Shown here: positions 1-64,000 of the stretch, one piece after another | Numbering within the stretch: position 1 is the first letter of the stretch | How the letters are laid out: every line of letters begins with the position of its first letter | Source of the DNA: an uncultured Piscirickettsiaceae bacterium | GTDB taxonomy: Bacteria; Pseudomonadota; Gammaproteobacteria; GCF-002020875 | Length of the DNA: 64,000 bases | NCBI GenBank assembly: GCA_964415865.1 | Contig: CAYQBY010000003.1 | Span: forward strand, 3,158 to 67,157 | Reading direction: 5' to 3' | Made by a program: the position numbers and the translations under genes | Notes under the pieces: generated by a model | Database searches by the model: none | What the model saw: only the letters and a program-made list of their open reading frames with translations | Told to the model about the DNA's origin: nothing

Positions 1-2138
1 GTGATGAGTATATCGCCTTCAGTTCCGGTGGACAGAGCGGACAGCTGATTGTCTATGGAATCCCCTCCATGCGTATCCTCAAGTATGTTGCGGTATTCAC
101 CCCAGAGCCATGGCAGGGTTACGGCTTTGATGATGAGTCCAAGGCGGTACTGGCTCAGGGTCGCATCAACGGCAAGGATATCCTCTTTGGTGATACCCAC
201 CATCCGGCGATCTCCGAGACCAATGCCGAGTACGATGGACAGTATCTCTTCATCAACGACAAGAACAATCCACGTATTGCAGTTGTTGATCTGCATGACT
301 TCGAGACCAAGCAGATTGTGGTCAACCCACACTTCAACAATGAGCATGGCGGTGCATTTGTAACCCCAAATACTGACTATGTCATCGAGGCGGCACAGTA
401 CCCCGCCCCATTCGAGGATGAGTATGTACCCCTGGAGCAGTTCAATGACCGCTACCGTGGTGGTGTCACCTACTGGAAGTTCAACCGTGAGGCAGGTCGT
501 CTCGACCCATCTCAATCCTTCACCGTCGAGATGCCTCCATATAGCCAGGACCTCTCCGACTTCGGAAAGTTTGGCAGTGATGGCTGGTCCTTCACCAACT
601 CCTTCTGCTCCGAGCGTTATGTGGGCGGAATCGAGAAGGGTCGCCCTCCTTATGAGGCAGGCTGCTCGCAAAAGGATACTGACTTCCTCCACGTCGTAAA
701 CTGGGAGAAGGCTGCTGAGCTATACAAGGCTGGCAAAGGTACTTCTGTAAATGGTATGGATGTACTCTCCATGGATACCATGGTTAAGAACAATGCCATG
801 TTCCTGGTTCCTGAGCCTAAGAGCCCTCATGGAGTTGACGTCTCTCCAGACGGTAAATTCATGATCGTATCCGGTAAGCTCGATAGCCATGCATATGTAT
901 ACAGCTTCGAGAAGATGATGGCTGCACATAGTACTGGAAAATATGAGGCTCGTGATGCCTACGGTATCCCTATTGTCTCTCTGGAAGATGCATTGGAAAG
1001 ACAGGTACAGGTTGGTCTTGGACCACTGCACACGCAGTATGACTCCAAGGAGTGTACGGTCTACACCTCCATCTATGTGGATTCACAGGTCACCAAGTGG
1101 AATTACTGTACTGGCGAGATTCTGGACAAGATCTCCATCCACTACAACATTGGTCACCTGATGACCATGGAGGGTGACTCTGCATCTCCAGATGGTAAAT
1201 ATCTGGTAGCACTGGACAAACTGGCGATTGACCGTTTCAATCCTGTTGGCCCACTTCATCCTCAAAATCACCAGCTGATCGATATCAGTGGTGACAAGAT
1301 GGAGCTACTCTATGATATGCCTCTACCATTGGGCGAACCACACTATGCGGTTGCGATTAAGGCAGACAAGCTGAAGCCTGTAATCCGCTACAAGTCTGGT
1401 TGGGATAGCCGCTCTGACAAGCGCTCTCCATACAAGACCCGTGCTGGTCGTGAGAAGACATCTCGTACCTGTGATGGTGACAACTGTACTGTTGAGGTAT
1501 TTGGTACTGTGATTCGTTCACACATCACGCCAGAGACTATTGAGGCTGAGGTTGGTGACAAGGTAATCATTCACCTTACCAACCTGGAGCGTGCTGAGGA
1601 TGAGACCCACGGTTTCGCAATCAACGGCACCAACGTAAACCTCTCTCTGGAGCCTGGTAAGACAGTCTCTGCAACATTCATGGCAGACACAGAGGGTGTA
1701 TTCCCTTACTACTGTACTGAGTTCTGTTCAGCACTCCACCTTGAGATGGAAGGATACCTGCTGGTCAAACCTAAAGGCTACAAGGCTGAGGCAGGTGAGA
1801 TTGTTGATGGCACCACCTATACCAAGGGAGATTATGACAAGCAGTACCAGACCAATCTGGATACTCAGGCCATTATCGACAGTGTTGTAGGGTACATCAC
1901 CAGTACTAACTTCAAGGACTTCGCACCCGTGACTGCACTGGTTGAGGATGCCGTTGATCAGTTAGGCTTTGCTGCAGCATGGCAGAAGAAAGCAGAGGAA
2001 TCTGCAGCTGCCAGTGACTTCCAGAATGCAACTCTGCAAGCTGGTCAGTGGTGGCAGTATCAGGTTAAGGCTGCGGACATCGGTCTGCGTGCCAAAACCT
2101 ACCTGGAAGAACACGGTGCGGTTGTGCAAGCTAAATAA
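1..2138 (+). CDS. nosZ: Nitrous-oxide reductase NosZ, 5' partial (ORF continues upstream of the window); carries a ~105-aa non-heme C-terminal extension
   Basis: Frame continuous from nt 3 (DEYIAFSSGGQSGQLIVYGIPSMRILKY...); characteristic N2OR beta-propeller sequence; C-terminal cupredoxin CuA motif HGFAINGTNV...YYCTEFCSALHLEMEGYL. Confidence 0.93.
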   Translation, partial: DEYIAFSSGGQSGQLIVYGIPSMRILKYVAVFTPEPWQGYGFDDESKAVLAQGRINGKDILFGDTHHPAISETNAEYDGQYLFINDKNNPRIAVVDLHDFETKQIVVNPHFNNEHGGAFVTPNTDYVIEAAQYPAPFEDEYVPLEQFNDRYRGGVTYWKFNREAGRLDPSQSFTVEMPPYSQDLSDFGKFGSDGWSFTNSFCSERYVGGIEKGRPPYEAGCSQKDTDFLHVVNWEKAAELYKAGKGTSVNGMDVLSMDTMVKNNAMFLVPEPKSPHGVDVSPDGKFMIVSGKLDSHAYVYSFEKMMAAHSTGKYEARDAYGIPIVSLEDALERQVQVGLGPLHTQYDSKECTVYTSIYVDSQVTKWNYCTGEILDKISIHYNIGHLMTMEGDSASPDGKYLVALDKLAIDRFNPVGPLHPQNHQLIDISGDKMELLYDMPLPLGEPHYAVAIKADKLKPVIRYKSGWDSRSDKRSPYKTRAGREKTSRTCDGDNCTVEVFGTVIRSHITPETIEAEVGDKVIIHLTNLERAEDETHGFAINGTNVNLSLEPGKTVSATFMADTEGVFPYYCTEFCSALHLEMEGYLLVKPKGYKAEAGEIVDGTTYTKGDYDKQYQTNLDTQAIIDSVVGYITSTNFKDFAPVTALVEDAVDQLGFAAAWQKKAEESAAASDFQNATLQAGQWWQYQVKAADIGLRAKTYLEEHGAVVQAK

Positions 2139-2167
2139 TGCACGATTAACACACTGTTAGTCCATAA

Positions 2168-2199
2168 GGGGAGAGCACTAGTTGCTCTCCCCTTTTTTT
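2168..2199 (+). terminator. Rho-independent terminator after nosZ
   Basis: GGGGAGAGCA-ctagt-TGCTCTCCCC stem-loop followed by TTTTTTT. Confidence 0.8.
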
Positions 2200-2298
2200 C
2201 ATAAAAACCCCTTGATAAACTGTTCTGAAATAGTTTGGAAATAAAGTTTTAATAGGATCTAATGCAATTTGATAATGTATTGAACAAAGGAACAGATA

Positions 2299-2619
2299 AT
2301 GAAAATCAGAAACACTCTACTTGCAGCATCATCCATAGCCCTGCTATCTGCAATGGCTACCACAGCATCAGCAGATGGTGCCGCACTCTACGAAAGCAAG
2401 ACATGCTGGGCATGTCATGGAAAGGATGCACAAACCCCTGTGCTTCCAACATATCCAAAACTAGCCGGACAGAGTAAAGAGTATGCTCTTAATCAGATGA
2501 AGGACATCAAGTCAGGGGTTCGCAGCAACGGTGGTGCAGCTGCAATGCAGGGTGTAATGGGGCTGGTTAATGATGCAGAGATGGCAGAGATTGCCGGGTG
2601 GCTGTCTACTCTTAAGTAA
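2299..2619 (+). CDS. Monoheme class I cytochrome c (c552/c553-like), Sec signal; nos-associated (nosC-like)
   Basis: Signal peptide, single CWACH heme motif, 106 aa. Confidence 0.8.
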   Translation: MKIRNTLLAASSIALLSAMATTASADGAALYESKTCWACHGKDAQTPVLPTYPKLAGQSKEYALNQMKDIKSGVRSNGGAAAMQGVMGLVNDAEMAEIAGWLSTLK

Positions 2620-2709
2620 AAAGAGAGCATTGACACAGATCAAAGCAAAAAACAGCTCTATCGCATAATCTATAGAACGCCTGAATAAACAGAACATAGT
2701 GGAGAGATA

Positions 2710-3438
2710 TTGATGAAGAAAATTACAGCAATTGCAGCTGGGATTGCACTGATTGGGATGAGTGTTGGTGGTACAGCCTCAGCCAGCGGACAGGTTACTG
2801 ATGTAAAGGACTGGAACACTGGTGAAGGTGAGCAGAGTGTAGCCATGACACTTACTCCAGATCGCGAAAACGGAATTGAGGTATATGAGGTCTGCTCAGC
2901 ATGTCACCTGCTTGAAGGCTGGGGCATGAAGAATGGAACATTCCCCCAGTTGGCAGGACAGCACAAAAATGTACTGATCAAACAGTTGGCAGATATTCGC
3001 GCCCTGAACCGTGATAACCCAACCATGTACCCTTTTGCACTTCCTGAATCGATTGGTGATGAGCAGGCAATTGCCGATGTGACCGACTATATCGCCAAGT
3101 TGCCGATGAATCCGGATAATGGCAAGGGGGATGGCACCAATCTGGCCCAAGGTGAAGAGCTCTACAAGAAAAACTGCACGCAATGTCATGGTGACAATGG
3201 GGAAGGCAGTGAGGAGAAATTCTATCCCAAGATCCAGGGGCAGCACTATGCCTACATGTTGCGCCAGTTCGAGTGGATCCGTGACGGCAAGCGTCGTAAT
3301 GCCAACCCAGATATGGTCAAGCAAATTGCCGAGTTCAGTAATGATGACATGAAGGCGGTTATCGACTATACATCCCGTATCCCTGTACCTGCAGAGGATC
3401 TGGGTCCTATTGGCTGGATCAACCCTGACTACGATTAA
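2710..3438 (+). CDS. Diheme cytochrome c4-type protein, periplasmic
   Basis: Signal peptide; two CxxCH motifs (CSACH, CTQCH) in two ~100-aa halves. Confidence 0.8.
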   Translation: MMKKITAIAAGIALIGMSVGGTASASGQVTDVKDWNTGEGEQSVAMTLTPDRENGIEVYEVCSACHLLEGWGMKNGTFPQLAGQHKNVLIKQLADIRALNRDNPTMYPFALPESIGDEQAIADVTDYIAKLPMNPDNGKGDGTNLAQGEELYKKNCTQCHGDNGEGSEEKFYPKIQGQHYAYMLRQFEWIRDGKRRNANPDMVKQIAEFSNDDMKAVIDYTSRIPVPAEDLGPIGWINPDYD

Positions 3439-3563
3439 TGTTCAGTTCACCCTCCTCTTTAGGGAGGGTGAAACTTGAATTTCTCATGGAGGAGTGAGTA
3501 ACGATATATAGAACAAAACAGGGCAATAAAACCAGATAAAAAAGATACAAGGTTTTTTCAAAC

Positions 3564-4775
3564 ATGAGCACTACCAGCACAAAACAGAATTTCATCATAG
3601 GCACCCTATCAATGGTTGCTGTCGGTCTACTGATCTCCATCTTCTACAGCCCTGTTTGGTGGGTAGCACTAAAGGCACCACAATATCCAGAGGCTGCATT
3701 TCCTCAGGGAATTCGTATCCACTTCCATGTCAATGGTGTCTTTAATGGCTGTGAAAAAATCGAATCTGAAGAGAAATTTGAAGAAGAAGCTCTAAACTGT
3801 AAACATGAGATGGATGCCATCAACCACTATGTTGGTATGTATCCAATTGCCGCTGGGGCCCCGGTAGAGCGAGCAGTATCTCCATTTGTATTTGTTCTGC
3901 TTGGGCTGATGATTATCGCCTTTGCAATACCCAACAATCGACAACGCATAATCCTGATGGGCGCTGGCTCTATCGTAATAGCAAGCTGGGCATACACCAC
4001 CCTGTACACTGAAGGGGGATTGAACATGCAATCTTCTCCCTACCGTGACGACCTGATGAGCACCATGCAACACACACCAGAGGAGATTGAAAATTGGAGT
4101 GGAACTCAGGCAATCAAGGCTAGCTATGAGGAGGCTCTGGCACGCTACTTCCCAACCATTGGGATAGATTGTGACAGTTATGCTGAGAAGATGACCTATG
4201 TTGATCTTTATGCAACCCAGGAGCGTCCTTTTGAGGACCTGAATGATCTACTGGTTAATGCTGGTGCAACCCCTGCCGTCATGTCTACCTTCCATGATAT
4301 GTACAAGATGATCCAGAGTGATTCATCCATGACTACCGAACAGCAACAGAGTGAATTCATAGCTCGTTGTGGGGTTATGGCAAACAAGGTTGGCATGACT
4401 GATATCGAGCGTACCGAGCTTATGATGACCCTTACAAACATTGTCTTTGGTGGTCTGCTGGCAGCAATGGCGCTGATCATAATTGGCCTATGGAAGATGG
4501 AGAAGATCTTTACCTGGGTGTTAATCCTTGTACCAATGGCTCTACCAATATTCTTTATTATGGATTACGCTGGATGGCTCTGGTGGTTTGGACATCATCT
4601 GAGTGAGATGGGGGCATTTACTGTAAAACCATTTATGCCAACAGTATTTGGTGTCGGCAAGGTTGCCCAGTTTGCCACCTACTCATATCCATACTATGGA
4701 TTCGGGTTAATCATGCTCAACTCGGTGATTCTGGCTGCAGTAGCACTGATTCGTCTGAAATCATCACAGCAATAA
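3564..4775 (+). CDS. nosB: Polytopic membrane protein, NosB-like (clade II nos cluster membrane protein)
   Basis: Multiple hydrophobic helices; position between nosZ/cytochromes and nosD as in clade II nos clusters. Confidence 0.5.
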   Translation: MSTTSTKQNFIIGTLSMVAVGLLISIFYSPVWWVALKAPQYPEAAFPQGIRIHFHVNGVFNGCEKIESEEKFEEEALNCKHEMDAINHYVGMYPIAAGAPVERAVSPFVFVLLGLMIIAFAIPNNRQRIILMGAGSIVIASWAYTTLYTEGGLNMQSSPYRDDLMSTMQHTPEEIENWSGTQAIKASYEEALARYFPTIGIDCDSYAEKMTYVDLYATQERPFEDLNDLLVNAGATPAVMSTFHDMYKMIQSDSSMTTEQQQSEFIARCGVMANKVGMTDIERTELMMTLTNIVFGGLLAAMALIIIGLWKMEKIFTWVLILVPMALPIFFIMDYAGWLWWFGHHLSEMGAFTVKPFMPTVFGVGKVAQFATYSYPYYGFGLIMLNSVILAAVALIRLKSSQQ

Positions 4776-4805
4776 AACGAATTGATTTAAGCGGAGTCAA
4801 TCAGC

Positions 4806-6227
4806 GTGAGACAGACGATGGTAGTGAGCTGGAACCGACAACAGCTCACTACACGCTGGTTACTATTAACCGCATTATTACTAAGTCTTCCTGCACTCAT
4901 GCAAAGGGCTGAGGCTGTAGCTCTCCCCTCCTTTCAAGAGCTGGTAGATGCCACCCCAAAGGGCGGTGTGTTGACACCACCTGCAGGAATCTATGCAGGT
5001 CCAGTTATCATTGAGACCCCTATCACCATTGATGGAAAAAACGGGGTCACCATTGATGCTGGCGGCAAGGGAAGCGTGGTATATGTCGATACAGATGGGG
5101 CTACCCTGCAAAACCTGACACTGACAAACTCCGGTGTATCCCATAACGACATAGATTCCGGGGTACAGGTTCGTGGCAACTTCAATGTAATTAAAGATAA
5201 CATCATCAAAGAGTGTCTGTTTGGGGTTGATCTTGGACAGGCCGAAAACAACATAATTCGCCGCAACCATATCAGCTCAAAAAGTGATCGTGATCTAGGT
5301 CTACAAGGAGACTCTATTCGCCTCTGGTACAGCTTCAATAATCAGATCACCGACAACATCATTACCAACTCTCGAGATATGGTGGTCTGGTACTCGAAAG
5401 ACAACACCATTGCTCGTAACAAATCATCCGGGGGACGCTATGCTCTCCACTTCATGTACTCGCAGGGAAACCTGGTTGAGGAGAATGAGTATACCGACAA
5501 CTCTGTAGGTATATTTTTGATGTACAGTGATGGTGCAGTAATTAAAAATAACTATATAGCCCACTCCCAAGGAACAACCGGAATGGGGATAGGCCTCAAA
5601 GAGACCAGTGACGTTAAAATCACCGACAATAAGATTCTATACTGTGCCACTGGCATCTACAGTGATGTATCACCATATCAACCAGACACCATCAATCTAA
5701 TGGAGGACAACCTGATAGCCTTTAATGGTATCGGCATGCTCTTCCATACCCCATGGTGGGGAAATGTTGCCCGCAACAACTCATTCAAGGACAACATCAC
5801 CCAGGTGGCTGTTGATGGAAATGGTGGTGCCACCAAGAATGTGTGGGAGGGAAATCACTGGGACGACTACGAAGGTTTTGATCAGAATCGTGACGACACT
5901 GGAGATACCCCTTATGAGCTCTATGCTTATGCTGACCGAATCTGGATGGATCGTCCTGATGCCCGCTTCTTTATGGGCACACCACTCCTGGCATCCCTCG
6001 ATTTTCTTGAGCGACTTGCCCCATTCTCGGAACCAACACTGCTTCTGAGAGATGAAAAACCACTATTGGCATCTCTGGATACCCGTATACTCAACAGTGA
6101 AGACCGGGATATTACACCAGCCACAGAACGTGACAGTTCAGGAAAGGAAACCAAAGATGATGATGCAAATCCTGTCAATAAAGACTGGGCATCATCACTA
6201 AGATTACTTGAGAAGAGCCTGCAATGA
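4806..6227 (+). CDS. nosD: Periplasmic copper-processing protein NosD (right-handed parallel beta-helix repeats)
   Basis: Signal peptide; repeated NxI/ITDN beta-helix repeat pattern (NNIIRRNHIS, NQITDNIITNS, NTIARNKSS...) typical of NosD. Confidence 0.85.
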   Translation: MRQTMVVSWNRQQLTTRWLLLTALLLSLPALMQRAEAVALPSFQELVDATPKGGVLTPPAGIYAGPVIIETPITIDGKNGVTIDAGGKGSVVYVDTDGATLQNLTLTNSGVSHNDIDSGVQVRGNFNVIKDNIIKECLFGVDLGQAENNIIRRNHISSKSDRDLGLQGDSIRLWYSFNNQITDNIITNSRDMVVWYSKDNTIARNKSSGGRYALHFMYSQGNLVEENEYTDNSVGIFLMYSDGAVIKNNYIAHSQGTTGMGIGLKETSDVKITDNKILYCATGIYSDVSPYQPDTINLMEDNLIAFNGIGMLFHTPWWGNVARNNSFKDNITQVAVDGNGGATKNVWEGNHWDDYEGFDQNRDDTGDTPYELYAYADRIWMDRPDARFFMGTPLLASLDFLERLAPFSEPTLLLRDEKPLLASLDTRILNSEDRDITPATERDSSGKETKDDDANPVNKDWASSLRLLEKSLQ

Positions 6228-7048
6228 GCGAATCAGAGAAAAGACCTGAGCGTCTATCAAGAAAAGAGAGGGAGCGCCGAGAGTTCATGAGAACCTCAGC
6301 CATGGTTGCTGGAGTTACCGGATTCTCACTACTTACCCTTATCCCCACAGTTAATAATGCTGCACCCAGATTGCGCCCACCTGGTGCACTGGATGAGAAA
6401 GAGTACCTGGCCTCCTGTATAAAGTGTGGACAGTGCGTTCAGGTATGTCCGGTAGAGGCCATTGAGTTGGCAGATATTTTTGATGGGCAAGGTCAGGGGG
6501 CAGCCTATATTGATGCACGTGACCAGGCCTGTGACTTCTCCTGTGATGGCCTGCAGTGTGTTCTGGCCTGCCCCACCGGTGCCCTGACTCATGAGATCAA
6601 CTACTCCCATGAAACCAGAATGGGGATCGCACGACTCGAGCTACCGGATGAATGTCTTGCAATGAAAAAAGAGGGGTTTCGAGGGGTTACCCGAGGGCTA
6701 GAGTATAGTGGCAAACTGCGCTTTGATGAGATTGACCGCTGGGAGCCGCAACCACTTAATGAACAACATTTTGATCTACCGCTCTGTGACCTCTGTGTTC
6801 GCCTCTGCCCGATAGAGATACGAGCCAACCAGTGTGATGCAGGTAAACCGCCATCCGGTGACCAGAACCAATGCCCTCCAAACAGGGCGATAATGCTCTC
6901 CGTGGAGAAGAAGGCAGATGGTGGCCTACAGTATCGTCCTACTGTGCTCGAGGGGTGTGTCGGCTGTGGAGTCTGTGAGATGGTATGCCCTACCACTGCA
7001 CCATCCATCGTCATTGATGAAAGAAAAGTTTGGGAGGATGTCGCATGA
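6224..7048 (+). CDS. nosG: Tat-exported 4x[4Fe-4S] ferredoxin NosG (NapG-like)
   Basis: RREFM twin-arginine signal; four CxxCxxCxxxCP-type clusters. Confidence 0.8.
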   Translation: MSESEKRPERLSRKERERREFMRTSAMVAGVTGFSLLTLIPTVNNAAPRLRPPGALDEKEYLASCIKCGQCVQVCPVEAIELADIFDGQGQGAAYIDARDQACDFSCDGLQCVLACPTGALTHEINYSHETRMGIARLELPDECLAMKKEGFRGVTRGLEYSGKLRFDEIDRWEPQPLNEQHFDLPLCDLCVRLCPIEIRANQCDAGKPPSGDQNQCPPNRAIMLSVEKKADGGLQYRPTVLEGCVGCGVCEMVCPTTAPSIVIDERKVWEDVA

Positions 7049-8022
7049 GGATCGGAAAATATTGCGTCAATATAATGATGGGGAAGAGCCCTACCAAGAC
7101 ACCCCCAGAAAAAATTTCTACCGAGGCACAAGAGCTCCATGAGCGCAAGAAAAAAAATGGGGAGGTAGACAAGGTCAAGGCACGTGAGGAGCATCAGATA
7201 TATCGTGAAACTCATAATAAAAAGTGGCGCAAGAGACGCTGGACCACCCTGATACTGGTTAACCTCCTATTTGTTGTCTCCTACGCACTGGATATCCAGG
7301 TACTGGAGGGAGCACTAACCGCATCCCGTTTCCTTGGATTTCATATGGCTGATCTAAACTCAGCTCTACAGGTAATGCTCGCCTTCAAGACAGTAGTGAT
7401 AAATCTGCTGATTGGAACTGTAACCATCCTGATCCTCTGGTTGTTGCTTGGTGGACGTACCTTCTGCTCCTGGGTCTGTCCATACCATCTCCTCTCGGAA
7501 TTTGCCGAGATGATCCATATCAAGCTAGTTGAAAAGAAGATTATCAAGAACCATCTCTTCAACCGTAAGGCACGCCTCTATCTCTATATTATCTTTCTTG
7601 CTCTAGCCCTTGGTACCGGCTATACAATTTTTGAGGCCATCTCCCCTACAGGGATTCTGAGCCGAGCACTGATTTATGGCCCCACAGTTGCGCTACTTTG
7701 GGTACTGTTTTTGCTGACAGTAGAGATCTTCTACTCCCGTAGAGCCTGGTGTCGTTACGCCTGCCCTATTGGCCTGACCTATGGCTTTGTTGGTATCTTC
7801 TCTCCACTGAAGATCAACTACAATGTCGATGCCTGTCACCATGAGGGAGACTGCCGCAAGGTCTGCCTGGTTCCACATGTGTTGGAATGGACAATCAAGG
7901 GGCGGGCACCGGATATTAATGTGGGGATCGGTCCGGACTGTACCAGATGCGGCATGTGTGTAGATGTCTGCCCAACAGATTCTCTAAGCTATCACTTCAA
8001 AGGCCTAAGCAAGAAAAAATGA
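7030..8022 (+). CDS. nosH: Membrane-bound ferredoxin NosH (NapH-like); true start may be an internal Met (MRIGK/MMGKS)
   Basis: TM helices plus CxxC and CPxG motifs, then C-terminal CxxCxxCxxxCP clusters; gene order after nosG. Confidence 0.75.
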   Translation: MGGCRMRIGKYCVNIMMGKSPTKTPPEKISTEAQELHERKKKNGEVDKVKAREEHQIYRETHNKKWRKRRWTTLILVNLLFVVSYALDIQVLEGALTASRFLGFHMADLNSALQVMLAFKTVVINLLIGTVTILILWLLLGGRTFCSWVCPYHLLSEFAEMIHIKLVEKKIIKNHLFNRKARLYLYIIFLALALGTGYTIFEAISPTGILSRALIYGPTVALLWVLFLLTVEIFYSRRAWCRYACPIGLTYGFVGIFSPLKINYNVDACHHEGDCRKVCLVPHVLEWTIKGRAPDINVGIGPDCTRCGMCVDVCPTDSLSYHFKGLSKKK

Positions 8023-8873
8023 TCCTTTTAAAGAAGGTATCCAAGACCTTCAAACGTACCACCGTTCTGCAAGAGCTTGATCTGGAAATCAAGACGGGCG
8101 ACAGGGTTGCCCTGATTGGCTCCAATGGTGCCGGTAAAACAACCCTGATCCGCTGCTTGCTCGGTGAATACAGCTTTGATGGAGAGATCACCCTTGATGG
8201 CAAGAACCCGCGCAGGGAGAGAAAGGAGGTTCTATCACGTATAGGATTTGTACCTCAACTCCCTCCCCCGCTCAAAATGCCTGTTCAACAATTACTGGAT
8301 TTTTCCGCCAGCGTCTGCGGGTGCTCTACAGAGGAGATGGTATCAGTAGCTGAACAGCTGGGGCTTGAACTTGAGACCATAAGAAAAAGAGCATTTGTAA
8401 AACTCTCTGGCGGACAGAAACAGAAACTACTGATCGCCATCGCACTAGGGCGCGCCACCAATCTACTTATAATGGATGAACCTGCCGCCAACCTTGATCC
8501 TGAGGCCAGACACATTCTCTTCTCCATGCTTGAGAAAAAGAGAAAAGAGACTGCCATGTTAATCTCCAGCCATCGTCTTGATGAGGTGGCCTCACTGGTA
8601 AATCGGGTGATTGAGCTGGATCGAGGCAAGGTGATTCTGGATGATCGAGTTGATGATAGTGTAGAGCTCTCCAGTCTACTGAGCTGCACTATCAAAACCA
8701 CTCGTATCGAACCTGCATTTTCAGCAGCCATCAAATCATGGGGATTCAGCAACCAAAACTCTGAAACAGAATGGAATGGAACTATTCCGGGACCAGATCG
8801 CCTCCGTTTTCTGGGAGTACTCTCACGCTATGCCGCCTTGTTGGCACAGGTCAATATTGAGGAGAGTAGTTGA
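8019..8873 (+). CDS. nosF: ABC transporter ATP-binding protein NosF
   Basis: Walker A GSNGAGKTT, signature LSGGQKQ, Walker B LLIMDEP; ATGA overlap with nosH stop at 8019-8022. Confidence 0.85.
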   Translation: MILLKKVSKTFKRTTVLQELDLEIKTGDRVALIGSNGAGKTTLIRCLLGEYSFDGEITLDGKNPRRERKEVLSRIGFVPQLPPPLKMPVQQLLDFSASVCGCSTEEMVSVAEQLGLELETIRKRAFVKLSGGQKQKLLIAIALGRATNLLIMDEPAANLDPEARHILFSMLEKKRKETAMLISSHRLDEVASLVNRVIELDRGKVILDDRVDDSVELSSLLSCTIKTTRIEPAFSAAIKSWGFSNQNSETEWNGTIPGPDRLRFLGVLSRYAALLAQVNIEESS

Positions 8874-9382
8874 TGAGATGGTCAACCATGAATCTACTGA
8901 AGGTTATATACCTGACCTCACTGCTGTTTCTGGCTGGCTGTAGCGGTGATCCCGCAACAGGTCCTGTTGATGTCACCTGGGATCGAGATAACTGTGACCG
9001 CTGCATGATGGCACTTAGTGATCGCAACCACTCTGCCCAGGTTCGTGGTGGCAAACAGCACACCCCATACACTTTTGATGACATAGGTTGTGCCCTGCTA
9101 TGGCTTGAAGAACAGTCATGGAAAGATGATCCAGCAACTGAGATCTGGGTAAACAACTACCATGATGGAAGCTGGCTGAATGCCAGAGAGGCACAGTATG
9201 TGAAAATTACCCATACCCCAATGAATTACGGCTTTAGTGCACAACCAAAAGCCACCGATGAGTCAGTCGACTTTAAAGAGATGAAAAGTTCTGTTTTCCG
9301 CCAGGAGGATACCTACCACGCCTCACTAAAGGCTCGTCTTGCCCATCGCGCCACAGAGGCTGTAAACGGGAACAAACCATGA
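8870..9382 (+). CDS. nosL: Copper-binding lipoprotein NosL
   Basis: Lipobox LLFLAGCSGD; size and position within nosDFYL module. Confidence 0.75.
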   Translation: MMRWSTMNLLKVIYLTSLLFLAGCSGDPATGPVDVTWDRDNCDRCMMALSDRNHSAQVRGGKQHTPYTFDDIGCALLWLEEQSWKDDPATEIWVNNYHDGSWLNAREAQYVKITHTPMNYGFSAQPKATDESVDFKEMKSSVFRQEDTYHASLKARLAHRATEAVNGNKP

Positions 9383-10206
9383 AACACACCTGGATGACAG
9401 CCAAGGCAGATATCTCTGAATCACTGCGAAGCAAGTGGTTCCTGATATATTCAATTGTCTTTGGGGGAATAATTGCTCTGCTCTTTGCCTTTGGATTGAC
9501 TGAATCCAGGATCATGGGGTTTGTCGGTCTATCACGCCTGTTGATTACATATATTCAGCTATCAATGGCAATCCTCCCGATATTTATTCTAATCACCACA
9601 GTGCGCTCTGTTGCTGGTGATCGTGATGCAGGAATATTTGAGTACCTGCTCTCACTCCCAATATCCCTCTCCTCATGGTTCTGGGGCAAAATGTTTGGTC
9701 GCTTCACTGTTGTCTTTCTTCCGGTTTTCCTCGCCATGGCAGGGGCAATTGTGTGGGGAGTCATTCAGGGAATGGAGATCCCATGGTCCATCTTCCTCTT
9801 CTACACAGCCCTGCTCTTCTCTCTGTCATGGTGTTTCCTCGGTATTGGGATGCTGATCTCCACCATTGCACGATCACCAGATGTGGCTCAGGGTAGCGCC
9901 TTTATGATCTGGCTCTTCCTGCTACTGTTTCTGGATCTTATTCTGCTTGGCATAATGATTCAGCAACAGATCCCCTCGGATACCATTGTTGCCATCGCGC
10001 TTAGTAATCCACTACAGGTGTTTCGCACTGCATCAATGCTGCTGTTTGATCCCCAGCTGGTTCTGCTTGGCCCCTCAGCCTATCTGATTCTCGACCATTT
10101 TGGAGAGTTCTGGTATCTGATATGGGCTATGGCATATCCTCTTGTGCTTGGTACTGTTACCGCATCCATCGGATATATGCTGTTTCGCCGTGGTGATCAA
10201 CTGTAG
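9379..10206 (+). CDS. nosY: ABC-2 type permease NosY
   Basis: Six hydrophobic helices; follows nosF/nosL. Confidence 0.75.
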   Translation: MKHTWMTAKADISESLRSKWFLIYSIVFGGIIALLFAFGLTESRIMGFVGLSRLLITYIQLSMAILPIFILITTVRSVAGDRDAGIFEYLLSLPISLSSWFWGKMFGRFTVVFLPVFLAMAGAIVWGVIQGMEIPWSIFLFYTALLFSLSWCFLGIGMLISTIARSPDVAQGSAFMIWLFLLLFLDLILLGIMIQQQIPSDTIVAIALSNPLQVFRTASMLLFDPQLVLLGPSAYLILDHFGEFWYLIWAMAYPLVLGTVTASIGYMLFRRGDQL

Positions 10207-10237
10207 AAGCTCAACCCTATTATTCTTAATCCCTGCC

Positions 10238-10906
10238 ATGGAAAGAATCAAACAGACATTAACGGCAATCACTATTGTCCTTATATCCAGCGTCTCATCT
10301 GCTGCAAACCTGGAGATTGGTGAAGAGATCAATGAGGTATGTGCTGGATGTCATGGTGAATATGCCGAAGGGGGTAAAGAAGGGGAATATCCTCGTCTCG
10401 CAGGACTGCCAGAGAAATACATTGCCGAAGAGCTGCGCCGTTTCAAAAGTCATGAGCGTCTAAACCACCCTATGGTTCCATACACCAAGGAGCGGGAGCT
10501 ACCAGAGGAGGATCTTCTGGATGTATCTGCATACCTCCCAACCATACAACTCTATTCAAAACTCCCGCCAATAGACAAAGAAAACTTTGATGCCTACGAA
10601 CGCCTTCTGCTTAGTAAAAAACTTATCACCATACCCAGATTTGAAGGTGACGTGAGTGCAGGAGAAAAATTATACAACCAAGAGTGTGCAAGCTGTCACG
10701 GACGTCGTGGAGAGGGAAAACTTAAAAAGAGTATTCCACTGCTGACTGGACAATATAGCTCATACCTACTGAAACAGATCAGCGCCTACAGAGATGGCAA
10801 CAGAGTTCATGACAATGAGGAGCCAAATGAATCTCTCTTCAACGAATATAGCGAGGAAGATCTTCACAACCTGCTAGCCTATCTATCTATCCTGGATGAT
10901 GATTGA
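10238..10906 (+). CDS. Diheme cytochrome c4-type protein (start taken at MERIKQTL, not the upstream in-frame Met)
   Basis: Signal peptide; CAGCH and CASCH motifs. Confidence 0.75.
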   Translation: MERIKQTLTAITIVLISSVSSAANLEIGEEINEVCAGCHGEYAEGGKEGEYPRLAGLPEKYIAEELRRFKSHERLNHPMVPYTKERELPEEDLLDVSAYLPTIQLYSKLPPIDKENFDAYERLLLSKKLITIPRFEGDVSAGEKLYNQECASCHGRRGEGKLKKSIPLLTGQYSSYLLKQISAYRDGNRVHDNEEPNESLFNEYSEEDLHNLLAYLSILDDD

Positions 10907-11909
10907 CTCACTCTTTATCCTCCCTTACCACCTACCACTAAAACGTCCATGGATAACCAACTACGGGACAACTAACAACCGTGATGGTTTTCTTGTAGAG
11001 ATCAGTGAGCAAGATGGCTCTACAGGTATAGGTGATGCGGCCCCCCTACCCAATATGGGCGGTGAATCGTTGGAGCAGTGCCGCACCACTCTGGAGTTAC
11101 TAAAAGAGGAGGCAAGCAATATCTCTGTTGATGATATGCTGGACAGACTCTCCCCCCTGCGAGAAATCTCTCCTGCAGCCTGCTGCGGGGTAGAATCTGC
11201 CCTGATTACGATCTTGGCAAAGAGATGCAACCTGACTCCAGGCAGATGGATCTCACCCAACGCCAGCAACAAAATCAGGGTTAACTACTCTGCAGGTAGT
11301 TTGAACAGCGCAACAGCACCCGTTGATGGTGAATCAGTTATAAAGATAAAGGTTGGTCTATCACCTGTTAATGAAGAGATTGAACAGCTTCACAAGTTAT
11401 CTGCAACTCTTCCAGAGGATATCACGGTAAGGCTTGATGCAAATCAGGCATGGAGCATGAGAGAGGCTTCTCAATTCATCTCTGCCACCAAGTCACTCTC
11501 CATAAAGATAGAGTCACTGGAAGAGCCACTAACAAACCCCACCCTTGAGGCCATACACAGGCTACAGAAAGAGGCCCCCTTCCCTCTGGCACTGGATGAA
11601 TCAGTATCTAACTTTGGGATTAAGAGACTACTAGATGATGAAAAGCTCCAGCGTGTCGTCCTTAAACCTACTCTAATGGGAGGGCCATACACTACGTTCA
11701 AGATTGCCAGCCAGTTCAAACAACGAGGGGTTGATGTCATCATAACCTCGGCACTTGAGAGTAGCGTGGGAATCATCTCTGCCGCACACTGTGCCGGGGC
11801 CATTGACCCGGAACAGAAATATGCACACGGACTTGCAACTGCATCATTACTGGCAGAAGATCTTATGTTGGCTCTACCAATAAAAAACGGGATACTGACC
11901 CTGCCATGA
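10896..11909 (+). CDS. menC: o-Succinylbenzoate synthase (enolase superfamily)
   Basis: Enolase-superfamily length and pattern; embedded in men cluster. Confidence 0.7.
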   Translation: MMIDSLFILPYHLPLKRPWITNYGTTNNRDGFLVEISEQDGSTGIGDAAPLPNMGGESLEQCRTTLELLKEEASNISVDDMLDRLSPLREISPAACCGVESALITILAKRCNLTPGRWISPNASNKIRVNYSAGSLNSATAPVDGESVIKIKVGLSPVNEEIEQLHKLSATLPEDITVRLDANQAWSMREASQFISATKSLSIKIESLEEPLTNPTLEAIHRLQKEAPFPLALDESVSNFGIKRLLDDEKLQRVVLKPTLMGGPYTTFKIASQFKQRGVDVIITSALESSVGIISAAHCAGAIDPEQKYAHGLATASLLAEDLMLALPIKNGILTLP

Positions 11910-12328
11910 ACAATATTTTCTCCTACACCCATAGAGTTCAACTCCACGAGATTGATGGCGCAGGAGTGCTCTTCTATGGAGAGATATTCAGGATTATCCA
12001 TAATGCCTATGAGGAGATGTTATTCAGCAACAACCTTCCTCTTCATAAGATAATTCATGAGCGCAGGGAGGCGATTCCTCTGGTCCACACTGAGGCTGAT
12101 TATTATCGGCAAATTAAACTTGGTGAAACTCTTAATCTAAACATGAAGGTGGCATCCATTGGCGACCACTCCTTTACCCTGAAAACCACCGTAGATGGCT
12201 TTGATAACAATAGTGAGCCACAACATAAAGCTACCGTTACAACTACTCATGTAACCACCTCTATCGATAGCGGGAAAAAGATAATAGTCCCTGATGTTCT
12301 CAGAGAGATCCTGCTGAGATATGAGTGA
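11906..12328 (+). CDS. Hotdog-fold thioesterase (likely 1,4-dihydroxy-2-naphthoyl-CoA hydrolase)
   Basis: 140-aa 4HBT-like protein between menC and menD. Confidence 0.6.
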   Translation: MNNIFSYTHRVQLHEIDGAGVLFYGEIFRIIHNAYEEMLFSNNLPLHKIIHERREAIPLVHTEADYYRQIKLGETLNLNMKVASIGDHSFTLKTTVDGFDNNSEPQHKATVTTTHVTTSIDSGKKIIVPDVLREILLRYE

Positions 12329-14036
12329 TATCGGCACCACGAATCTGCAGTGGTCCGCCATACTGATACAGACTCTGGTTGATGGTGGCATAAACCACTT
12401 TGTCATCTCACCAGGCTCCAGATCCACCCCCCTGGCACTGGCTGTCGCTCGCCATCCAGACACCAAACATTGGGTTATCATAGATGAACGTGATGCAGCC
12501 TTCATGGCCCTTGGACAGAGCAAGCAGAGAGGGGTTCCAACTGCTCTAATCTGCACCTCTGGAACCGCTGTTGCCAATTGGCTTCCTGCGGTTGTTGAGG
12601 CATACCACTCAGCCACTCCTGTTTTGCTGCTCTCTGCAGACCGCCCACCAGAGCTCCACAACTGTGGAGCCAATCAGACAATTGCCCAAAACAATATCTT
12701 TGGAGAACAGGTTAGAGCCTCCTACACCACCCTCCCTCCTGATGAGATCGATGACTCTGTCAGCCAACTAACTGAGCTGGTGCCACAGATCATGGAGTCA
12801 ATGAAGAATCCAATTCCTGGACCTGTCCATCTGAACATCCCGTTTAGGGAGCCACTTATTGCCAATAACTGTGAACAGATCAAATGGCACAATAGTGGCC
12901 TGCAATATAAAAACCGAGCCCATACCAACCACTCCACAGCTGCTGTTGACTACCAGGCTATATCACGGGAGATCAATGGCAGGCCTGGGATTATCCTGTG
13001 TGGGGAGTCTGGCTATCCTGATAACTTTAATGAATTGGTAACCCAGCTTGCAGAGAATCTGGAGGCTCCAATTTTTGCCGATCCACTCTCCAACCTGCGC
13101 TGGGGAGATAACAGCACCCAACATATCTTTACCCACTACGATGGGATCCTTCATGATGAAGATAATCGTAAATTGTATCGTCCCGATTGGGTGATCCAGT
13201 TTGGGCGCTTCCCACTCTCAAAATCGGTAGCCACTCTGCTACAAGAGAGCAAGCCAGCAAAATACATAACCGTTCATCACAAAACCATCTGGAGTGATCC
13301 ACTATCACTCTCCACTTCGAAAATCTCCACCCCTCCATCAAACTTCTGCCAACAACTGCTACAACATACAGGTTCCAGCCCCATAGACAACAACCATCTC
13401 AAGATGTTGCAAGAGAAGGAGCAGTTGGCAACAGAGTGGAACAGCAACGATGATAACCTAAGCGATGATCAGGTTATTAAAGTGCTACATCGACAACTGC
13501 CTGGTGGCACCATCCTGTTTAGCGGCAACTCCATGGTTATCAGAGATATAGATGGCTGGATGAGTTGCAGAGGCAGGAACCTAAAACTATTTGCCAACCG
13601 TGGCGCCAGTGGGATTGATGGAAACCTTGCTACCGTCTGCGGTATCCGTGCAGTTACAGACCCCAACACTCCTGTTGTGGCACTTTTGGGAGACCTTACC
13701 CTCTTCCATAACCTGAATGCTCTCTATCTGGCAAAAGAGCTGGGAATGAATCTGACCATCATGGTAATCAATAATGGTGGTGGTAATATCTTTAGCCACC
13801 TCCCCCCAGACCAGCTACCTGAGTTTGAGAAGTTATGGCTAACCCCGACCACAGTAAACTTCAAAAGAGCTGCTACCCTCTACGATATCCCCTACAGAGA
13901 GATAACAGATGGAAAAGAGCTCGCACTATGCATAGATGAGCTACTCCAACAGCCCCACCCCAAACTGATAGAATTAACCATCGATCGCAACATCAGCAAC
14001 CATAACCATCACCAATACTGGGAGTCACTACATTGA
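12321..14036 (+). CDS. menD: SEPHCHC synthase, ThDP-dependent
   Basis: N-terminal TPP-enzyme pattern ([10 protein letters not shown]), GDLT..H..N ThDP motif; 571 aa. Confidence 0.85.
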
Positions 14037-14881
14037 TTGAGTGGACAAGAGAAGAGAGCTCCAATCGCCCCGAACGATCACAGGACGGTAACTACCAGGA
14101 CATACTCTATGACCATGCAGATGGTATCGCCAAGATAACCATCAACCGCCCTCAGGTGCGTAATGCCTTTAGACCGGAGACTATCAGGGAGATGATGGAG
14201 GCTTTCCACAATGCCCATATGGATCCAGAGATTGGTGCCATCATCCTGACTGGGGCTGGTGACAAGGCATTCTGCTCTGGTGGTGACCAGAAAATACGTG
14301 GCGAAGAGGGATACAGGGATGAGAGAGGTGGACAACATCTAAATGTACTGGATCTGCAGAGACAGATTCGCACCCTCCCCAAACCAGTTGTGGCCATGGT
14401 AAACGGCTTTGCCATAGGTGGTGGACATGTTCTGCATCTGATCTGTGATCTCTCCATCGCATCTGATAACGCCATCTTTGGGCAGACCGGACCCAAGGTT
14501 GGAAGTTTTGATGCAGGTCTCGGCGCGGGGCTGTTAGCACGTACCGTGGGGATGAAAAAAGCAAAGGAGATCTGGTTTCTCTGTCGTCAGTACAGTGCTA
14601 CGGAAGCACTGGAGATGGGGTTGGTAAATAGTGTTGTCCCCCATGACCAACTTGAGGAGGAGACAGTGAGTTGGTGCCAGGAGATGTTGCAGCACAGCCC
14701 AACTGCACTACGGCTTCTCAAGGCTGGGTTCAATGCAGATACCGATGGGCTTGCCGGCATTCAGGAGCTCGCCGGCAATGCAACTGCTCTATTCTATATG
14801 TCAGACGAGGGACAGGAGGGGCGCAATGCTTTTAATGAAAAACGTCCTCCAGACTTCACAAAGTTCAACAGAAGAACATAA
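14033..14881 (+). CDS. menB: 1,4-dihydroxy-2-naphthoyl-CoA synthase (crotonase fold)
   Basis: Crotonase motifs ([11 protein letters not shown]); 282 aa. Confidence 0.85.
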
Positions 14882-14888
14882 ATAATAA

Positions 14889-16259
14889 TTGATGTTCAAT
14901 AAGTTAAAGAATGAACTTGATCTAATTTATAGCGATCAGAGCAGTTCGCTTAATCAGGTTATCAGCATCATTCTCTCATTCAATGAGCGTCCATTCACTG
15001 CCCCGCCACCTCTAAATAGTGGTATCTACTGGAGAAGTCCACGTGAAGAGACGAGACTGCTAGCCCTGCAGAGTGGGTGGCAGAGAGAACTAAAGGGGAG
15101 AGAGCGTTTCACTGAGGCCAGGAAAGAGTTCCTGCAACTCACAAATTCATGGTCCATATTTGACCCGGAAGAGACAGGGGCCTCACCAAAAACACTCTTT
15201 CATTACGCCTTCCATGAGAATGATCCGATGGGGAGTGAGTGGCAGGGCTTTCCCAACACCCTGCTTATGCTGCCGCGAGTTCAGCTCATCAACCAGCGCG
15301 GAAGACAGAGCATAATTTTCTCACATAAAACAGACCAAACAACCCAAGAGGTGATTCTGGAAAACTGGCAGACAGATCTCAACCAGCTTAGGGAGATTCT
15401 AGATAACCACCCTCCCCAAGGATCACCAGCTACAACCACACCTGACAACAGCCTTAATTCAGCAAAACCAATTTTTAGAGATGCAATTGAGAGCATCCAC
15501 TCCACCTCAATCAAAAAGTTGGTGATCGGGCAACAACAATCATTCCACTTCTCCAATCCAGTCAATACAGAACGGACACTGAAAACACTGGAACGGAGTA
15601 GCCCATCAAGCACACAGTTTTTATTCTCCATAGAGGACAAACATTTCATTGCCGCACCTCCTGAACGTCTATTCTCAAAGCAAGGTGATAACGTGGAATC
15701 TGACGCCCTGGCAGGAACCCTGCCCAGAGGCAACAATAATGAAGAGGATATTACACAGGAACAGACCCTGCTCCATGATCCAAAACTACGTCATGAACAC
15801 CAGCTAGTGGTTGATGCCATTGGTAACGCGCTGTCACCACTGTGCAAGACTGTAGATATTCCAGCTATGCCAACTGTTCATAAACTGGAGAATATCCAAC
15901 ACCTGTTGACAGCGATTAAGGGGCAGCTACAGACGGAAGATAACAACAACACCTCCATCTTTGAATTGATTGAGGCACTTCACCAGAGCCCTGCAATCTG
16001 CGGTGATCCAAAAGCAGAAGCGCTCCAGTGGCTAACTAAACACAACAATAGCTATCGTGGTGGATACTGCGGGGGGGCAGGATGGATTGATCCCCATGGA
16101 GATGGAGAGATCCACGTACTACTACGCTGCGCAATGGTTGAGGGCACAAAAGCCATCCTCTACGCCGGTGCCGGCATTGTTGATGGTTCAATTGTCGAGG
16201 ATGAGATATCGGAGATAAGCCTAAAGATTCAAGGTATGCTAAACGCACTTTCAGCCTGA
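14889..16259 (+). CDS. menF: Isochorismate synthase (chorismate-binding enzyme)
   Basis: C-terminal chorismate-binding signature (GGYCGGAGW..., ...AGAGIV); men context. Confidence 0.75.
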   Translation: MMFNKLKNELDLIYSDQSSSLNQVISIILSFNERPFTAPPPLNSGIYWRSPREETRLLALQSGWQRELKGRERFTEARKEFLQLTNSWSIFDPEETGASPKTLFHYAFHENDPMGSEWQGFPNTLLMLPRVQLINQRGRQSIIFSHKTDQTTQEVILENWQTDLNQLREILDNHPPQGSPATTTPDNSLNSAKPIFRDAIESIHSTSIKKLVIGQQQSFHFSNPVNTERTLKTLERSSPSSTQFLFSIEDKHFIAAPPERLFSKQGDNVESDALAGTLPRGNNNEEDITQEQTLLHDPKLRHEHQLVVDAIGNALSPLCKTVDIPAMPTVHKLENIQHLLTAIKGQLQTEDNNNTSIFELIEALHQSPAICGDPKAEALQWLTKHNNSYRGGYCGGAGWIDPHGDGEIHVLLRCAMVEGTKAILYAGAGIVDGSIVEDEISEISLKIQGMLNALSA

Positions 16260-16268
16260 TATAGATAT

Positions 16269-16643
16269 TTAGTGCTCACCCTTAGTTTTACGAATACCTG
16301 CAATACGGTTACCTTGTTTCTGTGGTCCACCCATAGGAAAGAGATCATGGAGATAACGGTTATTACCATGTTCTTTCCCCCATTTTTTTGTAAAATGTTT
16401 GATCATCTTTCTCACTTCTATTTGCACACCATGATTTTCATGATGATCACGTATCAGTTTTATCACATCCCAGTGCTCGTCAGTTAATTCATCTATCCCC
16501 TCTTTTTTTGCCTGTGCAACAGCAAACCCTTCTGACCATTGATCAAGATCCTGTATATAACCCTCTTGATCTGTTGCAATCATCTTACCATCAACCTCAA
16601 CATGCTCTATGCGTATAGCAGATGGATTGGTATTAATTCCCAT
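16269..16643 (-). CDS. TusE/DsrC-family protein lacking the C-terminal conserved cysteine(s)
   Basis: Strong similarity to the TusE/DsrC core (GYIQDLDQWSE...HWDVIKLIRD...GNNRYLHDLFP.GPQKQ..IAGI), but the C-terminus is RKTKGEH instead of PKPxGC. Confidence 0.65.
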   Translation of the reverse strand: MGINTNPSAIRIEHVEVDGKMIATDQEGYIQDLDQWSEGFAVAQAKKEGIDELTDEHWDVIKLIRDHHENHGVQIEVRKMIKHFTKKWGKEHGNNRYLHDLFPMGGPQKQGNRIAGIRKTKGEH

Positions 16644-16716
16644 TAAAGCTCTCCTTAAAAAAAGGCTAACCCGAGAATTTATGATTTCCCAGGCTAGCCC
16701 AAATACCACCAGAGTT

Positions 16717-17409
16717 TTAGTTTACGCTGATGTACTTGACCCTAACGATCTGATAAGCACGCCCCAGGTAGGTTACAGGAACACTCCAGACATGAACCAG
16801 ACGGGTAAATGGAAATACCAGGAAGATAGTCATACCAAAAAACATATGAATCTTGTACGTACCAGAAACATTTGCAATCAGACTTGGATCAACACTTAGG
16901 GTTGCGATACTTTTGACGTATTCAGCAAGAATCAACATGGTTGTAACATCACCTTCAGCTGCATGATGCATTGAGCCTGAAATTGTATTTAGTCCTAATG
17001 CAGCAGTAACCAATAACCAAAAGATAATGAAATTGTCCCGTGTACGGCTAATAGCCTTCACTCTAGGATTGGTCATTCTACGAACAAACAGTATTAACGC
17101 ACCAACAAGAGCCATCCCGCCAAAGACAGCGCCTGCATAGATTGCAATATATTGATGCTGAACATCCGTAGCTACCATCTGCCACCAACTGTGTGGCAAC
17201 AACATACCTGCCGCATGGCCAAAGAAGATACCAAGGATTCCAACATGGAACAGATTACTACCCAACCACATACCCTTGTTACTTAGCAATTGACTGGAAT
17301 CAGCCTTCCAAGTGTACTGTTCTCGGTCAAAACGAATCCAGCTACCTAGAATAAAGATTGTTCCAGCCAGATATGGATAAACACCAAAAATAAAATCATG
17401 TAATGTCAT
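16717..17409 (-). CDS. narI: Respiratory nitrate reductase gamma subunit (diheme cytochrome b)
   Basis: Five TM helices with His pairs; follows narJ. Confidence 0.9.
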   Translation of the reverse strand: MTLHDFIFGVYPYLAGTIFILGSWIRFDREQYTWKADSSQLLSNKGMWLGSNLFHVGILGIFFGHAAGMLLPHSWWQMVATDVQHQYIAIYAGAVFGGMALVGALILFVRRMTNPRVKAISRTRDNFIIFWLLVTAALGLNTISGSMHHAAEGDVTTMLILAEYVKSIATLSVDPSLIANVSGTYKIHMFFGMTIFLVFPFTRLVHVWSVPVTYLGRAYQIVRVKYISVN

Positions 17410-17420
17410 TATTGACTCCT

Positions 17421-17945
17421 TTAAGCCGCCTTGACCAATTGGCCACGGTTTTCAATCATCCGAACCAACTTTGCATATGGGCTATTGGCTTTCTCAAGAT
17501 TATCTCCAAGGATTGCAAGAATCTTCCCAACATCTGCCAGGAAGAAACGACTCTCCTCCTCCCCCAGAGTGGAAACGTACTCCAACAACAGAGGGAGATA
17601 ATCAGGAATCTCTCCATCCTTAATCTCCAAACCATTCGCCTTGAAGTGTTCTGTCAGATCAATCAATGCAGGGCCACGATCACGGCTATCACCATGAATA
17701 TGGTGAGTCATATGCAAATCATGCTCAGGAACCATATCAAAGGTCTGTACATAAATTTGCTGGGCCCCGGTCAGGTCATGAAGCTGAAGCCAACTGATAA
17801 AGTCAGCCACCTCTTTGCGTTCACCCTGCTTGATCTGAGGATCACAGTCAATCACCTCTGTGATCTCTGTCAGATGTTCCATCAAAGCAGTAGTTGGATA
17901 ATCTAGCAATCGGGCTAGTACAGTATAAAGTTTCATATCTAACAC
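17421..17945 (-). CDS. narJ: Nitrate reductase assembly chaperone (delta)
   Basis: 174-aa NarJ/TorD-like protein between narH and narI. Confidence 0.85.
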   Translation of the reverse strand: MLDMKLYTVLARLLDYPTTALMEHLTEITEVIDCDPQIKQGERKEVADFISWLQLHDLTGAQQIYVQTFDMVPEHDLHMTHHIHGDSRDRGPALIDLTEHFKANGLEIKDGEIPDYLPLLLEYVSTLGEEESRFFLADVGKILAILGDNLEKANSPYAKLVRMIENRGQLVKAA

Positions 17946-17951
17946 TCCTTA

Positions 17952-19514
17952 TCAAGATCTTCTGCTTTTGGGTGGAGCAACAATGGCCATTGGGGTCACT
18001 GTCTTCTTTCTGGGAACTGGGAATAGACTAACTCCCTTACCAGAATCCCCACCATGAGAACTCATATTTCCACCAGAGAAACCATTCTGCCCCTGGAATC
18101 CATAAGGGTCCTCAAGATGCAATTCCTCGTGAGAGGTTGGGATCACAAACCTATCTTCATAGTTGGCAATTCCAAGATAGCGATACATCTCTTCAGCCTG
18201 CTCTACCGTCAAACCAACAGTATCTAGAGCATCCTCACCAGTACCACCCTCAACAGCTTTCATGCGCTGATGACTGCGCATCGCAAGCAGGCGACGAATT
18301 GCATCCATCACTGGAACCTCATCTCCTGCAGTCAATAGGTTGGCAAGAAATTTGGTTGGGAAACGAAGTGCATCAACAGTTGGGATAACTCCATCTGCCT
18401 CAGTAGGCAGGTTACCCTGGTCAATCTGACCCTGTACTGGAGACATAGGTGGTACATACCACATACTTGGCAAAGTACGATACTCAGGATGTAGCGGGAA
18501 TGCTATCTTCCACTCAACAGCCATCTTGTATACAGGGGACTCCTGTGCTGCATCAATCCATGATTGAGGTACACCATCGGCCAGAGCCTGCTTGATCACC
18601 TCAGGATCATTTGGGTCCATATAAGTATCCAGATGTTGCTGATAGAGATCAGTTTCATTATTAGTTCCTGCAGCATCGCTAATCCGATCTGCATCGTAAA
18701 GCATTACACCCATATAACGGATGCGTCCGACACATGATTCTGCACATGCAGAAGGCATTCCTGATTCAAGACGTGGATAACAGAGAATACATTTCTCAGA
18801 CTTTCCAGATTCCCAGTTATAGTAGATTTTCTTGTATGGACAGGCACTGACACACATACGCCATCCACGGCAACGGTCCTGATCAATAAGCACCACACCA
18901 TCCTCATCTCTCTTATAGATTGCACCAGATGGGCAACTTGCCACACAAGCTGGATTCAGACAGTGATTACATAAACGAGGAAGATACATGTGGAATGTGT
19001 TCTCAAACTCTGAGTACATCTGTTTTTGTATACCATCAAAGTTCTTATCTTTGGAACGGTGCTCAAATTCCCCGGCCAGATCATCTTCCCAATTTGGTCC
19101 CCAAGTAATCTTGTCCATGGTCTCACCAGTGATCTGGGAGACTGGACGTGCCGTAGGTGCTGCTTCAGAGAGTGGCTTGTTCTGCAGCTTGGGATAGTCA
19201 TAATCAAATGGCTCGTAATAATCATCCACCTCCGGCATATCTGGATTAGCAAAGATATTGAGAAGCTTGCTGGCTCGTCCTCCTGCTTTTAGTTCCAACT
19301 TACCATTCTTGCTAACCCAACCACCACGCCACTGCTCCTGATCTTCCCACATCTTGGGGTAACCAACACCCGGCTTGGACTCAACATTATTAAACCAGGC
19401 ATACTCAACACCCTTACGATTGGTCCAAATATTTTTACACGTCACCGAACAGGTATGACAACCAATACACTTGTCCAGGTTTAGTACCATTGCAATTTGT
19501 GCACGTATTTTCAT
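17952..19514 (-). CDS. narH: Respiratory nitrate reductase beta subunit (Fe-S)
   Basis: Four Cys clusters (CIGCHTCSVTC, CNHCLNPACVASC, CRGWRMCVSACP, CILCYPR); 520 aa. Confidence 0.95.
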   Translation of the reverse strand: MKIRAQIAMVLNLDKCIGCHTCSVTCKNIWTNRKGVEYAWFNNVESKPGVGYPKMWEDQEQWRGGWVSKNGKLELKAGGRASKLLNIFANPDMPEVDDYYEPFDYDYPKLQNKPLSEAAPTARPVSQITGETMDKITWGPNWEDDLAGEFEHRSKDKNFDGIQKQMYSEFENTFHMYLPRLCNHCLNPACVASCPSGAIYKRDEDGVVLIDQDRCRGWRMCVSACPYKKIYYNWESGKSEKCILCYPRLESGMPSACAESCVGRIRYMGVMLYDADRISDAAGTNNETDLYQQHLDTYMDPNDPEVIKQALADGVPQSWIDAAQESPVYKMAVEWKIAFPLHPEYRTLPSMWYVPPMSPVQGQIDQGNLPTEADGVIPTVDALRFPTKFLANLLTAGDEVPVMDAIRRLLAMRSHQRMKAVEGGTGEDALDTVGLTVEQAEEMYRYLGIANYEDRFVIPTSHEELHLEDPYGFQGQNGFSGGNMSSHGGDSGKGVSLFPVPRKKTVTPMAIVAPPKSRRS

Positions 19515-19542
19515 CTTTATTTTCTCCTGTGTCCTGACTCAA

Positions 19543-22500
19543 TTAGTTGTTGATACCGGGAGGGTTCTTCTTCGCCTCTCGCTCTGGCGTCAATGGACGC
19601 TCCAGCCAATCAACATCCTGATCATCGATCTTGTGGACAATGACATGTTCATCACGATTCGAACCCACCGTTCCATAGTAGTTAAATGCATAAGACAACT
19701 GCGCATAACCACCAATCATATGGGTTGGCTTCGGTACGGTACGGGTCACACTATTGAGAATTCCGCCACGCTTCCCAGTGGTATTGGAACCGGGAACATT
19801 AACGTTCTTCTCCTGTGCGTGATACATAATCGCCATGCCATTTGGAACACGCTGTGAGACAACAACGCGGGCAACCGTGGCACCATTGTCATTCATTGCC
19901 TCCACCCAGTCGTTATCTTTCAGACCGATAGAACGCGCATCCTCTTCAGAAACCCAGAAGTAAGGCCCGCCACGGAACAGGGTCAACATTCTCAGGTTAT
20001 CCTGATAGGTGGAGTGAATTCCCCACTTGGAGTGCGGCGTAATCCAGTTCAGCACCAAGTGTGGCTTACCCTTGATGGCTGCAGGAACATTCTTATGCGC
20101 CTGTAGATCCACTGCTGGCTTATAGGCACAGAAGCCTTCACCAAAGTCGAGCATCCACTCATGATCCTGATAGAACTGCGCACGTCCAGTCAATGTACGT
20201 AGCGGAATATGCTCATGGAGGTTGGTATAACAGGCGTTATAACTGACCTCTTCAGATTCAATGCCCGACCAGGTAGGTGCGGTGATGATCTTACGGGGTT
20301 GAGAGACAATATCATGATAAGTGATCTTCTCATCCTGACGTCCCTTATAGAGGTGACTATGATCTACACCCGTCTTCTTGCTCTGTGCACTCCATGACTT
20401 GTGGGCGACCTCACCATTAGTCTCCGGCGCCATACGCATCACTGCATCACAGACATGAACATCCTCAGAGAGTGAAGGCATTCCCTTACTGATACCCTCT
20501 TCTTTGATCACACCATTGAGAGAAGCAAGCTCCTCAATCTCCTTGTCTGTATTCCAATCAATTCCTTTGATGGTGTTACCCAGTTTGTTCATCAGAGGGC
20601 CGAGGGCAATATACTTGGAGTATGTACTTGGATAATCACGCTCTACCACCTTAAAGATCGGGGCCGTCTTCCCTGGAATCAGATCACAATCACCCTTCTT
20701 CCAATCCTTGACCTCGCCAAAAGGCTGCGCCAATGCCATCGGAGTATCATGTTGCATCGGTAGTGCAACCACATCCTTCTGAGTTCCCAGATGAGTCTCA
20801 GAGAGCTCAGAGAACTTTTTGGCAATGGTCTTAAAGATCTGCCAATCCGATTTTGACTCCCAAGCAGGATCGACCGCCTTAGATAGTGGATGGATAAACG
20901 GATGCATATCGGTGGTATTCAGATCTGCCTTCTCATACCAGGTGGCCGTTGGCAGAACCATATCGGAATAGGCCCCTGTTGAGTTTAGACGGAAGTTGAT
21001 ATCGACCATCAGATCCAGCTTTCCAGTTGGGGATTTTTCTCTCCACTTAATCTCTCTACAGGCTGCTCCCTCAGTTCCCTCACTCATAACACCATTCTGT
21101 GCGCCGAGCAGATGTTTGAGGAAGTACTCATGTCCCTTGGAAGAACAACCAATCAGGTTCGAGCGCCAGACGAAGAGGTTACGTGGATGATTCTCTTCCG
21201 CATCAATATCCTCGTAGGCAAAATTTATATCACCAGACTTCAGTTTCTCAGCAAGATAACTGGAAACGCCAGCCTCATCTGTTGCGCCGGCCGCCTCTGC
21301 CTCCTTCACAATCTCAAGCGGATTCTTGTCAAAATGCGGCATGGATGGGGTCCATCCCAGACGCTGTGCAACCACATTATAGTCTCCCAACTGATACCCT
21401 TTATAACGTCCCTTGGCAGTAGACGCGAGCAGGCCATCTGCCTCTACACGCTCATAACGCCATTGATCCGTATGGAAATACCAGTAGGTAGTGGAAGCTG
21501 TGTGACGAGGTGGACGGTGCCAATCCAAACCAAATGCGATTGGTGCCCAACCAGCCTGTGGGCGAAGTTTCTCCTGACCCACATAATGTGCCCAACCACC
21601 ACCAGATTGACCTACGCAACCACAGATATGGAGCAGATTCATGATGCCACGATAGTTCATATCATTGTGGTACCAGTGGTTAATTGCAGCACCCAGAATC
21701 ACCATCGATTTACCACGAGTCTTCGAGGCATTGTCAGCAAACTCACGGCCAGTACGCTCCAGATCAGCAGCAGGAACACCTGTTACCATTGATGCCCATG
21801 CTGGGGTATAAGGTACAGATTCATCGGAATAATCTTTTGCCAGGTTATCGCCCAGTCCACGGTCAATACCGTACTGTGCTACCTGAAGATCAAATACCGA
21901 AGTTACATGAACCTCTTCACCAGAGGCTAGAATAAGCTTACGTGCTGGAATCTTGCGAACCAGTGAATCACCATCCTCTGGGGTAAAGTGAGGGAAGGTT
22001 ACATCTATAACCTCATCCCTATTATCTATACAGCTAAGCTCAGCCTCGATCTCATTACCATTGGCCTGTTCAAGGATATTCCACTTACCCTCCTCACCCC
22101 AACGGAATCCAACAGAACCATTTGGTACAACAAATGAGTTACTCCTAGAGTCACGTACAATTGTCTTCCATTCAGGATTATTGCTCTCTCCCATGTTGTT
22201 ATCAAAATCAGAAGCGCGGAGGAAACGACCAGTAATCAGTTTATCTCCCTGCTTCTCCAGAATGACCTGCATTGGGAAATCTGTAAAACTACGCGCATAC
22301 TCAGTGAAGTATGGATCTTGCTGATTGACATGAAACTCTTTCAATGCCACATGGCCCATTGCAAGAAATGCAGCGGAGTCTGTACCCTGTTTCACAGGCA
22401 TCCAGAGATCAGCAAACTTCACATACTCTGCATAGTCTGGTGCCATCGATACAATCTTGGTTCCGTTATAACGAGATTCCACTGCAAAGTGAGCGTCCGG

Positions 22501-23292
22501 TGTACGGGTCATTGGCAGATTTGCACCACAGACAATAATGTACTTGGAGTTATACCAATCCGCAGACTCTGGCACATCAGTCTGCTCACCCCAAACCTGA
22601 GGCGAAGCAGGTGGCAGATCACAATACCAATCATAGAAAGAGCCAACTCCAGCACCAATTAGGGATAGGTACCTGGAACCAGCCGCATAAGAGATCATCG
22701 ACATCGCAGGGATTGGCGAGAAACCATAGATACGGTCTGGTCCCCACTTCTTGATGGTATGAATATTAGCTGCAGCAATCATCTCAACCATCTCATCCCA
22801 CTCTGCGCGGACAAATCCACCCAGACCACGAACACCCACATAACTTTCACGTTTTGCTGAATCATTCTGAATCGCTGCCCAGGCATCGACAGGATCTTTT
22901 CCCGAGTCACGCTCCGCACGATAGAGATCCACCAAGCGACCACGCACCAGCGGATATTTAATACGGTGAGGACTATAGAGGTACCAAGAGAAAGAGGCGC
23001 CACGCTGACACCCTCTGGGCTCATGGTTAGGGAGATCATCCCTGGTTCTAGGGTAATCAGTCTGCTGCATCTCATATGCAACCAACCCATTCTTGACATA
23101 AATCTTCCAGGAACAACCACCAGTACAGTTCACACCATGTGTTGAACGCACCATTTTGTCATGGCGCCAACGGTTACGGTATGTATCTTCCCACTGACGA
23201 TCCTCTTGGGTCACAATGCCGTGCCCCTTTGAGAAGGTATCTTTGACTTTGCCAAAATATCTCAAACGATCAAGAAAATGACTCATAAACAA
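19543..23292 (-). CDS. narG: Respiratory nitrate reductase alpha subunit (Mo-bisMGD)
   Basis: 1249 aa; N-terminal HGVNCTGGCSW FS0 motif; no Tat signal. Confidence 0.95.
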   Translation of the reverse strand: MFMSHFLDRLRYFGKVKDTFSKGHGIVTQEDRQWEDTYRNRWRHDKMVRSTHGVNCTGGCSWKIYVKNGLVAYEMQQTDYPRTRDDLPNHEPRGCQRGASFSWYLYSPHRIKYPLVRGRLVDLYRAERDSGKDPVDAWAAIQNDSAKRESYVGVRGLGGFVRAEWDEMVEMIAAANIHTIKKWGPDRIYGFSPIPAMSMISYAAGSRYLSLIGAGVGSFYDWYCDLPPASPQVWGEQTDVPESADWYNSKYIIVCGANLPMTRTPDAHFAVESRYNGTKIVSMAPDYAEYVKFADLWMPVKQGTDSAAFLAMGHVALKEFHVNQQDPYFTEYARSFTDFPMQVILEKQGDKLITGRFLRASDFDNNMGESNNPEWKTIVRDSRSNSFVVPNGSVGFRWGEEGKWNILEQANGNEIEAELSCIDNRDEVIDVTFPHFTPEDGDSLVRKIPARKLILASGEEVHVTSVFDLQVAQYGIDRGLGDNLAKDYSDESVPYTPAWASMVTGVPAADLERTGREFADNASKTRGKSMVILGAAINHWYHNDMNYRGIMNLLHICGCVGQSGGGWAHYVGQEKLRPQAGWAPIAFGLDWHRPPRHTASTTYWYFHTDQWRYERVEADGLLASTAKGRYKGYQLGDYNVVAQRLGWTPSMPHFDKNPLEIVKEAEAAGATDEAGVSSYLAEKLKSGDINFAYEDIDAEENHPRNLFVWRSNLIGCSSKGHEYFLKHLLGAQNGVMSEGTEGAACREIKWREKSPTGKLDLMVDINFRLNSTGAYSDMVLPTATWYEKADLNTTDMHPFIHPLSKAVDPAWESKSDWQIFKTIAKKFSELSETHLGTQKDVVALPMQHDTPMALAQPFGEVKDWKKGDCDLIPGKTAPIFKVVERDYPSTYSKYIALGPLMNKLGNTIKGIDWNTDKEIEELASLNGVIKEEGISKGMPSLSEDVHVCDAVMRMAPETNGEVAHKSWSAQSKKTGVDHSHLYKGRQDEKITYHDIVSQPRKIITAPTWSGIESEEVSYNACYTNLHEHIPLRTLTGRAQFYQDHEWMLDFGEGFCAYKPAVDLQAHKNVPAAIKGKPHLVLNWITPHSKWGIHSTYQDNLRMLTLFRGGPYFWVSEEDARSIGLKDNDWVEAMNDNGATVARVVVSQRVPNGMAIMYHAQEKNVNVPGSNTTGKRGGILNSVTRTVPKPTHMIGGYAQLSYAFNYYGTVGSNRDEHVIVHKIDDQDVDWLERPLTPEREAKKNPPGINN

Positions 23293-23335
23293 CTCTCCTT
23301 AAAAATTAATTGGAGTTCAATATAGATAGTAAGGT

Positions 23336-23413
23336 CAGGGCAACCCCTATGCAGATTTGTGATGGGTTTGGTAATCTGCAGGGTGTACGAGTACAACACA
23401 AAGGGTTGCCCTG
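23336..23413. promoter_or_regulatory. Long imperfect hairpin in the narK-narG intergenic region (possible attenuator or processing site)
   Basis: 11-bp perfect inverted repeat CAGGGCAACCC...GGGTTGCCCTG, with a nested TGCAGATT/AATCTGCA stem. Confidence 0.45.
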
Positions 23414-23428
23414 TATTTTGTCTAACAG

Positions 23429-25060
23429 CTATGGGTTATCGAACTCTCTCTTCGGCCCTAGGTAATACCACCAGTTCAATACCAGACAGACCGTATAGAA
23501 GATTGCAAATCCATATAGTGCATTCTCTGGCGTTGCTGCCTTGATCTGCTCGCCGAACACCTTCGGGATAATAAATGCACCATAGGCTGCCACTGCAGAT
23601 GTCCATCCAAGTACTGGTCCAGCTTGTTCCCTGTTAAATACCATCGCAATGGTACGAAAGGTGGAACCATTGCCAATCCCTGTTGCTGCAAATAGAATCA
23701 GGAAGAGTATAAAGAACGGGAAGAAGAACTCTTCTGGAGTTGCAGACTGATAAGCTGCAGCCATAAAGTATGCGACACCCAAGGCACTACCAATCATTGT
23801 TAGCGATACATATTGAGTCACCTTGGCACCACCAATCTTGTCAGCCATCCAGCCACCAATTGGACGGATTAGTGCACCAATAAATGGACCCATCCATGCA
23901 TACATAAGTGCTGATGGACCATTTGGATTTGCCGCATCATGTAACATTACACCGTCCGCACCCATCACATGGGTAAAGCCAAAGATAACCTTGATCGCCA
24001 ATGCAAAACCTGCGGAGTAACCAATAAAGCTGCCGAAAGTCATGGTATAGATAACACTCATAACCCAAGTATGTTTGTTACCAAATATCTTATACTGACG
24101 CTTTAGGTTGTTACTAATATTACCTGGTAACATCTTCAGTAACTGAACAGTCATAAAGAGAATACCTGCAATTACAGGCCACTTAGCCCATCCAGGAGCA
24201 CCGATACCAGTAGGATCAGGAAGAATCACATAGAGACCAGCTGCAGCAGTGATAAAACCAATGATCAACATCATACTAATCATCGAGAAAGCGCCAACTG
24301 GGGATGGTAGATCAGGTGTCACATGATCTACCTTTAGATTATTCATCCCAAACCATCCAGCAATTGCTAGAGGTATCAGAAACAACAGCCAAATAAACCC
24401 AGCATTATGAATATAGGTATCAGATCCAGCTGGAATCTTGCCAATCAATGTGCCTGATGTATTCACCAACTGCATTGGATCGCCACCGAAAATACCAAAG
24501 GTCATAACCAGTGGAACCAGTATCTGCATAGTTGTTACACCAGCATTACCAAGACCGGCATTCAGACCAAGCGCCAACCCTTGCTGCTTTTTGGGATAAA
24601 AGAAGCTGATATTTGACATTGAAGAGGCGAAGTTACCGCCACCAAAACCAGAGAGGAATGCCAAAATCTGGAATTGCCACAGTGGTGTATTCATATCCTG
24701 CAGTGCGAATCCTGCCCCTACAGCAGGAATCATCAGCAGTGCGGTAGTAAAGAAGATGGTGTTTCGACCACCCGCAATACGGATAAAGAAACTACTGGGG
24801 ATACGCAGTGTGGCGCCCGTCAGTCCAGCAATTGCCATAAGGGTAAAGAGTTCTGTTTTTGCAAAGGGAAAGCCCAAGTTGAGCATCTGTACGGTGATGA
24901 TGCCCCAATAAAGCCAAATCGCAAAACCGTTTAACAGACTAGGAATAGAGATCCACAAGTTTCGACTTGCAACCTTCTTTCCTTCCGACTCCCAGAACTG
25001 TTCATTCTCTGGGTCCCACTTGGTGATATCCGACATTACTGTCTCCTTATCGTTGAACAA
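23429..25060 (-). CDS. narK: MFS nitrate/nitrite transporter NarK (NarK2-like)
   Basis: 12-TM MFS; immediately upstream of narG on the same strand. Confidence 0.85.
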   Translation of the reverse strand: MFNDKETVMSDITKWDPENEQFWESEGKKVASRNLWISIPSLLNGFAIWLYWGIITVQMLNLGFPFAKTELFTLMAIAGLTGATLRIPSSFFIRIAGGRNTIFFTTALLMIPAVGAGFALQDMNTPLWQFQILAFLSGFGGGNFASSMSNISFFYPKKQQGLALGLNAGLGNAGVTTMQILVPLVMTFGIFGGDPMQLVNTSGTLIGKIPAGSDTYIHNAGFIWLLFLIPLAIAGWFGMNNLKVDHVTPDLPSPVGAFSMISMMLIIGFITAAAGLYVILPDPTGIGAPGWAKWPVIAGILFMTVQLLKMLPGNISNNLKRQYKIFGNKHTWVMSVIYTMTFGSFIGYSAGFALAIKVIFGFTHVMGADGVMLHDAANPNGPSALMYAWMGPFIGALIRPIGGWMADKIGGAKVTQYVSLTMIGSALGVAYFMAAAYQSATPEEFFFPFFILFLILFAATGIGNGSTFRTIAMVFNREQAGPVLGWTSAVAAYGAFIIPKVFGEQIKAATPENALYGFAIFYTVCLVLNWWYYLGPKREFDNP

Positions 25061-25119
25061 AAAAATAAAAACATAAAAAACAATACCCCTATCTCACACA
25101 AGATAGGGGTATAACAAAG

Positions 25120-26562
25120 TTACTCAAGTGACTCGCTAGGGGGGAGGCCATCAATACGCTCTCTCTTCATCCGTTCCGCATCAGTCCTAGCACATTCGCG
25201 AGAAGATACATAACGCTCGTAGAACTCCTCCAACAGATCCGCCTGATCCACAGCCGCTCTGGCAGATACATAGGCATCCAAATCCTCATGTGCCTGCTCG
25301 TATTCATACATCACATGATCTCTTGCAATCTGCGCATCCTGTCGCTGCTTATCCCGTGCGAAGGTGTAGTGCATCCAGACTAGGGAGACCGAGGTAGCTC
25401 CATAAAGCAACATAAAGACCACACTATTAACACCAGTGAGGTCAATTAATGCGCCAAACATGATCGGTAAAAAAAATCCGCCCATACCACCAGCAAGCCC
25501 CACAATTCCTGAGGCCACACCTATGTTTTCAGGGTACTCATCGGAGAGAAACTTAAAGACCGATGCTTTACCAAATCCCCAGGCGATACCAACAACAAAC
25601 AATAGGGAGGTAAATACCCAGACATTCAGGCCAATCCCAACAGCCACACTACCAGTAGTAGTCTTGATTACCATCTCAGTTTGTGGGTATGACATCAGGA
25701 ATAGGCAGACCCAAGAGATCCACATGACCCACCAGGTCACCTTATAGGCACCATATTTATCAGAGAACCAACCACCCAATGCACGAATAACACCAGATGG
25801 GAGCACAAATGTAGCTGCCAATAGTGCTGCCGTAGTAAGATCCAAACCATACTCAGCTATATAGTACTTAGTCATCCATAGAGAGAGGCCGACAAACCCG
25901 CCAAACACCAGAGAGTAGTACTGCATATACTTCCAGATGTTTGGGTCCTTCAACATCTTGAGCTGATCCCCAACTGTAATATGGGCGCCCACCTTATGGT
26001 CAGGGTCCTCATATGTAAACATCCAGTAGATTACGACAGTAACAAACATTGCCACCGCATAAACCTTGGGTACCATCTGCCAGCCATAAGCGACTACCAG
26101 TGAGGGGGCGACAAACTTGGTGAGGGCGGCACCCGCATTACCGGCACCAAAAATCCCCATAGCAAAGCCCTGCTTCTCTTTGGTAAACCAACGCGCGGTA
26201 TAGGCGATCCCCACCGAAAAAGAGGCTCCAGCAATTCCCACAAAAAGGCCAAGTACAATAAATTGCCAGTACTCAGTAGCCTCACTGATAAACCAGAGTG
26301 GGATAATTGTGACCAGCATCAGAATAAAGTAGACAATTCGTCCACCAAACCGATCCGTCCACATTCCAACTGGTAGACGAACAACAGAACCTGTAAGGAT
26401 AGGGGTTGCAATCAGAATCCCAAACTGGGTCTCATTCAGCAACAGTAGGTCCTTAATCGGAATACCGATAATCGAGAACATCACCCAAACTGCAAAGCAT
26501 GCAGTAAAGGCAAAGGTATTCATGGTCAATACCGACAGTTGTTTGGCTCTAAAACTAGGCAT
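25120..26562 (-). CDS. narK: MFS nitrate/nitrite transporter NarK (NarK1-like) with ~75-aa hydrophilic C-terminal extension
   Basis: 12-TM MFS followed by a charged tail (QRQDAQIARDH...ERMKRERIDGLPPSESLE). Confidence 0.85.
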   Translation of the reverse strand: MPSFRAKQLSVLTMNTFAFTACFAVWVMFSIIGIPIKDLLLLNETQFGILIATPILTGSVVRLPVGMWTDRFGGRIVYFILMLVTIIPLWFISEATEYWQFIVLGLFVGIAGASFSVGIAYTARWFTKEKQGFAMGIFGAGNAGAALTKFVAPSLVVAYGWQMVPKVYAVAMFVTVVIYWMFTYEDPDHKVGAHITVGDQLKMLKDPNIWKYMQYYSLVFGGFVGLSLWMTKYYIAEYGLDLTTAALLAATFVLPSGVIRALGGWFSDKYGAYKVTWWVMWISWVCLFLMSYPQTEMVIKTTTGSVAVGIGLNVWVFTSLLFVVGIAWGFGKASVFKFLSDEYPENIGVASGIVGLAGGMGGFFLPIMFGALIDLTGVNSVVFMLLYGATSVSLVWMHYTFARDKQRQDAQIARDHVMYEYEQAHEDLDAYVSARAAVDQADLLEEFYERYVSSRECARTDAERMKRERIDGLPPSESLE

Positions 26563-26699
26563 ATATCCTCTCCCTCAAAGCTCTCCCTAAAAGTACTGTT
26601 TCACCAAACCAGCAAAAATCACTGATGATGGAACTTAGCTATCAGAAGACACACTTGCAAGCCATTTGCTCTCTTTAACAATTCAATAGAATTCTCTCT

Positions 26700-26717
26700 G
26701 TACCACCATGGTGGTAC
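26700..26717. promoter_or_regulatory. 18-bp perfect palindrome in the divergent narK/narX intergenic region, candidate NarL 7-2-7 site
   Basis: GTACCACCATGGTGGTAC = TACCACC-AT-GGTGGTA, inverted heptamers with a 2-bp spacer. Confidence 0.4.
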
Positions 26718-26864
26718 AAATAGGTATTCATTTATCTCTTTGTAACTATTGATATATTTTGTAAACGCTATACGATAGATAACAATCCGGTTAAGTAGAG
26801 CTCTCTCAAAACATACCCCCATTTTTCTCTGCAATACTGCTGCCTCACAATTACCTATAGAGCC

Positions 26865-28790
26865 ATGACAACCAACAACAAAAAACAATCTCTGATACTG
26901 CGTTTTGGGCTTACGCTTGGTGGCATTATCCTTCTGGGATTCATAAGCATGCTCAGCTCTATTTTTATATCAGAATCAATAACTGGTATGGGAAGCGCTA
27001 TTAATCACGCAGGTTCCCTACGCATGCAGTCATTTCGTATTGCAACTGATCTTGTCTATCAACTGCATGACAACAGAATTGACAATGAAGAAGGTCATCG
27101 CTATGCCAACTATGTGCATGACTTTGATGCACGTATACGTAATCAAAAACTAAAAAATGTAATACCTAGCAACCATGATTCTGCAATCTATAAAAGATAC
27201 GTAGATGTGTTAGATACATGGGAATACAAGATTAAACCCTTGCTATATGTCTACGAGAAGATGGGTAACCAACAGTCTATTATTGACTACAAATATGATG
27301 AGAAATACTGGGATACCTTCACCGACACATCCAGAAGACTTATTCGTCAGCGCTATATGGACTTAGTGGAACATTTCGTAAACAAAATAGACAGAATGGT
27401 AGTAGAGCTTGAACTTGAGACTGAGAAAAAGATAAAGCTGTTGAACGTGATTGAATTAATCAGTCTATTCCTGGCAATAATAATTGTGCTAATAACCATG
27501 ATTGTTCTTCAATCAAGAATCATCTCTCCCCTCCAATCCTTGATGATGGCCACTGAAAAAATCAGGGAGGGAGATTTTAGTTATAAGGCCATAGTAAATG
27601 GCAACAATGAACTCTCCAGACTTGCTAATACCTTCAACGCCATGTCAACTGAGCTCTCGGAGACATACATCAGCCAAGCAGAAGAAATATCTCGCAAAAC
27701 TAATGACCTTAAACAGAAAAAAGATGAGATGGAATTGCTATATCATACAGCTGAGATATTAAGCTCATCTCCAGCAAACTCCAAAAGTTATGAAAAAATA
27801 ATCACAGAAATCAAACAAAAATTTAATATACGTTCTGTAATTATTTGTTTATCGAAGCCAGACAGCGCCGCCGGGCATCTTCTTTCCTCCAGCCTGGAAA
27901 ATTATGAGTGCAGTAGTAACTGCAAAAAATGTCACACTAACAGAGGAGGACATGATCTTATTTTTCCAATTGAGGATATAAATAGATCATATGGTCTTTT
28001 AATTATTGAAAGATCACAAGATGATCTGGATGAATGGCAAACGTCAACTCTTAAAATAATATCAGAGCAGATTGCCTCTGCCATAAATATAGTTGGCAAT
28101 AGTATAAAGGATAGAGACCAAGCATTAATTAGAGAAAGAAGTATGATCGCCAGGGATCTTCATGATTCACTTGCCCAATCACTCAGCTATCTTAAAATTG
28201 AGGTCAGCCGGGTTCAGGATCATATGAATAAAAATATGGATAGCACTGTTATAACCCCGATAATATCTGATATTAGAGATGAGATCAGTAACGCCTACCA
28301 ACAACTAAGAAAATTAATTACCACATTCCGACTTACAGTAGATAGCACAAACCTTGAGAACACCATAAATAATGCCATAGAAGATTTCAAGCAACTTAAG
28401 GATGTAGATATGACTGTTGACGTTCGTGCTACAGGATGTGAAATGAACCCAAGTGAGGCTATGCATCTTATATATATTCTGCGTGAATCTCTTAACAATA
28501 TATACAAACATGCGAATGCAAGCCATGTTTGGGTTGAACTCAGATGTGCACCATCACACCAAATTACTCTAACAGTTCAGGACAATGGTGATGGCCTAAG
28601 TTCTGATGCAAAAAAACATGGTCATCATGGGCTCTCTATCATGCAAGAACGAGCCAGCCTAATTAATGGAACATATGGTGTCAGTTTACGTCCTGGTGGA
28701 GGAACCTCAATAGAGGTAAGCTTTACTCCAGTTCAGCACCGTAACCACTCAACAAATGGCAATATAGAATCATGGATCAGTCAACTATGA
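26865..28790 (+). CDS. narX: Nitrate/nitrite sensor histidine kinase NarX
   Basis: Two TMs flanking a periplasmic P-box (HAGSLRMQSFRIA); HAMP; central Cys cluster; HisKA_3 H-box (HDSLAQSLS); HATPase. Confidence 0.9.
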   Translation: MTTNNKKQSLILRFGLTLGGIILLGFISMLSSIFISESITGMGSAINHAGSLRMQSFRIATDLVYQLHDNRIDNEEGHRYANYVHDFDARIRNQKLKNVIPSNHDSAIYKRYVDVLDTWEYKIKPLLYVYEKMGNQQSIIDYKYDEKYWDTFTDTSRRLIRQRYMDLVEHFVNKIDRMVVELELETEKKIKLLNVIELISLFLAIIIVLITMIVLQSRIISPLQSLMMATEKIREGDFSYKAIVNGNNELSRLANTFNAMSTELSETYISQAEEISRKTNDLKQKKDEMELLYHTAEILSSSPANSKSYEKIITEIKQKFNIRSVIICLSKPDSAAGHLLSSSLENYECSSNCKKCHTNRGGHDLIFPIEDINRSYGLLIIERSQDDLDEWQTSTLKIISEQIASAINIVGNSIKDRDQALIRERSMIARDLHDSLAQSLSYLKIEVSRVQDHMNKNMDSTVITPIISDIRDEISNAYQQLRKLITTFRLTVDSTNLENTINNAIEDFKQLKDVDMTVDVRATGCEMNPSEAMHLIYILRESLNNIYKHANASHVWVELRCAPSHQITLTVQDNGDGLSSDAKKHGHHGLSIMQERASLINGTYGVSLRPGGGTSIEVSFTPVQHRNHSTNGNIESWISQL

Positions 28791-29434
28791 CCACGACAAC
28801 CATATTAATCATTGATGACCATCCACTGTTCCGTAAGGGAGTCAGAAATCTTCTTTCCATGAACCCACAATTCTCAGTGACAGGAGAAGTTGATAATGGT
28901 AGAGATGGAATTATGGAGGCAGTAAGACTAAGACCTGATCTGATATTGCTTGATATTGATATGAAGGGTCTTAATGGTATTGAGACATTAGCTCTTCTCA
29001 AAAAGGAGAATCTTCCATCCAAAGTAGTTATGTTAACAGTGTCCTCTCACGAGGAGAATGTACTACAAGCACTTCGAGCAGGAGCTGATGGATACCTTCT
29101 GAAAGATATGGAACCAGAAGACATCCTGGACAAGCTTAAACAAGCTTCAGAAGGTCATACAGTTATTAGTGAGGCTCTGACAACTCTTTTGGCTAAATCA
29201 ATCCGTAATGAACATCAGTTACCTCAATCCTCAAAAGAGGCCAATTTAACTAGTCGTGAAATAGAAATTCTACGCCTTGTAATGGACGGGTTGAGCAACA
29301 AACTTGTTGCTAGAGAACTAGATATTTCTGATGGTACCGTTAAGGTTCATATGAAACACATATTGAAAAAACTGCAACTAAAAACCAGAGTAGAAGCTGC
29401 AGTATGGGCAATCAAAAACCTGGATGCTCAATAG
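28772..29434 (+). CDS. narL: Nitrate/nitrite response regulator NarL (REC plus LuxR HTH)
   Basis: Receiver domain (LDIDM), C-terminal LuxR-type HTH; overlaps narX end. Confidence 0.9.
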   Translation: MDQSTMTTTTILIIDDHPLFRKGVRNLLSMNPQFSVTGEVDNGRDGIMEAVRLRPDLILLDIDMKGLNGIETLALLKKENLPSKVVMLTVSSHEENVLQALRAGADGYLLKDMEPEDILDKLKQASEGHTVISEALTTLLAKSIRNEHQLPQSSKEANLTSREIEILRLVMDGLSNKLVARELDISDGTVKVHMKHILKKLQLKTRVEAAVWAIKNLDAQ

Positions 29435-29942
29435 CTGTTGCCTTCTGATAAAACGGATTTTTCTCTCTCACAGTAGCCACTGCCATAGCAATTGAGAGCA
29501 GAATTATGGCATTCAGAAATACCGGAACAATCATAAAAGCATAACCAAGGCTCTCTATCTGTTGGCTACCAATAGCTGCTGTTACCGCTGTTGCCCCACC
29601 TGGTGGATGCATACATCGTAGTGAATGCATCAAAATCATCGCAACAGCAATAGCCGCTGATGAGGATAGTAGTGGACTCTCGATCAGTAGCAGACAGCTA
29701 ACCCCAACAAAAGCAGAAATCAGATGACCACCAACAAGATTCCATGGCTGTGATACTGGGCTATGTGGAAGTGCAAATATAAGCATTGCAGACGCACCGG
29801 TAGATGCGAGAATCATTGGAATATTATCCTCCTGCAAAATTGTATAGCTCAGAAAAGATGCCATCAGTGTTGCCAGAAAAGCTCCAACAACAGAGAAAGC
29901 GGCCTCTCGATTACTCATTCCATGCATCATCACTCCTCCCAT
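29412..29942 (-). CDS. HPP-family integral membrane protein (family includes plastid/cyanobacterial nitrite transporters)
   Basis: Four hydrophobic helices with a conserved HPP motif region (HPPGGA). Confidence 0.6.
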   Translation of the reverse strand: MGGVMMHGMSNREAAFSVVGAFLATLMASFLSYTILQEDNIPMILASTGASAMLIFALPHSPVSQPWNLVGGHLISAFVGVSCLLLIESPLLSSSAAIAVAMILMHSLRCMHPPGGATAVTAAIGSQQIESLGYAFMIVPVFLNAIILLSIAMAVATVREKNPFYQKATAIEHPGF

Positions 29943-29963
29943 CTGTAAACACCCTAAATCTAC

Positions 29964-30371
29964 CTAATGCAGTAACTGATAATAACCATCCTCCTGCAGA
30001 AAACGTTTTGCCTCCTCAGGGTCAAGCTCCTCTACGGGACGAGCAATATGATAAGGTAGTTCGTGCTGCTCTTTACTTAGCTGAACTGTCCCTGACTCTA
30101 CCAGCCTTTCCATAACAGAGAGAACCGTACGCTCCAGATCATCTGGGGGAGAGTCTCCATAATGGACTCGTAGATAACTAAGCAACTCCTCAACAGTATG
30201 CTGCCCATCTGCTAACACAAACACTGTTGCCAGCCATGGTTCCATCTTAACTGTCTCTTTGGGGTTTCTCTTATCAACAAGCGCAACCTCTCCATCTCCT
30301 CCAGTCAATTTCGTATAGGCATTATTACGATAAAAAAAGTTCCCCTTATCAATTTCCAGTTCATCAGTCAT
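29964..30371 (-). CDS. Hypothetical cytoplasmic protein with a PqqD/RRE-like core (weak)
   Basis: Segment EPWLATVFVLADGQHTVEELLSYL resembles a PqqD-family peptide-chaperone motif. Confidence 0.3.
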   Translation of the reverse strand: MTDELEIDKGNFFYRNNAYTKLTGGDGEVALVDKRNPKETVKMEPWLATVFVLADGQHTVEELLSYLRVHYGDSPPDDLERTVLSVMERLVESGTVQLSKEQHELPYHIARPVEELDPEEAKRFLQEDGYYQLLH

Positions 30372-30380
30372 AAACTGCTC

Positions 30381-30692
30381 CTACAACCAACCATTTAATC
30401 TTGCTGCATGTGCTATCAACAATAACACCACCGTAAAGATCATCACATTCTGAATAAATGTAATCATCATAATGCGGTTGATATTCTGCTCCAGATCCTT
30501 TGCAGCCTGCGGTCTTTCCTTGTCTGGCAACGCATCTACTGCTGCCCACTTCTCCTTGCGTATCCTGACCTGGTCAACGGCCTGAGTAAGACATACCACC
30601 AGAATAGCCACGCCTATGCGCTCCTGCGTAGGCAGAAAATAGTGAGCACCCAACCACCCCATAAGGGCATGCATCATAAAATTCCACAACAT
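30381..30692 (-). CDS. Small integral membrane protein, unknown function
   Basis: 103 aa with 2-3 predicted TM helices. Confidence 0.4.
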   Translation of the reverse strand: MLWNFMMHALMGWLGAHYFLPTQERIGVAILVVCLTQAVDQVRIRKEKWAAVDALPDKERPQAAKDLEQNINRIMMITFIQNVMIFTVVLLLIAHAARLNGWL

Positions 30693-30842
30693 TATTAATA
30701 CCTCTCAATCATTATAGGCAACAGTCTGCATAGCTCCACTCACCCAGTCAATACCTCTCCTGCTATACCTCCTATTTACTGTTGTAACAGATGAGCGATT
30801 AGCATTAGCATCTTCTCTACTATTAATCAGCTGAACACACCA

Positions 30843-31328
30843 ATGAAAGTTACAAAAGACCGAGTCATAACCATTGAGTACAAGATGGTAAATCATAAAG
30901 GAGAGATTATTGATAGCACTGACAACAGTGATGCACTCTCATTCATTCAAGGATATGGATCAGTAATTCCTGCAATTGAGAAACAGATTGAAGGACACCA
31001 CACAGGAGATCGCCTTACTTTTGCTCTTAAACCAACAGATAGTTACGGAGAGAGAGATGAGTCAAAAGTTAAAGTAATACCAAAGAGCCAGTTCAATATG
31101 GATGGTGACCTTCATGTTGGCATGCAATTCTATACCCATAAAAATGGACATGATATTCCTGTCACAATTACTACTATAAATGATCAGCAAATAACCATTG
31201 ATGGAAACCACCCACTAGCTGGTGCTGATATCAATGTTGATCTGGTTATAGTTGATGTACGTGAGGCTATTGATGTTGAACTTGAAAGTGGTGAAGTTCA
31301 AACTGATGAGGATATATTCAATAACTGA
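30843..31328 (+). CDS. slyD: FKBP-type peptidyl-prolyl cis-trans isomerase (SlyD-like)
   Basis: N-terminal FKBP pattern (VITIEYKMVNHKGEIIDST...LSFIQGYGSVIPAIE) with IF insertion. Confidence 0.8.
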   Translation: MKVTKDRVITIEYKMVNHKGEIIDSTDNSDALSFIQGYGSVIPAIEKQIEGHHTGDRLTFALKPTDSYGERDESKVKVIPKSQFNMDGDLHVGMQFYTHKNGHDIPVTITTINDQQITIDGNHPLAGADINVDLVIVDVREAIDVELESGEVQTDEDIFNN

Positions 31329-32287
31329 GCCCTCAACCACTCTCGATCCAATTTCCCCATACTGTTTCGTTTTAATCCAGATACAAACAGCAGTTCTCGT
31401 GGACGCAGACTTGATGAAATATTAGCTCTCATCCATCTGCTTACGATCTCCTCCTGATCTCTCTCACCATCTATAACTGCAACAATACGCTCACCCCACT
31501 CCTTATCAGGAATAGACCCTACCGCCACATCTCTCACCCCTGGTGCAGAGACCATCAACTGCTCTATTACGACAGGATCAATGGTCTCCCCTCCAGAGAT
31601 AATCCGATCATCCAGCCTTCCATAAATATGGAGATGTCCGTCCTTATCCATAGCCCCATGGTCAGCTGTTACAACCTCATCCTCACCCAGTAACAGATTA
31701 CTCCTTATCCTTATCTCACCCTGCTCTCCTATAGCAATAGAGACTCCAGACAGAGGGGCTCCTACATCACTATCATCCCACTGATCTATATTTTCTCTAC
31801 CAAGTCGCAACATGGTGATTCTGGATGCGGTCTCGGTCATCCCATAGGAGACAACAATGGGCCACCCGCTCTCTACTGCACGCTGGGCCAGTGGCTTTGG
31901 CAGACGGTCTCCACCAATCAGTACCGTCTTCAGTGATTCAGGGGCAGGCTTATCTCCGAAGTAATCCAGCAGTTTTGAGAGCATTACAGGTACAAGCGAG
32001 ATATGGGTGATAGTGTAACGCCCTAGATCACCATAAATTCTTTCTGGATAAAAACCCTCATGAAGCAGCATGGTGGCCCCTGCCTCTTCACAACGATATT
32101 TGATAGAGAGTCCGCCAACATGATTTAGGGGAAGACAGTTTAGCCAGCAATCCCCTTTCTGAAGTCTCTCATACTGCTGCCCCATACGAGCACTAGCACG
32201 AAGGGTATCTACGGAGAGGAGAACCTTTTTTGAAATACCTTCAGTACCACTGGTCTCCAGAATGAGGCCTGCTCCATCGGCACTCAT
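31298..32287 (-). CDS. menE: MenE-like acyl-CoA (o-succinylbenzoate) ligase lacking the N-terminal ~110 residues; starts at the P-loop
   Basis: AMP-binding P-loop TSGTEGISKK at residues ~13-22; C-terminal adenylate-forming domain; in-frame stop two codons upstream of the ATG; ATGA overlap with ubiE. Confidence 0.6.
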   Translation of the reverse strand: MSADGAGLILETSGTEGISKKVLLSVDTLRASARMGQQYERLQKGDCWLNCLPLNHVGGLSIKYRCEEAGATMLLHEGFYPERIYGDLGRYTITHISLVPVMLSKLLDYFGDKPAPESLKTVLIGGDRLPKPLAQRAVESGWPIVVSYGMTETASRITMLRLGRENIDQWDDSDVGAPLSGVSIAIGEQGEIRIRSNLLLGEDEVVTADHGAMDKDGHLHIYGRLDDRIISGGETIDPVVIEQLMVSAPGVRDVAVGSIPDKEWGERIVAVIDGERDQEEIVSRWMRANISSSLRPRELLFVSGLKRNSMGKLDREWLRAQLLNISSSV

Positions 32288-33000
32288 TTCTCACCAATAT
32301 GGATAGCGGCAATTCCGAAGGTTAGATTGCTGTAGCTAACATTTGTGAATCCAGCCTGCTCCATCAACCTCTTCATCTCTTCCTGGTCAGGAAAGCGGCG
32401 GATAGATTCCACCAGATAATTGTAGGCAATTGGTGCCTTGGCTATCCATGCACCGAGTCGTGGGATCACATAGAAGGAGTGGAGATCATAAAATGGCTTG
32501 ATCAACCAGTGGGGTCTGGAGAACTCAAGACAATACATTTTCCCACCAGGCTTTAGCACGCGATTTATCTCGCGCAGAGCCTGCTCCATGTTTGTCATAT
32601 TACGGATACCAAAAGAGATGGTAAGACGGTCAACCGAGTTGTCATCCAATGGAATTGACTCCCCTGCTCCCACACGAAACTCCACCCCCTCTATTCCTCT
32701 CCTCTCACCCTCAGCCATCATCGCCTCACTGGGGTCTATAACAATAACTGTTCTCTCACCTGCTGCCATCTTTTCTGCTATATCACCAGTACCTCCAGCA
32801 AGGTCAACTATCAACTCGTTATTCTCTGGACTAACCATCTTTACCAGATGACGCTTCCAGAGACGGTGGATACCGAAACTCATCATATCGTTCATAAGAT
32901 CATAGCGGGGTGCTACTGCCTGAAAAACCGCGCGGATCTTCTCCTCGCGCTCCTGCTCGCCTACCTTTGAAAAACCAAAAGTCTGTGACAGCTTGTCCAT
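32284..33000 (-). CDS. ubiE: Demethylmenaquinone/ubiquinone C-methyltransferase
   Basis: UbiE/MenG signature (YDLMNDMMSFGIHRLWK) and SAM motif (DLAGGTGD). Confidence 0.9.
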   Translation of the reverse strand: MDKLSQTFGFSKVGEQEREEKIRAVFQAVAPRYDLMNDMMSFGIHRLWKRHLVKMVSPENNELIVDLAGGTGDIAEKMAAGERTVIVIDPSEAMMAEGERRGIEGVEFRVGAGESIPLDDNSVDRLTISFGIRNMTNMEQALREINRVLKPGGKMYCLEFSRPHWLIKPFYDLHSFYVIPRLGAWIAKAPIAYNYLVESIRRFPDQEEMKRLMEQAGFTNVSYSNLTFGIAAIHIGEK

Positions 33001-33842
33001 TATCTAATTGCCCCACCAAGATCATAGAGCGTACGGTGCACCCCGTGGCATCGTGCACAGACCGCAACCCCAACCTCACCCAATTTTCGACCAACCCCGC
33101 TGGAGTTTTTAGTAAGCAGAACAGATAGCTCTTCCAACAGAAATTCTGTCTCCTCACCAAGGATACGTTCTCGAGGATATTCGTCACGGTGACAGCCACT
33201 ACAGCTCTCACCCAGATCAATCACCCTAGTTGAGAACAGATCAAGATAATCTGTTGCGGCAGTTATGCGTCCGTCCTCAACTGCAATCTTGAAACGGTTC
33301 ATTGAGGTTGAAAGGTTATTCATTGTATCTTTGTAGGATAGCTCCTCCATGGTTTCACTATCCTCAACCATTACCTTCTCAAAATTTGGGGTTCTGTATA
33401 ACGCCGCAGTCACTGCCCGATAATCATCATGGCATGAACCACAGGTCATACCCACTTTTCTGAGGGCGCCGCCCATGGCCTCCCAATCTCTATCTTTTAT
33501 CACCTGCTCAAGTCGATTTATCCATTTTGGTTCAATCTCGTTACTCCACTCAGGCACCATCTCGGTAATGCTTCTATAGTCCTTGATAAATTGTGAACCC
33601 CACTTATCCAGCAGCTTCTCATTCTGCAGGGCCGTATACTCCTGAATTGCCAGCATGGAACGGCGCAGACGGAACATGGTATGGAGCCATACCTGCCTCT
33701 TATTTTGTGGTTTGTACCACTGAGCGATGGATGTTGGTGGTAGCTGAACTGACATCTCCTGTTCATAACTCTGCGTATCAGCACTGCAAAGTGGTGACAG
33801 AAAGAGTGTGACTGCAATAAAAGCGATATTTTTTATATTCAT
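33000..33842 (-). CDS. Periplasmic tri-heme c-type cytochrome of unknown family, inside the men operon
   Basis: Signal peptide; three CxxCH motifs (CGSCH, CSGCH, CARCH), each at the end of a ~80-aa predicted helical segment. Confidence 0.6.
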   Translation of the reverse strand: MNIKNIAFIAVTLFLSPLCSADTQSYEQEMSVQLPPTSIAQWYKPQNKRQVWLHTMFRLRRSMLAIQEYTALQNEKLLDKWGSQFIKDYRSITEMVPEWSNEIEPKWINRLEQVIKDRDWEAMGGALRKVGMTCGSCHDDYRAVTAALYRTPNFEKVMVEDSETMEELSYKDTMNNLSTSMNRFKIAVEDGRITAATDYLDLFSTRVIDLGESCSGCHRDEYPRERILGEETEFLLEELSVLLTKNSSGVGRKLGEVGVAVCARCHGVHRTLYDLGGAIR

Positions 33843-34714
33843 AGGTAAAGTCCAAATATCATCAAGATTCCAAACAGAAGCTGGAGCTGAGCCGTCTGTG
33901 CCAACAGTTTATTTAATCCTCTACCATGAGGTAAAAGATAGATTTTTCTCCCCAGGTAGAGTGAAACCGGTAGTGCCGGCATCATAACCCATATCAATAA
34001 CGGCTTCTGAAGTTGTTCAGACAAAATCAGAAGTATCAGGAATGGGGTTAATAAAAGTGTGAGATAGAGAACTCTGGTAAGCGACATTCCTAAACCAACT
34101 GCCAGGGTGTTTTTTCCAACAACACGATCAGTATCAATATCTCGATAGTTGTTTACAACTAGAACTGCTGCAGCCAACAGCCCTATCGCGGACCCTGCCA
34201 ATAGAGCTGTAGAGCTCCACTGCAGAGTAACCAGGTAGGTAGTACCCATAACTGCAGCAACACCAAAAAAGAGAAAGACAAATAGCTCTCCCATAAATGT
34301 ATAGGCAATGGGGATGCGGCCTCCAGTATAGGCAAGCCCCGCAGCAATTGATGACAGCCCAATCAACAAGATTGGTAGCCCACCAACCACAACCAGGGAT
34401 ATCCCTATTATAAAAGCTGCTGAAAAAGATCCAATTGCAGCCTTTTTAACACCATTCGCACTCAACAACCCTTCCGAAACCATCCGCTTTGGACCAAGAC
34501 GATCTGGACCATCAGCTCCACGTAGCGCATCCCCAGCATCATTGTATAGATTTGTCCCAACCTGAATCAGAAGAGCCGCCAGAAGAATAAGGGTGAGTAG
34601 CAGAGGTTTAAACAGGGCACTCTCTGTATGAGCTATAACTGCTCCCAGAAGTACCGGAATTACCGCCATTGAGAGGGTTTTTGGACGTACGGCATGTAAC
34701 CATGGGGAGTTCAT
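33839..34714 (-). CDS. menA: 1,4-dihydroxy-2-naphthoate polyprenyltransferase (UbiA family)
   Basis: UbiA-family NDAGD motif; 8-9 TM helices. Confidence 0.85.
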   Translation of the reverse strand: MNSPWLHAVRPKTLSMAVIPVLLGAVIAHTESALFKPLLLTLILLAALLIQVGTNLYNDAGDALRGADGPDRLGPKRMVSEGLLSANGVKKAAIGSFSAAFIIGISLVVVGGLPILLIGLSSIAAGLAYTGGRIPIAYTFMGELFVFLFFGVAAVMGTTYLVTLQWSSTALLAGSAIGLLAAAVLVVNNYRDIDTDRVVGKNTLAVGLGMSLTRVLYLTLLLTPFLILLILSEQLQKPLLIWVMMPALPVSLYLGRKIYLLPHGRGLNKLLAQTAQLQLLFGILMIFGLYL

Positions 34715-34812
34715 AAACAGCTGCTCTTGATCTGAATCAACACCGTCTCAGTCTCGCATTTGGTAAGATTGTCCGCAAGTAACACCTTCATAATAATCTA
34801 CAATTTACCTCT

Positions 34813-35160
34813 ATGAAAAAAAGCTACCTTATACTCTGTTTTGCACTACTAACAGCACCAGTTCACGCTGTCAGTGACCATCAACTTGAGAAGGTAAAAC
34901 AGTTGGGGGAGCTCAACGGGATTGCTCTTAATTGTGGATATATTGATGAGACCCGCAGAATGAAACGAGCTATGGTATCAACTGTCCCCAAGATCAGGGT
35001 TATTGGGATAGCTTTTGATGAGGCAACTAACAGCTCCTTTCTCTCAACAATCAAATCGGGAAATTCATGTCCTACAGAGAAGTCACTTAGCCAACAGGTT
35101 GACAGCAGTATTGAGCAGTTGGAAACAGTATTTATGAATCATCAGGAGAAACTATTTTGA
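34813..35160 (+). CDS. Small secreted protein, unknown
   Basis: Signal peptide; 115 aa; ATGA-coupled to the downstream fusion gene. Confidence 0.4.
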   Translation: MKKSYLILCFALLTAPVHAVSDHQLEKVKQLGELNGIALNCGYIDETRRMKRAMVSTVPKIRVIGIAFDEATNSSFLSTIKSGNSCPTEKSLSQQVDSSIEQLETVFMNHQEKLF

Positions 35161-36587
35161 GGCTGCTCTCCCTATTTGTACTGCTCATCTTCTCCTCAAC
35201 CACATGGAGTGGCGAGCCTCTCAGGATTGTTACCACCATAAAACCAATTCATTCAATCCTCTCTGGTCTACTGGCAGGGACACGGCCTCCCGAACTACTT
35301 GTAGATAATCAGCAATCACCATATACAGTAACTCTCTCAAGATCCAAGCAACATACCATCAGGGATGCTGATATGGTCGTATGGGTGGGGCCAGAACTGG
35401 AGCAGTTTATGGTTAAGCAGATAGAACAGCTTGGCCCGAAGACAACCCTCTTTACCCTGCTTGATAATGAAGAGATCAAGGTTCTTCAGTCACGCTGGAA
35501 CAAGGGGAAACGTGATCCATTCTTATGGCTTGATAGCCGCAACATACTTATCCTTACTGATGAGCTTTTCAGAGCACTAATCAAGCTTGATCCAGAGCGC
35601 AGATCTCTATATGAAAATAACCGACGCAACCTGTTAAGCAGACTGGCAGAACTTGACCGCCGCCTGGAGTATGGATACAGAGGGCTGAAGAGCGGTATTG
35701 GCATGGCCTACTACGATACCTTGCAGTATTTTGAACAGGCATATGCACTAAAAATCAGGGGGGTGGTTGCAGAGTCACCAACAACACCAGTTAGTGGACT
35801 CTCTTTTCTACAGAGCAGGGCCAAACTCAAAAGTGGTGACTATAGCTGTCTGTTGACTGAACAGCAGATCGATCCTGATGACTTATCTCTGCTTACCAAT
35901 GAGATCACACTCAATATTGGTCTTTTGGACAGTTTTGGATCAAAAATAGATGCTGGAGAAGATCACTACTTCAAATTGATGGAGCAGAATACAGCTACTA
36001 TCAAACAGTGCTTAAAGTACGTGGATGATTCAATTGCAGAGGAGGTAGCAAAAGAGGTCATCCAAAACAGCACCAGTAATTCCACCACAACCAGCTATAT
36101 TGGTGGCAAGTTCATGTTACGTGATCATCACGGTAAACTATTTACCGACCAGGATATGCTGGGGGCATTCCATCTGGTCTACTTTGGATATACCTTCTGT
36201 CCTGATGTCTGCCCCACCTCACTACTCACCATCTCCTCAGCACTGAACAAACTTGGGGATGATGCCAAACAGATCCAGCCATACTTCATAACGGTTGACC
36301 CAGCCAGAGACAGACCAGAGGCGCTAAATACCTATGTTAACTATTTTCACCCGACCCTGATTGGACTAACTGGCACTCAGTCCATGATTGACCGGGTTGC
36401 CCGAATGTATCATGTGAAGTATGAGAAGGTTATTGACGAATCAAGAGACCCTGATCAATACATCATGGATCACTCATCAGGGGTTTTTGTGATGGCGCCC
36501 AGTGGAGAGTTCATAACTAAATTAGCTCACGGAATATCAGCTGATGATATGGCTGCCCGCATCAGAGATGTCCTGTCAAAACAATAG
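35157..36587 (+). CDS. Fusion protein: degenerate ZnuA/TroA-like periplasmic solute-binding domain plus a C-terminal SCO1/SenC copper-chaperone domain
   Basis: N-terminal TroA fold pattern with two canonical metal-binding His replaced (DPFLWLD for DPHxWLD; YDTLQYF for HDAFGYF); C-terminal CPDVCP CxxxC motif and conserved DHSSGVFV His. Confidence 0.65.
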   Translation: MRLLSLFVLLIFSSTTWSGEPLRIVTTIKPIHSILSGLLAGTRPPELLVDNQQSPYTVTLSRSKQHTIRDADMVVWVGPELEQFMVKQIEQLGPKTTLFTLLDNEEIKVLQSRWNKGKRDPFLWLDSRNILILTDELFRALIKLDPERRSLYENNRRNLLSRLAELDRRLEYGYRGLKSGIGMAYYDTLQYFEQAYALKIRGVVAESPTTPVSGLSFLQSRAKLKSGDYSCLLTEQQIDPDDLSLLTNEITLNIGLLDSFGSKIDAGEDHYFKLMEQNTATIKQCLKYVDDSIAEEVAKEVIQNSTSNSTTTSYIGGKFMLRDHHGKLFTDQDMLGAFHLVYFGYTFCPDVCPTSLLTISSALNKLGDDAKQIQPYFITVDPARDRPEALNTYVNYFHPTLIGLTGTQSMIDRVARMYHVKYEKVIDESRDPDQYIMDHSSGVFVMAPSGEFITKLAHGISADDMAARIRDVLSKQ

Positions 36588-36639
36588 AACTACCGATAGG
36601 TATTTACTATGAAAGGCAACAGTAGAATAATGCTATTCA

Positions 36640-36927
36640 ATGAGCAGCAACCAACCCATAGCCATTGTCGATGTGCGTGGACTAAAGTGTCCCGAACCTT
36701 TCAGGCAGGCTACATCAACAGCTATGGCACTACCACCAGGGGGGTCATTCCAACTCCACATCTCTGTTGAACCACAGCCACTCTATGAGCACCTCAATGA
36801 ACTTGGGTTTACCATTCACCCAGAAACAGCGTCTGATGGTGATTTTCTGATCACCATAACCGCACCTGATAATCCTGTTGAAAATAGCGAAGAGATACTG
36901 AAGAGCAGACCAATCTGCATCTCCTGA
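36640..36927 (+). CDS. TusA-like sulfurtransferase
   Basis: VDVRGLKCPEP CPxP motif; 95 aa. Confidence 0.7.
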   Translation: MSSNQPIAIVDVRGLKCPEPFRQATSTAMALPPGGSFQLHISVEPQPLYEHLNELGFTIHPETASDGDFLITITAPDNPVENSEEILKSRPICIS

Positions 36928-36936
36928 GGGGGCAGA

Positions 36937-37623
36937 TTAAAAGTCCGGGTTCTTCCACCCTTCTGGTGCCACATCCTCTGCAGGTGGCTTAATTCTGGAA
37001 ATATAGTCCGCCAGGATCGAAAGCTCAGCATCCTTCATCTTGCTAACCCTGCGCATCATCTCGCTATTGGCATTACGTCTCTTGCCGTCACGAATCCACC
37101 TCAACTGCCTTAACAGATAGGCATAGTGCTGGCCTTGGACGCGAGGAAAATATCTAACAGGATCTCCTCCACCATCACCACCATGACATTCGGCACATTT
37201 TCTAAAATATGTACGTTCCGCCTTGCCCAGTTTATGCCCAGGGCCAATACCTGGGGTTGAGGTCATAGGTAGCGTCTGAATATAGGCAGTGACATCAGCA
37301 ATTGCCTGAGGGCCACCCATCACCTTCTCCTGGGCGATTACCAACATGGATGGATTATCCCGATTGCCAGCTCTGATATCGGCAATCTGCTTGATTATGA
37401 CACTACTGTGCTGTCCTGCGAGCTGAGGATAACTGCCATCAACAGTTCCCCATGAATTGGTTTGGTGACAAACAACACAGAGCCTGAAAACCTGCTTACC
37501 TGACTCCACATTTGGAGTGGCTGCCATTGCAATGGCAAGCTCATCATCGAGTGGCGCATCGGCTGAGACCACAAAAGAGAGGAGTACAGCACCAACCCCA
37601 AATAACCTACCCAACTCTCTCAT
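36937..37623 (-). CDS. Diheme cytochrome c4-type protein
   Basis: Signal peptide; CVVCH and CAECH motifs. Confidence 0.8.
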   Translation of the reverse strand: MRELGRLFGVGAVLLSFVVSADAPLDDELAIAMAATPNVESGKQVFRLCVVCHQTNSWGTVDGSYPQLAGQHSSVIIKQIADIRAGNRDNPSMLVIAQEKVMGGPQAIADVTAYIQTLPMTSTPGIGPGHKLGKAERTYFRKCAECHGGDGGGDPVRYFPRVQGQHYAYLLRQLRWIRDGKRRNANSEMMRRVSKMKDAELSILADYISRIKPPAEDVAPEGWKNPDF

Positions 37624-37629
37624 ATAACT

Positions 37630-38214
37630 CTACTTTACCCCGTTGGATATCAGGAACTGACCCAGCTCCTTATCAGTGCGTACGATATGGTCAAGTAGCC
37701 ACTCCTTCAGGAAGTGGTGAATCTCTGTGCTGAGATCCTCCTGGTCATCCAGATTACCTGTATGTTGACCACTAAAGGTCTCTACCTTCTCCACCATATC
37801 CCTATGCTGCTTCATGTGCGCATCTATATCTGGCCAGTTGTTATCTCTCATCAACCCCTCCTCGCGCTCGAAATGGTATTTGGTATATTCGATCAATTCA
37901 TCAATAACACCCTTCACATACCCCTCACCCATATTGTAATGGGAGGCACTAACAACCTGATTCAACAGTCCAACCAGCTTTTGGTGATCATGATCAATTA
38001 ACTCCACCCCAACCTCATACTGGCTATTCCAATCTATATACTCCTTACGCACACTGCGTTCATGAAGATATGGAATCAATGCCAGAATAACCAATATTAC
38101 CCACGGAACAGGATTGGCCAGACCAGCCTCAGATGTAACAAACCCCAGAAAGACGACCACTAACGCAACGATGATCAGTGAGAACAGTGCGAACATCGAG
38201 TAACTTTTTTTCAT
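37630..38214 (-). CDS. Membrane-anchored hemerythrin-like protein
   Basis: N-terminal TM helix; HHE cation-binding pattern (HDHQKLV...H...H..E...H...D). Confidence 0.7.
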   Translation of the reverse strand: MKKSYSMFALFSLIIVALVVVFLGFVTSEAGLANPVPWVILVILALIPYLHERSVRKEYIDWNSQYEVGVELIDHDHQKLVGLLNQVVSASHYNMGEGYVKGVIDELIEYTKYHFEREEGLMRDNNWPDIDAHMKQHRDMVEKVETFSGQHTGNLDDQEDLSTEIHHFLKEWLLDHIVRTDKELGQFLISNGVK

Positions 38215-38282
38215 AAAACAGATTCCTCGCGAGAGTTAAACACAACTAAAGGTAGCATACCTAAGATACCATTATGAATGAT

Positions 38283-38296
38283 TTGATGTGTATCAA
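38283..38296. promoter_or_regulatory. FNR/Dnr-type box TTGAT-GTGT-ATCAA
   Basis: Perfect palindrome ~75 bp upstream of both the hemerythrin/c4 operon (minus) and dnr (plus). Confidence 0.7.
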
Positions 38297-38367
38297 ACCC
38301 TTAACAAACCAGAACAATACCTATAAACTTCACACACATTATAAGAACTAGAACTACCAAACCACCC

Positions 38368-39054
38368 ATGTCTATATCCACTGTTTTTGAGCGCGAGCTT
38401 CGCCGCTCCCCACTATTTTCCTCTCTATCCAAAGAGGCCATGGAAGATATTATAGACTCATCCGAACTTATCAGAAAAAAACCTAATGAGGTTCTGTTTC
38501 TGCAGGGAGATGCCGCTACCCATTTCTATGTTGTACGGACCGGCACCATTAGACTCTACCTGCTTACTCCAGATGGCGATGAAAAAACCGTAAATATCCT
38601 GCAGGCCGGCAACTCTTTTGCTGAGGCAATGGTGTTTATGGATGGCGGCAAATACCCAGTCAACAGCCAGTTTCTAGAGGACGGAGAGATATTCTCCTTC
38701 AACAGTAAGGTATACAAAAATATCATGCGCACAGATCCTGAAACAACCTTCTCGATCATGGCCGATCTTAGTATGCGACTACAGAACTACGTGCAGGAGA
38801 TCGAGCAGCTCTGCCTGCATAATGCCACCCACAGACTAATGAGTTACCTGCTTACCTTTATTCCTGCCGAGGACAATGAGGGAACCTTTCAATTACCAAC
38901 CCAAAAAAGCGTCATTGCGTCCAGACTCTCAATTCAGAGAGAGACCTTCTCGCGCATTCTTGGAAAACTGAAAAAGAGAAAGATGATTGATGTTAATGGC
39001 AACGAGGTTCATATCCTCGATGCTAAAATGATGCGCAGCGCTCTAGTTGATTGA
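38368..39054 (+). CDS. dnr: CRP/FNR-family transcriptional regulator, Dnr/NnrR-type
   Basis: cNMP-binding domain plus C-terminal HTH; no N-terminal Cys cluster. Confidence 0.75.
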   Translation: MSISTVFERELRRSPLFSSLSKEAMEDIIDSSELIRKKPNEVLFLQGDAATHFYVVRTGTIRLYLLTPDGDEKTVNILQAGNSFAEAMVFMDGGKYPVNSQFLEDGEIFSFNSKVYKNIMRTDPETTFSIMADLSMRLQNYVQEIEQLCLHNATHRLMSYLLTFIPAEDNEGTFQLPTQKSVIASRLSIQRETFSRILGKLKKRKMIDVNGNEVHILDAKMMRSALVD

Positions 39055-39402
39055 TACCACACTAATGTTCCCAACCATCTCAGGATGTGGGCCACATAGA
39101 TAACTATAGACCCCCTCTTGGGTGAAAGTATGTTCCCAGCTCTCCCCGGGAAAGAGATACTCTGACCCAACCAGATCACCTCCACCATAACCATTCAGTT
39201 TTACTGAATGATACTGCCTCTTCTCATGGTTGACCCAGCGTACTGTATCACCAGGATTGATCGTCACAGTTTGCGGTTGGTATCTGTAATCAATAATCTC
39301 AACCTCAACCACCCTTGGTTGAGGTATATCATTCGAACATCCTGACACAAAAAAAAGGCCTCCCAGCAGAAGCATGAGAGGCCTGTTATTAATCATTGTC
39401 AT
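39043..39402 (-). CDS. Blue-copper cupredoxin (amicyanin/plastocyanin-like) lipoprotein
   Basis: Lipobox FFVSGC; type-1 Cu ligands H..., CGPHPEM (C-x2-H-x2-M as in amicyanin). Confidence 0.7.
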   Translation of the reverse strand: MTMINNRPLMLLLGGLFFVSGCSNDIPQPRVVEVEIIDYRYQPQTVTINPGDTVRWVNHEKRQYHSVKLNGYGGGDLVGSEYLFPGESWEHTFTQEGVYSYLCGPHPEMVGNISVVSIN

Positions 39403-39403
39403 C

Positions 39404-41095
39404 TCACCATTTTACAGCATTGATCTCCGCTTTTGGATTGTCAAATCCGAGCTTGTAACCAAATGAGACATGGTGGAAGCGTCCATTTGTATAGTCATCG
39501 TGGATGGCGAAACCAAAGTTATAGACCTGGTCCAGTACCAGAGTTAGGTCATCTACATCACCAGAACTGAGCTTGCGCTTCATATCTACCACCCAGTTAC
39601 CCTGATCATCTCTCTTGCCCTCAAACTCAAGGTCACCACTATTACCACTCATATCACGATCAGCAAGTATCATTCCATCCTCAGCCTGCTTACTACCCGA
39701 CTTGTAGCGCACAAGATCCATGATCTTTTTCTGATCCAGTGCCGCCTTAATCTCTTCAGGCTTTCTCAGCTTGTCCCAGCCACCACGCTTCTTGCCACGA
39801 CGCCCCTTCACCTCAATCTTGGTACGTGACTCCTTGGTGTATTTGGTTACATCTGTACCCTCTGGCTGATGAGGCATACCGTTGGCATCATGGTGACAAG
39901 TTCCCCAACAACCTGCTCTATCCGCAAACTCAACCTCATCTGTAGCAAACATCATTGCCAGCTTGACAGGGTTCTCAGGATCCATCCGCTCAGAATCTGC
40001 AACTGGCTTATACTCTGTTGCTTCATTATGGTGGGCAACATCATGCCAGATAAACCGCATATATAGATTCTCACCATCATGTGCGGCCTTCACCATCACC
40101 GGGATTCCACCTCGCTTGCCAGGAATTGGAGTGGGCTCCATCGCCTTCTCATGCTTTCCACCAACAATACGGTCACCCATAACCTTGGCCTCTTTATCAT
40201 GACAGGTAAAGCATCTATCTCCACCCTTTTTAAAGGCATTTGCCCCACCATGATCTGTTCCATTAAGCACCCACTCTATGGATGTCTGTCCAGGATAGAT
40301 AACATAGATCTCTCTCCCTACAATAGATGACCAATCACCAGCCTTGGCTGATGCTGCCGCCTTGGCTGCTGCCTCAGCTGCCGCCTTCTCTGCTGCGGCT
40401 TTGGCTGCTGCCGCCGCCACTGGATCAAGATCAGCAAGCTGGAACAGTTTTGCCCCAGGTTTCGCCAGTGACTCGTCAGGGGCCTCCATAGCCTCCTTCT
40501 CCTCATCACTCAACAGCTTATGAACCCCTTTGTGCGCAACACCCTTATGACAGTCAATACAGGTCTGTCCCGATCTAAGAGCATTGGTATGTTGATTCAT
40601 AGCACGAGGTTTCTGCATGTCTCCATTCATAGCCTCAAAATTGTGGCAGTTCCGACACTCTCTGGAATCGGTACTCTTCATCGAACGCCATACATTTTTT
40701 GCCAACTGCAGACGTTTCGCATCAAACTTTTCAGGGGTATCAATAGTCCCCAGCACTTTATGCAACACCTCGTTACTGGCCTGAATCTTTCTGGCTACCT
40801 TATGTACCCATGGATCAGGTACATGACAATCCGAACAGGTTGCCCGTACTCCAGTACGATTCGCATAGTGGATAGTCTTCTGGTACTCCTTGTAAACATT
40901 GTCCTCCATCTCATGACATGAGATACAGAACTCAAGAGTATTGGTAACCTCCATTGCCGTATTGAATCCACCCCAGAAGATAATTCCAAACAGGGCAAAA
41001 ACCAGGCCTCCTCCAAGTGTCGTATTGAGGATCAAACGACGTGAGAACATCAACTTCATTCTCTCTTTGAAACTTGGTCTCTCAGGAATTGGCAT
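39404..41095 (-). CDS. nirT: NapC/NirT-family membrane tetraheme cytochrome fused to a ~370-aa C-terminal periplasmic domain with additional heme motifs
   Basis: N-terminal TM anchor plus four CxxCH (CISCH, CSDCH, CRNCH, CIDCH); Ala/Lys-rich linker; then CFTCH and CWGTCH; start chosen at MPIPERPS so that the nirS1 terminator is not included. Confidence 0.7.
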   Translation of the reverse strand: MPIPERPSFKERMKLMFSRRLILNTTLGGGLVFALFGIIFWGGFNTAMEVTNTLEFCISCHEMEDNVYKEYQKTIHYANRTGVRATCSDCHVPDPWVHKVARKIQASNEVLHKVLGTIDTPEKFDAKRLQLAKNVWRSMKSTDSRECRNCHNFEAMNGDMQKPRAMNQHTNALRSGQTCIDCHKGVAHKGVHKLLSDEEKEAMEAPDESLAKPGAKLFQLADLDPVAAAAAKAAAEKAAAEAAAKAAASAKAGDWSSIVGREIYVIYPGQTSIEWVLNGTDHGGANAFKKGGDRCFTCHDKEAKVMGDRIVGGKHEKAMEPTPIPGKRGGIPVMVKAAHDGENLYMRFIWHDVAHHNEATEYKPVADSERMDPENPVKLAMMFATDEVEFADRAGCWGTCHHDANGMPHQPEGTDVTKYTKESRTKIEVKGRRGKKRGGWDKLRKPEEIKAALDQKKIMDLVRYKSGSKQAEDGMILADRDMSGNSGDLEFEGKRDDQGNWVVDMKRKLSSGDVDDLTLVLDQVYNFGFAIHDDYTNGRFHHVSFGYKLGFDNPKAEINAVKW

Positions 41096-41127
41096 GGATA
41101 GCTCCCCAGGCAATACAAATAAGTTAT

Positions 41128-41162
41128 ATAAAAAAGCCGGCACCTGATATGCAGGTGCCGGC
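41128..41162 (-). terminator. Rho-independent terminator downstream of nirS copy 1
   Basis: GCCGGCACCTG-atatg-CAGGTGCCGGC stem followed by a T-run on the minus strand. Confidence 0.75.
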
Positions 41163-41173
41163 CACTACTCTAC

Positions 41174-42808
41174 TTAGGTTACGTGGTTAGTTCTACTGTA
41201 AACGTTGAACTTACCAGTTGGTGTGGTCAGTCCCTTGATACGAGCCTTCTCTTCAAGAGTGTCCGCATCATAGACTACGATCTCACCAGTTGGGTTACCG
41301 TTATCAGTACGGTTCCAGACAGAGACCCAGGCCTCACTTCCATCCTTGTTAAACTCAATATGGAGTGCCGCCTTACCCTTCTCTTCAGTTACACGGATGG
41401 TCTTAACGATCTCACCGGTCTCCTTGGAGATAACCTGTACAGACTGCTGGATCTCAGGCTCAGGATTCTTGACCTGATCTGCCCATACGTACTTGGAGTT
41501 TGGATGAGTACGGATAAACGCACCTGCTCCATCAGTCTCGATCTCACGTACGATCTTCCACGCCTTGCTTGGTGTACCAGCTGGATCATTACCCCATACG
41601 GTTACCATGCCTGTTCCCAGATGGACTGTAGCACCTACAGGACCATGCTTTGGATCATCCCAGTTTGCACCAGGACCAGGGTGTGGCTTCTTGCCAGTGG
41701 TATCAATCATCGCCTCAAGCTTGCGGGTCTTGGTATCAACTACAACCATCTTGTTGGATGCATTTGCCGCAATCTGGAAGTAACGTCCGGTTGGATCAAA
41801 GAATCCATCATGAAGATATTTAGCTGAATCAATCTTGGTGATTCGAAGATTCTCGATATCAGTGTAGTCAACCTGCCACATCTGTCCCAGCTCCTTGACC
41901 GCAACCAGGAAGGTTGGCTCGTTTGGAGTGGTGTAGACCGCAGCTACGCGTGACTCATTTACATATTCACCATCAACATTTACCCCGCGAGTGGATACTA
42001 CCTTCAGCGGCTCCATGGTCTTGGCATCAGCAATTACGAAGTGTGGTGGCCAGTAGCCTCCACCAATTACATATTTACCGTCACCAGAGATTGCAACATC
42101 ACGTGCATCGTATGCAATCTGGGTCTTGGCAACCAGCATGCTTCCTGGCTGTTGCCATAGATCGATCTTACTCATTACACCATCACGACCCATTGTGTAC
42201 CAGAAACGTCCGGCAACACCATTCTCTGGGTGCTCAGTCTCATGATGCTCAGTGGCCTTGATTACGTGTACTGCATAACCAGTATCAATATGGTCGATAA
42301 TCTCTTTGGTATCACCATCGATTACTGCTGCCTTACCGGCATCACGCTCGATTACTACGAAGAAGTTCTCCCAATTGCGGCCATGCAGTGGCTTGGTTGG
42401 ATAGTCCTTAGGATCGACAAATACCTCTGTGCGCTCCTTCATCATAGCCAGTGACATCTCTGGTGGAACTGGTGGCTCCAACTGGATGTAGGTGGCCATC
42501 ATTGAGATCTCTTCTTTACTGAAAATATCATCAAAGTTGTTCATTCCACCGTCTGTTCCGTAAGTCAGGATCTTCTCTAGACGCTCCTGACCTAGTTCAC
42601 GAGTATTTTTTGGCTCCAGGCTCTTGCCTGTCGCTCCCTTTCTCAGTACACCGTGACAACCTGCACAGCGTTGGAAATAGAGCTTCTTGGAGTGCTCAAA
42701 ATCCGCCTCTGATAGTGATGGCTCAGCACTTACTGTAGTACCGACCCCGCCCATTGCAACACCCACTGCAAGACTTAACGCAGTCAATGATAATTTCTTC
42801 ATATTCAT
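41174..42808 (-). CDS. nirS: Cytochrome cd1 nitrite reductase NirS, copy 1 (Sec signal peptide, soluble periplasmic)
   Basis: Signal peptide MKKLSLTALSLAVGV...; c-heme CAGCH; d1 eight-bladed propeller sequence; start taken at MNMKK. Confidence 0.92.
   Translation of the reverse strand: MNMKKLSLTALSLAVGVAMGGVGTTVSAEPSLSEADFEHSKKLYFQRCAGCHGVLRKGATGKSLEPKNTRELGQERLEKILTYGTDGGMNNFDDIFSKEEISMMATYIQLEPPVPPEMSLAMMKERTEVFVDPKDYPTKPLHGRNWENFFVVIERDAGKAAVIDGDTKEIIDHIDTGYAVHVIKATEHHETEHPENGVAGRFWYTMGRDGVMSKIDLWQQPGSMLVAKTQIAYDARDVAISGDGKYVIGGGYWPPHFVIADAKTMEPLKVVSTRGVNVDGEYVNESRVAAVYTTPNEPTFLVAVKELGQMWQVDYTDIENLRITKIDSAKYLHDGFFDPTGRYFQIAANASNKMVVVDTKTRKLEAMIDTTGKKPHPGPGANWDDPKHGPVGATVHLGTGMVTVWGNDPAGTPSKAWKIVREIETDGAGAFIRTHPNSKYVWADQVKNPEPEIQQSVQVISKETGEIVKTIRVTEEKGKAALHIEFNKDGSEAWVSVWNRTDNGNPTGEIVVYDADTLEEKARIKGLTTPTGKFNVYSRTNHVT
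41178..42721. repeat. Direct repeat unit A (1544 bp, 100% identical to 42890..44433), mature nirS coding region
   Basis: Identical spurious ORFs in the six-frame track at a constant +1712 offset; base-by-base boundaries checked. Confidence 0.95.
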
Positions 42809-42843
42809 AGTTCTCCTAAACAAAACAAAAAACCTCCTCTTGT

Positions 42844-42876
42844 AAAAAACCCCTTTAGCCAATCAGGTTAAAGGGG
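42844..42876 (-). terminator. Rho-independent terminator downstream of nirS copy 2
   Basis: CCCCTTTA-loop-TAAAGGGG stem followed by TTTTTT on the minus strand. Confidence 0.7.
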
Positions 42877-42885
42877 TCTCTTTTA

Positions 42886-44643
42886 TCAAGTTACGTGGTT
42901 AGTTCTACTGTAAACGTTGAACTTACCAGTTGGTGTGGTCAGTCCCTTGATACGAGCCTTCTCTTCAAGAGTGTCCGCATCATAGACTACGATCTCACCA
43001 GTTGGGTTACCGTTATCAGTACGGTTCCAGACAGAGACCCAGGCCTCACTTCCATCCTTGTTAAACTCAATATGGAGTGCCGCCTTACCCTTCTCTTCAG
43101 TTACACGGATGGTCTTAACGATCTCACCGGTCTCCTTGGAGATAACCTGTACAGACTGCTGGATCTCAGGCTCAGGATTCTTGACCTGATCTGCCCATAC
43201 GTACTTGGAGTTTGGATGAGTACGGATAAACGCACCTGCTCCATCAGTCTCGATCTCACGTACGATCTTCCACGCCTTGCTTGGTGTACCAGCTGGATCA
43301 TTACCCCATACGGTTACCATGCCTGTTCCCAGATGGACTGTAGCACCTACAGGACCATGCTTTGGATCATCCCAGTTTGCACCAGGACCAGGGTGTGGCT
43401 TCTTGCCAGTGGTATCAATCATCGCCTCAAGCTTGCGGGTCTTGGTATCAACTACAACCATCTTGTTGGATGCATTTGCCGCAATCTGGAAGTAACGTCC
43501 GGTTGGATCAAAGAATCCATCATGAAGATATTTAGCTGAATCAATCTTGGTGATTCGAAGATTCTCGATATCAGTGTAGTCAACCTGCCACATCTGTCCC
43601 AGCTCCTTGACCGCAACCAGGAAGGTTGGCTCGTTTGGAGTGGTGTAGACCGCAGCTACGCGTGACTCATTTACATATTCACCATCAACATTTACCCCGC
43701 GAGTGGATACTACCTTCAGCGGCTCCATGGTCTTGGCATCAGCAATTACGAAGTGTGGTGGCCAGTAGCCTCCACCAATTACATATTTACCGTCACCAGA
43801 GATTGCAACATCACGTGCATCGTATGCAATCTGGGTCTTGGCAACCAGCATGCTTCCTGGCTGTTGCCATAGATCGATCTTACTCATTACACCATCACGA
43901 CCCATTGTGTACCAGAAACGTCCGGCAACACCATTCTCTGGGTGCTCAGTCTCATGATGCTCAGTGGCCTTGATTACGTGTACTGCATAACCAGTATCAA
44001 TATGGTCGATAATCTCTTTGGTATCACCATCGATTACTGCTGCCTTACCGGCATCACGCTCGATTACTACGAAGAAGTTCTCCCAATTGCGGCCATGCAG
44101 TGGCTTGGTTGGATAGTCCTTAGGATCGACAAATACCTCTGTGCGCTCCTTCATCATAGCCAGTGACATCTCTGGTGGAACTGGTGGCTCCAACTGGATG
44201 TAGGTGGCCATCATTGAGATCTCTTCTTTACTGAAAATATCATCAAAGTTGTTCATTCCACCGTCTGTTCCGTAAGTCAGGATCTTCTCTAGACGCTCCT
44301 GACCTAGTTCACGAGTATTTTTTGGCTCCAGGCTCTTGCCTGTCGCTCCCTTTCTCAGTACACCGTGACAACCTGCACAGCGTTGGAAATAGAGCTTCTT
44401 GGAGTGCTCAAAATCCGCCTCTGATAGTGATGGTCCGGATGCAGCCACCTTGGCTGGTGCTGCTGGGGCTGGAGCAGGGGCTGGTGCCGCTGCTGGAGCT
44501 GGTGCTGGTGCTGGTGCTGGTGCTGCAGTTTTTGATGCACCTGAATCACCAGAGTCACCACACCCTGATAATCCCAGAGTCATGACTATTGCCAGACTCA
44601 GGGTTGCACCCTTCTTGAAACTCCTCTTCTTACCATCGATCAT
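42886..44643 (-). CDS. nirS: Cytochrome cd1 nitrite reductase NirS, copy 2, lipoprotein form with a Pro/Ala-rich linker
   Basis: Lipobox LGLSGC followed by (PA)n linker; then identical to copy 1 from SLSEADFEH to the C-terminus. Confidence 0.9.
   Translation of the reverse strand: MIDGKKRSFKKGATLSLAIVMTLGLSGCGDSGDSGASKTAAPAPAPAPAPAAAPAPAPAPAAPAKVAASGPSLSEADFEHSKKLYFQRCAGCHGVLRKGATGKSLEPKNTRELGQERLEKILTYGTDGGMNNFDDIFSKEEISMMATYIQLEPPVPPEMSLAMMKERTEVFVDPKDYPTKPLHGRNWENFFVVIERDAGKAAVIDGDTKEIIDHIDTGYAVHVIKATEHHETEHPENGVAGRFWYTMGRDGVMSKIDLWQQPGSMLVAKTQIAYDARDVAISGDGKYVIGGGYWPPHFVIADAKTMEPLKVVSTRGVNVDGEYVNESRVAAVYTTPNEPTFLVAVKELGQMWQVDYTDIENLRITKIDSAKYLHDGFFDPTGRYFQIAANASNKMVVVDTKTRKLEAMIDTTGKKPHPGPGANWDDPKHGPVGATVHLGTGMVTVWGNDPAGTPSKAWKIVREIETDGAGAFIRTHPNSKYVWADQVKNPEPEIQQSVQVISKETGEIVKTIRVTEEKGKAALHIEFNKDGSEAWVSVWNRTDNGNPTGEIVVYDADTLEEKARIKGLTTPTGKFNVYSRTNHVT
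42890..44433. repeat. Direct repeat unit B (1544 bp, identical to 41178..42721)
   Basis: As above. Confidence 0.95.
44458..44530. repeat. Simple-sequence repeat (GCTGGT/GCTGGG)n encoding the Pro-Ala linker of lipoprotein NirS
   Basis: gctggggctggagcaggggctggtgccgctgctggagctggtgctggtgctggtgctggtgctg. Confidence 0.85.
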
Positions 44644-44771
44644 CTTGGATATCCCTCTTTACTATTTACAGAAGATAAAACAGCAGGTGGAAAAACAGAT
44701 GTAATTCCCGTTCCTGTTGTCAGGTTTTTTTTACACGGGGGAAGGATCTACCAAAAGCCACCTGCAGTTCA

Positions 44772-44785
44772 TTGACCTAGGTCAA
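44772..44785. promoter_or_regulatory. FNR/Dnr-type box TTGAC-CTAG-GTCAA upstream of nirS copy 2
   Basis: Perfect 14-bp palindrome with TGA-N6-TCA core, ~135 bp upstream of the nirS2 start. Confidence 0.6.
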
Positions 44786-44864
44786 ACTACAACTTACTAA
44801 TATAAATTAACCCTACCGAGTGCTGCAATGGTTCAAATTCTACGTAGATAATGAGGCGTTATTA

Positions 44865-44878
44865 TTGATATGAATCAA
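44865..44878. promoter_or_regulatory. FNR/Dnr-type box TTGAT-ATGA-ATCAA upstream of nirE
   Basis: Perfect consensus FNR palindrome ~40 bp upstream of the probable nirE start (44915). Confidence 0.65.
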
Positions 44879-44914
44879 TTACGCATAATCTGTTTTCCAC
44901 TAAATTGTATACCC

Positions 44915-45724
44915 ATGAAAAAGAGTACTGAAAAAGAACCTGTTGTTTCACTGATTGGAGCAGGTCCAGGAGATCCTGACTTGTTAACAATCAAGGCATT
45001 GCGACGTATTGAGCAGGCTGAGGTTGTGGTTCATGACCGTTTGGTGAGTGAGGAGATACTGGCTCTTATCCCTCAGGGGGTGCCACGTATCTATGCCGGC
45101 AAGAGTTGCGGCAAACACTCCATGACCCAGGATGAGATAAATCAGACTCTGGTTAATCTTGCCAGGAATGGGCGTAGTGTTGTGCGGCTCAAGGGAGGTG
45201 ACCCATTTGTCTTTGGTCGTGGCAGTGAAGAGGCTCTGGTTTTGCATAGAGCAGAGATAAAATTTGAGATTATTCCAGGAATTACCTCTGGAATTGCCGC
45301 CACAGCATATGCCGGAATCCCTGTTACTCACAGATCACTCTCCAGAGGAGTTCTGTTCGTTACCGGGCACTTCAAGAATGATGAGGCAGTGGAGCTGGAT
45401 TGGAGTGGAATGGCTAACCCAGAGTTGACTCTGGTCATCTACATGGGACTGCATAATCTTCCGATGATAAGGGATAATCTAATTAGTCATGGACTCTCCC
45501 CCGAGACACCAGCGGCAGTAGTTGAGAATGGCACAACCAGAAAACAGCGCAAAGCAATCGCCACACTCTCCACTATCGAGGATGCTACCAGAGATAAAGG
45601 GCTATCATCCCCTGCGCTTATCATTGTAGGTAAGGTTGTTGCACTCAGTGATGAGCTGGAATGGTTTGATAAGGTTGCGGAAGAGTCTGCGACAATTGAT
45701 GCTGTAGCCCTGAATGCCTCATAA
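44915..45724 (+). CDS. nirE: Uroporphyrinogen-III C-methyltransferase (heme d1 pathway NirE/CobA)
   Basis: SLIGAGPGDPDLLT SAM-MTase motif; start taken at MKKSTEK, downstream of the FNR box. Confidence 0.85.
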   Translation: MKKSTEKEPVVSLIGAGPGDPDLLTIKALRRIEQAEVVVHDRLVSEEILALIPQGVPRIYAGKSCGKHSMTQDEINQTLVNLARNGRSVVRLKGGDPFVFGRGSEEALVLHRAEIKFEIIPGITSGIAATAYAGIPVTHRSLSRGVLFVTGHFKNDEAVELDWSGMANPELTLVIYMGLHNLPMIRDNLISHGLSPETPAAVVENGTTRKQRKAIATLSTIEDATRDKGLSSPALIIVGKVVALSDELEWFDKVAEESATIDAVALNAS

Positions 45725-45730
45725 TTGTGA

Positions 45731-46069
45731 ATGAAATTTTTATCTATCCTGCTGATACCACTACTATCTTTTACTCCACTGCTCTCTAATGCAGCGGGCG
45801 AAGAGCCGCTCACTGAGCAGAGAAAAGGCGAGATTACTCACATGGTTAAACAGGATTGTGGCTCTTGTCATGGGCTAACCCTTAAGGGAGGGTTAGGCCC
45901 AAGCCTCGATCCGGTACGACTCAACCTCTATCCTGAAGGTTTTTTGGAGACCACTATATTTCATGGCCGCCCCGGAACCCCAATGCCACCATGGGCCCCT
46001 ATTTTAACTGGTAGTGAGATTAGCTACATTGCCACTCAATTATTGAAAGGTAGCTGGTATGAAAAGTAA
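45731..46069 (+). CDS. nirC: Monoheme cytochrome c (NirC/c55X-like)
   Basis: Signal peptide; CGSCH. Confidence 0.7.
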   Translation: MKFLSILLIPLLSFTPLLSNAAGEEPLTEQRKGEITHMVKQDCGSCHGLTLKGGLGPSLDPVRLNLYPEGFLETTIFHGRPGTPMPPWAPILTGSEISYIATQLLKGSWYEK

Positions 46070-47240
46070 CTTATTGATTTCCATTGTTATTCTACTGGGA
46101 ACTGTTCATACCTCACTATCTGCCTGTGAGACCAGAGGAACTGGTGATCTGGGCATAGTAATCGAGCGTGCCAGCGGATCCATTCAGATTATCGACACTA
46201 CAGAACGTGCCTCACTAGGACGCATAGAGGGGCTTGGTGACCTCTCTCACGCCTCTGCCGTCTACTCACGCGACGCCCGTTATGCCTTTATCTTTGGCAG
46301 GGATGGCGGCCTCACCAAGATTGATATTCTCTGCAAAAAGATAGAAAAACGTATTATCCAGGGCGGCAACAGTATTGGTGGGGCAATTTCTCAGGATGGA
46401 AAATGGGTTGCTGTCTCAAACTATGAGCCTGGTGGTGTCCGTATTTTTAACAGCAGAACCCTTGAGCTGGTGGCCGATATCGAAGCAACCGCACTATCAG
46501 AGCAGAAGAGATCACGAACAGTTGGTCTAGTAGATGCCCCCGGAAACCATTTTGTATTCAGTCTGTTTGACAGTGGTGAGATCTGGATTATCAAGATGAG
46601 TGATGACGGCTCATCATCCATCAAAAAGTTCACCGATATCGGCAGACAACCATATGATGGCTTAATCACCCCGGATGGACGTACCTACATTGCCGGGCTG
46701 TTTGGTGAGGATGGGCTCGCCCTGCTTGATCTCTGGCACCCGGAAAATGGGGTGCAACGAATTCTTGACCACTATGGACGTGGTGAACAGAAACTCCCTG
46801 TCTACAAGATGCCCCATCTTGAGGGGTGGGCAGAGGCCGGGGATAAAACATTTCTGCCGGCTGTAGGTCGCCACGAACTACTGGTGGTAAATAGCGGAAG
46901 CTGGCAAGAGAGCGGGCGTATTCAGGTACATAGCCAGCCAGTATTTGCCATAAGCCGCCCTGATGGACGACAGATCTGGGTAAATTTTGCGTTCCCACAC
47001 AATGATACCCTGCAAATTATTGACGCAGAGAGTCTAAAGATAATCCACCAGATACAACCCGGGAAAGGTGTACTGCATATGGAGTTTACACCCCGTGGCG
47101 AGGAGGTCTGGGTCTCGATACGCGACAAAAATCTTGTAGAGATCTATGACACAGAGACATTTGCACTCCTGAAGAGCCTGCCAATGGAAACCCCCAGCGG
47201 CATCTTCTTTACCAACAGGGCCGGACAGATCGGGCTTTGA
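46059..47240 (+). CDS. nirF: Heme d1 biosynthesis protein NirF (cd1-like beta-propeller, putative lipoprotein)
   Basis: Propeller similarity to the NirS d1 domain without a c-heme; LSAC lipobox. Confidence 0.8.
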   Translation: MKSNLLISIVILLGTVHTSLSACETRGTGDLGIVIERASGSIQIIDTTERASLGRIEGLGDLSHASAVYSRDARYAFIFGRDGGLTKIDILCKKIEKRIIQGGNSIGGAISQDGKWVAVSNYEPGGVRIFNSRTLELVADIEATALSEQKRSRTVGLVDAPGNHFVFSLFDSGEIWIIKMSDDGSSSIKKFTDIGRQPYDGLITPDGRTYIAGLFGEDGLALLDLWHPENGVQRILDHYGRGEQKLPVYKMPHLEGWAEAGDKTFLPAVGRHELLVVNSGSWQESGRIQVHSQPVFAISRPDGRQIWVNFAFPHNDTLQIIDAESLKIIHQIQPGKGVLHMEFTPRGEEVWVSIRDKNLVEIYDTETFALLKSLPMETPSGIFFTNRAGQIGL

Positions 47241-47317
47241 TAGTGCCAATCAATCTTGATTTTGAATTGATCCAGAACAAATCCGCCCCCTCTAAATAGG
47301 TAGATAATATCCGCTAT

Positions 47318-47827
47318 ATGGGTCAACCTCTCTCAATACAGGATCGTCGTCTGCTGAATGAATTTCAGCACCACTTTCCCCTCTCTCCTCGTCCCTATGC
47401 AGAACTGGCAAAGCGACTAGGTACCAGTGAGGACGAGATACTTGGGCAGATAAAACGACTCCAGGGTGATGGATTAATCAGTCGTGTGGGAGCAGTAATT
47501 CAACCTCACACCATTGGTTACAGCACGCTGGCCGCAATGAGCATTCCTGCTGAAAAAATTGATGATGTTGTCAACTTTATCAATCAGCTCCCACAGGTTA
47601 ACCACAATTACGAACGAGAAAATGAGATGAACATCTGGTTTGTGGTGACTGCTGAGGATGAGCATGACCTCAAGCGTATTCTGCAAAGAATTGAAAGAGA
47701 GACCGGTTACTCAGTGTACTCGTTTCCAATGGTACAAGACTTCCATATCGACCTTGGATTCAAGCTTGACTGGAAACATCCACTCAGCAGACAGTCCAGT
47801 TCTGTACATCCGGCAGCATTCTCATGA
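47318..47827 (+). CDS. nirD: Siroheme decarboxylase subunit (Lrp/AsnC-like), NirD
   Basis: AsnC-type fold; first of four paralogous genes. Confidence 0.7.
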   Translation: MGQPLSIQDRRLLNEFQHHFPLSPRPYAELAKRLGTSEDEILGQIKRLQGDGLISRVGAVIQPHTIGYSTLAAMSIPAEKIDDVVNFINQLPQVNHNYERENEMNIWFVVTAEDEHDLKRILQRIERETGYSVYSFPMVQDFHIDLGFKLDWKHPLSRQSSSVHPAAFS

Positions 47828-48411
47828 TAAGCAATAAAAACATAGTCACCACTGAAATTACTGAGGCTGACAAGATGGTATTGGCTGCAATCCAGAGTGG
47901 GCTTCCTCTAACCCCTCGACCATATAATGATATTGGAAAAATGGTTGGGATGAGTGAGGATGAGGTGATTGAGCGAGTCCATAAACTACAGCTTGATGGC
48001 ATTATCAGACGTATGGGAATTATCGTTCACCATCGTCCTCTGGGCTACAACGCCAATGCCATGGTTGTGTGGAATCTGCCAACTGATCTTGTTGGTGAGT
48101 TTGGCAAAAAGGTTTCCAAGCTTGAGTTTGTCACCCTATGCTATCAACGTAAAACTGATCCTGAGGCATGGCCATACAACCTCTATACCATGATTCATGG
48201 CAAGGATCGTGAGAGTGTAATGGAGAGGGTTAATACTCTACTGTCACTATCACCAATTGAAGACATGGATCATCAGATTCTGTTCAGCAGTCGTCGCTTT
48301 AAACAACAGGGTGCCCAATATTTTTCGCCTAGCAACGCAGCAGAGAATAGAGACACTGAGGAGAAACAGGGGTCATCAGACTCAGCACTGGAGCTGAAAT
48401 CGTCAGAATGA
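47824..48411 (+). CDS. nirL: Siroheme decarboxylase subunit NirL
   Basis: Paralog in series. Confidence 0.65.
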   Translation: MISNKNIVTTEITEADKMVLAAIQSGLPLTPRPYNDIGKMVGMSEDEVIERVHKLQLDGIIRRMGIIVHHRPLGYNANAMVVWNLPTDLVGEFGKKVSKLEFVTLCYQRKTDPEAWPYNLYTMIHGKDRESVMERVNTLLSLSPIEDMDHQILFSSRRFKQQGAQYFSPSNAAENRDTEEKQGSSDSALELKSSE

Positions 48412-48881
48412 GACAGGTTGAAGCACCCCCTATTCTGGATGCCATTAATCGTAGAATCATAAATAATCTACAGGGTGGATTTCCTGTCACAGAATCTCCA
48501 TATCGAGATATTGCGATTAAAATAGGGATCTCCGAAGATGATTTATTGTGGCGTCTTGAGGTGATGAAAACAGACCAGGTCTACTCCCGTTTTGGTCCGT
48601 TATATAACGCAGAGGCTCTTGGAGGAGCAGTCACCCTGGCTGCACTCAAGGTTCCGGAAGATGATTTCGAACGGGTAACTGAACTGGTTAATGCTCACGA
48701 TGAGGTTGCCCATAACTACAGGCGATCACCCTCCCCTCTCAATATGTGGTTTGTGGTCTCAACCGAGAGCAGAGAGGAGATACAATCTGTGCTAGATAAA
48801 ATAGAGCAGGAGACCGGGCTCAAGGTATACAACATGCCTAAACAGAAAGAGTATTTTCTGGAACTCAAACTCTTTGTCTGA
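48408..48881 (+). CDS. nirG: Siroheme decarboxylase subunit NirG
   Basis: Paralog in series. Confidence 0.65.
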   Translation: MRQVEAPPILDAINRRIINNLQGGFPVTESPYRDIAIKIGISEDDLLWRLEVMKTDQVYSRFGPLYNAEALGGAVTLAALKVPEDDFERVTELVNAHDEVAHNYRRSPSPLNMWFVVSTESREEIQSVLDKIEQETGLKVYNMPKQKEYFLELKLFV

Positions 48882-48890
48882 GATGTAGGT

Positions 48891-49385
48891 ATGGATGAGA
48901 TAGATCGTAAAATTATTGCAGCAACTCAATCTGGATTACCTCTGGTTAATCACCCCTATCATGAGGTGGCAGAATCGCTGGGGTTATCTGCAGACACTGT
49001 AATGGAGAGAATGCAATCCATGGTACAGAGCGGGATTATTCGCAGGATTGGCATAATCCCAAACCACTATAAACTGGGATACAAATCAAACGGCATGACG
49101 GTATGGGATGTTCCTGATGATGAGATTGACGAGCTTGGCATGGCTATAGGAAAACTTGATTTCGTTAGTCACTGTTACCAGAGACCGCGTCACCTGCCAG
49201 ACTGGAGCTACAACCTGTTTGCCATGGTGCATGGTAAAACCAGAAATGAGGTATTGAACAAAGCTGAACAGATCAGTGAGATCATGGGAAATTCAGTTCG
49301 CGCTCACGATATCCTCTTTAGTGATGCTATCCTGAAAAAGACAGGTCTGCGCCTACTACAGGCACATAACACCAAAGCAGAATAG
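48891..49385 (+). CDS. nirH: Siroheme decarboxylase subunit NirH
   Basis: Paralog in series. Confidence 0.65.
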   Translation: MDEIDRKIIAATQSGLPLVNHPYHEVAESLGLSADTVMERMQSMVQSGIIRRIGIIPNHYKLGYKSNGMTVWDVPDDEIDELGMAIGKLDFVSHCYQRPRHLPDWSYNLFAMVHGKTRNEVLNKAEQISEIMGNSVRAHDILFSDAILKKTGLRLLQAHNTKAE

Positions 49386-49395
49386 ATCTTTTCCA

Positions 49396-50538
49396 ATGTT
49401 TCGAATTAGTCAATACATGAAGGAGTTGCGTACTCCCACTCCTATCCAGCCAACCCACTCCCCGTCTGGACCTGTGGTGATCTGGAACCTGATCAGACGC
49501 TGTAATTTAACCTGTAAACACTGCTACTCCATCTCTGCTGATACCGATTTCAAGGGTGAACTATCAACCCAAGAGGTCTTCACGACCATGGATAACCTTA
49601 AACAGTATGGGGTAAAGGTATTGATACTCTCTGGCGGAGAGCCATTGATGCGGCCAGATATATTCGAGATCTCTCACCACGCCAAGGAGATGGGGTTTTA
49701 TGTTGGTCTCTCCACCAATGGAACATTGATAGATTATGACAACATAGATCAGATTGCAGGTGCTGGCTACGACTATGTAGGGATCAGTATTGATGGAATG
49801 CAAGAGACCCACGATCAGTTTCGTCGCAAGGACGGGGCCTTTGAGGAGTCCATGAGAGGGATCCAGCTATGTATGCAACATCAGATAAAGGTTGGTCTGC
49901 GATTTACCCTTACCCAGGATAATGAGAATGAACTTTCACAGATGTTGAAGATGCTGGAGATTAAAAATATTGAGAAGTTTTATCTGTCACACCTCAACTA
50001 TGCAGGACGTGGCAACAAAAATCGTAAGGATGACACCTATCACCAGACCACAAGACGGGCGATGGATTTGCTGTTTGAGGCAGCCATGCAGTCTGTACAG
50101 CACGGGATCAAACGAGAGTATGTGACCGGCAATAATGATGCAGATGGTGTCTACCTACTACACTGGGCAAGAAAAAATTATCCTGAACATGCTGACCATA
50201 TTGAACAAAAACTGCTGCAGTGGGGAGGCAATCAGTCTGGGGTGAATATCTCGAATATTGATAACCTTGGAAATGTGCATCCAGATACGATGTGGTGGGA
50301 CTATAATCTTGGCAATGTCAGGGATAGACCTTTTTCTGAGATCTGGGAGGATACCAGTGACCCACTTATGGCTGGCCTTAAACAGCAACCACGTGCTGTC
50401 AAGGGTCGCTGCGGAGAGTGTGCATACCTCAAAATATGTGGTGGCAATACCAGAGTACGAGCCCAGCAACTCTCTGGTGACGTATGGGCCGAGGACCCCG
50501 GCTGTTACCTTACTGATGAGGAGATAGGGATTTCATGA
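49396..50538 (+). CDS. nirJ: Radical SAM heme d1 biosynthesis protein NirJ
   Basis: CNLTCKHC CxxxCxxC radical SAM motif; SPASM-like C-terminal Cys. Confidence 0.85.
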   Translation: MFRISQYMKELRTPTPIQPTHSPSGPVVIWNLIRRCNLTCKHCYSISADTDFKGELSTQEVFTTMDNLKQYGVKVLILSGGEPLMRPDIFEISHHAKEMGFYVGLSTNGTLIDYDNIDQIAGAGYDYVGISIDGMQETHDQFRRKDGAFEESMRGIQLCMQHQIKVGLRFTLTQDNENELSQMLKMLEIKNIEKFYLSHLNYAGRGNKNRKDDTYHQTTRRAMDLLFEAAMQSVQHGIKREYVTGNNDADGVYLLHWARKNYPEHADHIEQKLLQWGGNQSGVNISNIDNLGNVHPDTMWWDYNLGNVRDRPFSEIWEDTSDPLMAGLKQQPRAVKGRCGECAYLKICGGNTRVRAQQLSGDVWAEDPGCYLTDEEIGIS

Positions 50539-52070
50539 AAATAACAGGCCACATATCGGTAGCTCCAAAACTTTCGCAACGATTAATATTACTAGTCTCT
50601 CTACTACTTCCACTAGCGCCCCTGCAGGCTGCAGAGCAGACAACGACTCTTGCCAATGAGGATCTCTACCAGCAGAACTGTGCCGCCTGCCATGGTGCCG
50701 ATCGACTTGGGCTTGTAGGTCCTGCCCTGCTTCCAGAGAACCTGAAACGACTACGCAAGAAAGCGGCCATTGAGACTGTCACCAATGGACGTCCTGCCAC
50801 TCAGATGCCCCCTTTTGGAGAGAAGCTAAGTGGTGAACAGATCAGTGCCCTTGTATCTCATATCTACACCCCGCTAATTGATATTCCTGATTGGGGAGAG
50901 AGTGAGATCAGAAAAAGCTATATAAGTCACACCTCGCTCACTGAACTGCCAACAGAACCACAACATGGTGCTGACCCACTAAACCTCTTTTTTGTGGTTG
51001 AGGCAGGTGACCACCACGCTACTATTCTGGATGGTGACAAACTTGAACCTATCCACCGCTTCAAGACCAGATTCGCACTCCATGGTGGCGCCAAATATTC
51101 GCCAGATGGACGTTTTGTCTACTTTGCCTCACGTGATGGATGGGTAACCCTGTTTGATCTCCATAGCATGCAGATGGTTGCCGAGATAAGAGCCGGCATC
51201 AACACCCGTAACATTGCCGTCTCCAGTGATGGCAAAACTGTTGCTGTTGGCAACTACCTTCCACATAACCTGGTGCTGTTAAATGCCACAGACCTCTCTC
51301 TAAAGAGTGTAATTCAGGTGACCTCTGGCAGAGAGAGCTCGAGGGTTAGCGCAGTATATGATGCTACACCTCGTAATAGTTTTATCTTGGCACTTAAGGA
51401 TCTACCGGAGGTATGGGAGATCCCCTTCCCCACATCTTCTCAACCAGAACCTGCAATTCGAAAAATCAGGCTAAAAGAGACCCTGGATGATTTTTTCTTT
51501 GACCAGCAATATCGTCATCTAATTGGGGCATCCAGGAAAAGTCAGGGACAGGTCATTGACCTTGATCTAGGCAAGAAGATTGCCGATATTGCCCTTGAAG
51601 GAATGCCCCACCTTGGATCAGGGATCAGCTGGAGACGTGGCAGTCAGACCGTCATGGCCTCCCCAAATCTACGCAAAAGTGCCCTCACTGTTATTGATGT
51701 CAACAACTGGAAAACTGTTGAAGAGATCAAAACCAAGGGGCCTGGCTTCTTTATGCGTAGCCATGAGAATAGCCGTTATGCATGGGCTGATGTCTTCTTT
51801 GGCCCCAATCGTGACCTGGTCCATATCATAGACAAGGAGACGCTCGAGATCATAAAAACAGTTCGTCCAGCCGCTGGTAAGACCGCTGCCCATATCGAGT
51901 TTACCCGTGATGGACGTTATGCCCTGCTCAGTATCTGGGAGGAAGATGGTGCCCTAATTGTCTATGATGGAGACACCCTGGAGGAGGTCAAACGGATCCC
52001 AATGAAAAAACCAGTGGGTAAATATAACGTCTACAATAAGATCACAAAATCTGAAGGTACCAGCCATTAA
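50535..52070 (+). CDS. nirN: NirN (cytochrome c plus cd1-like propeller; dihydro-heme d1 dehydrogenase)
   Basis: CAACH c-domain plus d1-type propeller; terminal gene of the nir cluster. Confidence 0.8.
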   Translation: MKITGHISVAPKLSQRLILLVSLLLPLAPLQAAEQTTTLANEDLYQQNCAACHGADRLGLVGPALLPENLKRLRKKAAIETVTNGRPATQMPPFGEKLSGEQISALVSHIYTPLIDIPDWGESEIRKSYISHTSLTELPTEPQHGADPLNLFFVVEAGDHHATILDGDKLEPIHRFKTRFALHGGAKYSPDGRFVYFASRDGWVTLFDLHSMQMVAEIRAGINTRNIAVSSDGKTVAVGNYLPHNLVLLNATDLSLKSVIQVTSGRESSRVSAVYDATPRNSFILALKDLPEVWEIPFPTSSQPEPAIRKIRLKETLDDFFFDQQYRHLIGASRKSQGQVIDLDLGKKIADIALEGMPHLGSGISWRRGSQTVMASPNLRKSALTVIDVNNWKTVEEIKTKGPGFFMRSHENSRYAWADVFFGPNRDLVHIIDKETLEIIKTVRPAAGKTAAHIEFTRDGRYALLSIWEEDGALIVYDGDTLEEVKRIPMKKPVGKYNVYNKITKSEGTSH

Positions 52071-52076
52071 GGAACT

Positions 52077-53159
52077 CTATCTCATCCCGCGACGAGCAGC
52101 ATAGGTTACAAACAGGGTTATAGTAAAGAGTGCCACGGCACCTGCCTGATGAGTTGATGCCAGATGAATTGGAACAACCAACAACAGTGTACTAATTCCA
52201 AGAGCGACCTGTATCAGAACCATTACCATCAGTGCATTCATTCCGCTGCGGGCATATTTTGACAGCTCTACCTGTCGATATCGGAACCAGATAATTATGG
52301 TTGCTATCAATACGGTAATTGCCAACAGGCGGTGGTCAAACTGTACTGTAGTTCTGTTTTCAAAGATGTTGATCCAGAATGGGCTCTCCCTGAATAGTCC
52401 ATCAGGAATATACATTCCATTCATATCGGGGAAGGTATTGTAGCCATACCCTGCCTTGAGACCTGCAACAAACCCACCCGAAAGGATAGTGATTACAATC
52501 AGAAGAGTCAGCCAGCGTGACGTCCTGTATAGGTTGGCCGAGACCTCTCTCTCCATTCTAAATTTGGCATTGGGAAACAGATAGCCAAGCGCGGTCCAGA
52601 ACAGGTATGCATAGATAAGGAATGCTGCTGCAAGATGCGCAGTCAGACGGTACTGGCTGACATGAGGATTATCAATCAACCCGCTCTTGACCATATACCA
52701 ACCCAACACCCCCTGAAGACCACCAAGAATAAACATCAGAATAAACCGTGGAATGGCCGAACGCTGAATCTTGCCAGAGACCCAAAAGTAGATGAATGGC
52801 AACAGGAAGGCAAGGCCGATCAGGCGGCCCAAAACCCTGTGCAGATACTCCAGCAGGAAAATTGATTGAAAACCTGCCAGATCCATCCCCATATTGATTT
52901 TCTGGTACTCGGGGGATTGGCGATAGAGCTCAAAAACACGTTCCCACTCCAGCTGGGTCAGTGGCGGAATCCAACCCATTAGCGGATCCCAATCCACCAT
53001 TGAGAGGCCAGAGCCGGTCAGACGGGTAACTCCACCAAGCACCACCATTGCATAGATAAGAAGACAAACAGCAAGGAGCCAGATCCCGATCTGGCGATTG
53101 TGACTATATTCTGAAAGAGAGCTATACACTGCTATCTGTCTCCACAGCTTTCCTGTCAC
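52077..53159 (-). CDS. ctaA: Heme A synthase, COX15/CtaA type 2 (no Cys pairs)
   Basis: Eight TMs with conserved His (HRVLG, HLAAAF, HRLLAI). Confidence 0.75.
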   Translation of the reverse strand: MTGKLWRQIAVYSSLSEYSHNRQIGIWLLAVCLLIYAMVVLGGVTRLTGSGLSMVDWDPLMGWIPPLTQLEWERVFELYRQSPEYQKINMGMDLAGFQSIFLLEYLHRVLGRLIGLAFLLPFIYFWVSGKIQRSAIPRFILMFILGGLQGVLGWYMVKSGLIDNPHVSQYRLTAHLAAAFLIYAYLFWTALGYLFPNAKFRMEREVSANLYRTSRWLTLLIVITILSGGFVAGLKAGYGYNTFPDMNGMYIPDGLFRESPFWINIFENRTTVQFDHRLLAITVLIATIIIWFRYRQVELSKYARSGMNALMVMVLIQVALGISTLLLVVPIHLASTHQAGAVALFTITLFVTYAARRGMR

Positions 53160-54027
53160 CGGTCAGGGAAAAGTAGATCAGCAGAGCCGTTATCAGCAGT
53201 TGGGAGAATGTAGAGTGGAGCGATGTAGCAACCAGTGGAAGTTGCCCCTCAACCATGAAGCCACCAAGCTTGGTCTGTACAAACAGCAACAACAGCAAGA
53301 TCAATAGAAAGTTTCTCTGACCAGCATCCCCTCTCCTGAAGGCACGAAGCAGCATTACAGAAAAGTAGAGCAGTGCAACAAGAGCTGAGAACCTGTGCAT
53401 CATATGCATCTGTATTAGAGGGTTTTCTGACCACCAATATCCATTGCAGTCAGGCAGTGTTGTACAGGCCATCCCTGCAAATTTGGCAGAAACCATCCCA
53501 CCCTGCATTAACATGGTAAGCAGCAGCATGGCACCGGCTAGCATTACCGCCCTCTGTAGTGAAAACCGCTGCTCCCAACCAAAAACTCTAGCCATAAGCA
53601 GGGCAGATGCACCTAACAGAACCATTCCACCCAGAAGATTACCCATAACAACCCACAACTCAAGTGATCCACCTGCTGCTATCCCAAGTCCGGCTAGCCA
53701 CAATACGGCACCACCCATGACCACAGCGTACTGCCTTAATCTTGCAGCACCCTCTCCAGCACGAATCAGTACAATATTTACCAACAATACAAGTATGGCA
53801 ATAACACCAGCCAGGGTACGGTGGGCAATGGTTGCAAAGTGATATTCACCCTCAGCAACACCGGCAAAACCCTTGGCCTCACCAGTGACTCCAACCTCAC
53901 CATAACAGAGTGGCCGTTCCACACACTCCAGTCCGGACTTTACATGTCTGATATATGAGCTGGTGAAATTAAGGGTAACCACCAGCAGAACAGTTATTAC
54001 AACCAGATAGCGGATATTAAGCCCCAT
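53122..54027 (-). CDS. ctaA: Heme A synthase-like protein, CtaA type 1 (Cys pairs in loops)
   Basis: Eight TMs; CVERPLC and CTTLPDC loop cysteine pairs; His in TM2 and TM6. Confidence 0.65.
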   Translation of the reverse strand: MGLNIRYLVVITVLLVVTLNFTSSYIRHVKSGLECVERPLCYGEVGVTGEAKGFAGVAEGEYHFATIAHRTLAGVIAILVLLVNIVLIRAGEGAARLRQYAVVMGGAVLWLAGLGIAAGGSLELWVVMGNLLGGMVLLGASALLMARVFGWEQRFSLQRAVMLAGAMLLLTMLMQGGMVSAKFAGMACTTLPDCNGYWWSENPLIQMHMMHRFSALVALLYFSVMLLRAFRRGDAGQRNFLLILLLLLFVQTKLGGFMVEGQLPLVATSLHSTFSQLLITALLIYFSLTGDRKAVETDSSV

Positions 54028-54030
54028 CTG

Positions 54031-54711
54031 TTACTGCTCTCTTCGCTCTGGCCTCTCACCAAAGAGCTCATTTTTGTTGTCCTGAATATATGCGTCATCC
54101 ACCTTTCCAGCAACCAGGCGAATGTGTTTGGGATTCTTCTGCCAATCCACATGGTCGTAGCCCAACTTGAAGTCCCAGGCCCATGCACTTCCTCCCTGGA
54201 ATGCGTAAGTTGATGATGTCCAGTAGTCGGCAGAGTGTCCATTAGGGAAGAAATTACGAAAGATTGGGTCAATACTCCTGTCCTTGCTGATGAAGGCAAT
54301 TGATCCCATCTCTATATTCTCTGGCAGATGCCAATCCTTAAGCCCACAGATTCCCTCCTTGTTAACCTCTGTCACATAGGAGATCGCATCACAATCACTC
54401 CCTGCACAGCTGCCTCCATTAGGTACACCTATAAAATTCTCTCTCATCTCCGGGTCATACCAGGTATAAGTGTTGTCGGCAGAACGTAGCACGGCCGGCT
54501 CAGGCTTCTTTACCTCCCAGTGGAGACCTGTTGACTTGTCATATACACACTCCCAGGGGGCATCTGCATAATTGCCGCTACCGCTGTATACCGAGCCATC
54601 TGCAGTAACCCTGACAAAATTCTCCTCACGGATCTTTCTATCCTCGTCCGTGAGCCCTTCGCACCCCATCAAAAATAGTGGGAACAGGATCAAGCCTATT
54701 ACTTTCTTCAT
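54031..54711 (-). CDS. Lipoprotein with DUF1566 (Lcl C-terminal-like) domain
   Basis: Lipobox FLMGCEG; GLHWEV...DWHLPE motif pattern. Confidence 0.5.
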   Translation of the reverse strand: MKKVIGLILFPLFLMGCEGLTDEDRKIREENFVRVTADGSVYSGSGNYADAPWECVYDKSTGLHWEVKKPEPAVLRSADNTYTWYDPEMRENFIGVPNGGSCAGSDCDAISYVTEVNKEGICGLKDWHLPENIEMGSIAFISKDRSIDPIFRNFFPNGHSADYWTSSTYAFQGGSAWAWDFKLGYDHVDWQKNPKHIRLVAGKVDDAYIQDNKNELFGERPERREQ

Positions 54712-54841
54712 AATCGATGAATTTCCTAGTGATCTATTTTGGTGGTCAGATATCGCCTGTTGCGACCTGAATATGTGGCTGAGAGTATACTATTTTTCCA
54801 GATCCTGAGATACCTCCAACCCCATCTAAAACCGGTTGATC

Positions 54842-54853
54842 GATCAAAACATT
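54842..54853. promoter_or_regulatory. 12-bp palindrome TTGATCGATCAA in a divergent intergenic region
   Basis: Perfect palindrome; FNR-like half-sites but with N2 spacing. Confidence 0.3.
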
Positions 54854-54923
54854 CTATCGTCCAAGAGCTGAAGGTATGTACAATTAGGGGCCGTTTAACT
54901 GCAACCAAAAGATAGAGAAAAAG

Positions 54924-55058
54924 ATGAGAGAGTTAAGTACGTTCTGGATTATCGGTATCATTTTAAATCTGGGAGTTGTTATTGCCGCATTTGTCTGGCT
55001 CTTCAAGATAATGGAACGTCCAGAGAGACAAACAAAAGACAAAAATAACAATAAATAA
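54924..55058 (+). CDS. 43-aa single-TM small protein (MRELSTFWIIGIILNLGVVIAAFVWLFKIMERPERQTKDKNNK)
   Basis: Translated by hand; hydrophobic helix plus basic tail; below the ORF-track cutoff. Confidence 0.35.
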   Translation: MRELSTFWIIGIILNLGVVIAAFVWLFKIMERPERQTKDKNNNK

Positions 55059-55125
55059 CAAAACTCTTACCGGCCGCATTGGATCACAAACTGTTGTAGC
55101 AGAGTAAACTCGAAGAATTACCCAA

Positions 55126-56481
55126 ATGAACAGACAACCAGATTACCAGCCCTCTGTCCCTGACTCCGTCCAGCCATTGATCCGAGGGTGGATCTATCTG
55201 GCACTGGCCTCACTCATCGTCCCCGGGCTGACAGCGGTACTTCTTGTATTGCTACGCACATTGGTAGTTGATTCGGCATCATGGACCGATCTGTTCCGTA
55301 CTGCACTGGTGGTACATGTCGACCTTTCTGTATTTGTCTGGTTTCTTGCTATCGGAGGGGCGCTGTGGACCAGCATGCTATCATCACCAACCACGGCTGC
55401 CAAATGGTCTCTCCGCCTGGCCGTAAGCGGAACAGTCATCATATCTGTTGCTCCACTACTGGGTGCAACCACACCGGTAATGAACAACTATATTCCAGTG
55501 CTTGACCATCCAATTTTTCATCTTGGTCTGGGTCTCTTTGCAGTTGGGATACTTCTTCTAGCTCCCTCCATCATGGGTCGATCACCCAGGCTCTTACCAG
55601 AGACTGGAGAGGAGCTAATACAACTTGGTGGATGGCTTGCGATGTTGGCAACAGTTATTGCAGCAATGGCCTTTATTCACACCTGGTTATCCATTCCTGT
55701 TGACCCGGAGAGGGCTGCTGTTACCTATTACGAGATTCTGTTCTGGTCTGATGGACATATTCTACAATTCACCTATACGACTCTACTGGTTGTTGCTTGG
55801 TTGGCATTGGGTTCTGCACTGAGGATCAACCCTGCCCCATCTCCAGGTATGACTGCAATCATGCTGGTTATCGGATTTATACCTCTAATTATTGTCCCCT
55901 GGATTCTCTCATCCTTTGGTGTCCTCTCGGCAGAATACAGGGGATGGTTTACCTGGCTAATGCGCTATGGCAACAGCCTGGCACCAGTACTTGTCTCTGT
56001 TGTGATTCTGGCAGGAGTGCTTCGCTCCAGGGCAATGACTGATGAACAGCGCCCTCTGCACGCATCACTGGTTGCATCATTTATCCTGTTTGCGGCTGGA
56101 GGTGTCATTGGCTTCATGATCTCCGGGATCAACACCATTATTCCTGCTCATTACCATGGCTCTATTGTCGGAGTCACATTAGCATTTATGGGGCTGGTCT
56201 ATATCTTGTTACCAAGGGTTGGTTTTGTGGCCCCAACCGGGCGCATGGCTATACTGCAGCCCTATGTGTATGCAGTGGGTCAGCTCATGCATGTTGCAGG
56301 ACTCGCAATGTCTGGTGGTCACGGAGCAGCTCGTAAGAGTGTCGGGGGCTCACTTGGAGTAGATGATTTTTATGGCACATTGAGTGTCGGCTTCACCCGT
56401 ATTGGCGGCCTGCTGGCCGTAGTTGGCGGGATACTATTTCTGGTGGTCTGCTGGAAATCAATTCGTGCCAAAAAAGGTTAG
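55126..56481 (+). CDS. 12-TM membrane protein, NnrS-like (putative heme/copper NO-stress protein)
   Basis: About 12 hydrophobic helices with scattered conserved His; denitrification context. Confidence 0.35.
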   Translation: MNRQPDYQPSVPDSVQPLIRGWIYLALASLIVPGLTAVLLVLLRTLVVDSASWTDLFRTALVVHVDLSVFVWFLAIGGALWTSMLSSPTTAAKWSLRLAVSGTVIISVAPLLGATTPVMNNYIPVLDHPIFHLGLGLFAVGILLLAPSIMGRSPRLLPETGEELIQLGGWLAMLATVIAAMAFIHTWLSIPVDPERAAVTYYEILFWSDGHILQFTYTTLLVVAWLALGSALRINPAPSPGMTAIMLVIGFIPLIIVPWILSSFGVLSAEYRGWFTWLMRYGNSLAPVLVSVVILAGVLRSRAMTDEQRPLHASLVASFILFAAGGVIGFMISGINTIIPAHYHGSIVGVTLAFMGLVYILLPRVGFVAPTGRMAILQPYVYAVGQLMHVAGLAMSGGHGAARKSVGGSLGVDDFYGTLSVGFTRIGGLLAVVGGILFLVVCWKSIRAKKG

Positions 56482-56521
56482 TTGGCGTTAAAATACGGCT
56501 TTGAAATAGGAGACAGTCAGT

Positions 56522-56752
56522 ATGGAAATGGTTCTTTATACGGTAATTGCCGTTGTTCTCTATCTGGTATCAGATAGAATTCTGAGTTATCTGGAGTCAA
56601 TGTATGGAAAAGTACTTCCATACAGAAGTGTTATATTCTTTGTGATTATCCTGATACTTGCTGTCTCTGTTTTCAGTGTCATGGAGAGTCTCATGAAACC
56701 TGAGAGTGGCGCGCTATTGAACAACGGCTCCTACCAACTACCAGCAAAATAG
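56522..56752 (+). CDS. Small two-TM membrane protein, unknown
   Basis: 76 aa; hydrophobic. Confidence 0.3.
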   Translation: MEMVLYTVIAVVLYLVSDRILSYLESMYGKVLPYRSVIFFVIILILAVSVFSVMESLMKPESGALLNNGSYQLPAK

Positions 56753-56792
56753 CTTAGAAAAACAGAGGGATGCTCTATTGCCTCTGATCAGA

Positions 56793-57137
56793 TTATCGGG
56801 GCTTTACCTTCACCCCATAACGCTTGTTGCTCTCGCACAGTGAGTTCTTGGAGCGCCAGCTACCATCCTCCTGGGTATAGCTTGTTTTAGGAACCTCTAC
56901 CTCACCACTCTTCTTGATCTCAAAAATGGTCACTTTGGCTGGATCAGGCTCACGTACCCTTATCAATCGCCCAAGACTACATAGGGTATCTGCATAGTAG
57001 TGGATGGTCATATCAGAGTAGAAGCCACCCTTGCAGTCCGTATCACAGTAGTCCTCATCCTTAAATATATCGACAACTGCCTTGTACGCATACATAGGGC
57101 AGCGTCTCTTCCCAAAAAAATTACTCAGTATCCCCAT
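56793..57137 (-). CDS. Hypothetical Cys-containing protein
   Basis: 114 aa; last gene of the minus-strand operon. Confidence 0.35.
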   Translation of the reverse strand: MGILSNFFGKRRCPMYAYKAVVDIFKDEDYCDTDCKGGFYSDMTIHYYADTLCSLGRLIRVREPDPAKVTIFEIKKSGEVEVPKTSYTQEDGSWRSKNSLCESNKRYGVKVKPR

Positions 57138-57167
57138 ACTATCCCCTCCGGAAAATGCAGATATATA

Positions 57168-57671
57168 TTATTCAAAGATAAATTCTCCATGTTTTGCATC
57201 AAAATCCACCACTATGATCTCTGCTGGGGCCATATCAACATCTTCCTCAGCAATATAATCAAATTCATCACTATCTACGCTATCACGCATTTTCACCCCA
57301 AGCCTGTGTTTGCCTGATGGCACTGTTATCTTCTGATAAGTATATCCTGCAGCATCATTGTGCAGCCCTGAAGGTATGATGGTCTCAGAGTGTACTACCT
57401 CTCCATCAAGCTCCAACTCAAGAAAAATGGGGGAACGCTCTCTTGGACATACAACAGGCATCCGCATATTTGGTGGTAGCTTTGCTAACTGTTCCGGAGT
57501 CTGTTTCACACACTCCCCAGCTGGTTCACTGGTATGTGCCAGACTAATCTTGATCAATGCTGTATCCGCCCCCATGTGATTATATGATGGTGATGTAGAG
57601 AGGTAACCAACTACCGCCATGAACAGTCCATAAAGCACAACCTGACCGATTATCTGCATAACCTTGCTCAC
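57168..57671 (-). CDS. Membrane-anchored periplasmic protein, unknown
   Basis: N-terminal TM; 167 aa; ATGA-type overlap with the upstream gene. Confidence 0.4.
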   Translation of the reverse strand: MSKVMQIIGQVVLYGLFMAVVGYLSTSPSYNHMGADTALIKISLAHTSEPAGECVKQTPEQLAKLPPNMRMPVVCPRERSPIFLELELDGEVVHSETIIPSGLHNDAAGYTYQKITVPSGKHRLGVKMRDSVDSDEFDYIAEEDVDMAPAEIIVVDFDAKHGEFIFE

Positions 57672-59236
57672 TGTTTTACCTCCTCTTCACTACCCTCTCC
57701 ACTATCCTGCTCACCGCTATAACCATGCAGGTAGTCACGGAACTCTTTGATCTGTGAATCAAGTTGTTTTTGGTCGGGACTCTCGGCACGGAAAATACGG
57801 ATACGGTTACGATCAACTCGTGAGCGCAGTGCAGGCTTTCTGTCCTTATGAATCCTCTCATCAAGCCAGTGATTTCCAAGACGATAGTGGCAATTATTCT
57901 CCAGACAACCGGTAATAAATACACCGTCTGCATTACCACGTCTGAATGCATAATCAATGAATGAGGCTGGCAACATTCCTGTGCACGGAAGGGTAACTAC
58001 TGCTGTATCACCACCCTTGTATCTATCCAATTCAGCTGCGTGATCACAACCAAAGATGATAATACGGGTCTCACCATCCAATGCTCCAAGTTTGGTGTTG
58101 CACTCCTCACGCAACATATTGACTGACTCATGAGGCATATCAATACCGGTCACCAGTGGCTCCATCTTTCTGAATGGAGTTGATGATGGGCAGGAACCAG
58201 CACAGATTCCACAACTGGCACAGTAGCTATCATGTACTACTGCAACCTCATCATATGGGAGATCATCCGTTCTTGGCTCCATAGTGATTGCGCTATATGG
58301 GCAATCATCAACGCACTGACCACAACCGTTACACTCCTCCGGGAAGATCACGGCAACCGGCGGCTGCTTCTTCTTGGGGAACCATGGAAGAATAATCAAC
58401 AGGGCACTAACTGCCCAGACCAGAGACCATACCGCCCACATTGGCCAGCTATCAGCTAGTGGATAGATATTAAGATAGAACCAGTCAAGATTTATATCGG
58501 TTGGTACCGTATCAAGATTTGCCTGTTCGTGGCTCACCGCCGGCTTGTATAGTGAGAGTGCAACAAGGGCAACAAGCGTTCCAATAGCCAGACCACGTGG
58601 CGGATTAATAACCGAACGACTTATCCGTAGCAGGTGTATCCAGATCCCGAAGAGCAGGAATATTGGCAGACCGATAACGTGGATGAACGCAATCAGGGTA
58701 AAGAAGCGGTCATTCATATCATCACTGGTCAGGAAGTTCCTGGCCATCGGCTCAGTAAAGATTGGCAGCCAGTCCATCATCTCTGATGATGCGATTGCAA
58801 CATACTGAGCCATGGTATCCCATACCATCCAGTACCCAGAGATACCAAGCAGTGCTGTCATCCACAACAGTGGTACCCCGGAAAACCAGGAGAACCAGCG
58901 AAAGCTGCGGAACCTATCCAACACAAACTCACGGCTCAGGTGAAGGATGATGGTAATGATTGCGGCATCAGATGCATATCGATGGAGGCTGCGCATAATC
59001 CCGGCAGACCACCACAGCTCATTACTCATGTATTCCAGTGATGACCAAGCCCCAAATATACTGGACTCGTAAAGTACAAAAACATATATCCCACTTACCA
59101 GAACGATCCAGAATAGATATACGGTCAGGGCTCCAAGGTGGTAGATGGGGTTCAGCTCTTTGGTGAAAAATATATTGAACCATCCCTCCATCGTAGAGAC
59201 TACGGACTCTCTAACTTTTTGTATGTGATTATTCAT
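57668..59236 (-). CDS. Fusion protein: N-terminal diheme cytochrome b (bc-type Cytb_N-like) plus 2x[4Fe-4S] ferredoxin plus MvhD/FlpD-like Cys-rich domain
   Basis: TM helices with paired His (HLGALT, SLHRY...ILHLS, FIHVIG...IHLL); CNGCGQCVDDCP and CASCGICAGSCP; C-terminal FGCDH...LPCTG...TGCLENNCHY. Confidence 0.65.
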   Translation of the reverse strand: MNNHIQKVRESVVSTMEGWFNIFFTKELNPIYHLGALTVYLFWIVLVSGIYVFVLYESSIFGAWSSLEYMSNELWWSAGIMRSLHRYASDAAIITIILHLSREFVLDRFRSFRWFSWFSGVPLLWMTALLGISGYWMVWDTMAQYVAIASSEMMDWLPIFTEPMARNFLTSDDMNDRFFTLIAFIHVIGLPIFLLFGIWIHLLRISRSVINPPRGLAIGTLVALVALSLYKPAVSHEQANLDTVPTDINLDWFYLNIYPLADSWPMWAVWSLVWAVSALLIILPWFPKKKQPPVAVIFPEECNGCGQCVDDCPYSAITMEPRTDDLPYDEVAVVHDSYCASCGICAGSCPSSTPFRKMEPLVTGIDMPHESVNMLREECNTKLGALDGETRIIIFGCDHAAELDRYKGGDTAVVTLPCTGMLPASFIDYAFRRGNADGVFITGCLENNCHYRLGNHWLDERIHKDRKPALRSRVDRNRIRIFRAESPDQKQLDSQIKEFRDYLHGYSGEQDSGEGSEEEVKQ

Positions 59237-59324
59237 AGGTGAGAACTTTTTACCTTACTAAGTTTTTTATTATATTGCGCGTGACACACTACTGCGTAAA
59301 TGTTTCTAAAATATTTCCATAAAG

Positions 59325-60149
59325 TTATTTGCGTCGATTGATTACAAACTCCTTGATCAGGAAATAGACTCCAATGGAAATAATCATGAAACCAATAAAC
59401 ATACTGACAAAAATCGAGTAATCAAACCTATAACCCCCGCTGGCAGGGTCATATACCGTACAGAAAAAGCGAACACGATCCTCTATGTTTGCAACAATTC
59501 CTCTATTAGTGGGCCGCTTGTAGACCAACTCCTTGAGTGGCTCCATAATCAGTGGCGCATCGTATGATTCCCCATATACCTGGGTATATATTTTGCCTTT
59601 TTGATCAACAACAGTGGCCTGCAGAATATGGTCAAAACCCTTGGTTGTTCTGATATAGGTAAAACCAACATCATTCATAAACCTTTCGACACTGCTGGCA
59701 TCCCCGCTCAAAAAATACCAGTTATCCAGATCAATTCTTCTTAATTTTGCATAATCCTCCATCATCTCTGGACTATCAATCATGGTGTCAAAACCGAGAG
59801 TGATGACATTAAATTTGTCAGAACCGAGTGATTCAGTGGCTATCTCGACCATCTTTTTAAGATGTTCGGTAGTCATCTGACAGATATGGTAACAACTGGT
59901 GTATACCAAATTAACTATTAACGGCTTATTGCGAAAACTTTCCAGGTGAACTGGCATCCCATTAATATCAGTGAATGTATAGTCTGATAGTATGTTACCA
60001 ACTGCCCCTCTGCTCTTTTCAAGTGCTGAGGCATGGTCAAAAACACCCTCCTCTACATCTGCAGAGAACGATATCTGGGAAATACCCAAAAGCAGAAAAA
60101 ACAGAGCTGCCGTAGAGAACCACAGACTGACATCTAGCCATTTATACAC
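59325..60149 (-). CDS. senC: SCO1/SenC copper chaperone with N- and C-terminal membrane segments
   Basis: CYHIC CxxxC motif; conserved FDHIL His. Confidence 0.75.
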   Translation of the reverse strand: MYKWLDVSLWFSTAALFFLLLGISQISFSADVEEGVFDHASALEKSRGAVGNILSDYTFTDINGMPVHLESFRNKPLIVNLVYTSCYHICQMTTEHLKKMVEIATESLGSDKFNVITLGFDTMIDSPEMMEDYAKLRRIDLDNWYFLSGDASSVERFMNDVGFTYIRTTKGFDHILQATVVDQKGKIYTQVYGESYDAPLIMEPLKELVYKRPTNRGIVANIEDRVRFFCTVYDPASGGYRFDYSIFVSMFIGFMIISIGVYFLIKEFVINRRK

Positions 60150-60175
60150 AGAGAGACCCTCTCGGTATTGTCTGA

Positions 60176-61048
60176 TCAGACCAGCTGAATATCAACAACA
60201 GCTGCAATCAACAGCAGTGTCAACTGAACAAGTGATGCGTAGAAACTAGACATTGCCGTATCCCGGTTGGTATCACGGATAAGTACAATGTTTTTATATA
60301 GGAAGTAGAAACCACCAACAGCTGCACCTGCAAAATAGACAAACCCAAGACCCAGATCAAAGAAAAATGGGGTGAATGAGGCACCCACAAGAAGTATTGA
60401 GTTACCAAAGATTGCCCATGCCGCTTTATGATCACCCACAACAACAGGAAGCATCGGAATCCCGCCACGAGCATAATCGTCATGCAGGGTTATCGCCAAA
60501 CTCCAGAAATGTGATGGTGTCCACAAGAAGAGGACAACAGCAAGAATCAGTGGAAATGTATCCAGTCCAGTTGGGTTTACTGTTGCAGCACCAGCCAGTA
60601 CAGCAAAGCTACCGGCAAGTCCGCCAATAACAATATTGAGCCAGGTTCTACGTTTCAACCACCATGTATAGACAAACGCGTAGAAAAAAGCACCAAGAAA
60701 AACATAGAATGCGGCCACACCATTCAGTATATAGGCAGCACCAAGAACAGATACAAACAATAGAGCATAGAGAAACAGTGGCCAACCAATGCCAGCCTTG
60801 ATCTCTCCTGTTACAAATGGACGATTGCGTGTTCTCTCCATTCGACCATCATAATTACGCTCAAGATACTGGTTAAACCCACCTGCACTTGCTGATGAGA
60901 GTAGAACAACCACCAATAACGTTAAGATCTGTGGTAGCGGGACAGATGGCCCTGGAGTAACGGCTAGTCCGACAAGTGCTGTAAGCGCAATTGTGACGCC
61001 AATACGTAACTTAAAGATATTTGCAATTTGCTTAAATCCAAGCACCAC
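60176..61048 (-). CDS. ctaB: Protoheme IX farnesyltransferase (heme O synthase)
   Basis: UbiA-superfamily motif (NQYLERNYDGRMERTRNRP); 8-9 TMs. Confidence 0.8.
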   Translation of the reverse strand: MVLGFKQIANIFKLRIGVTIALTALVGLAVTPGPSVPLPQILTLLVVVLLSSASAGGFNQYLERNYDGRMERTRNRPFVTGEIKAGIGWPLFLYALLFVSVLGAAYILNGVAAFYVFLGAFFYAFVYTWWLKRRTWLNIVIGGLAGSFAVLAGAATVNPTGLDTFPLILAVVLFLWTPSHFWSLAITLHDDYARGGIPMLPVVVGDHKAAWAIFGNSILLVGASFTPFFFDLGLGFVYFAGAAVGGFYFLYKNIVLIRDTNRDTAMSSFYASLVQLTLLLIAAVVDIQLV

Positions 61049-61116
61049 GACTCTATTACCTCGTTAATTCAGAACTTGTACTATGCTCCCATTATAACAG
61101 AGCAACCTAATACACA

Positions 61117-61152
61117 ATAAAAAACAGGGGCAGGCTCGAATGCCTGCCCCTG
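61117..61152 (-). terminator. Rho-independent terminator between HCO subunit I and ctaB
   Basis: CAGGGGCAGGC-tcgaat-GCCTGCCCCTG stem followed by a T-run on the minus strand. Confidence 0.7.
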
Positions 61153-61165
61153 AGTTTTGGTTCGC

Positions 61166-62902
61166 TTACGCAAGTCCCCAGACAGATGCCAGGTACTTCC
61201 AGTTAACGAAGTAGTAGAGAACAAAGGTAACAAGGAAGGCCAGTGCCAGAACGAATGTTCCTGGAGCAATGAACCATCCCATACCGATATTTGCATGTCC
61301 CTCATCAGCAGGGGCACGCATCAGCATTGCTGGTCTCTCTGTAGTGTAGCTGTCAAGACCACGGAATCCCATGAACCTAACCTTGCTATCTGTCTTCTTG
61401 CCGAAGAGCAGTGTACCTACTGTCAGCAGACAGAATATGGCTCCACCAAGGACCGCAAGAATCGCAAAGATACCGGCCAGACCCATGATGGTGTAGGCAA
61501 TTGCTGGGTACTCATAGGCATAAGGAGCACCAGTAAATGCCATGTCCCAATGTCTACGGGCAACACCCATGGTACCTGCTCCCATCAGGAAGAGGGAGAC
61601 ACCCGCCATTCCAAGACCAAACAGGTATGGTTGCAGTTTGGCAATTGATGGGAAGATAATCTCACGACCAAACAGGGTTGGTAACAGGAAGTAGGTAACA
61701 GACATGAACGCCATTGTTGTACCCAGTACCACCGTTGCGTGGAAGTGACCTGGTACGTAGATGGTATTATGGATGATCAGGTTGATCTGCTCCACACCCA
61801 TGACCACACCTGAGATACCACCCAGGAATCCAAAACCGATCAAGGAGATAAACATTGAGGAGAATACAGGATTACCCCAAGGTGCTTTCTTCAGCCACTG
61901 GAAGAGGCCACGATTGAGCCCTTTCATACGCTGAGCAACCTCAATTGATCCTGGAACAGTCAGTCCGTGAATCATACTAGCCAGTACAGCGAGGTACATT
62001 GCATAACTGGTGTTGAATACCTTCCAGACAGAACTCACACCTGGGTCAACCAAAATATGGTGAGCAGAAGCGAGCTGCAGGAAGAGGATGTACAACAGGA
62101 ATGCTGAACGACTGATCTTCTCGGACATTGGTTTTGCACCGAACAGTAGTGCTGCAACCATGTACCAGATTGAGATATGAGCGGCAACGTTGATCTGCTG
62201 TGAAGAGTGACCCAATGCCCACCAGATAACTCGATACATCAATGGATCAATATTTGAAATCAGCCCAAGAGACCAGAGGAATGTAGGAATCAGGATGATT
62301 GCACCAGATGCGATGGTAAAGACAGCAATAATTGCTGCAACAGTTGCACCAAATACAACCAGAGGAACTGATCCCTCATAAGTCTTCTCCTCTTTGGCAA
62401 TTACAAGCGTACCGAAGAAGATGAAACAACCGATCAGAGCACCAACAGCAAACAGAATAAGTCCCAGATAGAACAGAGGATCTGCTGGCATTGGTACATA
62501 AGAGGTCATCATCACGCTGGAGTTACCCATAATGATGGCGTAGTTAGTAATCAACGCACCAACAAGCATCAATCCAAACTGAACCCATCCCCACATTGGG
62601 GTTGCCAATCTCGAACGCAGTAGCGTCGATGAGGCAAAGTAGAGTACTGCCATCTCAAAGAAGATGATATAGATAATCAACATATCGATACCGTGACCAG
62701 TCAGTGCCTGATAGAACTGACCGGCTGGAAGTATATGCAATGTTGGCATACGTGTAGCCGTTACCAGCGCAGCAAGGATTCCACCAATAAGGAGGAATAC
62801 CGTAGCAGCAATAGCATTGGCCTTCATTAGATTTTCCGCATTCTTGTGAAAGACAAGCCCTGTGCCTGTCTCTGTACGGAATAGTGGTTTTGCAAAACTC
62901 AT
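61166..62902 (-). CDS. Heme-copper oxidoreductase subunit I lacking the cross-linked active-site Tyr (sNOR/B-family-like, putative NO reductase)
   Basis: Twelve-plus TMs; heme ligands (H in TM2, GHFHATVV in TM10); CuB/FeB His (WWALGH, AHHIL); GHSSQQ where A/B-type oxidases have GHPEVY. Confidence 0.75.
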   Translation of the reverse strand: MSFAKPLFRTETGTGLVFHKNAENLMKANAIAATVFLLIGGILAALVTATRMPTLHILPAGQFYQALTGHGIDMLIIYIIFFEMAVLYFASSTLLRSRLATPMWGWVQFGLMLVGALITNYAIIMGNSSVMMTSYVPMPADPLFYLGLILFAVGALIGCFIFFGTLVIAKEEKTYEGSVPLVVFGATVAAIIAVFTIASGAIILIPTFLWSLGLISNIDPLMYRVIWWALGHSSQQINVAAHISIWYMVAALLFGAKPMSEKISRSAFLLYILFLQLASAHHILVDPGVSSVWKVFNTSYAMYLAVLASMIHGLTVPGSIEVAQRMKGLNRGLFQWLKKAPWGNPVFSSMFISLIGFGFLGGISGVVMGVEQINLIIHNTIYVPGHFHATVVLGTTMAFMSVTYFLLPTLFGREIIFPSIAKLQPYLFGLGMAGVSLFLMGAGTMGVARRHWDMAFTGAPYAYEYPAIAYTIMGLAGIFAILAVLGGAIFCLLTVGTLLFGKKTDSKVRFMGFRGLDSYTTERPAMLMRAPADEGHANIGMGWFIAPGTFVLALAFLVTFVLYYFVNWKYLASVWGLA

Positions 62903-62915
62903 TATTAATTACCCC

Positions 62916-63458
62916 TTATTCTGTAACGTAAATTTTACTGGTCATGAAATGATGACCTACACCACAATACTCATTACAGATTATTGTGAACTCACCAGTC
63001 TGGTTTGGCGTAATTGTTATTACTGACTCATAACCTGGCAAAACCTGGGTATTTACATTGATTGGCTGTACAGAGAAGCCGTGCTGCCAGTCAATTGAGG
63101 AGAGATGCAGACGATATGACTCGTCCTTCTTTAGCTCCAGTGCTGGGTACCACTGCCACTTCTTGCCAAGCATGTAGACATCACTGCCAACAGGTGGTTT
63201 AACAACCGGAACATTCCACGCGGTCTCTCTACGCACTTCGTGTGCTGCAACCATGGCATCAACCTTTGCCTGAAACTTCTCAGGGGTAGTTTTATATGCC
63301 TCATTGGAAAGATTCTGGTTTCCATAGATGTGCCAGATAGGCATCATCGCAAACATAAACAGACACCAGATAAGTGCGATCGCAACCCATAGTCCCTCGG
63401 ACCGATCTACCGGAGTTTTCCACCAGATGGTTTCTGTTGGGGGTAGTATTGAACTCAT
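62916..63458 (-). CDS. Heme-copper oxidoreductase subunit II with a complete CuA site (ba3-like, single TM)
   Basis: H...CNEYCGVGHHFM CuA motif; 180 aa. Confidence 0.8.
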   Translation of the reverse strand: MSSILPPTETIWWKTPVDRSEGLWVAIALIWCLFMFAMMPIWHIYGNQNLSNEAYKTTPEKFQAKVDAMVAAHEVRRETAWNVPVVKPPVGSDVYMLGKKWQWYPALELKKDESYRLHLSSIDWQHGFSVQPINVNTQVLPGYESVITITPNQTGEFTIICNEYCGVGHHFMTSKIYVTE

Positions 63459-63761
63459 AACAGACTCTCCTCCTGAATTATGGGGCTATGGGGATAGAGA
63501 TGATCTCCATGATTCCCCACAAGGTATAGAAAACGGTTGGTACGGCTATTCCAAGAAATAGCAGCAAGAATGGGTTATCGAGCAAGCGCTGCATTGCAGG
63601 TACTCTCTCTTCTTCTTTAGTCTGTTCTTCCACTAGTTGACTCCCTCTGATGTTATAAAAAATATTAACTGATTAATTTGATCTATCTGCCCGCCACAAA
63701 GCGGATACAGATATACCGCAGGTTAGGCCAGCAATTTATACTCTTTAACCAACTATAGCTA

Positions 63762-63775
63762 CGTGACCTAGATCA
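63762..63775. promoter_or_regulatory. Candidate Dnr/FNR-like box gTGAC-CTAG-ATCAA, ~300 bp upstream of the HCO operon
   Basis: TGA-N6-TCA core with the same CTAG centre as the nirS2 box. Confidence 0.35.
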
Positions 63776-64000
63776 AATTGAAATAAAACTGAAACAATTC
63801 AAGAGCCATAATTGCTGATTGATTGTAACAATAGTTTTAAGTTGTGGGAGTTTAAATGTCCGTTGATCCTAATTATTTATATCAACTAGCAGACATTAAA
63901 TTGCGTTAAATCAGCTAATCCACAAATCTGCCTCTACTCCCCCATGAAGACGGTTTTTCAACGCAACTTTCCAACCATTGACATCAGCAAGATTTTTTAC

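Follow-up and report, generated by a model that had tools for sequence, protein, structure and literature searches.

Textbook cytochrome cd1 nitrite reductase (NirS) is a soluble periplasmic enzyme encoded by one gene; the locus described here, on the other hand, has a second gene as well, whose product carries a lipobox and an extended spacer. NirS of Pseudomonas aeruginosa has the same two-domain architecture, and its CxxCH motif, Met ligand, proximal d1 His and both distal His are conserved here (His182, His327 and His369 all align; E 1.3e-135 for the Sec-exported protein against 1bl9/1nir). The mature protein starts about 25–30 residues later than in P. aeruginosa and therefore lacks a counterpart of the region in which Tyr10 of the P. 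aeruginosa enzyme is located. Relative to the latter, an 11-residue His/Glu-rich insert follows the d1 His ligand.

Neisseria provides two membrane-held proteins for comparison: AniA, a lipoprotein copper nitrite reductase of the NirK type (PMC6277709), and Laz, a lipid-modified azurin (PMC3475470). Both are denitrification or redox proteins of a diderm bacterium held to a membrane by an N-terminal lipid, like the form predicted here (lipo-NirS, as opposed to the Sec-exported sol-NirS). Lipo-NirS most probably works like these two proteins. Laz also has an Ala/Pro-rich spacer, known as the H.8 region. However, AniA and Laz have cupredoxin-type folds unrelated to cd1, without a soluble twin or concerted evolution, and AniA is reported to be surface-displayed. 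Experiments have shown that NirF of P. aeruginosa is a lipoprotein attached to the membrane and interacts with NirS (PMC3694632). It is a d1-type beta-propeller of the same nir system, and the NirF of our window (the whole stretch of 64,000 nucleotides analysed) also has a lipobox, but NirF is a maturation factor and not a reductase, and has neither a cytochrome c domain nor a long Ala/Pro spacer.

More than one nirS per genome is described for Dechloromonas aromatica (nirS1/nirS2), Thauera and Halomonas (PMC6593283, PMC12756365, PMC8014003). No report of near-identical nirS copies maintained by conversion was found in the literature searched. As far as is known, the nirS paralogues of the three denitrifiers named are divergent and differently regulated, and none is set apart by a lipid anchor. 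Concerted evolution of duplicated bacterial genes is familiar from tufA/tufB, the rRNA operons and amoCAB of ammonia oxidisers. There, as here, paralogues are closer to each other than to orthologues, synonymous sites included, and tracts lie within the homologous segment; those copies are functionally equivalent, whereas here conversion would stop at the border of two targeting modules and so preserve one enzyme with two addresses. We propose, with a probability of about 0.72, that the locus holds an old pair of genes for one cd1 enzyme with two cellular addresses, whose bodies are homogenised by gene conversion.

Anatomy of the tandem and its reality

Base-by-base comparison gave an uninterrupted 100% run of 1544 nt at an offset of 1712, and a repeat search found the same pair of segments (Table 1). 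The original prediction of two intact head-to-tail nirS genes with this identity was thus confirmed; both copies sit in long ORFs and both proteins match Pfam Cytochrome_CBB3 and Cytochrom_D1 (E about 1e-117). The second ORF spans 41174–42862, with its real start at the ATG at 42802 or 42808 (542 or 544 aa). The identical stretch opens with base 1 of the Pro codon that comes after the linker (Pro71) or the signal peptide (Pro28) and runs to base 2 of the final sense codon (ACT/ACC), the stop codons being TGA and TAA. The confinement of the differences to the 5′ end, with a Sec signal in one gene and a lipobox plus PA-rich linker in the other, was likewise borne out. Both genes are on the minus strand, a point omitted from the original prediction; the lipoprotein copy is therefore the upstream one. 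The host is a marine sulfur-oxidising bacterium.

Table 1. Coordinates of the nirS pair, its targeting modules and surrounding elements in the window.
Feature	Position	Strand	Basis
lipo-nirS, cd1 nitrite reductase with predicted lipoprotein signal and Ala/Pro spacer, 585 aa	42886..44643	-	ORF; Pfam E 1.1e-117; orthologues with same N-terminal module in relatives
Repeat copy B, lipo-nirS mature-domain coding sequence	42890..44433	-	100% match to 41178-42721
sol-nirS, cd1 nitrite reductase with Sec signal, 542 aa; alternative ATG 42808	41174..42802	-	ORF; Pfam
Repeat copy A, sol-nirS mature-domain coding sequence	41178..42721	-	100% match to 42890-44433
Predicted lipoprotein signal peptide, residues 1-28 MIDGKKRSFKKGATLSLAIVMTLGLSGC; lipobox LSGC, Cys28	44560..44643	-	agrees with PS00013-type rule
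42-residue spacer, Gly/Asp/Ser then Ala/Pro-rich GDSGDSGASKTAAPAPAPAPAPAAAPAPAPAPAAPAKVAASG	44434..44559	-	67% Ala+Pro
Sec signal peptide MKKLSLTALSLAVGVAMGGVGTTVSA, predicted cleavage before Glu27	42725..42802	-	orthologous to signal of single-copy NirS in related MAGs
Hairpin + T-run after lipo-nirS, terminator-like or mRNA-stabilising	42849..42877	-	dG -21 kcal/mol, z about -5.7 to -5.8 vs shuffles
Hairpin + T-run after sol-nirS	41135..41163	-	dG -25 kcal/mol, z -5.7 vs shuffles
FNR/DNR-type palindrome TTGACCTAGGTCAA	44772..44785		centred 135 nt upstream of lipo-nirS ATG
Second FNR/DNR-type palindrome TTGATATGAATCAA	44865..44878		divergent nirS/nirE control region
NapC/NirT tetrahaem quinol dehydrogenase fused to EB_dh-like haem domain (nirT::EB_dh)	39404..41095	-	Pfam Cytochrom_NNT 2.6e-72 + EB_dh 2.6e-28; NCBIfam napC_nirT
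Amicyanin/plastocyanin-like cupredoxin, own lipobox FFVSGC	39043..39402	-	Pfam Copper-bind; NCBIfam plastocyanin/amicyanin below cut-off; agrees with lipobox rule
Crp/Fnr-family regulator adjoining nir genes	38368..39054	+	Pfam cNMP_binding + HTH_Crp_2; NCBIfam matches all below cut-off

Metagenome scaffolds L104 and L105 have exactly the same sequence as the window, which is therefore probably a product of short-read assembly, in which near-identical repeats collapse to one graph node; this node is traversed twice and gives identical copies by construction. The tandem or its identity could be an artefact in one of two ways: (i) there is one true nirS per genome, with mis-joined strain variants; or (ii) the copies are real and their 100% identity was made by collapse of near-identical repeats in a de Bruijn graph. 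The caution about assembly in the original prediction was well placed. L106, a public contig of the same strain from another sample, carries a single hybrid nirS (lipo N-terminus, body and the 3′ junction of the Sec copy), 100% identical to the window in coding and downstream sequence with 1 mismatch upstream of lipo-nirS, and would be either an assembly collapse or a deletion allele. Many database NirS fragments also terminate at contig edges. An artefact is nevertheless unlikely. A 168-nt unique middle (hairpin, ribosome-binding site and Sec signal) joins a repeat 3′ end on its left and a 5′ end on its right, junctions that a k-mer assembler could not invent. Many metagenome assemblies, made independently, yielded the same contig with two copies, and the numbers of long contigs are near-equal for the lipo protein (34) and the Sec protein (23 + 12). 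The copies of three other lineages differ at 7, 37–38 and 170 sites, reproduced in independent assemblies, and those of L002 are separated by about 2.6 kb that contain other genes. Collapse hides a few per cent of divergence at most, against 7–30% between lineages, although the exact 1544-nt identity may be slightly inflated by it.

Concerted evolution of the mature domains

Lipo and Sec forms coexist in six marine Gammaproteobacteria lineages: the window; L001/L090, which is Ca. Thiopontia autotrophica (BS-GSO2 clade); L006–L010; L012/L091–L094; L002–L005/L095, where the pair is not tandem; and L079, a Ca. Thioglobus MAG. In each lineage, the two mature domains are much closer to one another than to those of any other lineage. 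Nucleotide identities of the paralogues within a genome are 99.9, 99.9, 99.5, 100, 97.5 and 89.0%, against 70–93% between lineages, and third codon positions are 76–100% identical within a genome against 44–83% between lineages. Between the window and L001, 106 sites have changed jointly in both copies, while 1 site separates the paralogues. In each of five strain variants, the two copies share their amino-acid substitutions, and strain differences fall at identical sites in both (31/31, 53/53 and 11/11). The copies of L002 and L006 have diverged in blocks (37–38 and 170 differences, respectively) with long identical tracts between them, among them a tract of 836 nt in L002 against 386 at the 99.9th percentile of random placement, and one of 215 nt in L006 against 106. 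Blocks of paralogue differences are present or absent from one population sample to another, which in L003 and L005 could stem from bulge removal by the assembler instead of genuine conversion alleles. The mature domains thus show a pattern of concerted evolution, synonymous sites included, and we infer homologous recombination (gene conversion) as the homogenising mechanism. Ongoing conversion, one of the two explanations offered in the original prediction, is therefore a valid one.

Purifying selection on the protein, acting with no recombination between the copies, could keep their bodies identical, and NirS is a highly conserved protein, with a mean column identity of 72% across an alignment of 30 sequences. 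However, the synonymous sites contradict this explanation: third positions are 99.8–100% identical within the window, L001 and L079, against 44–83% between lineages, and the 95 codon changes that separate the window from L001 comprise 83 synonymous ones (12 are not), yet they are common to both copies. We give this explanation practically no credence.

The other explanation originally offered was a very recent duplication. On such a view, one nirS would have been copied shortly before sampling, the lipoprotein 5′ end would have been gained at or after the event, and the copies would have had no time to diverge. Perfect head-to-tail identity is the classic signature of a young duplication, and in four syntenic relatives this position is occupied by one Sec-type copy. 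The distribution of the pair contradicts it: mature domains are 7–30% apart between the six lineages and 0–11% within a genome, and the same pair, its N-terminal modules homologous and its gene order unchanged, occurs where the bodies have so diverged. The window and L001 share the arrangement yet differ at the 106 sites in both copies, and the blockwise divergence in L002 and L006 also speaks against a young event, which we consider very improbable. On these alignments, the lipo/Sec duplication is old.

The N-terminal modules can be aligned across lineages and behave as orthologues in at least four of the six; between the window and L001 they are 91.4% and 92.6% identical in nucleotides, an orthologue-like divergence, and the body 93.1%. 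The Thioglobus module has weak similarity to those of the other lineages; a second, independent origin is therefore possible for its lipo-NirS. Since the four syntenic relatives carry the Sec form alone at the corresponding position, the history of the pair includes gain, loss or transfer. The P0005 lineage (L108–L110) has the lipo form in a different gene context.

We hypothesize that an ancient duplication produced two nirS genes, of which the upstream one would have gained the lipobox LSGC with Cys28 and a disordered Ala/Pro spacer of about 40 residues, and the downstream one would have retained the ancestral Sec signal peptide. Their 1.5-kb mature-domain sequences would have been repeatedly homogenised by conversion, with tract limits set by the limits of homology, i.e., the stop codon at one end and, at the other, the codon next to the targeting module. 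Because conversion would be confined to the body, the isoforms would stay identical while their targeting modules evolve separately.

Two targeting modules

The segment AIVMTLGLSGC with Cys28 agrees with the PROSITE PS00013-type rule, as do all seven lipo-NirS N-termini; the Sec signal of sol-NirS gave no match in the same test. Lipobox and Cys are invariant across six aligned N-termini and present in the Thioglobus copy too. Between Cys28 and Pro71, the spacer is encoded by a hexamer repeat (44461–44525), and its length differs in frame among lineages (38–66 aa). Residues 1–68 of lipo-NirS have pLDDT <50 and no secondary structure in the AlphaFold model. Lipid anchoring of lipo-NirS is predicted from these features: Cys28 would be diacylglyceryl-modified and signal peptidase II would cut, leaving the enzyme hung from a membrane by a flexible tether at most about 12 nm long, while the Sec form would be free in the periplasm. 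As cd1 NirS is a homodimer and the bodies are identical, mixed dimers with one lipidated subunit may form. A single set of haem d1 insertion machinery, electron donors and NO reductase would suit both isoforms.

G-D-S follows the presumptive lipid-modified Cys, position +2 not being occupied by Asp, and a long disordered linker at the N-terminus is, in E. coli, typical of outer-membrane lipoproteins. By E. coli sorting rules, the default prediction for the anchor is therefore the inner leaflet of the outer membrane. A position beside NirT/Nor, as first suggested, is not established, and the same rules favour the outer membrane instead.

Alternatively, the lipobox extension may not be a lipid anchor at all (signal peptidase I cleavage, an uncleaved signal or poor translation), and the pair would amount to dosage redundancy. 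A Cys in a signal peptide can be coincidental, and the GDSGD after it (motif GCGDSGD) is common in unrelated lipoproteins and not diagnostic of homology. This alternative predicts EPSLSEADFEHSK-type N-termini only. It is quite improbable given that lipobox and Cys are kept in 7/7 lipo-NirS despite varying neighbours and in-frame spacer indels, that no internal Met is able to yield a secreted cytochrome, and that P0005 has the lipo form with no Sec copy on its 5.5–6.7 kb contigs. Two further proteins of the cluster, NirF and the cupredoxin, bear lipoboxes, and NirF of P. aeruginosa is experimentally a lipoprotein (PMC3694632). The predicted tryptic junction peptide of lipo-NirS is VAASGPSLSEADFEHSK.

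Lipobox-bearing homologues are predicted elsewhere in the NirS family. Among the 57 full-length cluster representatives drawn from the 150 best matches, 11 agree with the lipobox rule, some in other phyla, e.g., the uncharacterised MAG proteins HEC11562.1 (Acidimicrobiales) and MBE7486085.1 (Polyangiaceae). Several have a disordered low-complexity spacer ahead of the cytochrome c domain; their identity is only 36–47%, and an additional cytochrome c or cupredoxin domain is present in several.

Expression and neighbouring genes

The window holds 5 FNR/DNR-type sites against 0.37 expected. Every relative examined has equivalent boxes upstream of lipo-nirS. In the short-spacer lineages, lipo-nirS is the only copy preceded by them, but lineages with separated copies have them upstream of both.

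Each nirS gene was originally assigned its own rho-independent terminator. A GC-rich hairpin does follow each gene, but the next gene starts within 90 nt of it (about 40 nt for nirT::EB_dh after the 41135–41163 hairpin), and no FNR/DNR box or promoter-like site was found in these gaps. The hairpins are more likely leaky terminators or mRNA-stabilising elements inside one operon. The position after lipo-nirS is occupied by a hairpin in 4/4 short-spacer tandem lineages, and base changes between the window and L001 keep its stem paired. Transcription would most likely start from a DNR/FNR-dependent promoter upstream of lipo-nirS, and read-through probably crosses the two hairpins into sol-nirS, nirT::EB_dh and the lipoprotein cupredoxin, the intercistronic hairpins possibly tuning relative amounts.

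The nirT::EB_dh gene, syntenic in all related loci, is the presumed membrane electron input to NirS, the lipobox cupredoxin is a candidate electron carrier, and the Crp/Fnr-family protein is a candidate Dnr/Nnr-like regulator. The haem d1 biosynthesis genes nirE, C, F, D/L/G/H, J and N adjoin the nirS pair, and the lipobox of the window NirF also agrees with the PS00013-type rule.

One NirS body behind two targeting modules

Base-by-base comparison bore out the original prediction of an identical, head-to-tail nirS pair: positions 41178-42721 and 42890-44433 are the same over 1544 nt, with no mismatch and at an offset of 1712, and a repeat search agrees. Chance would come nowhere near producing a repeat this long. 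The identical run opens at the Pro codon of the common PSLSEADFEH and closes within the final amino-acid codon. Beyond it the two genes have different stops (TGA and TAA) and different 3′ flanks, and the composition profile has no break at the duplication site. The two genes differ in their 5′ targeting modules, that is, a lipoprotein signal with an Ala/Pro-rich spacer in the upstream gene (lipo-nirS) and a Sec signal in the downstream gene (sol-nirS). The peptide VAASGPSLSEADFEHSK is found solely in the lipo form and EPSLSEADFEHSK would be a semi-tryptic peptide of the mature Sec form.

By all sequence-level criteria tested, both proteins are assigned as bona fide members of the NirS family. 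Each has an N-terminal class I cytochrome c domain (Pfam Cytochrome_CBB3) and a haem d1 domain (Pfam Cytochrom_D1, E 1.1e-117 and 8.9e-118, profile positions 2-367 of 368), and both match the P. aeruginosa and P. pantotrophus NirS structures (E 1e-132 to 1e-135). The haem c motif CAGCH (CxxCH) and the Met ligand in GM.N align with P. aeruginosa NirS, and the proximal d1 ligand His182 and the distal catalytic His327/His369 (P. aeruginosa numbering) are kept in the phmmer alignment to 1bl9. In the AlphaFold model of lipo-NirS, computed from a 30-sequence alignment, the c-domain and the propeller are confident (pTM 0.78) and the C-terminal domain is all-beta, with pLDDT mostly at 80-96. After the d1 His ligand, the window NirS has 11 residues more than P. 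aeruginosa NirS, the His/Glu-rich TEHHETEHPEN (about 226-236 in the numbering of the 585-aa form); a similar segment is present in the consensus of the marine clade's 30-sequence alignment.

The original prediction assigned a lipobox to one copy and a Sec signal to the other, and a rule of the PROSITE PS00013 type (basic n-region, hydrophobic h-region, [LVI][ASTVI][GAS]C, Cys at 15-35), separates them in the same way. Lipo-NirS passes with AIVMTLGLSGC, Cys28 and K/R within the first seven positions, as do six other lipo-NirS, and the Sec copy of the window fails. Across six aligned lipo N-termini, G27, C28, D30, S31, G32 and D33 are invariant, and the lipobox Cys is also present in the copy of an uncultured Ca. 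Thioglobus MAG (L079). The Cys28-Pro71 spacer comprises 42 residues, 67% of them Ala+Pro, and is encoded by a hexamer repeat (44461-44525); residues 1-68 of the model have pLDDT below 50 and no secondary structure. The membrane tether is a prediction from this signal, whose Cys is conserved among orthologues. Two more proteins of the nir cluster pass the lipobox rule, NirF (SLSAC) and the cupredoxin (FVSGC), so that three periplasmic parts of the nitrite-reducing module are predicted to be lipid-anchored; P. aeruginosa NirF was shown by experiment to be a membrane lipoprotein (PMC3694632).

A search with the N-terminus (first 161 residues), which the original prediction had suggested, returned mostly short contig-end fragments, whose dominance makes it no measure of prevalence, together with two further lipobox sequences. 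A metagenome scan with an alignment of the N-terminal module recovered again only the lineages of loci L001, L012 and L002, in addition to unrelated lipoproteins sharing GCGDSGD. Since unrelated proteins carry it, this motif is unusable alone as proof of homology.

An old pair, probably homogenised by gene conversion

Lipobox and Sec forms coexist in six lineages: the window; Ca. Thiopontia autotrophica (L001/L090); an uncultured Piscirickettsiaceae MAG (L006-L010); L012/L091-L094; a Thiotrichales MAG (L002-L005/L095), in which the genes lie ~2.6 kb apart with nirT::EB_dh and haemerythrin between them; and the Ca. Thioglobus MAG, with a 402-nt spacer. Within genomes, the nucleotide identity of the enzyme bodies is 99.9, 99.9, 99.5, 100, 97.5 and 89.0%, versus 70-93% between lineages, and third codon positions are 76-100% identical within genomes versus 44-83% between lineages. 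The lipo and Sec modules, on the other hand, each align across lineages (weakly for Thioglobus), with conservation of the lipobox region G-[LI]-[ST]-G-C-[GS]-D-S-G-D, the hydrophobic segment before it and the Sec peptide MKKLSLTALSLAVGVAMGG. Between the window and L001, DNA identity is 91.4% and 92.6% in the modules and 93.1% in the body; inside the window, the lipo and Sec modules are unrelated (50.6%).

In these two genomes, 106 sites separate the two copies of one genome, jointly, from the two copies of the other. A single site, the wobble base of the last codon, tells the paralogues apart. Among the 95 codons that changed, 83 changes are synonymous and 12 nonsynonymous. The more divergent pairs retain long identical tracts: 836 nt in L002 despite 38 paralogue differences, and 215 nt in L006 despite 170 (99.9th percentiles under random placement, 386 and 106, respectively). 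Strain-level differences hit the same sites in both copies, namely 31 of 31 (L095 vs L002), 53 of 53 (L092 vs L012) and 11 of 11 (L090 vs L001), and five strain-level variants of the window/Thiopontia pair carry their amino-acid replacements alike in both copies.

This pattern points to an old duplication homogenised by gene conversion, of which it is the standard signature. The original prediction had offered a very recent duplication or ongoing gene conversion. The second alternative stands, as paralogues resemble each other more than orthologues do, synonymous sites included. The first is rejected: the flanking modules evolve as orthologues, so the duplication predates the lineage splits and a recent origin cannot explain the identity. 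Selection on the protein alone is likewise rejected, because synonymous sites are homogenised too.

The window sequence appears to stem from a metagenome assembly. De Bruijn assemblers fuse near-identical repeats into a single node and pass through it twice, which could mask small true divergence. The main result cannot come from such collapse, which conceals no more than a few per cent of divergence and could not conceal 7-30%. That the tandem is wholly artefactual is unlikely: its 168-nt unique middle segment is joined to the repeat at both sides, the lipo and Sec proteins occur on near-equal numbers of long contigs, and other lineages have reproducible paralogue differences or separated loci. 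One public contig from another sample, L106 (JGI 3300007514, Ga0105020_1000197; locus 3001-4758), carries a single hybrid nirS, in which the lipo 5′ end and the body lead into the 3′ junction that belongs to the Sec copy. The contig equals the window over coding and downstream sequence; its one mismatch lies upstream of lipo-nirS. This is exactly the structure to be expected from assembly collapse or from a deletion allele generated by RecA between the repeats. A similar ambiguity applies to the L002 family, whose paralogue differences fall in three blocks (mature-domain positions 156-171, 297-531 and 1368-1479). The middle block is missing in L003, where the Sec copy equals the lipo copy at all 23 sites, and two other groups are missing in L005. 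Blocks that are present in one population sample and erased in another are either snapshots of single conversion tracts or the product of bulge removal by the assembler, which could mimic presence or absence of blocks.

Relatives and precedents

NirS is regarded as a freely soluble periplasmic enzyme, and its gene is the standard marker for denitrifiers. In a group of abundant marine sulfur oxidisers not yet in culture, namely the BS-GSO2 clade with its relatives and a Thioglobus MAG, a predicted lipid-tethered NirS is encoded beside the soluble one. The exact lipo protein is found on 34 long metagenome contigs and the Sec protein on 23 + 12; two loci, L104 and L105, match the window at 100% identity. 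Among species representatives of GTDB, a set without the source genome, the best full-length match is 80% identical. With 93% nt identity in nirS, the Black Sea MAG of Ca. Thiopontia autotrophica is the closest relative that has a name. It represents the uncultivated BS-GSO2 clade, whose sulfur oxidisers possess the whole denitrification pathway (PMC8359478). Its pair, MBC8519503.1 and MBC8519504.1, is annotated merely as "c-type cytochrome", as is the current practice for the lipoprotein form. A seventh lineage (P0005; L108-L110) has the lipoprotein form in another gene context and no Sec copy on its 5.5-6.7 kb contigs, and four syntenic relatives (L011, L013, L014 and L051) have the Sec form only at the nir position.

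The lipobox on NirS is, by prediction, not confined to this clade. When 1.84 billion cluster representatives were searched exhaustively, the best 150 matches included 57 full-length NirS-family proteins, 11 of which pass the lipobox rule (P0272, P0278, P0279, P0284, P0289, P0295, P0300, P0307, P0334, P0362 and P0396). These 11 are distant, uncharacterised proteins, some of them from Acidimicrobiales and Polyangiaceae MAGs, and several have a low-complexity spacer or one more domain of the cytochrome c or cupredoxin type. Lipid anchoring thus seems to recur among NirS-like proteins, a theme hitherto undescribed.

Thiobacillus denitrificans reportedly has a membrane-bound cd1 enzyme. Lipoprotein nitrite reductases of the unrelated NirK type exist in Neisseria and Bacillus/Geobacillus (PMC6277709, PMC3475470). 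Neisseria AniA/Laz resemble lipo-NirS in the function of lipobox and spacer but are not homologous, lipo-NirS being a cd1 enzyme and not of the cupredoxin/NirK fold; the lipid-anchored denitrification proteins of Neisseria offer an outer-membrane parallel (PMC6277709). Within the nir system, lipid anchoring is documented in the literature searched for NirF and not for NirS. Several nirS copies are known in Dechloromonas, Thauera and Halomonas (PMC6593283, PMC12756365, PMC8014003). The literature searched on nirS gene conversion contained no report of near-identical copies maintained by conversion, and that on lipoprotein or membrane-bound NirS and on SUP05/Thioglobus nirS did not describe the lipo/Sec arrangement. 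What we consider new is the soluble/tethered NirS twins in diderm marine Gammaproteobacteria, their upkeep by conversion that halts at the border of the targeting module, and their presence in ecologically dominant, uncultivated denitrifying sulfur oxidisers; every functional step beyond the sequence is inferred.

The twin locus is a clear, testable case, and a clean natural one, of conversion halting at a module border, with identical bodies and different addresses. It has practical consequences for nirS-based ecology and metagenome assembly: abundance estimates based on nirS would count such organisms twice, and a 1.5-kb repeat can break or collapse short-read assemblies.

Possible working of the pair and its neighbourhood

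We hypothesize that a single catalytic enzyme is produced with two addresses. The Sec form would be set free in the periplasm, and the lipobox form would carry a lipid on Cys28 and be held by a flexible tether. Taking some 0.3 nm per residue, 42 residues would span no more than about 12 nm. In E. coli, Asp at +2 is the signal for inner-membrane retention. The lipo-NirS proteins have GDS, SDS or FGG at positions +2 to +4 after the lipobox Cys. Because Asp is absent from +2 and the linker is long and disordered, the default reading would be the inner leaflet of the outer membrane, not beside NirT and NO reductase, under E. coli rules that may not be those of the host. The position next to NirT/Nor put forward in the original prediction is therefore not established. 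Disordered N-terminal linkers occur in about half of E. coli outer-membrane lipoproteins and are required for Lol sorting (bioRxiv 10.1101/2021.01.05.425367). As the soluble P. aeruginosa enzyme is known to form a NirS-cNOR complex (PDB 5GUW; PMC10256718), a tether to the inner membrane would be functionally plausible too.

Conversion may keep both isoforms fit for common maturation factors and redox partners. The cd1 NirS is a homodimer, and given the identical bodies, mixed lipidated/non-lipidated dimers are possible. A bolder reading, to which we assign a probability of about 0.3, is that the pair serves as a dedicated device giving one enzyme two addresses in the sulfur-oxidising denitrifiers that dominate oxygen-deficient seas (BS-GSO2/Thiopontia and SUP05 relatives). 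Conversion would then be tolerated or even favoured for the sake of mixed dimers, common maturation and electron supply, and the tether would hold a defined fraction of NirS at a membrane, quite possibly the outer one. If true, the device would shape the site of NO release in the cell envelope, and a real tether would bear on how the nitrite reductase passes toxic NO on to the NO reductase. An independent origin of the Thioglobus module would mean that the arrangement evolved at least twice.

Expression signals suggest a common control. Five FNR/DNR-type sites occur in the window, versus 0.37 expected, and boxes precede lipo-nirS in all relatives examined. Where the spacer is short (67-83 nt), sol-nirS has no box; the separated copies (L079 and L002) have one each. 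Both nirS genes are followed by a stable hairpin and a T-run (dG −21 and −25 kcal/mol, z about −5.7); such a hairpin recurs at the same position in four of four short-spacer lineages, in L006 without the T-run, and the stem stays paired despite base changes between the window and L001. An Rfam scan of the whole window gave no known RNA family, so the hairpins correspond to no described element. A sigma-70 scan found fewer sites than in shuffles and none before sol-nirS or nirT. As the next gene starts within 90 nt of each hairpin with no promoter-like site between, lipo-nirS, sol-nirS, nirT::EB_dh and the cupredoxin may form one DNR-dependent operon, in that order, in which the hairpins might attenuate transcription or stabilise upstream mRNA segments.

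Features of the nirS pair and of the surrounding window
Feature	Positions	Strand	Remarks
lipo-nirS	42886-44643	-	long ORF, 585 aa; starts MIDGKKRSFKKGATLSLAIVMTLGLSGC, then GDSGDSGASKTAAPAPAPAPAPAAAPAPAPAPAAPAKVAASG
sol-nirS	41174-42802	-	long ORF, 542 aa; alternative ATG 42808; starts MKKLSLTALSLAVGVAMGGVGTTVSA-E
FNR/DNR-type palindrome	44772-44785		nirS/nirE divergent region; centre 135 nt upstream of lipo-nirS ATG
FNR/DNR-type palindrome	44865-44878		nirS/nirE divergent region
nirE	44870/44915-45724		divergent, upstream of nirS
nirC-like	45731-46069		divergent, upstream of nirS
nirF	46059-47240	+	lipobox SLSAC
nirD/L-like genes			divergent side; NirD/L-like HTH protein
nirJ	49396-50538		radical-SAM
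nirN	50535-52070		
NapC/NirT::EB_dh fusion	39404-41095	-	downstream of nirS, same strand
Cupredoxin	39043-39402	-	small, amicyanin-like; Cu-site motif CGPHPEM; lipobox FVSGC
Crp/Fnr-family regulator, haemerythrin, dihaem cytochrome c			next beyond cupredoxin
narGHJI, narK, narXL, nos cluster, menaquinone genes			remainder of window
nos cluster	69-10906	+	cytochrome c genes, nosG/nosH-like Fe-S proteins, nosD, nosF, nosY
403-aa protein	3564-4775		no Pfam or NCBIfam match; possibly nosB-like
Menaquinone genes	10896-16259, 31298-34714		menC, menD, menB, menF; menE-like, ubiE/menG, UbiA/menA-like, 280-aa cytochrome c'-like protein
ZnuA-like::SCO1/SenC fusion	35157-36587	+	periplasmic metal-binding domain and copper chaperone domain
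Haem-copper-oxidase-like subunit I	55126-56481	+	
Cytochrome b/ferredoxin fusion	57668-59236	-	522 aa
Haem-copper-oxidase-like subunit I	61166-63458	-	beside short COX2-like, two CtaA-like and one CtaB-like genes and SCO1

According to Pfam and related annotation, the window is a denitrification island, in which the haem d1 biosynthesis genes (nirE, nirC-like, nirF, nirD/L-like, nirJ and nirN) adjoin the nirS pair. The NapC/NirT::EB_dh fusion adjoins nirS in all related loci, and we know of no counterpart in classic nirSTB clusters; it consists of a tetrahaem domain, an Ala-rich linker AAAAKAAAEKAAAEAAAKAAASAKA and an EB_dh-like domain with CFTCH and CWGTCH. Menaquinone genes are interleaved with nos, nar and nir, which is unusual for a gammaproteobacterial denitrification island, and the nos genes are laid out in a way that recalls clade II (atypical) nosZ clusters. 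The 64-kb window has no recognisable canonical norCB. The two subunit I genes could be unusual NO reductases or oxidases, their COX1 matches being weak (E 8e-7, below cut-off) or moderate (8e-61, NCBIfam far below cut-off). In the 522-aa protein, a single chain joins an N-terminal cytochrome b domain to 4Fe-4S ferredoxin motifs and an FlpD/HdrA-like C-terminus. The fusion of ZnuA-like and SCO1/SenC domains is kept beside the nir cluster in L001 and L006.

What the first reader, a model, noticed from the sequence alone, without database searches (positions are those of the whole stretch)
57668..63458. Atypical heme-copper (NOR/oxidase-like) operon: CuA subunit II, Tyr-less subunit I, heme O synthase, SenC and a cytochrome b-ferredoxin-MvhD fusion
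The catalytic subunit I has all six canonical His but carries GHSSQQ where O2-reducing A/B-family enzymes have GHPEVY (the His-Tyr cross-link). Loss of the Tyr together with a CuA-bearing small subunit II matches the genomically predicted CuA-type NO reductase families (sNOR-like) rather than cNOR/qNOR. No norC/norB/norQ/norD is present in this otherwise complete denitrification island, so this enzyme is the best NO-reductase candidate. It is co-encoded with ctaB (heme O), senC and an unusual cyt b/Fe-S protein, and sits next to two heme A synthases. That suggests heme O or A cofactors, which would be unusual for an NOR.
Basis: partly seen in the sequence, partly recalled or inferred. Interest (0 to 1): 0.85.

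Follow-up and report, generated by a model that had tools for sequence, protein, structure and literature searches.

The report
eNOR-type nitric oxide reductase operon
This is the gene cluster for an eNOR-family nitric oxide reductase, a known copper-A-containing, tyrosine-less relative of oxygen-reducing oxidases, sitting in a denitrification island; it is a new member of a known family (not sNOR as first proposed), and its conserved helper genes are still poorly understood.

Summary
On the minus strand at 57668-63458 lie a CuA subunit II, an HCO subunit I with all six His ligands and GHSSQQ in place of the His-Tyr motif, heme O synthase, SCO1/SenC and a cytochrome b6-2x[4Fe-4S]-MvhD fusion.

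The family assignment is wrong. The residue at the cross-link Tyr position is Gln, the published eNOR diagnostic (sNOR and bNOR have Asn). The K-channel Ser309, reported missing in sNOR, is conserved. eNOR is already characterised: the Rhodothermus marinus enzyme reduces NO, does not reduce O2, and carries heme A(s). So the adjacent ctaB and ctaA genes are expected, not unusual.

No norB or norC occurs in this window, which holds nar, two nirS, the heme d1 genes and nosZ, so eNOR is the likely NO reductase here.

Beyond the finding:
- The conserved module is larger: a small one-helix subunit upstream, a membrane-anchored beta-sandwich protein, and a second HCO-like protein that lacks two of the three CuB histidines. 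These are syntenic in most of 80 related proteobacterial loci.
- A positionally conserved FNR/Dnr box lies upstream in 53 of 74 loci.

Verdict: new member of a known kind, moderate-to-low interest. The accessory module is the only under-explored part.

The parts
63763..63776 (-). FNR/Dnr-type box TTGATCTAGGTCAC, about 130 nt upstream of the small ORF and 318 nt upstream of subunit II
   Evidence: A TTGAY-N4-RTCAM box lies at an equivalent position (mostly about 300-345 nt upstream of subunit II) in 53 of 74 related loci. Background is 0.13 per 540 nt. Sequence read.
63478..63633 (-). Small single-TM protein: 51 aa from the GTG, or 38 aa from the ATG at 63594. Candidate third eNOR subunit, in the position of ba3 subunit IIa
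   Evidence: The motif MQ..LDNPFLLLF.G..PTV.Y..WG.MEI..IP.A is conserved immediately upstream of subunit II in nearly all loci, including the Defluviimonas plasmid and, weakly, Thermus. It is a called 56-aa gene in L085. The subunit role is inferred.
62916..63458 (-). eNOR subunit II: one TM helix plus a CuA cupredoxin domain
   Evidence: Pfam COX2. The CuA motif C-x-E-x-C-G-x-x-H-x-x-M is conserved, as is E21 before the TM helix, which I take (by position) to be the counterpart of ba3 subunit II Glu15 at the K-channel entrance.
61166..62902 (-). eNOR subunit I (catalytic): six His ligands and Gln236 in place of the cross-link Tyr
   Evidence: The Gln diagnostic comes from PMC8756737 Table A4.
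61125..61152 (-). Terminator-like hairpin (11-bp stem, 9 GC, T-run) between subunit I and ctaB. Possible attenuation point between the structural and accessory genes
   Evidence: This is a pattern match only; function is not shown.
60176..61048 (-). Heme O synthase (CtaB/CyoE paralog)
   Evidence: NCBIfam TIGR01473, 249 bits against a cut-off of 210. Follows subunit I in 67 of 76 loci.
59325..60149 (-). SCO1/SenC copper chaperone with a C-terminal TM extension
   Evidence: Pfam SCO1-SenC. The CxxxC motif and the downstream His are conserved. Present in 73 of 74 loci.
57668..59236 (-). Fusion of a cytochrome b6-like di-heme domain (6 TM helices by my reading), 2x[4Fe-4S] and an MvhD-like [2Fe-2S] domain
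   Evidence: Pfam and NCBIfam. PDB piecewise matches: b6 at 25-213, HdrA ferredoxin domain at 289-353, MvhD at 409-500. Four His, two CxxCxxCxxxCP motifs and four MvhD Cys are conserved. Present in 62 of 65 loci.
57168..57671 (-). Conserved 167-aa membrane-anchored beta-sandwich protein of unknown function. Its start overlaps the stop of the fusion gene by 4 nt
55126..56481 (+). Second, divergent HCO subunit-I-like protein (c451). It keeps the heme ligands but lacks the helix VII His pair of the CuB/FeB site
   Evidence: Pfam COX1 at 28.7 bits, below the cut-off. Invariant H64, G210-H211, Q214, H342-Y-H344, R403-K404. AF2 pTM 0.89, best fold match ba3 subunit I. Lies downstream of the cluster in 45 of 52 loci. 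It is inverted in the window and in L001 and L003.
53122..54027 (-). Divergent CtaA/COX15-like protein (301 aa)
   Evidence: Pfam COX15-CtaA, 66.5 bits.
52077..53159 (-). Heme A synthase CtaA (360 aa). Overlaps the 301-aa CtaA-like gene by 38 nt
   Evidence: Pfam COX15-CtaA, 366 bits. A homolog lies divergently upstream of subunit II in 33 of 68 loci.

Best explanation
The region encodes an eNOR-family nitric oxide reductase together with its cofactor-maturation and accessory genes. It most likely carries out the NO to N2O step of the nar-nirS-nosZ denitrification pathway encoded in the same window.

Proposed mechanism:
- Periplasmic electron carriers (several cytochromes c are encoded in the window) reduce CuA in subunit II.
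- Electrons pass to the low-spin heme (His70/His388) and then to the high-spin heme (His386) and its metal-B site (His232, His281, His282). There, two NO are reduced to N2O.
- Gln236 occupies the place of the cross-link Tyr that O2 reductases need for four-electron chemistry, so O2 reduction is not expected.
- Protons probably enter from the cytoplasm through a conserved K-channel analogue (subunit II Glu21; subunit I Thr315, His312, Ser309, Ser260, Tyr247). That would make the step electrogenic.
- The dedicated CtaB and the two CtaA proteins supply heme O and then heme A(s). SenC loads copper into CuA.
- The operon is probably switched on by an FNR/Dnr-type regulator at low O2 or in the presence of NO.

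Shown here: gene content, ligand and motif conservation, clade separation, synteny, and conservation of the FNR-type box.
Shown elsewhere for the family: NO reductase activity, absence of O2 reductase activity, and heme A(s) (R. marinus).
Inferred: activity of this particular enzyme, proton uptake, identity of the B-site metal, and the roles of the small subunit, the cyt b-FeS-MvhD fusion, the beta-sandwich protein and the second HCO-like protein.
For: - Gln at the cross-link Tyr position, invariant in 81 homologs. This is the eNOR diagnostic (PMC8756737 Table A4).
- K-channel residues are conserved, including Ser309 (80 of 81), a trait reported for eNOR, bNOR and B1 oxidases but missing in sNOR (PMC11214002).
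- The CuA motif in subunit II is conserved.
- The Gln-type clade has 99/100 NJ bootstrap support, includes Thermus and haloarchaeal members, and lies outside the canonical B-family.
- The taxon spread matches the published eNOR distribution: a Paramagnetospirillum ortholog at 67% identity (the M. magnetotacticum 'cytochrome a1-like' protein is an eNOR), a haloarchaeon, and a Thermus homolog with a His/Lys heme ligand pair, as noted for some eNORs.
- ctaB, senC and ctaA linkage matches published eNOR operons.
- R. marinus eNOR reduces NO (kcat 0.68 per s) and does not reduce O2.
- F. straubiae eNOR operon proteins were detected under denitrifying conditions.
- Window context: nar, two nirS, heme d1 genes and nosZ, with no norB or norC.
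- An FNR/Dnr box lies upstream in 53 of 74 loci.
Against: - No verified eNOR sequence (R. marinus, M. magnetotacticum) could be fetched, so membership rests on published diagnostic residues and taxon overlap, not on a joint tree with the type enzyme.
- No activity data exist for this proteobacterial subclade.
- The window's own FNR-type box deviates from the consensus at its last base (GTCAC, not GTCAA).
- The rest of the genome is unseen and could encode cNOR or qNOR, which would make eNOR accessory.
- Heme A synthesis is described as O2-dependent, which sits awkwardly with strictly anoxic denitrification.
Confidence: 0.85

Rival explanations
1. It is an sNOR (the norSY-senC-orf1 type found in ammonia oxidisers).
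For: It has a CuA subunit II, a Tyr-less subunit I outside the canonical B-family, and an adjacent senC gene as in the norSY-senC-orf1 clusters of ammonia oxidisers.
Against: sNOR has Asn at the Tyr position, whereas this enzyme has invariant Gln. sNOR is reported to lack Ser309, which is conserved here. senC adjacency is also 'very common' for eNOR, so it does not discriminate. I could not obtain an ammonia-oxidiser NorS/NorY sequence for direct comparison.
Confidence: 0.03
2. It is a high-affinity, B-family-like terminal O2 reductase that works without the canonical Tyr. A similar role has been argued for the sNOR of Nitrosomonas europaea from transcript data.
For: The closest solved structure is ba3 oxidase. 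It has heme A biosynthesis genes, a CuA site and a K-channel analogue, as oxidases do. sNOR transcripts rise under O2 limitation in N. europaea. The nearest sister representatives keep the Tyr.
Against: No Tyr occupies the cross-link position in any of 81 homologs. I saw no compensating helix VII Tyr at the C-family spacing (interpreted from my own knowledge of cbb3). Purified R. marinus eNOR showed no O2 reduction with several donors. The operon lies in a denitrification island behind a conserved FNR/Dnr box.
Confidence: 0.05
3. It is an eNOR-family enzyme, but its main role here is NO detoxification or some other reaction rather than respiratory, energy-conserving NO reduction. The respiratory NOR would be encoded elsewhere in the genome.
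For: Only 64 kb of the genome is visible. Many organisms carry several NOR types. Published kcat values for eNOR are low. Detoxification roles have been suggested for eNOR in Zetaproteobacteria and F. straubiae.
Against: The operon is embedded directly beside nirS, the d1-heme genes and nirN, and no other NOR lies in the island. The conserved K-channel analogue argues for an electrogenic reaction. The large dedicated accessory module is costly for a side activity.
Confidence: 0.07

Closest known systems
eNOR family of heme-copper oxidoreductases (Hemp & Gennis 2008; Murali et al. 2024, PMC11214002). Characterised member: Rhodothermus marinus DSM 4252 eNOR. Earlier isolate: the Magnetospirillum magnetotacticum 'cytochrome a1-like hemoprotein'
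   Same: Gln in place of the cross-link Tyr, six His ligands, a CuA subunit II, a K-channel analogue with Ser309, linkage to ctaB, ctaA and sco1, and occurrence in Proteobacteria, Thermus and haloarchaea.
   Different: No activity or heme data exist for this subclade. Position 312 (Thr in ba3) is an invariant His. The cluster carries a fuller accessory set (small TM subunit, cyt b6-FeS-MvhD fusion, beta-sandwich protein, second HCO-like protein) that the eNOR family paper does not describe.
Ferrigenium straubiae KS eNOR operon (preprint 10.64898/2026.01.22.701106)
   Same: The order eNOR II, eNOR I, heme o synthase, sco1, a protein of unknown function (their 'eNOR scaffold protein') and cytochrome b/Fe-S genes. 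The Burkholderiales loci in my set show the same two-cyt-b arrangement.
   Different: The window has one cyt b fusion ending in an MvhD-like domain, not the cyt b-FeS-FAD-NADH protein they describe. They call the cyt b genes 'rather unusual', whereas I find them in 62 of 65 related loci. I could not tell which gene they mean by 'scaffold protein'.
Thermus thermophilus ba3 cytochrome c oxidase (B-family; PDB 1EHK, 1XME)
   Same: Best solved homolog (E 9e-48). Same six His, heme-propionate Arg pair, a single-TM cupredoxin subunit II, and a small one-helix gene upstream (subunit IIa in ba3; my own knowledge).
   Different: ba3 has the His233-Tyr237 cross-link and reduces O2. Here the motif is GHSSQQIN in place of GHPIVYFW. 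The small subunit shows no sequence similarity to ba3 IIa. The family forms a separate clade.
sNOR (norSY-senC-orf1 of ammonia-oxidising bacteria and Nitrococcus)
   Same: A CuA-type, Tyr-less HCO with an adjacent senC, predicted to reduce NO.
   Different: sNOR has Asn, not Gln, at the diagnostic position and lacks Ser309. It is a different family.

Membership tests
eNOR | HCO subunit I with the six conserved His ligands (low-spin heme x2, high-spin heme x1, metal B x3) | tested here: met
   H70, H232, H281, H282, H386 and H388 map onto ba3 H72, H233, H282, H283, H384 and H386. All are invariant in 81 sequences.
eNOR | Gln replaces the cross-link Tyr of helix VI (diagnostic residue, PMC8756737 Table A4) | tested here: met
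   Q236 aligns to ba3 Y237. Gln in 81 of 81.
eNOR | CuA-binding cupredoxin subunit II | tested here: met
   Pfam COX2 and a conserved CNEYCGVGHHFM motif.
eNOR | Conserved K-channel-like residues resembling B-family ba3, including Ser309 | tested here: met
   S309 in 80 of 81. Y247, S260 and T315 are invariant. An invariant His sits at the T312 position. Y244 is replaced by Val/Ile.
eNOR | Falls in one clade with verified eNORs (R. marinus, M. magnetotacticum) | tested here: inconclusive
   Reference sequences were not obtainable. Indirect support: the Gln-type clade has 99/100 bootstrap support and includes Thermus and haloarchaeal members, and a Paramagnetospirillum ortholog is 67% identical.
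eNOR | Heme A(s) in both heme sites | not testable with these tools
   Context only: ctaB in the operon and two ctaA genes nearby.
eNOR | NO reductase activity without O2 reductase activity | not testable with these tools
   Shown for the R. marinus enzyme only.
sNOR | Asn replaces the cross-link Tyr | tested here: not met
   Gln236 at that position. Asn238 lies two residues further on and is also present in the Tyr-bearing sister sequences.
sNOR | K-channel Ser309 missing | tested here: not met
   Ser309 is conserved.
B-family O2 reductase | His-Tyr cross-link Tyr in helix VI (GHPxVY) | tested here: not met
   GHSSQQ. The protein lies in a separate clade from the GHPxVYFW sequences.
gNOR | One active-site His replaced by Asp; subunit II lacks the CuA ligands | tested here: not met
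   All three metal-B His and the CuA ligands are present.
nNOR | Low-spin heme ligated by His and Met | tested here: not met
   Both low-spin ligands are His (H70, H388), invariant.
cNOR / qNOR | Glu at the active site, a heme c subunit NorC or a fused quinol-binding domain, and no CuA | tested here: not met
   Subunit II is a CuA cupredoxin. No solved cNOR or qNOR chain appears among the sequence matches up to E 0.001. Gln, not Glu, sits at the diagnostic position.

The most novel reading that the evidence does not exclude
The four conserved, undescribed partners are dedicated components of a larger eNOR machine. They are the 1-TM peptide, the cyt b6-2x[4Fe-4S]-MvhD fusion, the membrane-anchored beta-sandwich protein and the CuB-less HCO paralog.

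One specific reading is that the cyt b/Fe-S fusion is a membrane-bound ferredoxin-type electron relay for heme O to heme A(s) conversion by CtaA. This would parallel the ferredoxin and ferredoxin reductase needed by yeast Cox15 (my own knowledge). The F. straubiae variant, which carries FAD and NADH domains, would be the fused reductase form. In this reading the CuB-less paralog would act as a heme A(s) holder or assembly scaffold.

An alternative reading is that the fusion links the quinol pool directly to eNOR in a supercomplex.
Probability: 0.25. Interest if true: 0.65.

Novelty: new member of a known kind. Interest (0 to 1): 0.33.

Why it matters
- eNOR genes are routinely mis-annotated; all named relatives here are called 'cbb3-type cytochrome c oxidase subunit I'. 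Organisms carrying only eNOR are therefore scored as lacking an NO reductase. Recognising eNOR here makes this uncultured marine sulfur-oxidiser-like gammaproteobacterium a probable complete denitrifier (NO3- to N2) with a possibly energy-conserving NO step. That bears on N2O budgets in oxygen-deficient waters.
- The family itself is already known, so the window adds a member, not a concept.
- The useful by-product is a sharper definition of the proteobacterial eNOR module: eight or more syntenic genes plus an FNR/Dnr box. This gives concrete targets for working out how eNOR is assembled and fed with electrons, and how heme A is made under near-anoxic conditions.

Tried and rejected
- Supplementary datasets of Murali et al. 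2024 (family alignments and motifs) are not held. The diagnostic residues came instead from Table A4 of PMC8756737.
- I could not obtain a verified sNOR (Nitrosomonas, Nitrosococcus) or eNOR (R. marinus) sequence. The homolog search lists only the best 120 hits, all close relatives, and the single genome-contig scan returned the closest 80 loci. A joint tree with type enzymes was therefore not possible.
- A literature search for 'Nitricoxidireducens' plus 'sNOR' found nothing.
- NCBIfam and Pfam give no family for orf167 and no family above the cut-off for c451.
- A strict FNR-box scan (at most 1 mismatch to TTGAT-N4-ATCAA) found nothing upstream of the operon. The conserved box appeared only with the Dnr-like TTGAY-N4-RTCAM pattern and the cross-locus comparison.
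- The tree is NJ on Kimura distances, not maximum likelihood.
- I considered a compensating Tyr on helix VII and rejected it on spacing. No model coordinates were available to measure distances.
- I considered reading c451 as a pseudogene or degraded copy and rejected it. It is full length, 38-48% identical across phyla, has 63 invariant positions including the heme ligands, and has more than 5000 homologs.

Full report
**1. Observation**

The ORF list shows six consecutive minus-strand genes between 57168 and 63458.
- Subunit II (62916-63458): Pfam COX2.
- Subunit I (61166-62902): Pfam COX1, E 8e-61.
- ctaB (60176-61048): a UbiA-family protein that passes the NCBIfam heme o synthase cut-off.
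- SCO1/SenC (59325-60149).
- A 522-aa fusion (57668-59236) carrying Cytochrome_B, Fer4 and FlpD/MvhD domains.
- A 167-aa ORF (57168-57671) with no family, which lies outside the finding.

Two COX15/CtaA genes lie at 52077-54027. The HMMER alignment to T. thermophilus ba3 oxidase, converted to residue numbers, maps H70, H232, H281, H282, H386 and H388 onto the six ba3 ligands. It places Gln236 opposite the cross-link Tyr237, so GHSSQQ aligns with GHPIVY. Subunit II carries the CuA motif CNEYCGVGHHFM.

**2. Window context**

Family scans of the other large ORFs give:
- clade II nosZ with nosD, Fe-S and ABC accessory genes;
- narGHJI, two narK and narXL-like genes;
- a Crp/Fnr regulator;
- a NirT-fused cytochrome and two tandem nirS genes;
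- nirE, nirF, nirD/L/G/H, nirJ and nirN.

No ORF of about 240 aa or more has a NorB or NorC domain. The only COX1-like proteins are subunit I and a divergent 451-aa protein at 55126-56481. The statement 'no norCB in the island' is therefore true for these 64 kb only.

**3. Which family?**

The literature separates the NOR families related to the B-family by the residue that replaces the cross-link Tyr. It is Asn in sNOR and in CuANOR/bNOR, Gln in eNOR and Asp in gNOR, while cNOR and qNOR have Glu (Table A4 of PMC8756737, after Hemp & Gennis 2008).

- The window protein has Gln, as do all 81 family members extracted from 80 related genome loci.
- Murali et al. add that Ser309 (ba3 numbering) of the K-channel is conserved in B1 oxidases, eNOR and bNOR but missing in sNOR. 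Here Ser309 is conserved in 80 of 81 sequences. Y247, S260 and T315 are invariant, and an invariant His replaces T312.
- gNOR (a His ligand replaced, no CuA) and nNOR (His/Met low-spin heme) are excluded by the invariant His ligands and the CuA motif.
- The taxon spread fits eNOR. There are orthologs in Paramagnetospirillum and Phaeospirillum, and the M. magnetotacticum 'cytochrome a1-like' protein is an eNOR. A haloarchaeal representative carries GHGTQQINL. Thermus megaplasmid copies carry GHGAQQVNL with His-Phe-Lys in helix X, which matches the His/Lys-ligated heme noted for some eNORs.

The enzyme is an eNOR.

**4.

A search of 1.84 billion representatives, followed by alignment of the full-length hits, shows three motif classes:
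- GHxxQQxN, the window type;
- GHxxQYxN, which keeps the Tyr and occurs in Asgard and Thermoproteota archaea;
- GHPxVYFW, the classical B-family.

A further group has Tyr-for-His substitutions that match the published 'J family'. In an NJ tree the Gln-type sequences form a clade in 99 of 100 bootstraps, outside the classical B-family.

The only invariant helix VII Tyr, Y271, lies ten residues before the His pair. From my own knowledge, the cbb3 cross-link Tyr lies about six residues before its HH pair, so I do not see a compensating Tyr. No coordinates were available to measure this. The refutation criterion is not met.

**5. What is known about eNOR**

- Purified R. marinus eNOR reduces NO (kcat 0.68 per s at 25 C) and does not reduce O2.
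- It contains heme A(s) in both heme sites.
- Many eNOR operons contain ctaA.
- A 2026 preprint on Ferrigenium straubiae describes the operon order eNOR II, eNOR I, heme o synthase, sco1 and a protein of unknown function as 'a very common observation', and it notes cyt b/Fe-S genes in the operon.
- eNOR is expressed in iron mats. Murali et al. report expression in Accumulibacter and in Gallionellaceae KS.

**6. The module is larger than the finding**

tblastn of the window proteins against the loci gave these counts among loci with enough downstream sequence:

| Gene | Present / loci assessable |
|---|---|
| ctaB | 67/76 |
| senC | 73/74 |
| cyt b fusion | 62/65 |
| orf167 | 62/65 |
| second HCO-like gene (c451) | 45/52 |

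A CtaA homolog lies divergently upstream of subunit II in 33 of 68 loci. The same architecture occurs on a Defluviimonas plasmid and on a 5-Mb contig.

A small ORF directly upstream of subunit II (63478-63633) encodes a one-helix peptide. Its motif, MQ..LDNPFLLLF.G..PTV.Y..WG.MEI..IP.A, is conserved in nearly all loci. It is probably a third subunit in the position of ba3 subunit IIa. That is an inference.

**7. The accessory proteins**

*Cyt b fusion.*
- By my reading of the sequence it has six TM helices.
- It has four conserved His spaced as in cytochrome b6, two CxxCxxCxxxCP motifs and four conserved Cys in the MvhD-like domain.
- A Lys-rich stretch after the last helix puts the Fe-S part in the cytoplasm (inference from the positive-inside rule).
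- Solved structures match only piecewise: b6, the HdrA ferredoxin domain and MvhD.

*c451.*
- It keeps H64, G210-H211, Q214, H342-Y-H344 and R403-K404, but has no helix VII His pair.
- It models as an HCO subunit I, pTM 0.89, with ba3 as the best match.
- It has more than 5000 homologs, annotated as 'cbb3-type oxidase subunit I' or hypothetical.
- It probably binds two hemes but no B-site metal. Its role is unknown.
- In one Acidimicrobiia contig a homolog has no eNOR genes in the 4.2 kb upstream of it; the contigs there are short.

**8. Regulation and transcription**

- A TTGAY-N4-RTCAM box lies about 300-345 nt upstream of subunit II in 53 of 74 loci, against 0.13 expected per 540 nt.
- The window copy is TTGATCTAGGTCAC at 63763-63776.
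- Perfect FNR boxes elsewhere in the window lie upstream of menA, beside the dnr-like regulator gene, and between nirS and nirE.
- A strong terminator-like hairpin lies between subunit I and ctaB, which suggests higher expression of the structural genes. This is a pattern match only.

**9. Verdict**

This is an eNOR operon and the probable NO reductase of this denitrification island. It is a new member of a known and biochemically characterised family. The sNOR label and the 'unusual heme' argument do not hold. The under-described accessory module (small subunit, cyt b6-FeS-MvhD fusion, beta-sandwich protein, CuB-less HCO paralog) is the only part with real discovery potential. Its function is not resolved here.

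Noticed in passing
window 55126-56481 (+): A second HCO subunit-I-like protein. It keeps both heme ligand sets and the heme-propionate Arg/Lys pair, but only one of the three CuB/FeB His (no helix VII HH). It is syntenic with eNOR in 45 of 52 loci, has more than 5000 homologs, and I found no description of it in the papers I read.
   Followed up: yes
window 63478-63633 (-): A highly conserved one-helix small ORF directly upstream of eNOR subunit II. It is probably a third subunit and is often left unannotated.
   Followed up: yes
window 10896-16259 (+) and 31298-34714 (-); FNR box at 34727-34740: A set of menaquinone biosynthesis genes (menC, menD, menB, menF; menE-like, ubiE/menG, menA-like UbiA) is interleaved with the nos, nar and nir genes of a gammaproteobacterium. 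A perfect FNR box lies just upstream of the menA-like gene. This suggests a low-potential quinone made specifically for anaerobic respiration.
   Followed up: partly
window 39404-44643 (-): Two tandem nirS paralogs (562 and 585 aa) lie upstream of, and are co-oriented with, a 579-aa protein whose N-terminal part is NapC/NirT-like.
   Followed up: no
L082 (Thermus thermophilus plasmid NZ_LR027520.1) 8459-10683: A Gln-type (eNOR-like) subunit II/I pair with Lys replacing the second helix X His. It lacks the proteobacterial accessory genes and sits beside nirS, nirJ, an Rrf2-family regulator and a DUF542 gene.
   Followed up: partly
L005, L008, L011, L015, L017, L022, L025, L030 and other Burkholderiales loci, about 3.5-8 kb downstream of subunit I: These loci have two cyt b fusion genes flanking orf167. 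The first matches the window protein only over its N-terminal part. This is consistent with the cyt b-FeS-FAD-NADH variant described for F. straubiae.
   Followed up: partly
L028 14164-14544; L057 10717-11106: In the Rhodospirillales loci the c451 homolog is followed by a second, short subunit-II-like (cupredoxin) gene. This hints that c451 can have its own partner subunit.
   Followed up: no
proteins P0130, P0133, P0140, P0153: The nearest relatives of the Gln-type clade keep the Tyr (GHxxQYxN). Two of the four carry source names, from a Hodarchaeales (Asgard) and a Thermoproteota archaeon. They are possibly the O2-reductase family reported to cluster with eNOR.
   Followed up: no
proteins P0196, P0210, P0215: HCO homologs with Tyr in place of one helix VII His and one helix X His, matching the published description of the 'J family'. 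One is from a Dehalococcoidia MAG.
   Followed up: no
window 37630-38214 (-); L081 14529-14933; L085 13308-13760: Hemerythrin-family genes recur near eNOR clusters. In L085 a DUF420 gene is also nearby.
   Followed up: no
window 61125-61152: A strong terminator-like hairpin (11-bp stem, 9 GC pairs, T-run on the coding strand) lies between eNOR subunit I and ctaB.
   Followed up: partly
window 52077-54027 (-): Two CtaA/COX15-like genes overlap by 38 nt. One is canonical (366 bits) and one is very divergent (66 bits). The divergent one appears in only a few related loci.
   Followed up: no

Follow-up and report, generated by a model that had tools for sequence, protein, structure and literature searches.

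A cytochrome b-iron-sulfur-MvhD protein that accompanies eNOR-type gene clusters, and its possible role as a transmembrane electron conduit

We examined why a membrane protein predicted to carry both hemes and iron-sulfur clusters is encoded beside an eNOR-type enzyme in a 64,000-nucleotide stretch of DNA (the window) from an uncultured Piscirickettsiaceae bacterium (GCA_964415865.1, CAYQBY010000003.1:3158-67157). As a source of N2O, eNOR has been validated recently and is abundant in the environment. Its defining paper listed 547 GTDB genomes and thousands of metagenome matches, discussed two subunits only and did not mention iron-sulfur or ferredoxin partners. The present gene (the target) offers a concrete candidate, open to genetic tests, for the way in which eNOR receives its electrons or is assembled, above all at low oxygen. 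We computed the architecture, ligands and topology of the target protein, its fusion to the domain of a neighbouring gene product (p167), its association with eNOR and the swapping of its modules.

The eNOR locus in the window

The window holds a full nar-nirS-eNOR denitrification island, in which the following features bear on the target:

52077-53159 and 53122-54027, minus strand: two adjacent heme A synthase (CtaA/Cox15) homologues
55126-56481, plus strand: 451-aa paralogue of eNOR subunit I (weak COX1 match; profile-profile alignment)
57168-57671, minus strand: p167, 167 aa, one TM helix and a predicted periplasmic beta-sandwich, directly following the target
57668-59236, minus strand: target, 522 aa, cytochrome b6-like / 2x[4Fe-4S] / MvhD (xDWF-FeS clade), from ORF, Pfam/NCBIfam, conservation and model
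58367-59236, minus strand: target residues 1-290, six-TM two-heme cytochrome b domain, helices A-F (PDB sequence match, model)
58181-58351, minus strand: target residues 296-352, predicted cytoplasmic 2x[4Fe-4S] ferredoxin domain (Fer4_7 and Fer4 matches)
57722-58069, minus strand: target residues 390-505, MvhD/FlpD-like domain (PF02662; MvhD chain matches)
59325-60149, minus strand: dedicated Sco/SenC (PF02630) with C86xxxC90 and H174, a second TM helix and, at the C-terminus, an additional conserved segment (C230)
60176-61048, minus strand: heme o synthase CtaB (TIGR01473, 249 bits, above cut-off)
61125-61152, minus strand: terminator-like hairpin between eNOR subunit I and ctaB, 11-bp stem with 9 G-C pairs, then T6
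61166-62902, minus strand: eNOR-type heme-copper (HCO) subunit I with G-H232-S-S-Q-Q236-I-N; H281H282, H386, H388 and H70 kept
62916-63458, minus strand: eNOR subunit II with a complete CuA site (H126, C161, C165, H169, M172; COX2 and CoxB matches)
63478-63633, minus strand: 51-aa single-TM protein (…LQRLLDNPFLLLFLGIAVP…YTLWG…), directly upstream of subunit II

The CuA subunit II, HCO subunit I, ctaB, senC and the target make up one gene string; Pfam and NCBIfam matches bear out the initial annotation, which had put the target together with a CuA-type heme-copper enzyme and senC. That annotation also called the operon sNOR-like, and here our analysis disagrees. The nearest PDB relative of subunit I is T. 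thermophilus ba3 (E 9e-48), and in the alignment to that enzyme Q236 falls on Tyr237; in place of the cross-linked active-site Tyr, the B-family-related subunit I of eNOR has Gln as its signature, and sNOR has Asn (Table A4, PMC8756737). Since Gln replaces the active-site Tyr, the neighbouring HCO is, on its sequence, of the eNOR type, and sNOR identity is ruled out. The GHSSQQIN motif does not vary among 66 orthologues and is also kept in distant phyla, and the CuA ligands of subunit II are invariant in 61 orthologues. eNOR has been described as having CuA in its subunit II, CtaA frequently in its operons, and heme As in both heme sites, with NO reduction without O2 reduction, for the R. marinus enzyme only (PMC11214002); the window locus has both the CuA-containing subunit and CtaA homologues (52077-54027). 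The 301-aa ORF of the latter matches PF02628, and the 360-aa ORF was assigned as CtaA-like by eye.

The target, ctaB and Sco all lie downstream of the terminator-like hairpin, which suggests that the target may be expressed less than the catalytic subunits. Hairpins with a T-rich tail comparable to that at 61125-61152 were found in 20 of 57 related loci. A search at ≤1 mismatch yielded no FNR/Dnr-type box upstream of the eNOR genes; perfect boxes occur elsewhere in the window, at 34727, 38283 and 44865. The 51-aa protein is a candidate small subunit of eNOR: it is conserved in distant phyla, and genes for 47-49 aa occupy the same position in loci L083, L087 and L088. The 451-aa paralogue, which also recurs in distant loci, aligns with eNOR subunit I with an HHalign probability of 99.85% (E 6e-31) and had no sequence matches in the PDB. 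Among 39 aligned sequences it keeps H64, H211 and H342-x-H344 and lacks the 'HH' metal ligands. It is probably the 'eNOR scaffold protein' of a 2026 preprint (bioRxiv 10.64898/2026.01.22.701106).

Architecture of the target protein and its family

The 522-aa ORF at 57668-59236 on the minus strand was recovered as initially described, and its proposed cytochrome b, Fer4 and FlpD parts all gave Pfam matches that exceed the curated cut-offs: Cytochrome_B (PF00033) at residues 24-206 (E 5e-15; 56.2 bits, cut-off 27.2), Cytochrom_B_N_2 at residues 93-213, Fer4_7 at residues 302-351 (E 1.7e-9) and FlpD (PF02662) at residues 411-503 (E 6.7e-16; 58.8 bits, cut-off 22.3). The top sequence match in the PDB is cytochrome b6 (E 2.5e-23). 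Ligand conservation was scored on 70 homologues of about 50% identity. The paired histidines noted initially are the (near-)invariant heme ligands H85-X13-H99 and H186-X14-H201, two bis-His sites in helices B and D whose spacing of 13 and 14 is that of the cytochrome b/b6 superfamily. Equally (near-)invariant are the eight Cys of two CxxCxxCxxxCP motifs (302/305/308/312 and 339/342/345/349) and Cys 397/418/444/449 of the MvhD part. The two motifs form a single 2x[4Fe-4S] domain that resembles the C-terminal ferredoxin domain of HdrA as well as polyferredoxins; the earlier term 'polyferredoxin' was right as to the two motifs and overstated as a name. The MvhD/FlpD-like domain (PF02662) has the FlpD fold and conserved Cys, of which C418, C444 and C449 have Cys counterparts in the alignment with solved MvhD; it is matched by MvhD chains 9sw2_D and 5odc_D, and presumably binds a predicted [2Fe-2S] cluster. 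The N-terminal CxxC strand of its FlpD is divergent. The succession of a Fer4 dicluster and MvhD is also that of the HdrA2 C-terminus (NCBIfam, E 7e-22).

The AlphaFold model of the target is confident (pLDDT 85.2, pTM 0.83); structural superposition matches it to bc1/b6f cytochrome b across about 290-310 columns and also to MvhD 5odc_D. In the model, the ef-loop on the periplasmic side carries L250-D-W-F-Y254 at the position of PEWY, the Qo motif; D251 and W252 are invariant in the 70 homologues. A 'PKKKQPP' stretch stands between helix F and the ferredoxin domain. Because the six helices match helices A-F of cytochrome b, the ef-loop is acidic and 'PKKKQPP' follows helix F, the Fe-S domains are predicted to face the cytoplasm, which settles, at the level of the model, the topology check that the initial annotation had proposed. 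The target thus shares with the cytochrome b of b6f/bc1 the bis-His ligands, the b6-type X13/X14 spacing, helices A-F and an ef-loop at the Qo position. However, the Cys of heme cn in cytochrome b6 is absent, with His33 at its position, the C-terminal half consists of helices E and F only, and cytoplasmic Fe-S domains are fused to it. Nor does it look like a part of a Rieske/cytochrome b complex: its motif is LDWF, conserved in D and W only and not of the canonical PEWY type, and in the contexts examined no Rieske or cytochrome c1/f gene was present among the annotated neighbours, an HCO being encoded instead.

The initial annotation took this fusion to be novel. The architecture is in fact that of a widespread known family, whose function is only predicted: it was named the 'PDWF-FeS clade' of cytochrome b by Kao and Hunte in 2014 (Genome Biol Evol, PMC4122944), it is found in thousands of database proteins, and it is present in an eNOR operon of Ferrigenium described in 2026. 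The target shares the xDWF Qo motif and the 4Fe-4S and MvhD fusion of that clade, although its motif is LDWF rather than PDWF; xDWF[YF] occupies the Qo position in most family representatives. A sister form fused to ferredoxin and flavin oxidoreductase (Alicycliphilus) was reported in the same paper, and we recovered both forms. The 2014 description gave no function or genomic context for the clade, nor a link to eNOR, Sco or the p167 domain. What is new here is the near-obligate membership of the target gene in eNOR clusters, the recognition of p167 as the split-off C-terminal domain of the family, and the replacement of the cytoplasmic module by NAD(P)H-dependent FNR- or CPR-type modules in paralogues.

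The family comprises at least 671 clusters at 50% identity from at least 592 species. A frameshifted fusion of two separate genes, raised initially as what might undo the finding, or a chance ORF, is ruled out by the thousands of full-length homologues with the same length and domain order; with all ligands invariant, a confident single-chain model and an identical protein on 46 contigs, the chance of an artefact is negligible.

The start of p167 overlaps the stop of the target by 4 nt (GTGA). An HMM of its soluble domain detected a p167-type domain fused to the target-family protein in about half of the representatives (74/150). Since the domain is fused in these, p167 adjoins the target in 77 of 80 loci, and the pair stands alone in locus L028, p167 is the split-off C-terminal domain of the target. 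Its conserved residues are C54, C75-P-R-E-R79 and H46. A role as Rieske substitute or cofactor protein was considered and found no support, since the beta-sandwich is of a generic type and p167 conserves no more than two Cys and one His. Homology to the C-terminal domain of CcoG was likewise ruled against by Pfam, which gave no FixG_C signal among 68 members even at E ≤ 1.

Co-occurrence with eNOR clusters

In 77 of 80 target loci the gene just upstream of the target encodes Sco; COX1 is present in 73 and CtaB in 59, and homologues of the 360-aa CtaA-like ORF occur in the flanks of 21. When loci were drawn independently via eNOR subunit I, 39 of the 41 adequate loci contained a target-family gene. 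Gene order is retained in Verrucomicrobiota-type and other distant genomes, and subunit I is of the Gln type in all of them. The recurring neighbours of the target are eNOR II/I, CtaB, Sco, p167 and the COX1-like paralogue; what travels with eNOR across phyla is the target with its beta-sandwich, a dedicated Sco, the subunit I paralogue without two metal ligands and the small TM protein. The target gene is a near-obligate accessory of eNOR-type clusters across phyla. The co-occurrence check proposed initially upheld the operon link, the type of the operon being eNOR and not sNOR-like. Minimal four-gene operons (COX2-COX1-Sco-target) exist with gaps of only about 10 nt, and in these neither CtaA nor CtaB adjoins the target gene. 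In one sub-clade the target gene is divergently upstream of the oxidase and does not adjoin Sco; in loci L084-86 it adjoins CtaA. The clusters often contain NO-responsive-type regulators or NO-related genes (Crp/Fnr, Rrf2, NnrS, hemerythrin, DUF2249).

One protein, P0386, in which Sco is fused to cytochrome b, was considered as Rosetta-stone evidence and set aside because it is a singleton, with 1 member on 1 contig. A Sco domain is missing from all of its 120 closest relatives, even from one at 94% identity, so the fusion is probably a frameshift or gene-calling artefact. In the literature searched we found no description of 'orf1' in the norSY-senC-orf1 string of ammonia oxidisers.

Thousands of family entries bear the database name 'hydrogenase iron-sulfur subunit'. 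This name misleads and could yield false hydrogen-metabolism calls in metagenome studies: Mvh and Hdr genes were absent from the annotated target contexts, so the family does not show the association with [NiFe]-hydrogenase or heterodisulfide reductase. Unlike the MvhD of Mvh-Hdr, that of the target has no hydrogenase, HdrABC or flavin partner in the contexts examined, and it is part of a membrane cytochrome of denitrifying bacteria. The target gene keeps so closely to the Gln-type enzyme that it could also be used as a marker of eNOR-type denitrification.

Possible routes of electrons through the target

The cytoplasmic module is interchangeable within the family. The same membrane domain is fused to Fer2-FAD-NAD in paralogues of Gallionella and Polaromonas, and to Flavodoxin-FAD-NAD in locus L082; these paralogues keep MRSLHRYASD, DWFYL and the same junction. 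Characterised members of both module types (BenC/MmoC/NqrF and CPR/CysJ) pass electrons from NAD(P)H onward. Since the interchangeable modules are NAD(P)H-type reductases, a cytoplasmic donor is indicated.

We tentatively propose, with a probability of roughly 40%, that the target acts as a conduit across the membrane, taking electrons from the cytoplasm to the periplasmic face for the Sco-dependent maturation or maintenance of eNOR; the direction of flow, the periplasmic acceptor and the maturation role are what we infer. Electrons would enter the Fe-S chain of the target in the cytoplasm (in the paralogues, NAD(P)H would feed them in directly through the FNR- or CPR-type modules), cross the membrane via heme bH and then heme bL, and be delivered around the xDWF loop and the beta-sandwich, p167 supplying the seventh helix of the family together with this beta-sandwich. 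They may serve the reductive building or upkeep of the metal centres of eNOR, with Sco/CuA thiols or Cu(II), possibly Fe(III), as acceptors. The placement of the gene after the hairpin with ctaB and Sco fits maturation at least as well as a respiratory role. Also on the side of maturation are the PCuAC-type (LpqE-like)-CtaG-Sco string that the CPR-type paralogue ends in L082, the CtaA gene beside the target in L084-86, and the Cu/thiol motif retained by the Sco of the window.

A precedent of a general kind is offered by CcoG, which unites TM helices with two [4Fe-4S] clusters in the cytoplasm and an Ig-like domain at its periplasmic C-terminus, a plan that parallels the Fer4, TM and beta-sandwich parts of the target. 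CcoG/FixG and CrpH (PepSY_TM) are membrane redox proteins encoded with HCOs that aid oxidase assembly and function by metal reduction (PMC13038864). However, this likeness is functional and architectural only: the membrane domain of the target is a diheme cytochrome b without detectable homology to CcoG, p167 has no sequence similarity to the CcoG C-terminal domain, and neither protein matched a FixG_C or CcoG family in Pfam or NCBIfam. Other observations also weigh against maturation. A simple heme wire would not need the invariant D251-W252 Qo-like loop or helices E and F, which hint at quinone chemistry; near-obligate co-occurrence, including the minimal operons, would equally fit a catalytic partner; and a role tied to Sco sits uneasily with the sub-clade in which the target is away from Sco and with a sole Sco-cytochrome b fusion that is likely an artefact. 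We know of no direct precedent for a cytochrome b6-type protein that reduces a periplasmic thiol or copper chaperone via heme.

The main rival to the maturation role is catalytic electron supply to eNOR. SoxC, a cytochrome b homologue, is encoded with and works in a B-type heme-copper enzyme, the quinol oxidase SoxABCD of Sulfolobus, without a Rieske protein. By analogy, the target may be a Rieske-less 'complex III surrogate' that would oxidise quinol in its Qo-like pocket on the periplasmic side and pass the electrons to the CuA of eNOR; this reading comes nearest to the initial proposal and seems to us rather unlikely. It would account for the retention of the entire cytochrome b fold (helices C, cd, E and F, and the ef-loop with its invariant D-W at the PEWY position), for the near-obligate co-occurrence with eNOR even in minimal operons, and for an eNOR cluster that has no other conserved dedicated donor gene, and it is in keeping with weak NCBIfam similarities to SoxC (cyt_b_SoxC, 25.5 bits against a cut-off of 740) and ExtP/ExtQ and with the conclusion of Kao and Hunte (PMC4122944) that other complexes, too, can make use of a whole cytochrome b that has a Qo motif. 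However, SoxC has no Fe-S domains and its subunit II, SoxA, no CuA, whereas the target is Fe-S-fused and the subunit II of the window has CuA. Neither a Rieske protein nor another acceptor of high potential is encoded, p167 being a cofactor-less generic beta-sandwich; three cytoplasmic Fe-S clusters, and the NAD(P)H-type modules that replace them, would be left without a role; the intact CuA could accept electrons from an ordinary cytochrome c or cupredoxin, such as the one encoded beside nirS in L084; and the hairpin suggests expression below that of the catalytic subunits. The general idea of the initial annotation, a link from a redox pool to the oxidoreductase, is kept, whereas quinol input, possible via the xDWF loop, gives way to the cytoplasmic donor favoured by the swapped modules. 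Such a donor, at the level of ferredoxin or NAD(P)H, might also supply catalysis itself by way of the b hemes and CuA, driving NO reduction as a non-energy-conserving detoxification with a NOX/Fre-like logic. The topology and module swapping speak for this as they do for the conduit, and the frequency of Crp/Fnr, Rrf2, NnrS, hemerythrin and DUF2249 genes in the clusters agrees with it; nevertheless we think it quite improbable. Sulfur- and iron-oxidising autotrophs obtain NAD(P)H and ferredoxin by reverse electron flow, and from established bioenergetics this expense would be costly for them; the island is of the nar-nirS-eNOR kind, in which NOR is normally fed by the cytochrome c pool; and the target gene is surrounded by assembly genes.

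Mitochondrial Cox15 is supported by a ferredoxin (Yah1) and a ferredoxin reductase (Arh1), a pair mirrored by the Fer2-FNR paralogue, and the target could similarly feed electrons to CtaA for heme A(s) synthesis. With heme As in both eNOR sites and CtaA in many eNOR operons (PMC11214002), with ctaB two genes upstream and two CtaA homologues 3.5 kb downstream of the target in the window, and with CtaA adjoining it in L084-86, this reading has its attractions, but it is very unlikely, as the linkage of CtaA (21/80) and CtaB (59/80) is looser than that of Sco and p167 (77/80 each), the minimal operons have neither gene beside the target, and the periplasmic beta-sandwich and Qo-like loop would have no obvious role.

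MvhD domains are best known from the electron-bifurcating Mvh-Hdr complexes, and solved Mvh-Hdr chains are the closest matches to that of the target. We see a slim chance that the target, its beta-sandwich, Sco and eNOR form a Rieske-less supercomplex in which quinol at the xDWF site is bifurcated, one electron going to eNOR and NO and the other via bL, bH and the Fe-S clusters to NAD(P)+ or ferredoxin. The conserved Qo-like loop, the NAD(P)-binding modules of the paralogues, the very high potential of the NO/N2O couple and the hosts, often chemolithoautotrophs in need of reverse electron flow, would suit such a scheme; if it holds, NO respiration would directly power reverse electron flow in these organisms. 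However, if the quinone is ubiquinone and the b hemes are ordinary, electrons of the low-potential branch would have to be pushed uphill to about -320 mV against the membrane potential; a flavin or other centre for bifurcation is absent from the target, and no first acceptor of high potential was identified; and to our knowledge CPR-type modules do not physiologically run in reverse.

A quinol:NAD+ oxidoreductase supercomplex has been proposed in the 2026 preprint (bioRxiv 10.64898/2026.01.22.701106) that covers Ferrigenium straubiae, whose eNOR operon, like the window, encodes eNOR II, eNOR I, heme o synthase, sco1 and the 'scaffold' protein. It has two cytochrome b forms (genes 2878407319 and 2878407323), one with Fe-S, FAD and NADH domains and one with Fe-S, whereas the window has the Fe-S/MvhD form only. 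The preprint treats these genes as 'rather unusual' and marker-like for Ferrigenium; in our loci the cytochrome b-Fe-S-MvhD form is near-universal in eNOR clusters across phyla. Proteomics under conditions of nitrate reduction and Fe(II) oxidation detected all proteins of that operon, and a Gallionella locus of our set (L064) has the same layout.

Domain architecture and family of the fusion protein

The protein under study had been annotated initially as a novel fusion of cytochrome b, polyferredoxin and MvhD-like domains.

57668-59236, minus strand: target open reading frame, 522 residues

Pfam matches above the curated cut-offs bear out this combination: Cytochrome_B (residues 24-206, E 5e-15), Cytochrom_B_N_2 (93-213), Fer4_7, a 4Fe-4S dicluster domain (302-351, E 1.7e-9), and FlpD/MvhD (411-503, E 6.7e-16). 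The Fe-S domain is present, but "polyferredoxin" is too strong a term for one two-cluster domain. Below the NCBIfam equivalog cut-offs, the target resembles the b-type cytochrome ExtP and cytochrome b6, the membrane protein ExtQ (220-301) and the C-terminal Fer4 plus MvhD part of HdrA2 (291-505, E 7e-22). Among 25 and then 70 aligned homologues (~50% identity), the paired heme histidines of the initial annotation (H85-X13-H99 and H186-X14-H201), eight cysteines in two CxxCxxCxxxCP motifs and four cysteines of the MvhD part are all invariant or nearly so. Cysteines of solved MvhD chains align with three of the target's MvhD cysteines.

AlphaFold models the protein with confidence (pLDDT 85.2, pTM 0.83), and the predicted helices match those of cytochrome b: A, B, C, cd, D, E, ef and F. 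Foldseek matched bc1 cytochrome b over ~290-310 columns, cytochrome b6 over ~180 and, at the C-terminus, MvhD (5odc_D); it found no solved chain matching the whole length. Because the protein has six helices and is homologous to cytochrome b, whose N-terminus is on the cytoplasmic side, the Fe-S and MvhD domains are predicted to be cytoplasmic and the xDWF loop periplasmic; the initial annotation had asked for this sidedness to be checked. Where PEWY would stand, that loop (235-267) has L250-D-W-F-Y254; it contains five acidic and no basic residues, and PKKKQPP follows helix F. The heme cn-binding cysteine of b6 is replaced by a non-conserved histidine.

A word-indexed search gave more than 6,000 matches. 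The best 120 of these are all 510-570 aa long with the same Pfam set, and relatives occur in at least 592 species-level genomes, which belong chiefly to Gamma-, Alpha- and Betaproteobacteria and Magnetococcales; an artefact is therefore ruled out. An exhaustive profile search (E <= 1e-30) yielded 671 clusters at 50% identity. The target itself was found on 46 contigs, and a Candidatus Thiopontia autotrophica protein falls in its 90%-identity cluster. Relatives are named "hydrogenase iron-sulfur subunit" or [quoted passage not shown] in the databases. Nor is the architecture novel, as it was published as the PDWF-FeS clade of cytochrome b by Kao & Hunte in 2014, together with an Alicycliphilus cytochrome b fused to ferredoxin and flavin oxidoreductase (PMC4122944). 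It was also reported in the operon for eNOR, the Gln-type nitric-oxide reductase, of Ferrigenium straubiae in 2026. Two genes of that operon are listed as "cytochrome b and [Fe-S]" and as "cytochrome b, [Fe-S], FAD, NADH", both are called unusual, and a quinol:NAD+ oxidoreductase supercomplex was proposed (10.64898/2026.01.22.701106). A further variant with an additional cytochrome c domain is in the domain table of PMC8756737. The target is a typical representative of a family that has already been catalogued and whose function is only predicted. Its near-obligate eNOR link, the encoding of its seventh helix and periplasmic domain by a separate gene, and its swappable cytoplasmic modules are apparently undescribed in the literature examined, and jointly they pose a clear experimental question.

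Linkage to the nitric-oxide reductase eNOR

61166-62902: eNOR subunit I, nearest to T. thermophilus ba3 (E 9e-48)
61152-61125, minus strand: terminator-like hairpin after subunit I and before ctaB, with an 11-bp stem (nine G-C pairs), then T6

Every heme and metal histidine ligand of subunit I aligns with ba3, and the position of ba3 Tyr237 is occupied by Gln236 (H-S-S-Q-Q vs. H-P-I-V-Y). All 66 aligned orthologues have GHSSQQIN unchanged, and this motif is found again in distant phyla; in subunit II the CuA site is complete. An active-site Gln distinguishes eNOR from the Asn-type sNOR, and this "conserved glutamine substitution" is "characteristic of the eNOR subfamily" (PMC8756737), so the operon had been misclassified as sNOR-like. 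In Gallionella, the gene content of the operon at L064 is one that two papers assign to eNOR. The eNOR of R. marinus has been verified to reduce NO but not O2 and has heme As in both sites, and CtaA is present in many eNOR operons (PMC11214002).

We compared the neighbouring proteins in the window with 80 genome loci found through the target. Sco/SenC lies directly upstream and p167, a 167-aa protein, directly downstream in 77/80 loci each; eNOR subunit I was present in 73, subunit II in 61, CtaB in 59 and CtaA, within the flanks, in 21, the shortfalls being mostly due to contig ends. In distant members the order COX2-COX1-Sco-target is preserved, the genes being ~10 nt apart. In the reverse test, 80 metagenome loci were sampled through eNOR subunit I, and 39 of the 41 with at least 3.5 kb downstream contained the target gene; the two exceptions have just ~1 kb of upstream sequence each. 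The gene usually comes right after Sco, and in one sub-clade lies ~3 kb upstream on the opposite strand. It is thus linked near-obligately to eNOR clusters, and the eNOR-defining paper makes no mention of ferredoxin or iron-sulfur.

The hairpin is strong and bidirectional, and similar ones with T-rich tails and unrelated sequences follow subunit I in 20/57 related loci. Given its position, the target may be transcribed with ctaB and Sco below the level of the catalytic subunits. Minimal operons of other phyla are without this spacing.

Split form, interchangeable modules and possible function

57168..57671, minus strand: p167, overlapping the target stop codon by 4 nt

The p167 model, a confident one (pLDDT 93.2), shows one transmembrane helix and a beta-sandwich, and H46, C54 and C75-P-R-E-R79 are conserved. 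It has no Pfam family and, by Pfam, no similarity to the CcoG C-terminal domain. Since this domain is fused at the C-terminus behind an extra transmembrane helix in 74 of the 150 best family representatives, and in 71 of the 84 representatives with at least 620 aa, target and p167 together are the split form of a seven-helix protein with a periplasmic last domain. In Magnetococcus (L028) the pair stands apart from any oxidase. Thioalkalivibrio denitrificans ALJD, a cultured denitrifier that might be suited to genetics, has two tandem copies (L012 8001-12784): the target and p167 are accompanied by another cytochrome b-Fer4-FlpD paralogue of 513 aa and by an additional Sco.

The cytoplasmic part is interchangeable. 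After Sco, Gallionella and Polaromonas encode a target-type membrane domain that is instead fused to Fer2-FAD_binding_6-NAD_binding_1 (646 aa at L064 3716-5656), with MRSLHRYASD and DWFYL kept and the junction after helix F unchanged. Another locus (L082 9001-12798) has a PCuAC-type (LpqE-like)-CtaG-Sco string that ends with an 827-aa paralogue, followed by NnrS; here the same b6-like membrane domain carries a CPR/CysJ-type diflavin module (Flavodoxin_1-FAD_binding_1-NAD_binding_1). Fer2-FNR (BenC, MmoC, NqrF) and CPR/CysJ modules are NAD(P)H-oxidising electron donors, and these swaps, the best available pointer to direction, therefore suggest electron flow from the cytoplasm to the b hemes.

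Ligands, topology, p167 fusion, eNOR association and module swapping are established computationally; the electron route is inferred. Electrons would enter through the cytoplasmic Fe-S chain, cross the membrane through bH and bL and be spent at the periplasmic face. We tentatively favor, with a probability of about 0.4, a role in reductive maturation or maintenance of the eNOR metal centres via the dedicated Sco. The gene sits among cofactor-insertion genes, paralogues are of the NAD(P)H type, a low-potential reductant would be costly for respiration in autotrophs, and CcoG and CrpH are precedents (PMC13038864). Quinol oxidation feeding the CuA of eNOR has support from conservation of the Qo-like loop and from the close co-occurrence with eNOR, yet we regard it as rather unlikely. 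A catalytic supply of cytoplasmic electrons to eNOR seems distinctly unlikely, and delivery to heme A synthase, whose gene ctaA was within the flanks of about a quarter of the loci, is quite improbable. Least probable of these would be quinone-based bifurcation toward NAD(P)+ or ferredoxin.

Other features of the denitrification island

The window is a denitrification island with narGH, two nirS, a NirT-like fusion, heme d1 genes and two CtaA homologues, then the eNOR cluster. The cluster's Sco/SenC (59325-60149, minus) has the usual CxxxC+His motif. Unusually for Sco, its C-terminus is extended by a conserved segment (C230, "fCT.YDp....Y.fDyS") and it has a second transmembrane helix (246-264). 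An apparent Sco-cytochrome b-Fer4 fusion (P0386, L081 294-2324) is a singleton on a 6-kb metagenome contig, absent from its closest relatives, and is probably a frameshift or gene-calling artefact. At 55126-56481 (plus) lies a 451-aa subunit I paralogue (HHalign 99.85%, E 6e-31) in which the low-spin heme His, the first metal-B His and the helix-X H-x-H are retained but not the "HH" ligand pair. Copies sit beside eNOR clusters of several phyla, and it is probably this protein that the 2026 preprint calls "eNOR scaffold protein of unknown function". Immediately upstream of subunit II, a 51-aa single-helix ORF (63478-63633, minus) has a core (LQRLLDNPFLLLFLG…YTLWG) that is conserved in distant loci, including Verrucomicrobiota-type ones (L083 5245-5391, L088 5531-5674); it is a candidate for a small third subunit comparable to IIa of the ba3 oxidases. 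A putative 226-aa lipoprotein with an Lcl_C (PF07603) domain (54031-54711, minus) has homologues beside eNOR clusters in 19/80 loci, usually divergent and upstream of subunit II. Downstream of p167, a basic 114-aa ORF (56793-57137, minus) without a family match is restricted to L001-L004, the four closest relatives.

Two adjacent heme A synthase homologues of 360 and 301 aa (52077-54027, minus) overlap by 38 nt, the shorter being confined to the closest relatives. The tandem nirS genes (41174-42862 and 42886-44643, minus) are followed downstream by a NapC/NirT tetraheme-EB_dh fusion (39404-41143, minus), which also adjoins nirS in L084-86. Finally, a 476-aa protein (35157-36587, plus) joins a ZnuA-type periplasmic metal-binding domain to a SCO1/SenC domain, and a perfect FNR-type box (TTGATCTGAATCAA) lies upstream of its gene at 34727.
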